Shown: positions 1 to 64,000 of the stretch, one piece after another
How positions within the stretch are numbered: the stretch's first letter is position 1
How the letters are laid out: every line of letters begins with the position of its first letter
Assembly (NCBI GenBank): GCA_002633005.1
Contig: NMRA01000014.1
Location: 25,150-89,149 of the forward strand
Reading direction: 5' to 3'
DNA length: 64,000 nt
Origin: Phoronis australis
Taxonomy: Eukaryota > Animalia > Phoronida
Notes under the pieces: generated by a model
Seen by the model: the letters and a program-made list of their open reading frames with translations, nothing else
Database searches by the model: none
Told to the model about the DNA's origin: nothing
Program-made: the position numbers and the translations under genes

Positions 1-2610
1 TGAGCCACCACTGTCGAATATATCTTCAACTCGTCAACAATACGACCAGATGACCTGGTTCGTGTAGAAAGCATTTTTATCAAGAATTTATTAGAAGAAA
101 CGTAACCCTGCATTCAGCATGATACCTAATCCGTAACACTACGATCGCCGCAATTTGGTCATGTTTACTTTTCATGTTTCGAACCTAGTTTTCTGGAAAA
201 AAACTATATCCTTACGTCAGACAACTCTTTAGTGCATTGACTGTATTTTTCTACGTCTGTGTGGTTAATTATTGACACATTTTTTAACATTTAATATTCA
301 GGTTGGACTCCAAAGACCGGCCATTTACTCACGAAATGTAAATTTCCGCTTTTTTATCGCAGTGAGCCTCACTTTGGATTTTAATGTCCCGCCGCGTGAA
401 TAGAGTCTATGATTCTGTGGTACCCGTGAATATACTCCAGGTGTGTGTAATTGAGGATAGAGTTCAGTAACGCCAGGACCTCGCTAAAAAGCAAGATTTC
501 GCGAGATTAGACTACGTGAGATATTGTGTATGTAATGAACTCTACCCGGGCTACCAAGAATGGCACAGATTGCGGATTCTGTCTTTGCGATGGTTGTCTT
601 TACTTTCAATGCCATGTTGATGTCCGCTGGTTGACGGCGACATTTATTAACTCAATGCGTAGTATACAACTGTAGGAATGGAATGCCTACTTCGACCTCG
701 GGCGGTTCAAGTGAGGCTGCATCGCACTTGCTTGGATAGTTGTTTGCATGCGTTTGTTCCAATGGTGTTTTTTGCTGTGGAAAATAGGACATAGGGTGGA
801 GCTTTTTATTATAAAAACGCAGTAACAAACTGAGGACTGATATAACCGAAAACTTCTAAACAAATTTCATCAATATTTGTAGTATATGTTTCAGTCTAAT
901 GGTTGTCAAACCGCGAGAATTGCTTGCTGGCGACTCGGAAGCCAGCCGTGGGTAGGACTACTACCGCGTCCTAGTTGATAGAGGGCAATGCAAAGCCACC
1001 TAGACGTGTTCTAATAACTTATAAAGTTTAAAATATCTTTTAAAATACATCAACTTGATACACCCTTTGAGTTAGCGAAATCATGAACCTAGGACCAGCA
1101 ATAAGAGACACAGATTGTTTATCAATAAGCAATGGCCAAGGAAGTGTCGCGTCCTTTGGCTTCTTGTGCTCACGAAAACTCTTCGGGTAGGGGTTCGACC
1201 CTGTCTCCGTCAGGATATACGGCAGAAATTGCTCTTGCGTGGCTAATTTCTCCTCAGTGCCCATGTCAGAAGATAACGCCAATTGGCTTGTTACGTCAAC
1301 TAACCGCAGCTTATGTCACGCGGTTGCTGCCGCTCCCAACTCCAGGTACGAAAATGCATGGTAGGATGGCCCGCATGAGCAGTTTTGATACATTGAGTTA
1401 CTCGGAAATTGGCCTGGGCCGGCTGCCAAACATGATTCCATGGATTCACAGAGGTCTCACGTTCTATTCGACTTGCTAATCTTATTGTGATGAGATATGT
1501 TTGGTTGAGGATTAAAACTTATTCAGGAATACAATCTCCATTCTGTCCTTCGAAAATAATTATCACCTGACTAAAAAAATATATAAGAATATTTAAACGT
1601 TGTAAGCAGTGTTAAAGATTTGATAGTAAGTGTCACGGGGAGATTTTATGCAGGATGAACATGTCATTTATTTAACATTTATACCATTACTATGATACAG
1701 TTACAGTACAACGTACAAGAGAATAATATTGTATCTGTGAGAAGTATTAGTTAATGCATAGTGGTTGTTGTGCAATTAATTAAAGGTGTTAGTTGTTCAC
1801 TGAAATTTATTGCCTCCTATGAGTGCATAGGAAATGAATCAGCATATTTTCCTTTAACCATGTGTTTATGTTATGCTTGCAGAGTTGTGTAACTTTAAAT
1901 TCACTGGACAATTGGTCAACTTTGGGGTGAGCCAGTTCTGGCAACAACAATGGTCGTCCGTGACCATATTTGGCGAGAGCTTAGATTAGTAGTTGGAATC
2001 CTATGATGTTGTTCCGAGAGTTGTTTTGGAACTATGGGTAGCGTTTGGAGGAAGTTTGTGGGTTTAATGTTTTGATCTAACTCGCCCATCTTTATTCTGT
2101 TTGAGTATAAGTATACTGTTAGCTACTCAACAAGGTATATTTCCGACGAGAGGCAACCAGATTGCTACAGAGACATCGCATATTTCTTGGAGAAAGGCAA
2201 CCGGCCTGCCACAGAGATATCGCAGATATTCTTGAAGAGATGCTACTGGTTTGCTGAGAAATACCACAAGTAAATTCGATGGATTGAATTTCAACCCGAT
2301 ACATTGTGACACAGATGATTATGTCTGAGAATGATTTTTGATAGTCTTGCTGATTAAGCCGGCAAACGTATGGTCGATGACAGTGTTAAAAAGAAGTTGT
2401 TTCGAACGCTCGGCAACGTGAACATTAGAAGTTATACGGACTTCAACTCTCCTGGGCGGACTACGAAACACGGTTAGTGTGTTCATCAAATCTCTGTCGA
2501 AACCAAAGATATCAACACATTAAATAGTAAAAAAGGCGTGAACACTGAACATGATTTACAAAGAGAAATCTCGGGTTAGGCAGTGTTTTCGGCGAAAGCA
2601 AAACCTCAGA

Positions 2611-2700
2611 GTACTATGTGCTATGTACTATATGTGCTATATGCTATGTACTATGTGCTATGTACTAGGCCTATGTACTATGTGCTAGATGTACTATGCA
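2611..2700. repeat. Short tandem repeat (tactatg/tgctatg variants)
   Basis: Repeated gtactatgtgctat units seen directly. Confidence 0.85.
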
Positions 2701-3518
2701 CTAGTGCATTGGTGTGAACGTGTTCTATAGGCTTGTGGTAGAATTATTTTCGAATAAACATCTTTCACATAATTTCAAACTGTGATTTTTCAGTTCTGTT
2801 GATAGGAATGCAACGAGTCACGGTGAAAGTTCGACGTTAGTCCCTATAATAACCGACCAAAAGGACAACTGAAATATTGACTCTCGACTCTTCTTTTTGG
2901 ACTAATCTAATAGATTAGACTGCACATTTTCCAGTTAAAAACTCGACCTTTGAAAATAGATGTGCCGACTGAAATAATCAAGTTGTGTAGTTTAGTGGAG
3001 TTAGTGGGTGACCTGAATAGCAGTTGGCTGGAGTTGTTTACTACTGAAAGCTGACTACTGATGGAAATAGAACGGACTCGCTTGAAGGCATATGACACGA
3101 GATGTTACGCTCGATGATCACGGCAAGCAAATTTATCCCTTCTCCTTCGTGAGAAAAGAGAGTGCCCAGTCTAGCGTACAGTTGTCAAAGCTGAACGAAT
3201 ATTGCAGCCTGTTATCATTTTGTATATTCTCTATGTGTTTCAAAGGTTGACTACGTCTTGATCCTTATGTGTTAGCCTAACTGCTGGCTAATTTTTTAAA
3301 AGTTAACCCCGTTCATGGCGTGCTTTGTTGTTCAAACAGTAAAGCACATCGTGAACGGAACTTGAAAAGCGGTTTGTCTTGTTATAAGGGACGTTCTGTA
3401 TTTAGGCGCGTATGTAGGCCCATGCGCCTTTATTCGATGTCTTGCGTTTTTGACATTTTACTCAAGTGTTTCACTCAAAAGTGCAATCGCCTGAATGTCA
3501 CTTATCGGCGCTGGCAGA

Positions 3519-4168
3519 TGTCTGTCTGTTGTATATGTGCATCAGTTGTGTCTGTCTGTTGTAATTGTGTCTGTCTGTTGTATATGTTCATCAGTTGTGT
3601 CTGTCTGTTGTATATGTACATCAATTATGTCTGTCTGTTGTATATGTTCATCAGTTGTGTCTGTCTGTTGTATATGTTCATCAGTTGTGTCTGTCTGTTG
3701 TATATGTACATCAATTACGTCTGTGTGTTGTATATGTAGGCTACGCCAACTGTGTCTGTCTCAGTGTTGTATATGTACATCAGTTGTGTCTCTCTGTTGT
3801 ATACGTGTACCAATTGGGTGTGTCTGTTGTATATGTATACCAATTGTGTCTGTCTGTTGTATATGTACATCGGTTGTGTCTGTCTATTGTATATNGTTGT
3901 ATATGTACATCAGTTGTGTCTGTCTGTTGTACATGTACATCAGTTGTGTCTGTCTGTTGTATATGTTCATCAATTACGTCTGTCTGTTGTATATGTAGGC
4001 TACGCCAACTGTGTCTGTCTCAGTGTTGTATATGTACATCAGTTGTGTCTCTCTGTTGTATACGTGTACCAATTGGGTGTGTCTGTTGTATATGTATACC
4101 AATTGTGTCTGTCTGTTGTATATGTACATCGGTTGTGTCTGTCTATTGTATATGTACATCAATTGTAT
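3519..4168. repeat. 30-bp minisatellite (ctgtctgttgtatatgtacatcagttgtgt)n with an N junction at 3895
   Basis: About 20 units; explains the Cys/Val-rich ORFs in all three frames. Confidence 0.95.
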
Positions 4169-5254
4169 CTTCTATTAATTTTCCATCAATTAATAAATGC
4201 ATATTAAATTGAAAACACGCCAACGTGTATTTTTTATAGGGTACAAGTCATCCACCATTCATGATATTTCAAAATGATTCTTTGTTTTACACAAGTGTTT
4301 CGGTTATAGGCACATTCGTCTCAGTACCTTCGGAAAACCCGCATCTATGCATGAGCGTAAATGTGCACGTACGGGAGAGCAACTTTGAAAGGGACCAAAT
4401 GTATATTTTATTATTGACCACAACCATATTCGTTGTTATTGAAAAGATGTGTATTTTGTTCGATATTTGATGCGATTATATATTTTCTTAAAGATAAGCG
4501 AATTTTTAATGATTTTGCATCTGCGTTTTTGAATGTTTTGATTTACCTCTGCATTTAAAAATGCTACAAGAGTTTCATATATAGGCCAACGAAGATAAAA
4601 ATTAAAAATGTAAAGTTAATATGTTTTAACATATTGAAATATGTTGAATGGAATGTCCAGTAACTTAATTTAGTTTAAAAAATGTTATTTTTGATGTTTG
4701 TAGATTATTCAACTCTAGTTTCTAGAAAATCTTGTTTAAATTAAAGTTTAATAATTTTAATCATCTGGTTGGTTGGCCCATAACTTCCAACGAAGATGTG
4801 TACAGATGGCAAGTGTATTCGGAATTTTGTTATGACGCCCACTGCCTCATAGCCGATTCAGTGCGCCAGCCTAACGATGTGCATCGGTTAACCAGACAAT
4901 CATTTATTTTAGATTTTCCCAACAAATAGTTCACTCCCTTTCAAGTACAAGAATTGGTAAACCAATGAACATAAAATACAATTGTCGACGTCATTGTGAA
5001 TAGGTATTTATATTCAATAGATTAGCTGTTTGTCAAAATGTGCGACAACCGTGACCTCTCAAGCGAGCATGGATTTCGTACTTTCAATGCTTTTGCGCTA
5101 CTTCGTTTTGTACCTGCTTGACTGAGCAATGTCACATCGTGACATTAAGGTTGATGTCAGCACAATAAAACAGAAACATTAACTGCATTAACTATGCTTG
5201 CGTAGGACACGTCAATAGCAGCAGTTTGATTCTATATATAAATTGACTACCAAA

Positions 5255-22534
<17,280 letters not shown>

Positions 22535-25118
22535 GTACTACACTATAATAACATCGCCATCTTGGAACCACCATGAGATCATATTCAAAAACTAATTTTC
22601 TGGCTCATTCTCTGCAGACCACGATAATGTAACTATTAATCTGAAATTCATGAAAAAGTACTTGATGCAATCGTAGGTGGAGTAGAGAAGTTAAGGTTAT
22701 GTTCGACCGTAGTGACAACTCTGCGTGTTTAGGCAAATATCTATAAACAATAGACTTTAACTCAGTAAAAGTTTATGTTTTCTGAAACTAGAAAGCCTGA
22801 ACAATTTTAAGTTTGATTTTTTACAATGTATTTTTATTGAGTCACGTGACCATGTCTTTTTAGAAAAAATAAGAACGTTGCAGTTTTCTGAGATATTTCG
22901 TTTTCGTTTCTTACAACTTAAGAATTTTTTAATAAAAATCAAAAGACCAAGTTTTATTAGTGACCGACCCTCATGCATAAGTGGCACTTTAAAAAAAAAC
23001 AATATCTTAAAGGGAGTGGAACGCGAAAGCTCGTCAAAAATATCTTCCAAACAATTCTTGACGAACGTTCCATTTTGCAATGTCTGTACAGAGTAATTGA
23101 CTTTGCCCTTAAGTTGAAGAAATTTCCAAACAAATTACAAAACTCACGATTTTTGAAATACGATACAAAGCAAAAACTCTGTGGTTAGAACAGATTTCTA
23201 ATCTCCCTCACACTGATGATAAATGCGCGACTGCGCCCACAATCAGTTGCTTGAAGTCGCTTGAGGTCAAAAGTCACATTTTCCTTGTGGGAGAAAAATT
23301 GACGACGAAGTGGAGAACAGTTGTCAGATCGTCTTTTTGAAATTTGAAAGTACAAGAAAATAGTTTGATATCAACAGAAATTAATAATCTTTACGAACAA
23401 ACCCTAAAAATGCCTGGTTAGCTGGTTGAATTCTGTTTCAGAGGCAAAGAACTACTTTCTGTACTGCAATTTAGTCTGTTTAACGCGTTCAAGGCCTATT
23501 TAAAAGACTCGGGAGAACAATGACTAAATCATGGTCTCTGAAAGTTCCATATGGATCGGATCAGCCATTTTTCAAATATGATGTTCCAAAGTTGGCCAAG
23601 TTTGGACATTTTTCTAAGCTCCTACATAACTTAAAGAATATTTTGCACACAATTAGTTTTTGTAATGAAAGTTCGCTACATGACGAAAGAAACAAAATAT
23701 TTTATTCGCCTATGCATGTTTACAGCTATGCTACACATGTTGAAGCCAAAGTTCTGAGCTGAAGAACGCGAGGGTGGATGAAGAACTGATGTACGTTCGA
23801 ACGACGCGTATATTCGTGAAATTGAAATTCTATAATCGTTGCAATTGACAGTTTATGATTAATAAAACATTACTGCTGCCACCTAAATTATGTTACTTTG
23901 TTTTCAAATACACCAGAAGTTGATCCCAAATTTACTGTAAGACGACTAAAAGGGAAGGGAGTCGGCTGTACTTTTGACGGGTATCGGCTACGGGATATAC
24001 CCAACACCATGACTAAAAGGGACGCGTTTGTGAGCTTCTGTGAAATGGTCGTTGTTTCGAAGATGTTATTTGCCAACATAACTTTGGTGGCGGTTTCATT
24101 CCTATACAGAATGACTGAACTAAAAAAAATTGGACTGTATTCTTTTTAACGCAAGGAACTCAAAAAAACTACACCCTTATATAGGAGTTCTGTTGGGCCC
24201 CATTGTGGAGTTTCAACACCAAAAGAGAACCTTTTGAGGGAATTTAATCGAAATTAAATGCTTCGTTAAAGGCTTTCGTACAGAATCTAGTCATAAAAAC
24301 GTCACGTCAATCAACTAAGCGGCATTTCTCGCATCAGCATTTCCCCAAAGTCCCGATGCAAGTACCCCACACATGGGCGTATTAGTTGGTGAGAGGTTAC
24401 AGGGAACAATCGCTCCTCCTCCTCCCCCCCCAGATTGGAGGAAAATTATAGAAAGTTGTGGCAAAACAAGAAACAATTTGGCATCAGAACATCCAATGGA
24501 AAACGGACGGAAAATATTGCGCAAGCTACATCGACTGAATGCAGATTTGACGGTGACGCGCCTAAATTCAGAAAATTTCTACCCCCCCCGTGGATTACCT
24601 CGCTAGACCTAATTGAAAAACAAGCAGCAACTGATGCTATTGCCAGGGCCCCTATTCAACAGATTCCCAATTTAAATCATGCGACATACAATTCAAGTTA
24701 AAAACAACAGCAACGCGGAGGGTTGAAGTGCACCCACGACTGCACCGCAAACGGTGTTGCAACTAGGAGTGTTTGTTAGTACAATAAAATGGTCCTTATA
24801 CACCACAGAATACATTGAACCCATCCGAAAATAGGAAGGTGTCGTCTCTCAAAGCTATTAGCCAAATTTCATGAAAATCTGTGAAAAACTCCAAAGACAC
24901 AAAGACAAATGTAAAAAAGATATAAATTTCCATTAGGAACCACAGCGGTAGTCGAATCCGTCGACCTGTGGTCAAGTTCATTGAAATGCAATTGCAAAGT
25001 TTCAAAAACATCTTGCAAGGGGTTTAGGAGATACAGCTGTGGATGCAAAAATGTCTCAAGTGGTTGGACTCGTCTGAAAATCCACGTCAGTCATGCTCTT
25101 GTCGATAGGAACACATCT

Positions 25119-25190
25119 CATGGGCGGCGAGGCACCGAAAAAAGTGGGGGGACTGTAGCCCTCCCAGCCCCCTGTAGTGCGCTACCCATG
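25119..25190. mobile_element. 72-bp mini DNA element, 5-bp TSD CATCT; sister copy at 36942-37013
   Basis: catct|catgggcggcg...cgctacccatg|catct. Confidence 0.85.
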
Positions 25191-27266
25191 CATCTGCCAA
25201 TTCTTATAAAGATCTTCTGCACGGTTTAGCGAATGTAGAAGCAGACGACAAAAAGAGACACAAAATTATTAAAATGACCATTAGTTGATACATACGTCGA
25301 ATCCATCACGAAATAAAAAGATGCTATCATCTTCATAATAGAAACTTGCTAGCCAAATTTCCTGAAAAGGCATCAAGGAACTCTGAAGTTTCAGAAACAA
25401 ACGTAAACATAAAATTGCCAGCTGTAGTTGAACTGGTCAGACACTTGAGTCATATGTTGCAAAAAAAAACAACCGTCCTCTTCGCACCAGAAACATACAT
25501 GCCAATATTTCAATCATCCTTATAGTGGTTTGCTTGATAGAGAGGCGGACGCAAAAAAAACGAATAGAAAACAGTAAAAATGGCCACTGAAATACCTCAA
25601 ATGCATTCGAAAACGAAAACATATCATCGGTTCTTTTCATAAAACCTATTAATCATATCTCATAAAAATCCATCAAGGAACTTCAATCGACACAAATTAA
25701 ACATGAAATTACCACCAGGGGGCCAGAACGTTCGTCGTCAGCTTCATATATACACAATTGCCAAATTTAAGGGCTACTGCAGATGGTTTAGGGGATACAG
25801 CCGGAACGCAAATTGAAGAAGAAACAAAACTGCCATAAGGAGGTACGCCACAGCAGTCGAAATCGTCAACAAATCATCGTCAGCTGTCCTCTTCGCAGTA
25901 GGAGCTAACATATATGCCAATTTTGCAGTCATCCTTATAGTGGTTTGTTTGGTAAACAGGCGGACATCAAAAACTCGAAAACATTAAAAATGGCCTCTAA
26001 GTGGCCCAAAATACCCCGAATCCAACCAAAAACGGGAAGATAGCGTCATATCACTAATGGATACCTATTTTATAAAATTCATGCAAATTCGTTAGGCACC
26101 TCCGAAGATACAGAGGCAAACGTAAAAATTAAATTTCCACTAGGGGGCACACAGGCAGTCCGACCGAAAATTCGCCCATGTCGTCCCATCCATAAAAGGA
26201 ACATTTCTGCAAAATTTCATGAACATACATCCAAGGTTTTGGAGACAGAGTAGCGGACAGAAATGACGGCATTATGCGCCCACATATAAATATAAAAAAC
26301 GAAGAGAGAGCGATAGATGACGTCAAGTTCAGTGAAAGTGGAGTCCCTGGAAAAATCATAGTGCCTTATTAAATTAAAAATATAATCATTTTTCCTCTCG
26401 TAAGCCCCCATATAACAAATTTTCTCGGTCTGTTTCAAAGTATGTATGACTAGGACAAACGAGCACGTGTTCAAGGACATGATTTTGAAGGTCTATACTG
26501 CAAAAATTGCCTCCTTAACAAAAACGTCCTGGCCAATGGATCTCCAAAGGGTAAATTCAGCACTGGTACTTGACAAATACTCACTCAACAACCTTCTCTT
26601 TTCTACACGTTTCAATGTGTTTTTCTTTTCTCGACTGCTTGGGACCCTATGCCCGGTCACAAAGGTTATAACAACACCAAACACCAGCAACCTTTACCAA
26701 GTAATGGGGGGAACTAACTATTCTGCGTATCCTAGCAAAATGCTGGCCATTGAAGTGATTGTTATGCAAGATTGGAGTGTTTGTTTATGGAATTTAATTC
26801 AACTTTTGTGTTCAGGTGAGTGCAGTGCAAGCTAACAGTCTTGTGGTCAGTATTTTTTACCTTGACTGAGTCATTTCAAAAGTGGTTTATGAGAAAAGAA
26901 ACCTGTTCATGGGAAAAGGACTGCATGATGAACTACAAATTTTTGGTCACAAAAATACAGTGTCAGTGATGCTTTTCAAGATCACCCCCACAAACTTCAG
27001 GGAGGAAATGTCTACTGTGAGGAAGCTACAAATGTAAGATTGTTTTCAAACTAACTTTGCCATCATTACCCACTCCTAAACAAAAAGTTAAATGACACAA
27101 TCTCCCACTTTTAATTATATTGATCACACAGACAAAGAATTAAAATAGAATGAACACTGATACATACATTTACAAAGAATCAATGCATGTGACAGAATTT
27201 ACCTGAGTAAAAAGTATAGAAGAATGCCTCAGCTGGCCCAGAAGTAGTCAAGAGCTGTGTGTATAT

Positions 27267-27370
27267 GTCAGCCACTAGATGGCAGTGTGTATGTGGAAGG
27301 TACCACCCAGTCAGCCACTAGATGGCAGTGTGTATGTGGAAGGTACCACCCAGTCAGCCCCTAGATGGTT
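27267..27370. repeat. 43-bp tandem repeat x2.4 containing CTCF-like CCACTAGATGGCAG
   Basis: gtcagccactagatggcagtgtgtatgtggaaggtaccaccca units. Confidence 0.85.
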
Positions 27371-28457
27371 GCCAACTGCAAATGCTCATGTTGAGTTGAA
27401 AGGACACAAAATGTGGTCCTGTCAATATTTCATTAAGAAAGAAATTTTCATGCAAAATGCAGTAAGTTGCAAACTCTACTTTACCATTCAGTCAACTCTT
27501 AAAAGGAAAGCACAAAATGTTCCGAGAGACAACTAGAGTGGGCAACCTAGAGTAAGAAAAAAGAATTTTTTCCATACATACACACACATAACAATATTTC
27601 TAACATTAAATCAATAATCACTACTAAAAGTACATATAAAACCACCGATAGTGTAATGCATGCACACATGTTGATGAAGAGTCAAATTAGTGACTAGTAA
27701 TGTTATTCAGTAACAACATGTGCAGTGTAAATACTACATAGATAAATACAGAGACAGCTAGTTACTACAAAGATAGAAATTCAACGATTACTGAATACAC
27801 ATAAATCAAAAATTAAAAAAAAAATTATAACAGGGCATGAATATTATTCTGACATCAAAACTGGCCATATGATCACCACCATTTAGAGCAAGGCAAGGAT
27901 AAAGTAACAGGTCATGATACAGCTGAAGTGGGTCAGACACAACAGCAACTAACAAACAACCTATACTACAGGTATGTTTATCATTTATCTTCACACACTT
28001 TCAATAAATATCACGATAATCATACATAAACACAGTATTCACAAATAACTTTGAAAGTACTCATATATTAAAAACGTGACGGAATATTTTGAAAGTATTA
28101 TAGTCAAGTTAAAGATATGGATGAAACTTATCTTCAAACACTTTCAGGAAATATCACACTACAATAAAAAGCAAACGCGTGCAATACACACATCTTACAA
28201 AGTGAACGCCTGTAATACACACATCTTATAAAGCTATAACTGATAAATTTCAAAGTATATAAATTATATTCATTAGTAAATATATGAATATCTTCATGAA
28301 ACATATTCAAACTGTTGTGTTCAAGCCTAGACAAATTAAAAAAAACCCACCAGGTGGTCCAGACTCCACCCTATAATAGGTGCTTTGAAGATAACATAAC
28401 GCCAGTGCTGTGTAACCTGTCACAAATTAACGCCAGTGCTGCGTAACCTGTCACAAA

Positions 28458-31400
28458 CTAGTTGTTATTGTTCTGTTTCTGTTCAAAGAACATGAAGTCC
28501 TGTGAAAGAAAAAATAGAAGGAAAACATCAAAACATGAAAATATGTTCTTTATGAATGCAGGAACATTTTTGTTTAAGAAGTTACGCCACAATCACACTG
28601 ACATGATTTATAGGTGTGGTGAGCTACAGCGCTAGAAATCATGGTGAACAGCAAAACCAGCGACACGCATACTCCATCTAAGCTAACTGTGACACAGTAA
28701 ATACTAGTTACCGAAGCTCAACCGTTTATCGTGCATACCAAAGCTCCATTGTGGATTGTGCATACCGAAGCTCCACTGTGGACCATGCATACCAAAGTTC
28801 CACCATGAATCGTGCCTACCAGAGCCCCAACATAGACCGTGCATACCAAAGCCCCCCCCATGGGCCGTGCGTACTAAAGCTCCACCATGCACCAAGCATA
28901 CAAAAGCTCCATCATGGACTGTGCATACCAAAGCTCCCCATGGACCGTGCACACCAAAACTCCACCATACACCATGCAAACTAAAGCTCCACAATGGACC
29001 GCGCATACCAAAACTCCACAATGGACCGTGCATACCAAAGCTCCACCATGGACCGTGCATATCAAAGCTCCACAATGGACTGCGCATACCAAAGTTCCAC
29101 CATGGACCGTGCATACCAAAGCTCCATCATTGCGTGTATACCAACTAAGGGCTGTGAACACAGAAGCTGTAACATCACCCTAACCACCATACAATGTCTA
29201 CAGGACTGCTGTACACATTGCTGTCACAAACTGTAGGCATCTGCGAGTGACCGTGACAACCATTAGCAAACTTTTGTGTGTCTAAATTACTTCAAAGTTT
29301 TGAAATTAGTCTTGGTCATCTTGTTTTCCTGCCAAAGCCTCTCTTCTGATGATGGTGTTTGAATAAATGACATCGAAACATGTCAAATCCATTTAAACCA
29401 TTGTTTTCTTTAACAAAGCCTTTTGGTTTTGCTATAATGGTTTATGGTTAACTGGGTTGCACTGTGGTCCACTCTGATAGTCGGACTTAAGGACAACGCT
29501 GATAATTTCAAATCAAGTAGGACTTTTTGTGCCATATTTATTCTGAAAACATTTTATGAAACCATGTTGTCTTGGGTGATAATTGTGTCATATTCACATA
29601 ACATACACATAATGTGACAATTCCTTTTCTGTAATACGAGACATAAAGATCTCAACAGGAAGTCAATGGTTAAAATGGAATTGTAACATAAAACTGGTGT
29701 AATGTAAAATTAAAATCAAATGATTTGTCAACGTGTAACTCTATCAGTGGTAGACTGGCAAGAGCACAGTCACTCAACATTCCACAAACGTAGTCACATG
29801 TTGATGAACCATTTGATTTGGATGCACATTTTACCCATACTTGCTTTTCATTTTTGTTTTAATTGAGTGCTCTAACAAGTAATAATTAATTTTTCACCTC
29901 ACTAGTTACCAAAACGAATTTAATGATTCCAGCCATAGAAAGACCTCATGGTAACACATTCCACAAGTTTTTAAGAAAACATTTTCACAGCGTGTAATAA
30001 GCTTATATTAAATTACTAAAGTCATTATCAGTATGAAAAAGTAGGTAAATCCGGAGATACTTACAATGAGGAAAACCAGTCCAAGCATAGTAGCTTTTAT
30101 TTTTACATCCAAGTCCATAGGAACTGAAACGAACAAAGCTTTGGAATTAAAACCCATCTTTTGAAGTGCCGTTGTATTTGGCACATTTCATTTCTTGTTA
30201 TTTCATCTTAGTCACACAATTATTCATAACATCAACACGGCCAAACACATGAGTTTAACTTTGTAACACAAAGGACTACTAACAAGACGTGAAGTTTTAC
30301 ATAAACAACAAATAGCTTCAAAAATAAGTCCATTTACTTCACAACAACTGAGCAGAACACAAGAGGAGAATGGGTCGACTTGAATGTTAATGATAAAAGA
30401 AATGCAGCAGTACTCAGGGGCGGATCCAGGATTTCGAGTTGGGGGGGCTAGAGCACAGGAATAACCAGAATTTTGGCAGATGCGCGCGTCCAGCCTAGAA
30501 TGTAGGGATACAGGGGTATCGAATTTTTGGGTCTGTGGACCTTCTGACTAAAAAAAAAACGTAAACGGGGTTTGTTCAGGACCTATGCATTGTTTACTCA
30601 CCCCCCGAACCCCCTGGTTGCGGGCATATGCTAGTCAGCAATTCGCACCCGAACTCCCAAATGGTATATGGTAGAATTTTAGGGGGGGCCATGGCTCCCT
30701 TGACACCCCCTAAATCTGCCACTGGTACTTACACGTGACTCCAAAATTATCAGCTTGAGTGAAGTACTCCTTAATCAGTCCAGACCACTGTTTGCTGATT
30801 TTTCCAACATCATGGCTTTCATCAGCTGATCTCACCTACAATAATGCATTTTCATCAGCTGATCTCACCTACAATAATGCATTTTCATCAGCTGATCTCA
30901 CCTACAATAATTCATTTTCATCAGCTGATCTCACCTACAACAATGCATTATCATCAGCTGATCTCACCTACAATAATGCATTATCATCAGCTGATCTCAC
31001 CTACAATAATGCATTATCATCAGCTGATCTCACCTACAATAATGCATTTTCATCAGCTGATCTCACCTACAATAATGCATTTTCACATCAGACTTTTCAC
31101 ATAACATCTTATGTAGCAAAAGATATACCAATAAAAAACACTTTGGTATTTGTAGCCTAATGATGTAACAGACACAACATGATGTTTGAAGCCTATAGAC
31201 TGTACTGTAATAGCTAAAAAACAAAATGAATTCTTGGTTCCAAGGAGCCTTTATATCAAAGTGATTTAAGACGTAAGTAAAAAATTTGGGCTTATGCTCC
31301 ACACAATTTCTGAAAAAATAATGAAAACTCACGATAGCAAAAAGAAGAAGTATCTGAGAATATAGCCACAACTGTTAATAATTACTCACAACATTTGTAC

Positions 31401-34400
31401 AAATTATTTCTAGTCGATGATCCGGTAATAATTACATGACTAATTGTGTATTCGGTAATTATGAAGTGAGAGGTTGAGACCATATTTCTGTCTTAAGTCT
31501 TATTAAGTCACTTTTCATGTAACAGATCCTAGATGCACGTGATATAAAGACCTAAAAACACAATGAATATTAAAATCTAAACCACCCGGGGTGTAAATGA
31601 GTGAAAACAAATCTTGAAAAATCACTTGTGGAGGAAATGTTAGCATTAACTTTCCAGGTATATGAGTCAAGTTAATATGATTGTGTTATTCCACTGTTGT
31701 TCCCATATTGGACAAGGTAAGAGTAATATACAGTTTGCCAATGTTTATAAGGGTGTTCTACACATTAGAATAACTTTTGTACAAAAACAACAAAAATAGA
31801 GATTTAGCAGTCTAAGTATCAGGCTTCACTTGACAGTTCTGAATATTTTTAATGTTATTCCTAGTTGAATTTCGGTCCTATACAAATACAACAGAAACCC
31901 TGTCAAATAAATGCTGAATGTTCATAGGCCAGCACTGTCAGCCCTCAGACATCTACACTAACTTACAATGAACTCCTGATCCCAGGTACAGCAAGGACCC
32001 TGACAGATACACACTGGGCCTTCGCAGGTCAACACTGTCTGTCCTTGAGCATCCATGATCTTGTACTTGGGAGCCAGACAGCTTACTCTATAAGAAAATA
32101 CATCGAATGCCTAAATGGCACACTGAAACATGATGATTAGCAAATAATTTCCAAACTAATTGTACTCCTAAGTATGTGAAGTGATTTTGTATGAGTGAGG
32201 TGGGTATGATATTACTAACAATTCAATAGGCTGAAAACTGAAAACAGAAAATGAAAATATCTCACCAGGAGTCTTAATAAGTTATGATGCCAGGCCACAT
32301 AAAAGAGAGGGTGACACAAAAGTCCCACATAAAAGAGAGGGCGACACAAAAGGCCCACACACAAGAGAGGGTGACACAAAAGGCCCACATAAAAGAGAGG
32401 GTGACACAAAAGGCCCCTTTCCATACACTTAACTCCACTACTATCGAACCTTCCATGTTAACAGTGGTTAACTTTGAAGCTTTAATTTAAACGCATTACC
32501 ATTCCCATCAGCTTCCCAGTTATTTACACAACCACTTCATCAGAGTTATTGTAAGTTGGCACTAAGAAGAGCTATACCTAGTACACGTTGTACTGTCAAC
32601 TGCTTGTCTTACATTTTAAATCAGTTATTACATTATTTGACCAAACAGTAAATATTAACCAGTCATTGCTCGCTGCTGGCAAACACGTGAAGCATGCCGA
32701 TAACTTCGGTGGTATCCACATTGAGCATTCCCATTGTTGCATGCATTAGTCTTTTGTTGTTAAATCCACCTCTACATTCCAGAGTAAACTCGTGCTGTTT
32801 ATTTCCATCTAAGACCAAAGTTAAGTGTTCCCACTGACCAAAACTATGCTAACACGGAAACTTCAGAGCCACTGAGAAAGTTTGAACTGAACACATCAAA
32901 ACAAGTGTGTGAAGGAAACTCAGCACTAACTAACGCTTAAATGTCACAACATCAGCGATAGAACATTTAAGACACTTTGTGACAAGTTGGGCTTAGTATG
33001 CAGTAATCTTCCATTGTCTCAGTTATGAGCAGGCATAAAAAGACCAGCCAACAAAAAGCACTTAACGCATGGTGTACTTGTCCCAAATAGACACTCACGT
33101 TTGTTTGACATATCCAACAACTTGTCCGGGGGGTGACTCAACTGAGATCTCCATAGCACAGCAGTCCATTCCTGCACAACAGTTACCGCCACCACAGCAC
33201 TTAAACTCTCTGTTGATCAGGATCACCTCCTAGAAAAATTCAATGTCAAGACAGTATACTTTCAGTTTAGCACAGCTAAAATTTGAGCAATTTTCCAATT
33301 TTTGTTTCCATAAATCAACCAAAAAGTTGTTCAATTCATCATGGCCAAGACGCCGTCGGATACACACTACACAACTGTCACTACAGTAGGATCAAAAACC
33401 TAAGATACATCTGTATTGTAGACCTATGTCACATATCAAATTATAACTAAACATGATAAAAAATTACAACTAAGTGTAGCAGACAATATAGTCAGCTTTA
33501 CTTGGTTCATGTTGTCAGTGACGTGCATCTGGAAGCCTCTCTGTGGCCCACAACACTGCCTCATACACATGTCTGACTCTGCAACCAAACGAACAAAAAC
33601 ATATTAATAAATAATGACACTAAACAAGTTTAGAACCAATAAAATAATGAAAAGTTCCATAACAACCAAACACTTAACATACCTTGACAGTTCTATATGA
33701 TAACTCCGTGACTTGTTCACAAACTAAAAACAAATGACACTTCATGGCACTGCTAGCACTCTCCATGTGTGAACAAACATCAATTCTCAAATAAAAATAT
33801 GAAAAATATTAATGACAGCACCTGTGACACTCGTCATAACAACAAAAGCTACTCATGTTTTCATACAAGAATACTGTGTAAACATTGTTAAAGACATGAC
33901 AGTTTGCTCAGTCATACAGTCAGGCACTTTTTAATTCAATGGCAATTACAGGCTTTTGCAAAAATCTATCAGCTGTGCTAAACACCATGAAATATCAACT
34001 GGACAAAGTACACACATACCTTCTTGTGCAAAATACACCTGCTGCCCAAGGGAGTTCTTTATCTGATATCTGTTCTTGGTTTCCCAGTTTGTAAAAGCTA
34101 AAATGTACAAATTATTTTAAAAACATTTCCAATATTTTTGAACAAAAAATCTACAAAACAGAGAAAATCAAATTTCATGAGAGTTGAAATAATGACCTTA
34201 TTGTGAAAACGCAGCCACTAGCAAGATAGATGGGTTCAAATGCATACTAAGACATTGACAACAAGTTGTCGGTGAAATTCTGAAGCAAAGTGGGTTGAAA
34301 TTCAGGATCATTAAACCAATATTTCACTGTGACCAAACAAATTCTTTCCATTGAATGGATGCATAGATGACTACATCTACATCTAACACTCAACAAAAAA

Positions 34401-37400
34401 ATTAATAATTACCCAGTAATGCTATGCATGTTTCTCATTATTTATTAAAATTACAGACACAAATAAATGCCTGAAATAAGAACCTCAACCAAACTTAAAC
34501 ATAATTTGGGAGATTTCATCTACAATGCTGTTGTCACTTTTCAAATGCACTCCGTTGTAACAGTTGTGGGCATATGAACCTCTGTTGACTTCACAGTGCG
34601 TGTAAGCTGATTTGTAAATTGCATTTTAGATGGTAAGATTTAACTTCAGTATGATCAGATGTGAGCCTCACAGCAGTGTTTCCCCTGGGCTTCGAAAAGA
34701 GTGTACAGTGGTGGTAATTGGTCCCAGTGGGAAGCAAAGCCTGTTGCTGCACGTGAATATGGGAAGTGGGATCCCCTATTCCCTGGGCTTCAAAAGAAGG
34801 TGAATAGTCACAGTGGATGTAGAGCCCAGCACTGCAAAGAAAAGCCATTGTGTGATCTCATCAATTAAAGATGTGTTAGGAAGTGGACACGCCAGGTTAG
34901 GGCTTCAGACTACTCATCAAAATTGAATTCACCAGCTCTAGGCACCCACATAGATGCTATCTAATTCTGTTTAGATCTGTTCTATTATATTTTTGCTCAA
35001 CGTAAATCAGTTGGATAGGTGTTAGCCAACACAGCAGACAATTTATTCATCCATTCCATGCCGATCACTACTGAGAGAACTAGATTGATTTCTGATTCAT
35101 TAAACTATTCATACAACATAATTCTCATTGTTGTACAACCTCTTCTGTAAATGTGAACAAACTAAAATTAATAAAATTTACCTTTTCTCTACTGTTTCAT
35201 AAGTGCTCACAGGTGCTTTGCCATTTTAGAAAAATAATTTCACGGTTGTTGTCTAGTCCCCAATTGTATTCAACTGCTGTGCATTCTCAGAAAACCAGGC
35301 AGTACCGAATGTCAGTTAGGTCACTAAGCAACCCCGAGGAAGGAAGGGTATAAAATGATTATGTTGAAAAAGGGGAAATGTTCAAAATCTGATTAAATTG
35401 TTTTTCCCTTTCAATCCACAAACATTGACAGTAGCCATGTAACTTGTGTATTGCATATTCATTTTTACAAGCAATTTTTGCATAGTGTTGAAGTTTTCCA
35501 GTCAGGATTAGGTAGGTGGTGGTCAATTTAGGGAATTTACAAGAGGCTGGGACACAAAGGAGCATGGTGAGCCATCCAGATTTGTACACGTGGGCCAGGA
35601 AATGCTGCCTCAGAGAACTTTTGGCACAAACGATTTCATTGGTAATCTATGTATACTTAACTTTCAATGCATTTTGAGGTTCGCTCTCAGTCTTTTATTT
35701 GTGTATGACAGTAGCTTTTTCAGCATGTTGCAGTTAACCTGACTGTGCTTTCAATATTAGGTGTCATCAAGTGACAGATGTTGTGTTTCAACATATTTTT
35801 ACATGTCACCAAGTTATCTGTAATGTCACAATGTACTGTTTTTCATTTGCAGGCTGGCACGTGCATTATTTTATGTACTGTCAGTTAGATGAAGTAAACA
35901 ATTTAAGAAACATCCCACAATGCATCTGAAATATGACAGCAGCGACGAAGATAAAATCCCCGAATTAACCTGCATAGTTACACTTACAGTTCACACGCCA
36001 TCTTAACTTCCATCTAAAAGGTTTAAATATAGAAACAAGCAAATTCAAATTAGTTTATTAAAACATGTACGTTTGATTGTTGAAACACTGTAATGCTTGA
36101 AGAAAGCAAATTGGTCAACAAGCTGACGAACCTTCAAAGAGCTCCACCTGTTGGTGAACAAGAAGTTGGTCAATCTGTGTCAGATATTCCAGCCCAGGAG
36201 GACAGCCAGCTACATCTGGTTTTTGCATCCAGACAGGACCTTGGGGCTGACCAGCCATGCCTAGGTAAGTGGAGAGGAACACCAAGATGAGAGAGCAGTA
36301 AGTACCTATCTTCCCATTGAATGATTATAATATTACCAGATACCACAAAAAGCAAATCTAAACAAATGAGACAATACTAACATGTACCATATCAGAGACT
36401 ACGTAAAGACAAACTGGATTATAAAATATCCTAATTAATATCACGAAAAAATAATCCTTTCCCATTAAACCCAATGGCATGTAAATAATCCCACTGCTAT
36501 AAACAATGTCTCTGTCACTCAGGTCACTGTGTCTGTGATATAAGTCGCCGACTCTAGCCATTCTCAGGCTACTACAAACTAAACAATCCCTAAATCCAAC
36601 GTAATTGAGTTCTCTAACAACCCAGCTTGTTGTAGAATACTCGTCGATGAGAAGAAGTGACGACAATTTTAGGAAACCAGCACGAAAACAGCTGTAGAGC
36701 AAATCCTCACAGCAAGATCAAACGCAGACAAAAATGGCAGGAAATTCTTAACCCCCTAAACATCAGTTCACGAGTAGGGCACGACTAATTAATAAAATTA
36801 CGGGAAGCCGTAATTACCCGAAACATCTGCCTGGGATAATCAATAAATCGAGTTTTTACTAAAAATGACATGAAAAAAGATTGCCTTCTCCTTTAATGAC
36901 ATGTCACACCTGTTTGAGTGAATCTCATGTAGTTCACAGTACATGGGCGACGCAGCACTGAAAAAAGTGGGGGGCTATAGCCCCCCAACCTCCCCTATGG
37001 TGCGCCGCCCATGCTGTAAGCAGTGTGTTATTATTTTACATATAAGTGACTATTTGAATGCACCTAGAACACATTGGGGAAGAATTTACATACTCATAAC
37101 TAAAATAGAAACATGAGTCCAATTGTACATAGTAGTCATTACTTGAGTCATCAAGTCACACTGGTCAATAAAAAGAAAATATATACTGGATGCTTCAGTC
37201 CAGTGTCTTCAAGTACACTCGACTGTCTCATTTTAGTTACCTGGTTGCATCTGGAACATTGGCTGGCCTTGAGGTGGCGGTCCACCATACGGTGCTCCAT
37301 AACCCTGGGGTGGTTGTCCATAGCCCTGCTGTGGTGGGGCATAGCCCTGGGGGGGTGGGGCATAGCCCTGAGGGGGTGCCGCATAGCCCTGAGGGGGTGC

Positions 37401-40400
37401 GGCATAGCCCTGAGGGGCTGCATAGCCCTGAGGAGGTGCAGCATAGCCCTGTGGTGGGGCACCATACCCCTGGGGAGGCACGCCTGGCTGACCTGCGAAT
37501 TATAAGACAAAGGCGAATTCAGATTTTTTTCCACACAAGAAATTAAATGAAAATGATTCTAAACCTTGTTTGTCAATCATGTACAATGTGATGTGTGATG
37601 CCTATACTAGGTTTGCGTTCGCTGCTCGTCAGCTCACCATTGGCAAATTCAGAGCGGCACTGGCTATAGTGGAGCTAAGTCCATTTGCCAACTTGGCGAA
37701 TGCTTCTGCAACTTGACAACGTAAGTTAATTTTGGGAAACCCACTCGCATGTTGACACACAGTCAGCTCGAATCAAGTCGCGCTGCAACAGTCATTTTTA
37801 CTTTAATTCCAAGTCCTAAAAATAGCAAGCGAATGTTCCATTTCATGTCTGACATTTCCCCTGAAATAACTCTTTTACAAGAACAAAATGTTCAACTGTG
37901 GGGGGTCAGCACTCTTGGTAATGTCGATTTCTTCCTTCATAGTGAGATCTCGTGTAGGTGCTGCCGCTTGTCGTCTGCAAGTGACAATGCTAAAACGATG
38001 AAAGCATATGAATAATGAAGTTACAGTATTTTGATGTAACCAGTACATGCTTTGCTCTGTGGAAACTAATCCATGCAGTCAGACACTGTTCCAAAACAGA
38101 TGGCCTGATAAGGGCTACTGAATACCAAGTGATAGATCTTGAGCCCATCATTACAGGCTAATAATAAAATGTAGACCTTAAGCCATCCAGGAATGTTGGT
38201 GATATTAACAGTTAAAACTGTTGTACTAGATTACCTTTTCTTCTTCCTAGATCTTTGGAGACCTCTTGTCTCCTTCGATAGGATGTTGACTTGATGAGCC
38301 GCAGGAACACTGGTCACATGGGATGTCGAAACTGGCTCAATATTCTCGTTCCAGGATGAGGACAATTTGAGTCTGGCGCCATCTAGTTTGTTGAAAGAAG
38401 GCTGTAGTGCTGTGATGTAAATAGTCTCCTGCATACGTCTCTCAAACCAGTTCTTTTCTCTGCACAGCATCTCAACATTTTCATTACTAAACTAATAAGT
38501 GTGTTCATGCAGTTGATTATTAAATAAACACGGGTTATTGCAGAGCCAGAAAATGTGACAATGACTAGTCATGTAAGAAATAACCCGTGTTTATTTATAA
38601 TGGCGATCTGTAGAAGTGTTCACAGGGACTGTAGGCTGGAGGTTGCCATATTGAGAACAGCCGGTGCCACCTATAGGGGAACATAGTGAGCCCTCTAGTG
38701 GCCGATTATCTAATTATTCACAGCTAATGAACAGAACTGGGTTGAGAGACATGTGCTAGAGGCTCTTTACATCACAGCTCCACAGCTTTCTCTCAACGAA
38801 CTACGTGGCACCAGATTCAAATTGTCCTCGTCTTGGAACAAGAGGCAATATCGCGATCCAACGTGACCAGAGTTCCCACGCCTCATCACATCCCATCGAA
38901 GGAGATTAGAGGTGTCCAAAGATGAAGAAAATCTGGAAGGTAATCCAGCAGACCAGTTTTAACTGTTAATACCATTATAAGGCAATGTTACATAACGACA
39001 CTGGCATGACAACTGTCTGGGACATATTTTGAGTTCCAATATGTTGTCAAATGTAATGAAGCCCATGAGGAAACTACAATGTTCATCAGCAAGGCTTCAC
39101 TTCCACCAGCTTTGACACTGAGTCCACATGTAAATGTCACTAAATAATTTCATGAAAACAATATATATTTGCAGTTGCAAGAAAATTGGCAGAGTAAACA
39201 ACCATGTTTTAATTGGCAGAGTAAACAACTATGTTTTAATTGGCAGAGTAAACAACCATGTTTTAATTGGCAGAGTAAACAACCATGTTTAAATTCCCCT
39301 AAAGAGCAGTCGTAACTATCGCCATTATCATGACTATACAAAACGTACTTTTCTAACCCCTCCTTCCTCACAAACGTGGATGGTTTGGATTTAGAAGACA
39401 ACAGTCATTCACAAAAAAGTGAGTAATGCTTGAAAGTTCAGTTTTCATCTACTTGTTGACATCTTATTAAAATGAAACCATCACTTTCAAACAATCTTCC
39501 AAGTCTTGAAGTAAAAAAGCAATTAAAACAAAGCATTGAACATTGAATTTTGGCCTTTTCCAAAAAGCCATTTTTATAATTTCCACAGCAAGCCTCCATA
39601 ATTCCCTCCCCCAACCCAAAAGCATGCTAGCAGCAAGCTTCCCTACACTCCTCCCCAAAGAGTATGTGATTGTCGCGTGAAAATGACAATAATTATGTAT
39701 GGTTTGAAAAACAAAACATTTTCATTGAGCTGACAAGCACCAAAATTCAAATACCTCGGTAATATGCAAATGTGTCGCTAAAATTTAAAGTGCATGTAGC
39801 TTTAAAACAAAATAGTGTTTCAGTTGAAAGCTGGTGGTAAGTGATGCACAATGCAAATATTTTCAAAACAACAAATTCACACCACCACCAACGAAATTTC
39901 ACTCCATGCACAGATAATTAACCAGACATTGATATCAGCTGGTATCACTCGGTGGACACTAACAACATGGAGAACACATCTTACCTGGCTGTTGATACTG
40001 TACCGCAGGCACTGGGTGAAGAGGAAATAATTACTCTGATATACTGTTTACTATAAAGGCTGTCTTTTTCTATTATGGTTTAAGCCTGAACGTGTCATCA
40101 ACTTTTAAGGCAGATTATTTTGTGTTAAATTTTAACATTTACCTTCACAACCTCTCATTTGTTACCAATATTAAGCTTTATTTGACGTTAGTTTAATGCA
40201 ACACATTTGTATTCCTATAGTAGATTTACAATGCAATAAAATGTCACCAATATGGTCGACAAGCAGAATTTTATTTCATTTGACCCCCCCCGAGTGGCCA
40301 GCACACTCACTCAGGTAAAATCAACATTCCTAAGCAAAAGTCATGCCCATACACATTTACCTGATGGCATTGAGCTAAGAAATGCCCAACGATACAATAA

Positions 40401-40796
40401 GTTAGTTTTCAGGTGTTTTTTTGACGGACTTCAACATATAACCTGTTTGAAACCCCCATAGAAATCTGACGTCACATGCTGTCTGCACATACAACAAAGA
40501 AGTTTTGGCAGAGTGTGCTGAAGATCAGATCAGCTGATTTGATTTAACTTTTAAGCTTTAATACATAAGCGGTTTACTTTGCTTCCAATGTTATCTATTA
40601 AAAATATAGGCAAAACTCTACATAAACATACAAACTTCACACTATTAAGTAAGTTTGAGTTAAATTTTCACAAAACAATGAAATTCCAAGAATGTCACTA
40701 CGTGAACACACAATGATCTTTGGAAAGATAAAAAGAGGATGATAAGTTGGGTGTTTTACCTTGAGCTTGGGGTTGTCCTTCAACTGGAGCACTCAT
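28458..40796 (-). CDS. PLSCR: Phospholipid scramblase (PLSCR family), 351 aa. Complement join: 40760..40796,39985..40011,37241..37492,36132..36260,34020..34097,33502..33578,33099..33229,31967..32087,30733..30835,30065..30123,28458..28499
   Basis: Pro/Gln/Gly/Tyr-rich N-terminus, then [59 protein letters not shown], a Cys cluster, [64 protein letters not shown]. All introns are GT-AG, phases are consistent and the total is 1056 nt. Confidence 0.95.
28725..29128. repeat. 27-bp minisatellite (ggaccgtgcataccaaagctccaccat)n, about 15 units
   Basis: Seen directly; the 9-aa periodic ORFs in all frames are by-products. Confidence 0.95.
30415..30724. mobile_element. Non-autonomous DNA transposon, 5-bp TSD GTACT, inserted 8 nt from a PLSCR donor
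   Basis: gtact|caggggcggatcc...aaatctgccactg|gtact. Confidence 0.9.
30817..31080 (-). repeat. 33-bp tandem repeat x8 spanning a PLSCR splice acceptor
   Basis: Minus-strand unit atgcattattgtag|gtgagatcagctgatgaaa; the last unit provides the first 19 nt of exon 30733-30835. Confidence 0.95.
32294..32416. repeat. 30-bp tandem repeat x4
   Basis: ccacataaaagagagggtgacacaaaaggc units. Confidence 0.9.
36942..37013. mobile_element. 72-bp mini DNA element (TSD cagta/ctgta, one mismatch)
   Basis: catgggcgacgca...tgcgccgcccatg TIRs; homologous to 25119-25190. Confidence 0.8.
38198..38975. mobile_element. Inverted pair of Penelope-like GIY-YIG 3' fragments (38198-38490 minus; about 38725-38975 plus)
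   Basis: [31 protein letters not shown] resembles the PLE endonuclease C-terminus (ILDRE..WFER.VKEAIYI....PSLN.D.G); the second copy is a diverged reverse complement. Confidence 0.75.
39183..39291. repeat. 27-bp tandem repeat x4
   Basis: aattggcagagtaaacaaccatgtttt units. Confidence 0.92.
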
Positions 40797-41789
40797 ACTT
40801 GGTGGTTATTATCTGAAACATGAACAAGAACTTGATAATAAACGTGCTTTCCCATGACGGGCACAGACCACACATAGGGAAACAAGAATACGTACCGTTG
40901 GGCCTTGTAAATAGTGACCACATTTATACTACGCAAAAAGGAAATACTGTGACCATGTTTATACCATAGTTGATATGAATGCTCAATGTTAACCTAGAAG
41001 TGAAAATACTTGAATTCCTCCTAAAAATGTGGCCCATCTTTATAAATTCCAGAAGATGAAGAATATTCAGCTTTACATGCACTCCTATTTTCAATGTGGA
41101 ATTTACCATGTCTATATATTGCATTTGCAAGATTTTATGGTAAAATTCAGCAAATAAGACCCTATACTCGACCATGTTCACCAGTACACATAACCCAGGA
41201 ACTACATGTTGATTTGGTAATTTTGAAGGTAGAGTGGCACCCCCATTACTAGTAGGTAGAAGAAAGAAGCCTCAACAACGCTTAAGCAGGGCTGGATCAA
41301 ATAAGACACTGCGAATTGAGATGATTCATCAGAGTCAAGAATCAAGAGCCCCAAGAGGGGATACTAGTACTCTTACAAAAAGACTGTTATAATACGAGAC
41401 ATGCCACTCAGATGTGACTTTTTATGATCAATTCCATAAGGTCTGGTATCTTTTACAACTGAACACCCAACAAAAGGTTCCATCTTGCAACTCTGTGAAA
41501 GATAGTTTTTTTAATAGCTTCAAAATTTTGAGAAAACAAGTACTCATATCATACAACATGGCATGTCTTTTTGTACTGTTTCAGGCTATTATGCATAAAA
41601 GACAACTGTCTACTAGAAATTCAGTGTCCATCTTTTGCTATAGAGTACGCCTGGAACATGCTGTTTCATAGTCAATGAACTTAACTTTACAAAAAAGATA
41701 CTAGCGACATCTATAAACAAGACAGAGAATGAGTATTGGGACCAACTCAAAACTTCATATCATTGCATTCCAAAAGGTAACTGCTACCA

Positions 41790-43435
41790 CACCTTAATGG
41801 ACGAGTAAGTCCCAAACAAGATAACTTTACAAGATAGCTCTACATTCATACCGGTAAAGGGTTCTTTAGTTGTAGACTACATTCTTACGCAACATGAAAA
41901 TTTACCTCATCTTAAATGCCAATTGTCATATACCGTTTGATTTTACTTTATTTCTGTTTCTGTTGACGAAGGACGTTATTATATTCGGAAATTTCAGTTG
42001 ATCCGTTCTTGTTGTTTTATTTACCTATTTATTTCAAATTGTCTGAAATTTCAAATTGATTCATACAAAAAACTGGTAGACAAATTTGATCTTTTCAGTG
42101 AGCTTTCTGGTGTTTGCCATATACCAGATTATTCTTTACTTGTCCTCAATTCTTATGTGCATTGTAACGGCAACTTTTCACATTTAAAATAAGTTGGCAT
42201 TGGTTTTCCAAAGAGATATAACATGCACTCAATTCCCAAAGGCTTTATAAAAATAAAATTTTTAATACGGCTATAAGAGAATTGATTCATTTTGCATTTT
42301 GGCGTGTAAAGCAACACAAGAAAACATTGACAATATGCACATTATGTTTTGTAAGAATATACTTGATGAGATGGACATTTTGCTATAACTCAAAGAACAT
42401 GAAAGAAAATTTAAAGCGAGCAAATCCTATTGATGTGCTGAATTGTCCGAGCTTCTGAAAGCTGTAAGTTTCATGGAAAAAAGGTTTCTGAAATGCAGCG
42501 GCTCTTGAGAAGAATGCTCTTTACTTGGACGCCAAATTCAAAATGCTCAGGTACCATTTGAAAAATTTCACAGGAGAACCGAAAGAAAATTTTTTAGAGA
42601 TGAAGCTGACCATATAGAATCTGACTTCAGTAACCCAACAGAATTTTGGAAGTATATTAAGAATTAAGGCCCTGTGAGGATACCTGTGGAGGTATATGAT
42701 GATACTGGTCATGTTATTACCCATAACCAATAACCAATACATTTTTAATAAATGGAAGAATGAGTATGAATCATTATACAATAGGCCAATTGTAAATAAT
42801 TTTGACCAGGAATTTTATGCTGACATGCTTCTCAAAAAAGCTGATCTCGAGTCGTTTTATAATCTTGACTTTGATGAAAATAGTATTTTGAATAAAAATA
42901 TTACAGACGAAGAAGTAAAGCAGGTAGTGACGAAATCTAAATATAATAAAGCAGTAGGAATTGAACAAATATGTGTTGAACAATAGACTGGGTATGCGGA
43001 AGGAAATGGGCTCCTTGTTGATAAGCAAAATTATGGCTTTCGTCGTGACAGAGCATGTGTTGATCATGTCTTTGTTTTGACCTCAGTTATTTGCAACCGC
43101 TTGAATAACAAAAAGCCAGCATTTGCAACTTTTACTGGGTAGACAGAAAAAAATTCTTTTTGAAACACTGGATCTGAAGATAGATGGGAAGTTTTATGAA
43201 TTAGTATAAAATAACTATGCCGCAACTCAGTCCTGCGTTAAAATGAATAATACCTTTATGGACTGGTTTTATGCTTCAAACAAGGAGACATTTTATCTCC
43301 AACTCTTTTTGCACTATTCATAAATGATTCGGCAACGGAATTAAAACAATTAAAGTTAGGAATTCTTAATGGTGCTGAAAATGTTTCAGCTTTATTCTAT
43401 GCGGATGATATAGTAGTACTCGCCGAGAGTGCTGT
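41790..43435 (+). mobile_element. Decayed non-LTR retrotransposon (APE endonuclease + RT remnants, CR1/L2-group-like)
   Basis: Fragments LNGRV..DNFT, VVDYIL, QNYGFRRDRACVDHVFVL, QGDILSPTLFALFIND and LFYADDIVVLAES, with stops and frameshifts. Confidence 0.88.
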
Positions 43436-44451
43436 CTTTGTCACACTGGTCAGGTCGAAACCGAAGTACATTTTTTGTTTGAATATCTGTTTTTCTTCCA
43501 TTTACCAGAAATACCTTTTACTCTCAAGCTGTGATTAAATATCCATGTTTTTGTGCTGAATGCTACAAAAGTAAATTACTTAACATTATGCAAACAGAGA
43601 TTATCTGGAAAACTGTATTCTTCATGAAAAATACTAAAGGTACGGAAAATTTTTAGTTTATGTATGATCACTCTCTCACTGTTTCCTTTTTGATTCTCTT
43701 GCTTGTGATGCAATGCGTGTACACTACTTGTTTTTTCCAAGCGACTTATAATAGGGCTTGGAATGACCCATGACAAAAAAGAGGAAATTTTTTACTGCTT
43801 CATTATAGTACATTGCAATCTGAACAACTACATTAACAGATCGAAAGTAAACATTATTATCACAAGATGCCCTATAACTGTGTCATGTTGGGGAAACGCA
43901 CCCATCACAAGCGGGGACAGATTGCAATCATCACCAAACAGCAGTATCTGACATCTATTTCAGTACCAAAGATGAAGGCAATTAGATGCAACAAAAGATA
44001 TTTTTTTTTAATTTAAAACAATTTAATGATGCAACATTTGTAGTGTGAGTGACAGAAGCTTATTTTTTGATTTTTGATTTGCTGCAGAGAGACCTATAAA
44101 ATTATTTTCAGTCCTTATAATTACGATATAAAATTATAAAAATTTTGAAAATCGATCCAGATTATATGGAAAGCCTGAAATACATACGCGTTTAATTCCA
44201 ACGCAAATGGAAAAAAGTCAAGAAGAAAACCTGTGGCACATACCCCAACTGTTAGCATAAAAAATGAAAGTCAAAAAACAACATAACGAGAGAAAAAAGC
44301 GGAAATCTGGATTTCCGCTGAAAATTCCAAGCCTTGTTATAAGCCCCGTGGTGGGCTCGGTGTTCCTGTTTTGTTATTTGTTGCTTTGTTTCATCATGAA
44401 GACCACATGTCACAATAATGAAAATTTACTTACTTTTACTTAATACTTACT

Positions 44452-44836
44452 TACCAAGATAATAAAAGAACCTATAGAGTACAACTATTAAAACTAAAAT
44501 CATACCAGTGACATCATGCATAATCACTATGCCAATTGGTAGGTCTAAGTGTTACATACAGGAGGAACGAGTAGTTTCTAAAGAACGTAACCTCCAACCG
44601 TATGTCGCCAAGTGACACCCCTTCACCTGAGGTTACTAGTACACAACAGGAAAATTCTGACTCACTGACAGCACTACCTCAGACTACCACACCCACAACT
44701 GGCACAAGTCATGTGCAATGGTCATCTTACGAGAGAACACTTAGACCTACCACTTGGCATAGTGACTATGTATGATGTCACTGTTATGATTTTAGTTTAG
44801 ATGTACTCTATATCATGTACTTTTAATATCTTGGTA
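44452..44836. mobile_element. MITE-like element with about 100-bp imperfect inverted arms
   Basis: taccaagata...ctatgccaattggtaggtctaagtgtt vs aacacttagacctaccacttggcatag...tatcttggta. Confidence 0.7.
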
Positions 44837-45025
44837 GCAGTTACCTTTTGTTGATGAGGTGGATGTAATATGAAGTTTTGAGTTGGTCCCTATACTAGTC
44901 TTGTTTTTAGATGTTGCCAGCATCTTTTTTATTCTTGTTCTACTTCCCGTCTGAAACATGCCGTTTCATATTCAATAAACTTGTTTACAGTCACGTTGCT
45001 ATAAGTAGCTTTGGCGCATCAGAGT

Positions 45026-45217
45026 GACACCTTAGGAGGCCATTGATGTCTTCAATTCCTTCCAAGTCAAACAAATACTCAGTAACCGAACTTTTTGAAC
45101 AGTCCTTCATTCAGTTGACCAAATCGACAAAGTCACCAAGAGATATATAGTTTGATTACTAGAGTAGTTGTTCAAATTGGAAGGAATTACAGACATTGAC
45201 GGCCTCTTAAGATGTCC
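45026..45217. repeat. Imperfect inverted repeat (MITE-like)
   Basis: gacaccttaggaggccattgatgtc..aattccttccaa vs ttggaaggaatt..gacattgacggcctcttaagatgtc. Confidence 0.65.
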
Positions 45218-45294
45218 CTTCATGCACAGATTTAGTAACGCGATTTTCTTGGTTTAATCAGTGTGAGGTATAACTCCTCAAAAAGCTTCTGGCA

Positions 45295-45376
45295 TATGAA
45301 GTGTCTATGGGAGCATCATCGTATGAAGTGTCTATGGGAGCATCATCGTATGAAGTGTCTATGGGAGCATCATCGT
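45295..45376. repeat. 27-bp tandem repeat x3
   Basis: tatgaagtgtctatgggagcatcatcg units. Confidence 0.92.
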
Positions 45377-47479
45377 CTCTACTGCTAAGTAGAAGCAGTA
45401 GCACTTATAAAAAAGTAATTATCCTTACTAGGTAACCTAGTGAATAGAGTCAGTCTATTGATAACTATCCCTCTATTGCGACTGGAATGTGGAAAGAACT
45501 GGTCCATCTGGAGTGACATTCTGATCTCATTCAAGGTACCTAAAGTACACGGCTTATGGACTGCAAATGACAGTGTTGGATGCAAAAACACGGCTTACGT
45601 ACCTGGAAACACAGTTCACCAATTCAAATGCACAGTTACCGGACGGACTAACAAAACACGATTCATTCACCAAAAAAAACACGGCCGTGGATTCTCATTC
45701 ATTTAGAAACACGACACACGAACCACCAAACATGGTAAAACATGCTGAACATACAATCACATACTCATCAGCTTAATGGTAAGTAGCGCGAAATAGTGGG
45801 TATTACTACGCAGAAGGGAATTGACCAATCTTCATTTGGAAGTCGCTACTCTCAATGTCTTTTTTGAGAACTGATGATACAATAACAATTTGGATTGCAA
45901 TAAATTGTAGCACAATTAAGCAGTTTAAATAATGTTGTATTCTTATTTACCATTACGCCATTCTCCCATGCAGTGACTTTATCAGACGTTGAGAGTTGTG
46001 AGAGTGTGATAACATCAAGCTCCTTTGTTAGCTGCCAAACACCGTCTTTTGTCTAGTATGTAACATGCAGGCTAATTATCTACCAGGCTTATTAGGGACC
46101 ATGTGTGAACACAGTCAAACCCAGTGGGTTGGTACATTCAGATAGAATGGATTGTCTTAACTTTGGTTGTAGTTGGCAATTTTTGTGATTCAAAAATTAA
46201 ACATGACCAGCATATGTCTAGGAATTCAGAAATATTATTGGTTCATGTTCAAACATTTTATAACTTAACTTTTATTCTTAACATCACAGCCCAGTCAGGC
46301 TAGATACTAGTAGGAGATTAGAGCATTATCAAACAAAAAAGAGCTGACCCTCCTACCATAAAAGCCAGAATGGAGTTAATCAGTCGTGTAAGATATTGGC
46401 TACAGGGGTCATTCTCCCAACTTCTTGTTGGGCTTAATTCAACAGAAAAAGTTGGGCAATTACATCATATTACAGACAAAAATACGATCAAAATAGCTTA
46501 ATCTTGCATCCATTATACAGCTGTCGAAGCCGATATCTACATTTTTTCGTAAACCATGTTTGATGGTCTGTGTGTCGTGTTCCTGTCAGTGAATGTGAGT
46601 TCATGACAGTGCATGTTTTTTGAGAGAATGAATTGTGTTTTGTGAGTCCGATCTCATGTATTTGAGTCAGTGAACAGTGTTTGCTGGTACATGAGTCCTG
46701 ATTTTGCATCCGACACCATGCTTTGGAGCTCGTTAACCGTTTAGTTTAAGTACCTCGTCACGGGGACATATACAGCATGATCTTCGAAGAAGCACGTCTA
46801 GGTTTGTTAATCCTCAAAACGTGGTCCCCACAGAACCCTTAGTCTCAGATCTAAGCAAAATAGAATTTGTCAATAATTTTGTTGATGAACGAAGAGACAT
46901 ATTGGAAAAAATCCCAACAACCAATTGTTCAATCGGAAAGGATCCAAAGGTAAAGGCCCCCAAAAGGTGTCTAGCTTCCATGCTCAAAACCACCCACCCA
47001 CACTGTCACAATAAAATACCCGTTCACATGTTACATTCCTCCAGAAAATGTATGATTGTGGAGTCAACAATTACACAAATCTTTTACACTGAACTTCCAA
47101 GTATACCAAGTTCACGCATATGAGATCTTGAGATGAGCCTAATTCACAGGTCAAGTACAACACTTACAAGGCAATTACATCACCTGAGGCTGAATGCTGC
47201 AGGCATACAGCATGACAGCATTTTCCCTGTTCAGTGACTTTACCAGACTTAGAGGGTTGTGAGGGTGTAATAACATCTAGCTTCTTTGTTAACTGCCAAG
47301 CACACTCTTTTGTCTGGTATGACAACAGGCAAGCCAATTATCTACCAGGCTTATTACAGACCACATGTGAACACAGTCAAACCCAGAGCGAATTGGTATG
47401 TTCGGAAAGAATAGATTGTCGCAGCTTCAGTTGTAGTTGGGCAATTTTGGTGATTCAAAAACTAAACATGATCACCATT

Positions 47480-48422
47480 CATAGGCGGATTTAGGGGGGC
47501 CCAGGGGGCCCGGCTCCCCTCCCCTCCTTGGCTGCCGCAAAAAAATAAAACAGCAAGAGCGTAGGGAAATGTTGAATTTATTAATTAGCCCCGGTAATTA
47601 TAATTATACGTATGAAACAAGATTTAAATGTGTGCAGCTTTAGTGTTTGGGGGGAGGGGGGCTCAGATCCAATTTCAATTCGGAACACGGCGCATTCGTA
47701 ACGGAACTATGGCTAAGTATAAGCTCTCCCGCGATATCCCAGGCGACCGGCAGTGGCGCTTTGCACTACGACTCGGTTTCCATCGTCTGCTCCACTGTGC
47801 AATGAAGAAAATTTACTTCATTTTATAAAGAAAATGGAACCTGAGTGACGATGAAAAAACAGAAACTGCTGATAAGATGTGAATTTTAATCGTGAATTGG
47901 TGAATCACTCAGAAACTCATAATTCTCTCTTTGTCAAACCTTAACTTAAGACGATTTCCAAAGCAATCCCGTCATTATTGCCAACACGAAAAACGGATTT
48001 GGTCTTTTGGGCATTTGAAGACTATTTTAAATACAACAAATTTGTTAAGAACCGATTGCACAAAATATAAACCGATAAACAAGTAGGTCTCGTAGCACTA
48101 CATTAGTAGTTAAATCGTGGTGTGTAGTGGTAAAGCACGCGCGCTCTATCCGCCAGGTCGTGAGTTCGAGTCTGTGGTACACACGGTTTTTACTGTTTGA
48201 CACATTCTCCGTGTTTTTTTGCCTTTTTTTCTTGGATAATACTTCATGAATCAAGGAAAATGCTTGATTTTTAGAGGAAAAAACATAAAAATTTCCTGGG
48301 CGGGAGGGGGGTTTGCCCCCGACCTCCCCCCATTCGGTGCTATGCGCATCTTGGTTTGCGCAAATGCTTACAGACGAACAAAATGCTGGGCCCCCCCTTA
48401 TGATATCCTAGATCTGCCACTG
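47480..48422. mobile_element. 943-bp non-autonomous DNA transposon, 5-bp TSD CCATT, containing a tRNA-like segment (about 48113-48185)
   Basis: ccatt|cataggcggattt...agatctgccactg|ccatt; internal gtgtagtggtaaag (A-box-like) and gagttcgagtc (B box). Confidence 0.82.
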
Positions 48423-49022
48423 CCATTTGACGAAGATTTAAAAATGCCATTGGTTTATGTTCAAATATGTTGTACAGAATTTGTTAAATGCACGACACTT
48501 TTCATTGTTCATGGTCTTTATTCCGTTGCGTTCATACTTTCTGAACAAAACTCTACTCTCAACTGAACATAGATACAGTAACTGACCTAGAGACATAATT
48601 AAAAGACACACAATATTTCGAAACATACTTGTTTCATTCTCAAGTGAATATAAAATGACGCAGTAATGCCACCACAGAGTATAAGCTGACGACACACACA
48701 GTGAGACACGGCGGGTGTGACATACTGCAAAGAATGACTAATGAATTGGGGTAACAGGAAAGTCACGCAAACAAGTGTAACGTGTGGCGCGACCCTGTTT
48801 GCTGCTCAGATATGTTATAACTTAACTTTTATTTTTAACAGCACAGCCCAGTCAGGCTATAGATAGGATCTTGTTGGAGATTAGAGCAATTATCGAACAA
48901 AAGAGAGCTGGCCCTTCAACCACAAATGCCAGAATGGAGTTAATCAGTCGTGTAAGATATTGGCTACAGGGGTCATCTTCCCACCTTGTTGTTGGGCTAT
49001 AGAATCGAACGAGTTGGGGGCA

Positions 49023-49140
49023 TTGGTCGGATATAGCGGTCCCTGATTTACAGAACCAGTTTCATCCACTAAATAACGGGCCCGTTATTCAGTGTTTGTC
49101 TGGTTCTCTAAATCAGGTACCGGCGCTATATCCGACCAGT
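49023..49140. repeat. Hairpin/MITE-like inverted repeat
   Basis: tggtcggatatagcg..cctgattta.agaaccag vs ctggttct.taaatcagg..cgctatatccgacca. Confidence 0.75.
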
Positions 49141-49579
49141 ACTGCCCAAGTGGGGAGCAACGGGAAAACGCCGTAATGGGGGTGATAGTAGACCCCTACA
49201 TCCCCATAAAAAGTTACCCATTTCAAAATACACTTATACAGCAAATAAAATAGATGAAACATGCATAGATGCACATGGTGTTATAATTAACACATACCAT
49301 GACTCTGAATACAAATTAGTCACCATAACTGGCATAACTCGAACATAATCCTTGAATAAGTGATCGCGGCTCGCTAGAGTTTAGACTCTCACAACACCGG
49401 GTGCCATTTTGAGGAACATATGTGAAATCACGCCTGCTGACGAACAAAAAGTCCAAGGGACACAAATCTAATAAATTCCACCTGATATCTTCTCATGCTA
49501 TTTTGTCTTACAGTGTACTGACACACAGTCACTGACACTGGCACGGTTTTTAAATTCTTGGCTTTCAGATTCATTTAGT

Positions 49580-49896
49580 ACTTACAATTATCACTGATTT
49601 GGTTCTTGATACTTAAAAATCCAGTAAGTGTTATTATAACCAACCAGTCTTCTCAATATTGTCTTCTAGGGCTAGGCAGTGATGCGACAGTAACTTAAAG
49701 GTAGAGACAGTCTGGCTCAGGGCGTTGCGCTGTGAAATCTTACGCGACATTCAGCGCTATCTCTTGGGAGTTTTCTGAACCACTCACCGCAGCGCTACCT
49801 ATTGGAAACGAGAAACGTTTTGTTTTTCATTTTTGTGAAGAAAGCACTCTTTAAGATACTGATTATCGTCATTATCTTGGGCAAAAGTAGGTAATT
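49580..49896. promoter_or_regulatory. Candidate bidirectional promoter and non-coding first exons of PLSCR (-) and COPS7 (+)
   Basis: Both ATG exons are preceded by splice acceptors, so 5' UTR exons must lie between them. Divergent donors occur at 49585 (- strand gtaagt) and 49891 (+ strand tag|gtaatt), with a CpG-richer core and ATTGG at 49801. Inference only. Confidence 0.4.
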
Positions 49897-51834
49897 CAAA
49901 ACCTAAAAGCAACAATACTTTCAATGGAGACACGGTAAAGCAAGTTTTTAAAGTGATTAAAAAGTCGGGGACACCGCGTGGGTGACACCAACTCTGATTT
50001 TGCGCCTGTCGCAGATCCTTCTCTCTCTGACTCCGGGCATTTTAATTAGCCCCTCGACGATGCTGGCATCCGTACCAGAAGGCAATGTAATTATAATATT
50101 CCAATAAATAGGACAGATTACAGGAAAAATATATTCATACCTAGACCAGTCGGGGACTGAAATAACTTGCCGGGACACATTACATCCGCCCCTTCTCTTG
50201 ACATCTTTGTAAGCAAGCTACTTGCCTTTCTGAAGTAACATAGTCATAGTCTGTAGACAGTGACCCCCGTCACTAGCTAACTAGAGACAGTGTAGCTCCT
50301 ATAGTATTCGGAAGATTTTTGGTGAAGTACGCCTTCATAGTCTAGTGCTTCCCACTTACGGTCTGCCTTATCTGTAAACGACCTAGCTATGTTAACCGAT
50401 CTCTGAAGTGACGTCCACTGTGTATATATTTTTAAACTTGCAATAGTTGTTTTCATATTTGTTGATCTTCATTTTTATACACTGAAAATACTCTGCGAAG
50501 AGTGTGGTTTTTTGAAGAAACAAGAAGAAGATGATGATGATTGAGAATATTTTATAACCACTAGGCACTATGCAGGGCTTCTGACGAGAAGGGTGGACAA
50601 GACTGAAGGTGGCTGGAAACTCGCGACTTGTTTTGTGTTCCTCGGCTCAGCCATTGCCAGCTAGCATGGGAGCTTATTTCAATCTGTTAGAACATATCTC
50701 TAGTATACACCACATTTGTAAAATAAGGAGTAGTGCACATTGTTACACGTACATGCTGTAACATACTGCACCAGAAGTGAGTTTTGGATACGCTGGAAGT
50801 CTGTCGAAACAAAGCTCAACACTGACAACAGCTCATGGCATTCGGAAATAATCAGTGTCATACAGAATTACAATGAGCCTACAAGAGATTTGTTGTTGTC
50901 AGCCAGAATCCTCTTGGTTCATTTTGTCGCAGATGTGAGGTATGAGGTTTGAGCTAATTTGTGTTCGCAAACAAATTTCCAACTAGTACCATTCACATAC
51001 CAATCGGTAGTACACTAAACATGTCAACCCAGCCCACGGCAAATACATGGGAAGATGGTGACTGAAACAACCTATGTACTAGCACTCGTAGCGTTGAAAT
51101 AAATGAGCAAGTCTCTCTTTGTGAGTAAATATTTTGCTGAGACAACGGAAATCTATTTATTTCAAAACCCCTTGGTTGTATTTTGATGGTCTTTGGCTCT
51201 AAGGTGCAAAGTATGGCTTGGTTGATATACATATCACTTTTTAATTTTCCCTGTCCTTGGGGCTTATAGGGCTGCAACACCTCTTAGTTGCTATTTAGGT
51301 CTCGACAGAGGGCTTTTTAGTACTTTTTAGGAGAAGAGCATTTCCGTATGATACATGTATTTAGAGAACTTATTGATGGCTGTTAATGAAACGTGACTCA
51401 TATGTTTGTGTTGACACCAATCGATTTTCACAGCAGCAGCACCCTTCAGTAGCCATTTTGGTAGACCAAGGGGCATTTCACTATTGTTTGAAGGAAAAGC
51501 AATTCTGGATGTTGTCTAGAGAACAGCTTGATGAATTTTAATGAAGCTAAAAACAGGGGTATGTGAGGGCAATGTGTTGGGTCCATTCAATTTTTCGGAA
51601 GGATTTGACAACTTCAGCTACCCTTTAAATGACCCACTATCACTCACAGCAAAAATATACAAAGGATCAACAACTCTGATATCATCATAAAGTGTTTGCA
51701 CAGGCCCAATTTGGCACCTTTGTGGGCGTGGGAGCAGTAAGTCGACACTTTCAATATCTGATGCAATTTTTCCTCAACAGATAATTTTTGGTAGTGCTTC
51801 AAGCGTCTATCATTTATGTTTTTGTGACTTTCAG

Positions 51835-54800
51835 ATGACAGAGAAGCCAGTTTCAGGGAACCCTCTTGAGCAGTTCCTTATTTTAGCTAAGGCAGCAAAA
51901 GGTGCTGCTGCCGTCGGCCTCATTAAGCAGGCTCTGGAATCACCTGGCATCTACGTGTTTGGAGAATTGCTCGACCTAACTAACATTCAGGAGGTGAGCC
52001 AATTGTGGAGGTGGGGGGGGGGGCAGTGTGGTGGGCCTGTGGCACACCAACGTATTGCCAGTGATTTAAATCACTCTTTGTGTAGGCCTAGTGGTTGGTT
52101 GCTTACCTGTAAAAGAGTCCTTGGGTACCTCGTCATGGGGAAATATCCTTCGTAAAAGTCCTTGGGTTGCACAACTGGTGCAAAATAGTGGGAGGCTATG
52201 TTCACCAGTTGGTGCTTATGAACAAATGTTCATGTTTTAAACACCTGAATAGACTGAGAGCAGAAAACCATTCATCAGCCTGGGGGCAACTGTGGGCGGT
52301 CCCATGTGATTATTTAATTGCAATTGCAAATATTTGTATAGGTAAGACAGTTGTCACACTAGCACCACCTAGTGAGTTTGAAGTTCCAATTCTATTGTAA
52401 GAACACACTTCTACATGACTGGATGTAATTGCATGAAAAATTGCTGCTCAACATGAATCTGTTGAAGTTAATTAAAATTCTAATAAATTAACACTGTCCC
52501 CCACTTATTCTTTGTTTAATGATTTTATGAATTGTACAATAATGTCACACTAAGTATTAAAATAATGGAAGAACTGCATCTATGCGTTCATAATGTATTT
52601 ATTTTAAACTAGAGACAACGAGGATATTTTCCATATGTGCTGAGGGGTTTGACCTTAGTTCTTAACTTCAAAAAATGTTTCAAAAATATGCATTAAAGAA
52701 CGTCTTTAAGTTGGTCTTACATTACAGTTTCACATTTGTGTAGTAACTTTAAGTTGGTCTTACATTACAGTTTCACATATGTGCAGTCCGGCCATGTATA
52801 CTAAGGGCCTACTCATAAGTTTCTAGGCTGAGTGGGGGAAGTAGGATACCATCTTGTTGCATGACTTGTTATAAGGTCTATAGCTTTGCGTGTGGAAAAC
52901 CAGGGCTGAGTTGTGAAAGCAACGGAAGTTAGTGTAATCATGTACATCAATTGTAATATGATATCTCGTGAAGTATTGCATGAGAATGCATTTTAGTGAA
53001 GTTCTCGCATCTATGAGAGGCATAGCTCTGCTCTGTAGACACGGAAATCTTAAGAAGGAAGCTCATGTGGTCACGTACTTCACTTGCAGTACATGGCGAT
53101 ATCTCGTGAACTATTGCATGAGAATGCATTTTTGGTGAAGTTCTTGCATCAATGAAAAGCATAGAGCTCTTTGTGTTTTGTAGACATGAAAGTCTTATGA
53201 AGGAAGGTCGTGTGGTCACAGGCTTTACTTGCAGTACATGGCCATATTTGTGAAGTCTTGTGTGATCTTACATTTTTGTACGGTTCTCGAGTCTGCAGAA
53301 TGCAAGCCGGACCAAGATTTTATAAACTTTGGGCAGATTCCTGCTGTGCCGAATTAGGTTAGCTTTGTGGCGCCAAGGGAAGTAAGACAAACATCCTTTC
53401 TTCTGATCTCCCAAAAGGTTCAGTTTTTGCTTAATGTCTCTGTAGTTGAATCTGACATGAATACTTTGTGTGATCTACTGTTTAACTTAGATTTATGATT
53501 ATTGTTGCAGTTAGAAAAGGGAGAGCATGCTCCATACTTTCATCTGCTGTCGCTGTTTGCTTATGGAACATATGGTGATTACAAAGGTGAGTCTGGTGTA
53601 TTTAAGTGTGGTGTGTTTAGGTCTGGTGTAGAACCATCTTTGAAAAACTTTCAAGTTTATTTTGGAGGTTTTAGAAATTAATCATTTCTCTGTGCTGGTT
53701 TCTCCAAGAAATCAGTGATCTCCCAAGGTGCAAGACTTGTCTGTGTACATCAATGTGCGACAACAATGAATTTTTTGTTCCCTTGTGTCTGGAGCATTAT
53801 TTATTTTGCTTCCCACTTTTTACCAGATGCAGTTAAAATGGCAATGAACTGAGCTCTGCAAATGAAACTAACTTTGATTTAGGTCACTTGCCGATAATAC
53901 TGATTTGAACCGTCTTGTTCCTTTGGGAAGCGGTTTTTGGACTTGGAAAGAAGTGAAGTTCGTCAGAGCTTAAGACCATTTACAGCACATAAAGTGACTT
54001 ACTGTGACAAGCCAACATGTGTCAGGTTTTTCCGCTAGAAACCATGATCTCTGATTTTGACTGGGAACTATTTGACACCACTTTTTTGTAATTATTGTAA
54101 ATCAAAAATAGCTTTGATGTGGATTTTCCTTCACTTCGTTTTTTTTCAGACAACTATGATAACTTACCCAAGCTGTCGCCTCCAATGTTGACAAAGCTAA
54201 GGCATCTTACATTAATCTCCTTGGCAACAAAAGACAAGTGCATTCCCTACAGTGTCTTACTACAAGAACTTGACCTAAAGAATCTTCGCGAGTTGGAAGT
54301 CAGTATACTTTGTGTTTGTTCACTTATGTATGTTATTGTTCATATTCCATAGAGTAGGCCTTTGAAAGGAGGACTGTTTGTCAGAAGACCATCACACTAG
54401 TGGTTATGAAATTAGATGGATATACTTGTAATGTCAGACGCTATTCTCCTCATGTCCCAAACAAATTTTTTGTACTGATTTGGTTACCATAGCAAATTTG
54501 AGTTAGACTGAACATTTTAGAAAATTTCCAAAAGGTTCAACTGAATGTGATGCAGGTTAATTAAGTGAAATTGACACATGTGAAGGAAGCAGTCATGACT
54601 GCAATGATTTGGGTCACAGTAGAAGTCTAGAAAATCCACGAGCAGCCTTTTGTGTAGTGGCTTTGAAATGGTTAATGATTTGGGATGATTGTATTGTTCT
54701 TGAAATACAGTGTTTCAATGTATGCTAATCCCTCAGATATTAAGTTCTGTAGAAAGAAGTGGAGACTGTGACATGAATGATTATATTTGATTTCAGGACA

Positions 54801-57800
54801 TGATCATAGAGGTAATTTATGCTGACATAGTACGTGGTAAACTTGATCAGAAGAATCAACAGCTGGAAATTGACTACGCCATCGGTCGAGACATACGACC
54901 AGATTCTCTCAAAGAAGTTATCTCTGTTTTACAGGAATGGTTTGTAGTAATTAATGATTATTTTTACCACTATTTTTAGCCTTATGTGTTTTCATATTTG
55001 GCCTCCAAATTATTAAACCAAACTTGGACTGAGTTTTGGTGCTAGAAAGTTTCAATAACTTCTCCACTGTACACGTCTTACGCTAAGTGACGCAGTTCAA
55101 CAGTCGTTACATTCCTTGAAAATTTCTTCAAATGTGTAAACATGCCCATGATGTACAATGAATGATATTGATCAATTGATTTTTCAAATTTGTGTTACTT
55201 ACTGTTTGAAGACTTATAAAAAGAAGGATTATGTGGAGTCTGTAAAATTAATGTTCCACAAATTGCCCTTAAGTCATCACAGAGTTGCTATAGTGTTGAA
55301 AATACTACACGCACGCATAGTACCCATGATATTAGAAAATATGTGATCATCATTAGTAGAAAACAAAGAATGCATGATTTCAAAATATAATGTTATCAGA
55401 TGTCAGAGTTGGCTGTAAAAGCTCATTTTTCTGGTTACTAACTGGAAGGAAGTGTTTCAATAATTTCCATGTCTCAGGGTGGGGCATGTCCTGCCAAATA
55501 TCCACTTGTCACATCAGGGTGGGGCATGTCCTTCCAAATATCCACTTGTCGCATTAACATCCCACCATTGTCATAAAGACGCATTGAAATTTGAACAGTG
55601 AATTAATTGCGCGTGTGTATAAAGTTTTCCTGAGGCGAATGAAGCAATTACATGAGTTTTCCTTGTCCATCATATCAACGATTAACCCTTGAATACATGA
55701 TTACTCAACTGCCTTGTACGTGCATTGACACTTCTCAAAGTGGAATGCATTTTTGTGACTTGGATGGAAATTTCAATACCCGTGCATCCCTCAGGCGCAC
55801 AAAACTATTGAAACTTTTCCCCGATGCCTCCCGGTTCGTAACCGGACAAGAGAGTTTATCCCCAACTGCCACATTTGGATACCTAGATAAAACTTTCTCA
55901 AGTTGATCTAGAAATAGCTACTACAGTTAGAAGTTGCGCATTTGTTTGTTTTCTGCTTATTCCAGTTTCCACATTTTACTTGATGGTTGCACATGTTCTA
56001 GTCTTATGGAGGCTTTGGGGGCACGATTTTCTAAACTAAACGTGAATTCTAATTTCACTGCCATTTGCTATTTTTACAACATTTGAAAATAATTAATTCT
56101 GACTACTTACAACTATAGGTGTTGCCTGCCAAAAATCAATATTGCAGATTTTTGTACCAATTCTGGCTTTATTTCGTAATTTTTATTTCATTCAGGTGTG
56201 ATGGATGCGAGACCATGCTGACTGGCATAGAGGCTCAAATAAATAAAGCGAATCTTAGCAAAGAAAATAGTTCTAAAATGAAGCTGCAGACAGACCAAGA
56301 GGTATGTATTGGTGGTACACAGGTCAGTCAGCAGTTGTTTAAAGATATTCGTGTTTCTATTTATTATAAAATTTTGCAATTGAAAAAAATTTAATGCAAA
56401 ACCAATTTAGTTAAAACCTATTCTCAAATAAAGCTCTTTTAACAGGAGTTCAGATTTTTTCAAAGTAAGCATAATTTTATTAGAGAATTCTTACAGTTAT
56501 GTAGGATCCAAGGAAAATGTCCAAATATGGCCGACGTCATATCTCAGAAATGGTGGACGGGTTACATATGAAGCTGTTGTCCAGAACGCTGATGGGAATT
56601 GTTGTTTAAGTGTCTTTTTTGTGTGGGCAGTTATAAAAAAATGGACTTTTATGATTTTCATTAAAAAAATCAAAAGTAATTCTAAACGAAAACAAAATGG
56701 CAATTTATAAAACTGTAAAAGCGGTTTTGAGATTTTATTTTGAACATTTGTATCAAATGAAATTTGGTTGTGTTCTTGATAGTGTGGTTTTGAGTTTTTG
56801 CTAAATTTTAATGAAGACATGGTCACCTTACTCAGTTAATGGCAGGATGGTAAAAAGTCAATCAAATTCTTCAGGCTTTCTACGTTCAGATCAGGGCTGT
56901 TCCAGTAAAATCCGTGTGGGAGGGGGGGGACGGCAGTAGAAATAAAAATTCATGGGTGGTTGTCTTCAGAAAAAAACTCAAATTATGGGTGGTCGTTCCT
57001 GTAAGAAGTGATGCATTAAAAATGGGTGGTCTTTTTTGACCTGTCAATGTTGATAGTTTGGTTACTCCAGCCCTCTGAACTAAAAACAAAATGCAATTGG
57101 CAAATATCCTAACTTATCCCAAAACGAAAAAACCCATATTGCCAGTGAACAGAGTGCAATATGTTCACTAAGCCATTAATCAAGTCATGGGCAACTTGAT
57201 ATGAGCCAACTGTTTGTCTGCAGTCCTATTGAATTGAAAAGTTATGCAACACTAAACAGGTGTTAACACATATAAGAAAATTGATGATTTTTAAATAAAA
57301 AGTATGAGGAATAAGATAAACAAGTTCCAATTTTCACTTGCAATAGAAGTATAAAAGAGTTTGTGGAGATAGTTTGAGATTCATAGATCCTTATAATTGA
57401 AAAAATGTTCATTGAAATTATAGACACATGGTGAACAGAGACACCTGGTGGCTGCCAAAAGTATTGCTCACAGGCTACTTTAGTTTTTGACAATATTGGA
57501 CAAGACAACTAGTTCTTGTCTGTCAATCATCTAAGTTCTTAAAACGGTCCTCCTGGTGGCAATTTGTTTGCAAGTGTTGGATTCTATATTTTAACCTATC
57601 AAAAATAATTAAAAAATTATGGGTCATGGGTTGGAGAAATAAATGAAAAATATGGGCGGTGGGTACGAAATAAAAGTGCCTTCCCCCCCCTCCCATACAG
57701 ATTTTGCTGGAACAGCCCTCAATACTTTTACAGTTAATTTCCATATTTTTGTAAGTATTTAATCAGACCTATTGATGAGGTCATGTATCACCTTGAGTTT

Positions 57801-60800
57801 AGTATTGAGTACCTTGTGGTGTACCAACAACATGGCAGGCACAGTTGAATGTGACAACTTCAAGGGCTGTAATTTACAAAACATTCCTTCATTTCTAATA
57901 TCTTTTGGTTTATGAGATTAGGTGTGTGTTATTAACTTCCAACACTAAAGATAATACACTTTAAGACTAAATAATAATATTTCTGTAACATAATGTTACT
58001 CCTTATTTTTCCCATTTCAGATAGCTAACATAAAAAAGACTCTGAAAAACAACCAGTCCCAAGAGAGGGAAGACCACATGGTGTCTGACAGTATGGACAT
58101 AACCAGTGCTCAAGATAAACCAGCTAAAAAGCCGTCTAAAAGCAAAGGGTAATTAACACCAACTGAGATAATTGCACATGCTTATTAAGTTTTGGCAAGA
58201 TATCATTTCAGTTTTCAGTGATTGTCCAGGGTGGGGCATTCGGGCTGTATTTTGTCTATTGTTTTGAACCGTCTCGAACTTTTTACATGTGATTTTGGCA
58301 TCCCTACACTATTTGCCAAATGGTTTGAAAGAACATGAAATTTCAGGGTAATGTTACCATTGACCAGGGCATGACCAACACTGATTTTCTGATGGATCCA
58401 GATATTATTATGCCCCCTAGTGGCAGTTTTATTTTTTGCACCAGCCTCTACATCTACCAAATAAAGTGAAGGGTCATCGGGAAATTTAAGAAATGTGTTT
58501 TTATTGACAAGAGCAGGACTGACATTAGGCTGTTTTAATTTGTTGGGCTCGCCTTATAGTCCTTCTCTCACGCGTTGTTAACCCTTATTACATGGTTAGA
58601 AGATGTTATAAGGATCCAAGAAGTACCTACCCCATAACTAATACACAATCTGTACTCGAAAACAGTTTAAATGAACACGCTACTCACGAAGAAACACCGC
58701 CATTTTGAACTTGCCGCGAACCCGGAAGTACAATTCATTCAGGAACCCAGGCTGAGAAAACGCCGTCAGTGCGACTGGAGCAGTGCCTGTACTGTTACCA
58801 GCCAGCGAACGGGGATAAAAAAATCGACAGCGCACCTTAATTTTGATAAAATCAAACTACGGACAATTTTATGGAATTTGCTGAAGAAATGTGGCGAATA
58901 AATTTTGACAGAAATTATTTTGCCAGACTCGGGACCGCAGCCTATCGGACCCGGTGCAGATCGAGACCAGACACTGGCGAATGGTAAATGCATGCGGTTG
59001 CAAGCTGTTTTGTCGAAGTAAAATGGTCAAATGATAAATGCTGCATATATTCAAAGGTAGTTTCAGACACTTGCATGAAATTACGGGCTGGTTAGTCCTG
59101 TGTCACACTGCTGGCCACAAACACAAAAAACACGAAAATTGAACAAAGTTTCTTTTTTGTAGCAACGTTTGTCAAAATGTATCAACGTTAAATCTTCACA
59201 AATTACAAAGTAGCCGATTGAACATGCCTTTCAGTTCAGCAAAAGTCGACATTGTAGGTGCCGCCAGAAATGAGACGATCGAAGTCCAACGGGAATTGTG
59301 AGCACATTTATCACTTAATGAGTAACAACTGCGAGGCTGAAATTTGGTGAACACTGCTAAATCGTGCAGAATAGTAAGTAAAGATATGTCTAACTAAATT
59401 TTACCGTAATTTGTTGGCGAAAACAATTTACACAAAGTTTTAAACTCGTAACTCATCCCGCTGTCCTCCAATATGGCCGACGCGATCCAAACAAAGTGAC
59501 CCAAATTTCGCCACAAAACTTGCAATAACTTTACAGTGCTTGCCCCGATTTTGATACTTTTTCGATTTTTACTGAGTAGAATGTACTACCTTTCCGATGA
59601 TAGCAAAGTACTTTTTCAAAACGAGGAAAAAAATAAAACCGAAAAAAATTGGTTCGACCCATATTGGTTCCTAGGTTCGACCGGCCTACGTAAGGAACTA
59701 AACACCAATGCTATTTTAACATACTAAGTACGCGTAACATTCCAAAAAAATCAACGACCACTAACTACAAACTATAAATACACTACATATGCAAACGAAT
59801 CACGATATATTACTAATAAAACAAAATAATGAAGACTTTTCGAGCAAGCCATAGCACATTCAGTTACAAGGAAAAAATGGCGGCGTTCAGGACAAGTTCC
59901 TGAACTGATGAGCCGGAAATGTGGGTACGGAAATAACCGATGACAACCTGTAATCATACGCTCAGAGAGAAGGGTCAAATACTGTTAAAAAATTGCTTTT
60001 GGCAAGAAAGGCGAAAAGAATATAAAGAAAGGGTGTCAAAAATACGAATTTATGTAGTAAGTATTTTTGGATACTGGAACCACATGGGCAGTTTGCAAGG
60101 ACTTTAATATCAAGTTTGTTTAAGGATTGTCATCGAGTATCAGGAATGTTTCAAATGTGGAGAGCATGGCTGACATTGATTTTCAGCTGAATCTCACTTC
60201 TGTTAAGCCCTTCAGTGGCACTGTTGTGTCTGCTTCATTATCTACAGCTCTGGAACATTATGGAGTTACGAAGGTGTGTTCCTGCTAACCAGACCATGGC
60301 TCATCTTTACTTTTGGATGGATCGGATTATTACAGTGCCCCCTTGTGGCAGTTTTATCTTTTTGTGACTAAGTCCTACTGTAGGACTTACGACACTTTAA
60401 ATATATCTTTCTATAAAGAAGACTACACCTGCTCGTTTTCACGCGACTCTAGTATGTGTGCCTGCTTCATGCAATTTTAGTGTTTTGTTTTCTGTAACTG
60501 CAAAACGGTCTGCAGAATATTAAGAAAATTTTAGGGTGATGCTTCTGGAAACATGGTTGTAGTTGATTTCCACAACTGCTATGTCCTCAAGATATTTTTT
60601 GCATTTGTTTTAAGATCTACCTACTTGATGAATGATCTGCTAGAAACTTTTGTGAAACGTGATTTTATCAAGTAGAGAAGCACACTTGTCAATTTTTGGA
60701 CAATTTAGAGCTGTGGCGTGCCCCCTAATGGCAATTTCATAAGCTTAGTATTCACTTTTGGTATCTATCTTTCTGACAAAACCCTTGAAGAATTATGACA

Positions 60801-61124
60801 AATGACTTTCTAAGGTGAGTGTAACTGGAATCGATTACTGGATGGCTGTGAGTGCTGCACTGGCATCATTGGCAATTGAATTCTCTTTATGGGAGTCTCA
60901 ATATGTCCCAGAATTTGTTAATCTTCTGATGACTTGCACTGCACCTCAAAGACTCAATTTTAAGTTCACCAAGTGTTGCTTACCCTAAAGCGTATTAATG
61001 TTGAACAGGATAGAAGTTTGATCAACACGTCACCCTCACTCATCCCTGTTCAGCTCAGATTTTACTCGACTCTTTTCATTGCAGCTTACGAGGAAGCGCC
61101 AAGTTCTGGAAGAGTTCATCGTGA
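51835..61124 (+). CDS. COPS7: COP9 signalosome subunit 7 (PCI domain), 266 aa. Join: 51835..51993,53511..53586,54150..54298,54797..54939,56196..56301,58021..58148,61085..61124
   Basis: [108 protein letters not shown], and C-terminal KGLRGSAKFW. Introns are GT-AG and the total is 801 nt. Confidence 0.96.
56894..57718. mobile_element. PIF/Harbinger-like non-autonomous element, about 35-bp TIRs, 3-bp TSD TCA
   Basis: tca|gggctgttccagtaaaatccgtgtgggaggggggg...ccccccctcccatacagattttgctggaacagccc|tca; superfamily inferred from GGG termini and the TNA TSD. Confidence 0.78.
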
Positions 61125-64000
61125 AAGGATGTCCATGTGGCGTGTAGAACGTTTCAAAATGCGATTTCCATTTGTTCAATACCTGTGGGATTAGCCTGCC
61201 AATCATTTCATTGAAGCAACAAAAACATCTTTAAACCAGCACATTGCAGACATTCTGTAGTGACTATGCTGGTAGGCATTTCACCTCACTTGTTCTGGAG
61301 GGATCATGAGGTTTATGTTATGGATCAGGACACGGATGCACTCAAGTCTCAAATAAATAAAATTTGCTCAGAACATAATTATACTTTGTTCCTCATGCAG
61401 AGTGCAGCCTGGCATTCACAAACTAACCGTTGGTTTTCAGTAATTGCTTCCATAAATAAAATATTTCCTATCCTGTTATTGACTGCAACATGTAAAATAA
61501 ACAACATTCACTGTTAAGAAATCATTTTGTATTTGGTTATTTAAGTACCACTGACTTTTGGACCTTCTTATAAAATTGTCTTCACATGATCCAAATTTTT
61601 GTGGCATCATATTCTATTTTTTAATGACCATTTATAATTCAGAAAAGGATTTGTCTCCTCGAGTTCAAGGATGGTAACAAATCTAAGATGTGTCATGGTG
61701 GATTCTGGGAATTCAGCATTCATGAAATGCTGGGTATGGATTGCCATAGTTTGGATGTTTCAAGTCAAGAAATATACTGCAGAGTAACACCGAATGACTC
61801 TGAGGAGCGACCATTGGCAAAATTTTGGTTATATTGATGACTGCAACAACAAAAACGGTGAATGCATTTTTGGCCATAAAACCAACGATGTCCCTTCAAG
61901 TGCAAGTACGGTCCAGGGACGTAATAAATTAAAAATTACTTTAAAAAAATGTCCCTTTTAATCCATGTCGGCATATGTGCTATGTGTATCAAAAGCGAGA
62001 TTTTGACCAATTTAAGATTGTCACTGCTTTCACTATACAGCCACATTACAAGGTTGTTGAGAAGATTGATCTTAATGTATTATGCTTCAACACTACTTGG
62101 GTCCACGTACTATGCAATATAATGGACCACTGCAGTGGCATCGGAAGATTGTGACAAGATACTGCAACAAGTTAAACAAATCTGAAGGGCTCCAGAGATC
62201 CGACTAACAAAAAAGAAAGAAAATAGTTGCCACAGAGCCACCTTGGGTCAGATTTCAGCCAAAAAATAGCCCTTGAAATATTACTCAAGTACATGTTCTG
62301 TAAAAATTTCAAGTCCATCATACAACAAATGCGGCTTGTATCATGTCAACAAAGAAACGAAACAAATTTCTGTGACTACAGTAACACACCTGGTGCTTTT
62401 TTCAACAAGTAATTGACTGTTACATAATGTTACCAAGAAGAAAGTACTAGCAACTGCAAGACAGAGCAACTACTTGTAATTTTAAAATTATTTCTAGTAA
62501 TTTAAAGGACTCTAGTTCACCCAAGGTCTCATGGTTTTGCCAAGCAAAACCTGAGTTTTTAGATTTACAAACAGTTGAATATTGTTCGTGCTTGTTAAAA
62601 TTATTTAAGGAAGTCAGTTTCTGATTTAACAGTGGTATGCACAGGGATATCCTGCTTGAATTCACGATACAGAATGACCCAGAAATACACATACTCAATT
62701 ATTCTAATCTTCAAAAACATTTTTACACTAATCTGTTCAAAAACTGTTTAAATCATTGAGACAAGAGCTCTAGTTGCGCCATTGAGAGCACAAACTACTC
62801 GAGTTATTGTGTCGTTACACAGTGTTCAGGCATAACTATCACCAACAGCTAACCCAGTTTCCAGTCCTTAAACACAAGACGGCCACAATAGTACACACTG
62901 TTATTTCTGGTTTGTGCTATAATTCAAATCCCAAACAGCATGTATCAATCGGTTACCAGTTTCGAAATGTATTGTTAGCAGAGCATGAATTCATTGTAAA
63001 TAGTGCGTGGAAATTTGGTTTGGTGTAGAAGAGCTTTGTTGTGTGGAACAGATCATGATACCCAGGTGGGCAAATTCATGGATTAAAAACACCCAATCCA
63101 TAACCCATAACTTTTTTACAAGAACAATGACTGGTAATTTTTGTTCTGAACACAACCACTAACAATTTTTCATTTCAATTGCCTCAACCCTCTCCAATAG
63201 GTTCTCAGCTGGAAGAGTTTTCATTACAGTGTTGTAAACTTCTAGTATTGAGACAACCTTCAGAGTAAAGTTTATAGACAAAAGTATTAACTGCAAATTT
63301 CTTGCAACGAACAAAACAAGAATAGAACCATAACTTTAAATACTTGCAGATTGTATTCCTCTAGGCAAATGCATCAAAAGGAAAATGAAAGCAGTTTTAT
63401 TGTACAAAATCTCTACTGGCACGAAACAAAACTCATTCTCCGAGGATAATTTTTTGTGAAAAGTTGTATTCCAATGGATAGGATGTTCATCTCTCACAAC
63501 CTGCACAAGATGAATGTATTCCTAACCAGTCAAGACTCCACAGTTCACTTATCACCAGTTACAAGCTCCATCCAGCTGACCAATCACAGTGGAATACACT
63601 TTAACACTTGCACTACACTACGGCTAATTGAAGTGTCACGTGTTAATCACGATATACAATGTGCGATCAGATCTAAGAACTCCACTGACTCAATTCTTTC
63701 ACCCCCATGGGTGCTTTTAGGGGAGTCGCACATTCACTGCCACCCGTAAGGTACTTGCCAGGTCTTGACCTAATTAACCCTAAATTTCACAGGAGATACC
63801 TACAGTTTAATGACATTGTCAGACGACTGTTCTACCAAATCCCGAATGTGAATCAAAATTTTCCAGTTTTTCAGAAGAAATTTCAGTCAATCACTTGTCA
63901 AATTGCGATGCATTTACAATGGCCTCTAAATTGTTCATCATCAAAGTTTGATTGACTGGAATTCAAAACAATTCCGACTAAGAGTTAGTAATGTCAAACA

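Follow-up and report, generated by a model that had tools for sequence, protein, structure and literature searches.

Eight tandem 3′ splice sites, with only the last joined in the RNA reads seen, in a scramblase gene of Phoronis australis

The scramblase locus and its surroundings

The DNA analysed here, referred to as the window, is a 64,000-nt stretch from Phoronis australis (Phoronida; GCA_002633005.1, contig NMRA01000014.1, 25,150 to 89,149 of the forward strand), and it carries on its minus strand a phospholipid scramblase gene in which a minisatellite overlies the start of one coding exon. The hand-read exon model of this gene, with an N-terminus rich in Pro, Gly and Tyr, translates without stops, and all six exons tested matched PF03803 (four at or above the curated cut-off) at profile positions that follow exon order (8-34, 36-60, 62-86, 87-123, 127-160 and 163-193). 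Because exon 7 (127-160) is followed in the profile by exon 8 (163-193), there is no room for an insert between them. Two scramblase junctions, 33099-32087 and 31967-30835, were seen in RNA, and we infer the remaining ones. The main features, all on the minus strand, are as follows.

28458..40796 (−): phospholipid scramblase (PLSCR-type) gene, 10 coding exons, 342 aa (exon model, Pfam, RNA)
31967..32087 (−): exon 7, 121 nt, last base 31967; its donor GT (31966-31965) opens a 1131-nt intron (sequence, RNA, Pfam)
30733..30835 (−): exon 8, 103 nt, starting with GTGAGA and ending at the donor GTAAGT (exon model; Pfam match contiguous with exon 7)
30817..31085 (−): 33-bp minisatellite, 8 copies, the 7 extra units amounting to 231 bp (TRF, sequence)
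30836..30837 (−): productive acceptor AG, in the last copy (RNA consensus of 12, 20 and 50 reads, plus one contig)
30869..31068 (−): seven decoy acceptors (sequence, translation; unused in the RNA reads seen)

Several other features lie nearby. A 31-bp duplication directly follows the scramblase stop codon (28397-28457, minus strand) and a second 31-bp pair occupies the presumed 3′ untranslated region (28174-28233); a mobile-like element of about 310 bp (30415-30724), with an identical 5 bases on either side, sits 8 nt past the exon 8 donor and has a 77% inverted relative at 9858-10193. On the plus strand, an intron-rich gene at 11527-22545 combines a WSC domain with GH9 cellulase exons and is likely an endogenous animal cellulase, presumably a single gene; exons of COP9 signalosome subunit 7 are found at 51691-56391, with three internal tandem repeats that, by reading, are not junction-derived; and a reverse transcriptase fragment (PF00078) at 43251-43535 is likely a decayed retroelement.

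The array, its signals and its use in RNA

Tandem repeat detection (TRF) gave the minisatellite a period of 33, 8.2 copies and 97% matches, and an eight-copy array at this identity is no chance match. Each unit consists of the last 15 nt of intron 7 and the first 18 nt of exon 8, spanning the exon–intron boundary. Three of the eight units, the last included, share the sequence of the last, and the other five each have one base changed; the units bear three distinct variants, and the array has no N within 14 kb on either side. The initial annotation had described eight AG|GTGAG acceptors at 33-bp spacing, and all eight AGs are indeed present, one in every unit, with the G at 31067, 31034, 31001, 30968, 30935, 30902, 30869 and 30836. 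The longer signal TAG|GTGAGA is likewise kept in all eight units, 33 bp apart, and the GTGAGA at the start of exon 8 is the ancestral AG|GT. A decayed ninth copy upstream of the array was considered and rejected (1267 of 5000 shuffles and 88 of 649 genomic windows scored equally well).

The same TAG has several roles, since each decoy TAG doubles as an in-frame stop for the preceding unit and TAG|GTGAGA also resembles a donor. A retained unit therefore reads as 11 codons ending in TAG (8/8 copies), and translation bears out the proposal that splicing to any of the first seven AGs would give VRSAD(E/D)N(A/E)LL followed by TAG: the product would have 285 aa instead of 342, its stop preceding the last junction by 162-360 nt. 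We take the part so lost to hold the scramblase C-terminal helix.

Two branch-like motifs frame the array.

31087..31091 (−): CTGAT, branch-like, in unique intron sequence, A at −22 from the first AG
30854..30858 (−): exon-derived CTGAT, A at −20 from the last AG

A branch-like ctgAt had been placed about 19 nt upstream of each acceptor, and the motif is there, with the A of CTGAT at −20 for units 2-8 and at −22 before unit 1. By position and sequence, the CTGAT at 31087..31091 is likely the branch site that predates the duplication. The CTGAT at 30854..30858, copied from exon codons, probably serves the productive acceptor as branch site today, no other YTNAY lying within 50 nt of that acceptor. 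Among the nine acceptors of the gene, the productive one scores lowest for its pyrimidine tract (0.41; 0.59-0.91 for the others), and its unit is identical to those of two decoys. Local signals do not single out the last acceptor.

The claim that each junction regenerates a strong donor held for the genomic sequence and failed for the spliced one. Genomic TAG|GTGAGA has 6/11 consensus matches and a predicted pairing energy with U1 of −9.5 kcal/mol; the site regenerated after splicing, ATT|GTGAGA, has 4/11 matches and a predicted −4.4 kcal/mol, weaker than eight of the nine native donors of the gene (these energies are predictions from a U1 motif, not an assay). The native donors have 6-9 of 11 consensus matches, with 8/11 for the exon 8 donor. 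Weak U1 pairing was also predicted for the scramblase donors at 33502 and 36132 on the minus strand (−3.0 and −5.1 kcal/mol, respectively).

The sequence sets listed comprised four DNA contig sets (one sample), X5 (a probable RNA contig set from another sample, study P2) and the raw RNA runs X6-X8 (one study, chosen by species label; steady-state libraries, not nascent RNA), with about 18-19% of each raw run searched. Reads and contigs of X5-X8 were placed on window positions 31034-32290, that is, the donor, the intron and the first array unit, and a splice joint was listed only with at least three supporting reads. The copy number of eight is that of the assembly.

In X6, X7 and X8, respectively, 27, 46 and 131 reads were placed, among which 12, 20 and 50 (82 in total) were listed as leaving the donor at 31967. 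The consensus of their loose ends at 31965 equals window positions 30833-30804, the product of the last acceptor, with an agreement of 1 in each run; the acceptor at 30836 is thus the one joined to this donor in all three steady-state libraries. No joint from the donor to the first array unit was listed in X6-X8 (31034-32290, threshold of at least three reads), and the depth on the first unit (31034-31075) was 1, 0.33 and 0 against exon depths of 19, 31 and 97. Decoy and productive products begin with 17-19 shared bases, after which they differ at 11-13 positions within the first 32 of the exon; given median loose lengths of 56-78, at least half of the reads can distinguish the two. The upper 95% bound on decoy junctions is accordingly 3.6% if all 82 reads are informative and 7.0% if half are. 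No transcript with a retained array unit occurred among the reads placed on 31034-32290, nor any intermediate junction from exon 7 to a decoy among the 82 listed reads, the libraries not being nascent RNA. Array-type reads amounted to a single sense-strand read in X6 and none in X8.

The second sample contributed both kinds of sequence: X5 contains an 805-nt contig with the productive junction (depth 28.4) and a 63-nt contig of head-to-tail units (depth 10.8), so that at least two tandem acceptors are present there. Mis-assembly had been raised as a possible source of the array; the head-to-tail unit junction recurs in this contig, so the repeat does not stem from assembly alone. The depth of 10.8 could reflect collapsed pre-mRNA or DNA, or else a share of RNA that retains the array. 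The suggestion that the spliceosome either skips seven acceptors or re-splices recursively matches the RNA in its first half, the reads seen joining only 30836; its second half is unlikely, given the weak regenerated donor and the lack of intermediates among the listed steady-state reads. The RNA reads seen use only the last acceptor; decoy use could be hidden by nonsense-mediated decay (NMD) or by intermediates that are short-lived.

Junction-derived repeats in the neighbouring gene and in other systems

Duplication across an exon–intron junction is not rare here, as the neighbouring WSC-GH9 gene contains two further junction-derived repeats, both on the donor side. At 20064-20640 (plus strand) lies a 46-bp donor-side mirage that has the genuine exon end at 20075 as its first unit; G|GT at the real donor is replaced by G|CA or G|CT in the five clean copies, and 0 of 2000 shuffles reached the score of each of five units. 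At 19010-19249 (plus strand) lies a diverged duplicate of a GH9 exon's 3′ half (the exon's real donor is at 18924; 0 of 1000 shuffles reached the score of the exon-end copy), the last 42 bp of which have grown into four units, each reading G|CT instead of G|GT. In the copies of both repeats, degenerate late units excepted, the GT of the real donor has thus given way to CT or CA, which hints at selection against decoy donors, two cases proving nothing.

The two GH9 repeats indicate that this class of mutation recurs here. Enrichment of junction-spanning arrays is unproven: TRF returned 38 rows for the 64-kb window, and 2 of 10 other arrays spanned a junction against about 0.6 expected (P ~0.11, a rough count that assumed a guessed 20 GH9 junctions and omitted the coding repeat, one microsatellite, one copied array and a 1.1-kb duplication). 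The latter, a 91% tandem duplication at 14832-17039 (plus strand) that holds a GH9 exon end and its donor, was dropped as a junction repeat; since an N at 15967 immediately precedes its second copy, it probably reflects two alleles that overlap in the assembly.

The scramblase array is a mirage minisatellite, a class with precedents, in that it spans the boundary, keeps the splice signals and leaves splicing undisturbed in the reads seen. Minisatellite-like duplications of intron–exon boundaries, with signals kept and regular splicing undisturbed, were described in amphioxus (PMC3087553; comparisons here and below draw on excerpts of the cited papers), with further cases in Adh, troponin C and PGBD5 (PMC3902484). 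Like the mirages of Adh3, BflGb6/BflGb9, troponin C and PGBD5, the scramblase array consists of border-spanning tandem copies, many of the amphioxus ones with AG/GT; like that of the globin BflGb6, it is on the acceptor side, and its 33-bp unit falls inside the 10-72-bp range of Adh3 units. Length polymorphism is a feature of amphioxus mirages (PMC3087553). Unlike the amphioxus mirages as excerpted, the scramblase array keeps all eight AGs at 97% identity and has a donor-like sequence at every junction, and its unit is palindromic, copies 15 intron bases and amounts to 11 codons ending in a stop.

Human genes supply two close parallels. In CBS 844ins68, a duplicated intron/exon junction creates two identical 3′ splice sites (termed donors in PMC2630376), of which the distal one is used, yielding normal mRNA (PMC2630376, PMC1802585). 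That insertion adds one 68-bp copy, as against seven extra 33-bp copies in the scramblase gene, and its distal choice is promoted by G runs between the sites, whereas the scramblase unit has no G run. In the 37-bp variable repeat of F7 intron 7, which PMC1557585 groups with those of IFI6, CBS intron 13, LMNB2 and PDGF, 5-9 identical sites are in competition, and splicing is confined to the one next to the real exon (PMC1557585). The F7 repeat is on the donor side, with the most upstream site winning, whereas the scramblase array is on the acceptor side, with the most downstream site winning; these opposite winning ends fit selection by the real exon rather than plain 5′-to-3′ scanning.

Two further systems resemble the array in part. 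Like recursive splice sites and RS-exons, it combines an AG|GT junction with a donor-like site downstream (PMC6224609), and unlike the recursive sites described there, its regenerated donor is weak, its intron is only 1131 nt long and no intermediate was seen. With the Rogers model of intron gain by AGGT tandem duplication (for example, ATP2A1), in which coding sequence is duplicated and exon is left on both sides (PMC3265369), it shares the duplicated AGGT motif; in contrast to that model, the scramblase copies lengthen an existing intron and a retained unit carries a stop.

Origin of the array and choice of acceptor

The array measures 269 bp, or 8 × 33 + 5, and the extra 5 nt form a direct repeat.

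31081..31085 (−): TGAAA, matched at 30817-30821

This word flanks the ancestral unit at both ends, once in the intron and once in the exon, and from its placement the pair is likely the seed of the first duplication. The array would have been born by slippage or unequal crossover between the two TGAAA words, 33 bp apart, and expanded later. We consider it probable (at about 0.68) that the array is a mirage minisatellite which the gene tolerates, rather than a control switch, the RNA reads seen joining the donor only to the last copy. The last acceptor would win in one step through cross-exon definition, because it alone precedes the full 103-nt exon and its donor, each decoy being followed by 18 nt of exon. 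The original branch site would thereby be lost to the winning acceptor, with the exon-derived CTGAT at −20 standing in for it, a substitution that would have made the duplication survivable. NMD would likely remove the rare mis-spliced transcripts, whose stop would lie 162-360 nt ahead of the last junction. The mirage, CBS 844ins68 and F7 precedents behave alike in this respect. Against it, the acceptor with the poorest pyrimidine tract, identical to two decoys, is nevertheless the one that wins, and early globin duplication experiments excerpted in PMC1557585 conflict as to proximal or distal choice. A loop bringing the original branch A to the last AG occurred in only 6-13 of 1000 sampled structures and was discarded as the means of selection.

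Splice-site choice could also reside in the RNA fold, and each unit contains the elements for it.

30821..30850 (−): two palindromes per unit, 10 nt in the exon part (30821-30830) and 8 nt in the intron part (30843-30850)

Both palindromes recur along the array and could pair between copies, so that a hairpin would hide the decoys while the terminal copy, at the edge of the stem beside the exon, is opened. The array region has a predicted minimum free energy of −110.5 kcal/mol (z −8.5 against dinucleotide shuffles, a value that is overstated because the shuffles break the repeat); in a fairer control, only 5 of 200 arrays of shuffled units folded as well, and the shuffle counts were the lowest among the 15 arrays of the window (0/60 and 1/60, in a post hoc comparison of 30 strand-array combinations). 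Stable structure can mask splice signals (PMC4699367, in excerpt), and the A-to-T variant present in three of the eight units extends the intron-side palindrome to 12 nt, while the unit 6 variant breaks a palindrome. The folds, however, do not favour the site that is used: the last 7 nt of the real acceptor were open in only 5, 14 and 117 of 1000 sampled structures at 15, 25 and 37 °C, and two decoys were open more often (decoy 5, 182/1000 at 37 °C; decoy 3, 55/1000 at 25 °C). We therefore regard masking by the fold as a rather improbable explanation of the choice. In these models, folding may dampen the decoys and alone does not choose the winner; self-masking could add to exon definition, not replace it. 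A more elaborate version, in which the hairpin would explain why the eight AGs are intact when the neighbouring GH9 repeats have lost their GT, and copy number would set which acceptor is unpaired, giving an NMD-linked dial on output, is decidedly unlikely. A narrow open-access search found no paper on self-masking mirages; the supplementary mirage alignments of PMC3087553 may show similar features.

Leaky splicing, in which a real share of transcripts would use the decoys and be destroyed by NMD, with copy number tuning scramblase output, seems to us decidedly unlikely as well. Every decoy product has its stop 162-360 nt before the last junction, X5 includes the array contig at depth 10.8, and one sense-strand array read was found in X6; in addition, human IFI6 (6-16) and CBS intron 13 use two pseudo-donors besides the real one (PMC1557585, in excerpt), and tandem repeats can shift splicing generally (PMC10078293). 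The 82 listed reads, on the other hand, included no decoy junction, and the deepest run had zero depth on the first unit.

Recursive rescue would instead run from the donor to an upstream AG, regenerate ATT|GTGAGA and re-splice to 30836, second introns of 66-231 nt being possible, and is very unlikely because the donor regenerated after splicing is weak. AG|GT junctions with a donor-like site 33 nt downstream do have the anatomy of RS-exons, and the mature RNA would be indistinguishable from that of direct splicing. Efficient recursive splicing, however, requires a strong regenerated donor that outcompetes the downstream 5′ site (PMC6224609, in excerpt), and here the regenerated site (4/11 matches, predicted −4.4 kcal/mol) faces internal rivals with 6/11 matches and a predicted −9.5 kcal/mol. 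Splicing to 30836 creates ATT|GTGAGA as well, and even so the listed reads carry on into exon 8; in human cells, donors of this kind are repressed by the exon junction complex (same excerpt); and the 82 reads, from libraries that are not nascent RNA, included no intermediate junction.

We give little credence to the eight-copy allele being private to the assembled individual, or over-counted, with the RNA animals having few or no extra copies, a case in which clean splicing would say little about the array. Minisatellites vary in length (PMC3087553, in excerpt), and the assembly has single-N joins, one of them beside the probable overlap artefact. The second sample, however, combines a head-to-tail junction with the productive splice (the array contig aligns as the window's own units would at 31034, with 15 loose and 2 other letters, whose identity is deduced), X6 yielded one array-type read, and the array is N-free within 14 kb with units bearing three distinct variants.

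Intron gain in progress by AGGT duplication, as the initial annotation had proposed, is not supported: the array repeats a pre-existing junction, and gain would be blocked, as exon sequence left between any two of its junctions terminates at an in-frame TAG. PMC3087553 (in excerpt) puts forward, as a hypothesis, that new introns could arise from mirages; one change of the stop codon per unit could open an in-frame microexon, and none of the eight copies has such a change.

Tolerated mirage minisatellites such as we take this one to be are an already known class, and the scramblase locus is an added example that changes no textbook. It nonetheless offers a compact natural test of 3′ splice-site choice, with eight near-identical acceptors, each accompanied by a branch-like motif; as the farthest acceptor is the one seen in RNA, selection was not by scanning from the original branch site to the first array AG. 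A single scramblase minigene would be enough to separate exon definition, RNA folding and recursive splicing. Junction-spanning minisatellites recur in this genome and, if copy number alters productive mRNA, would be an overlooked source of expression variation.
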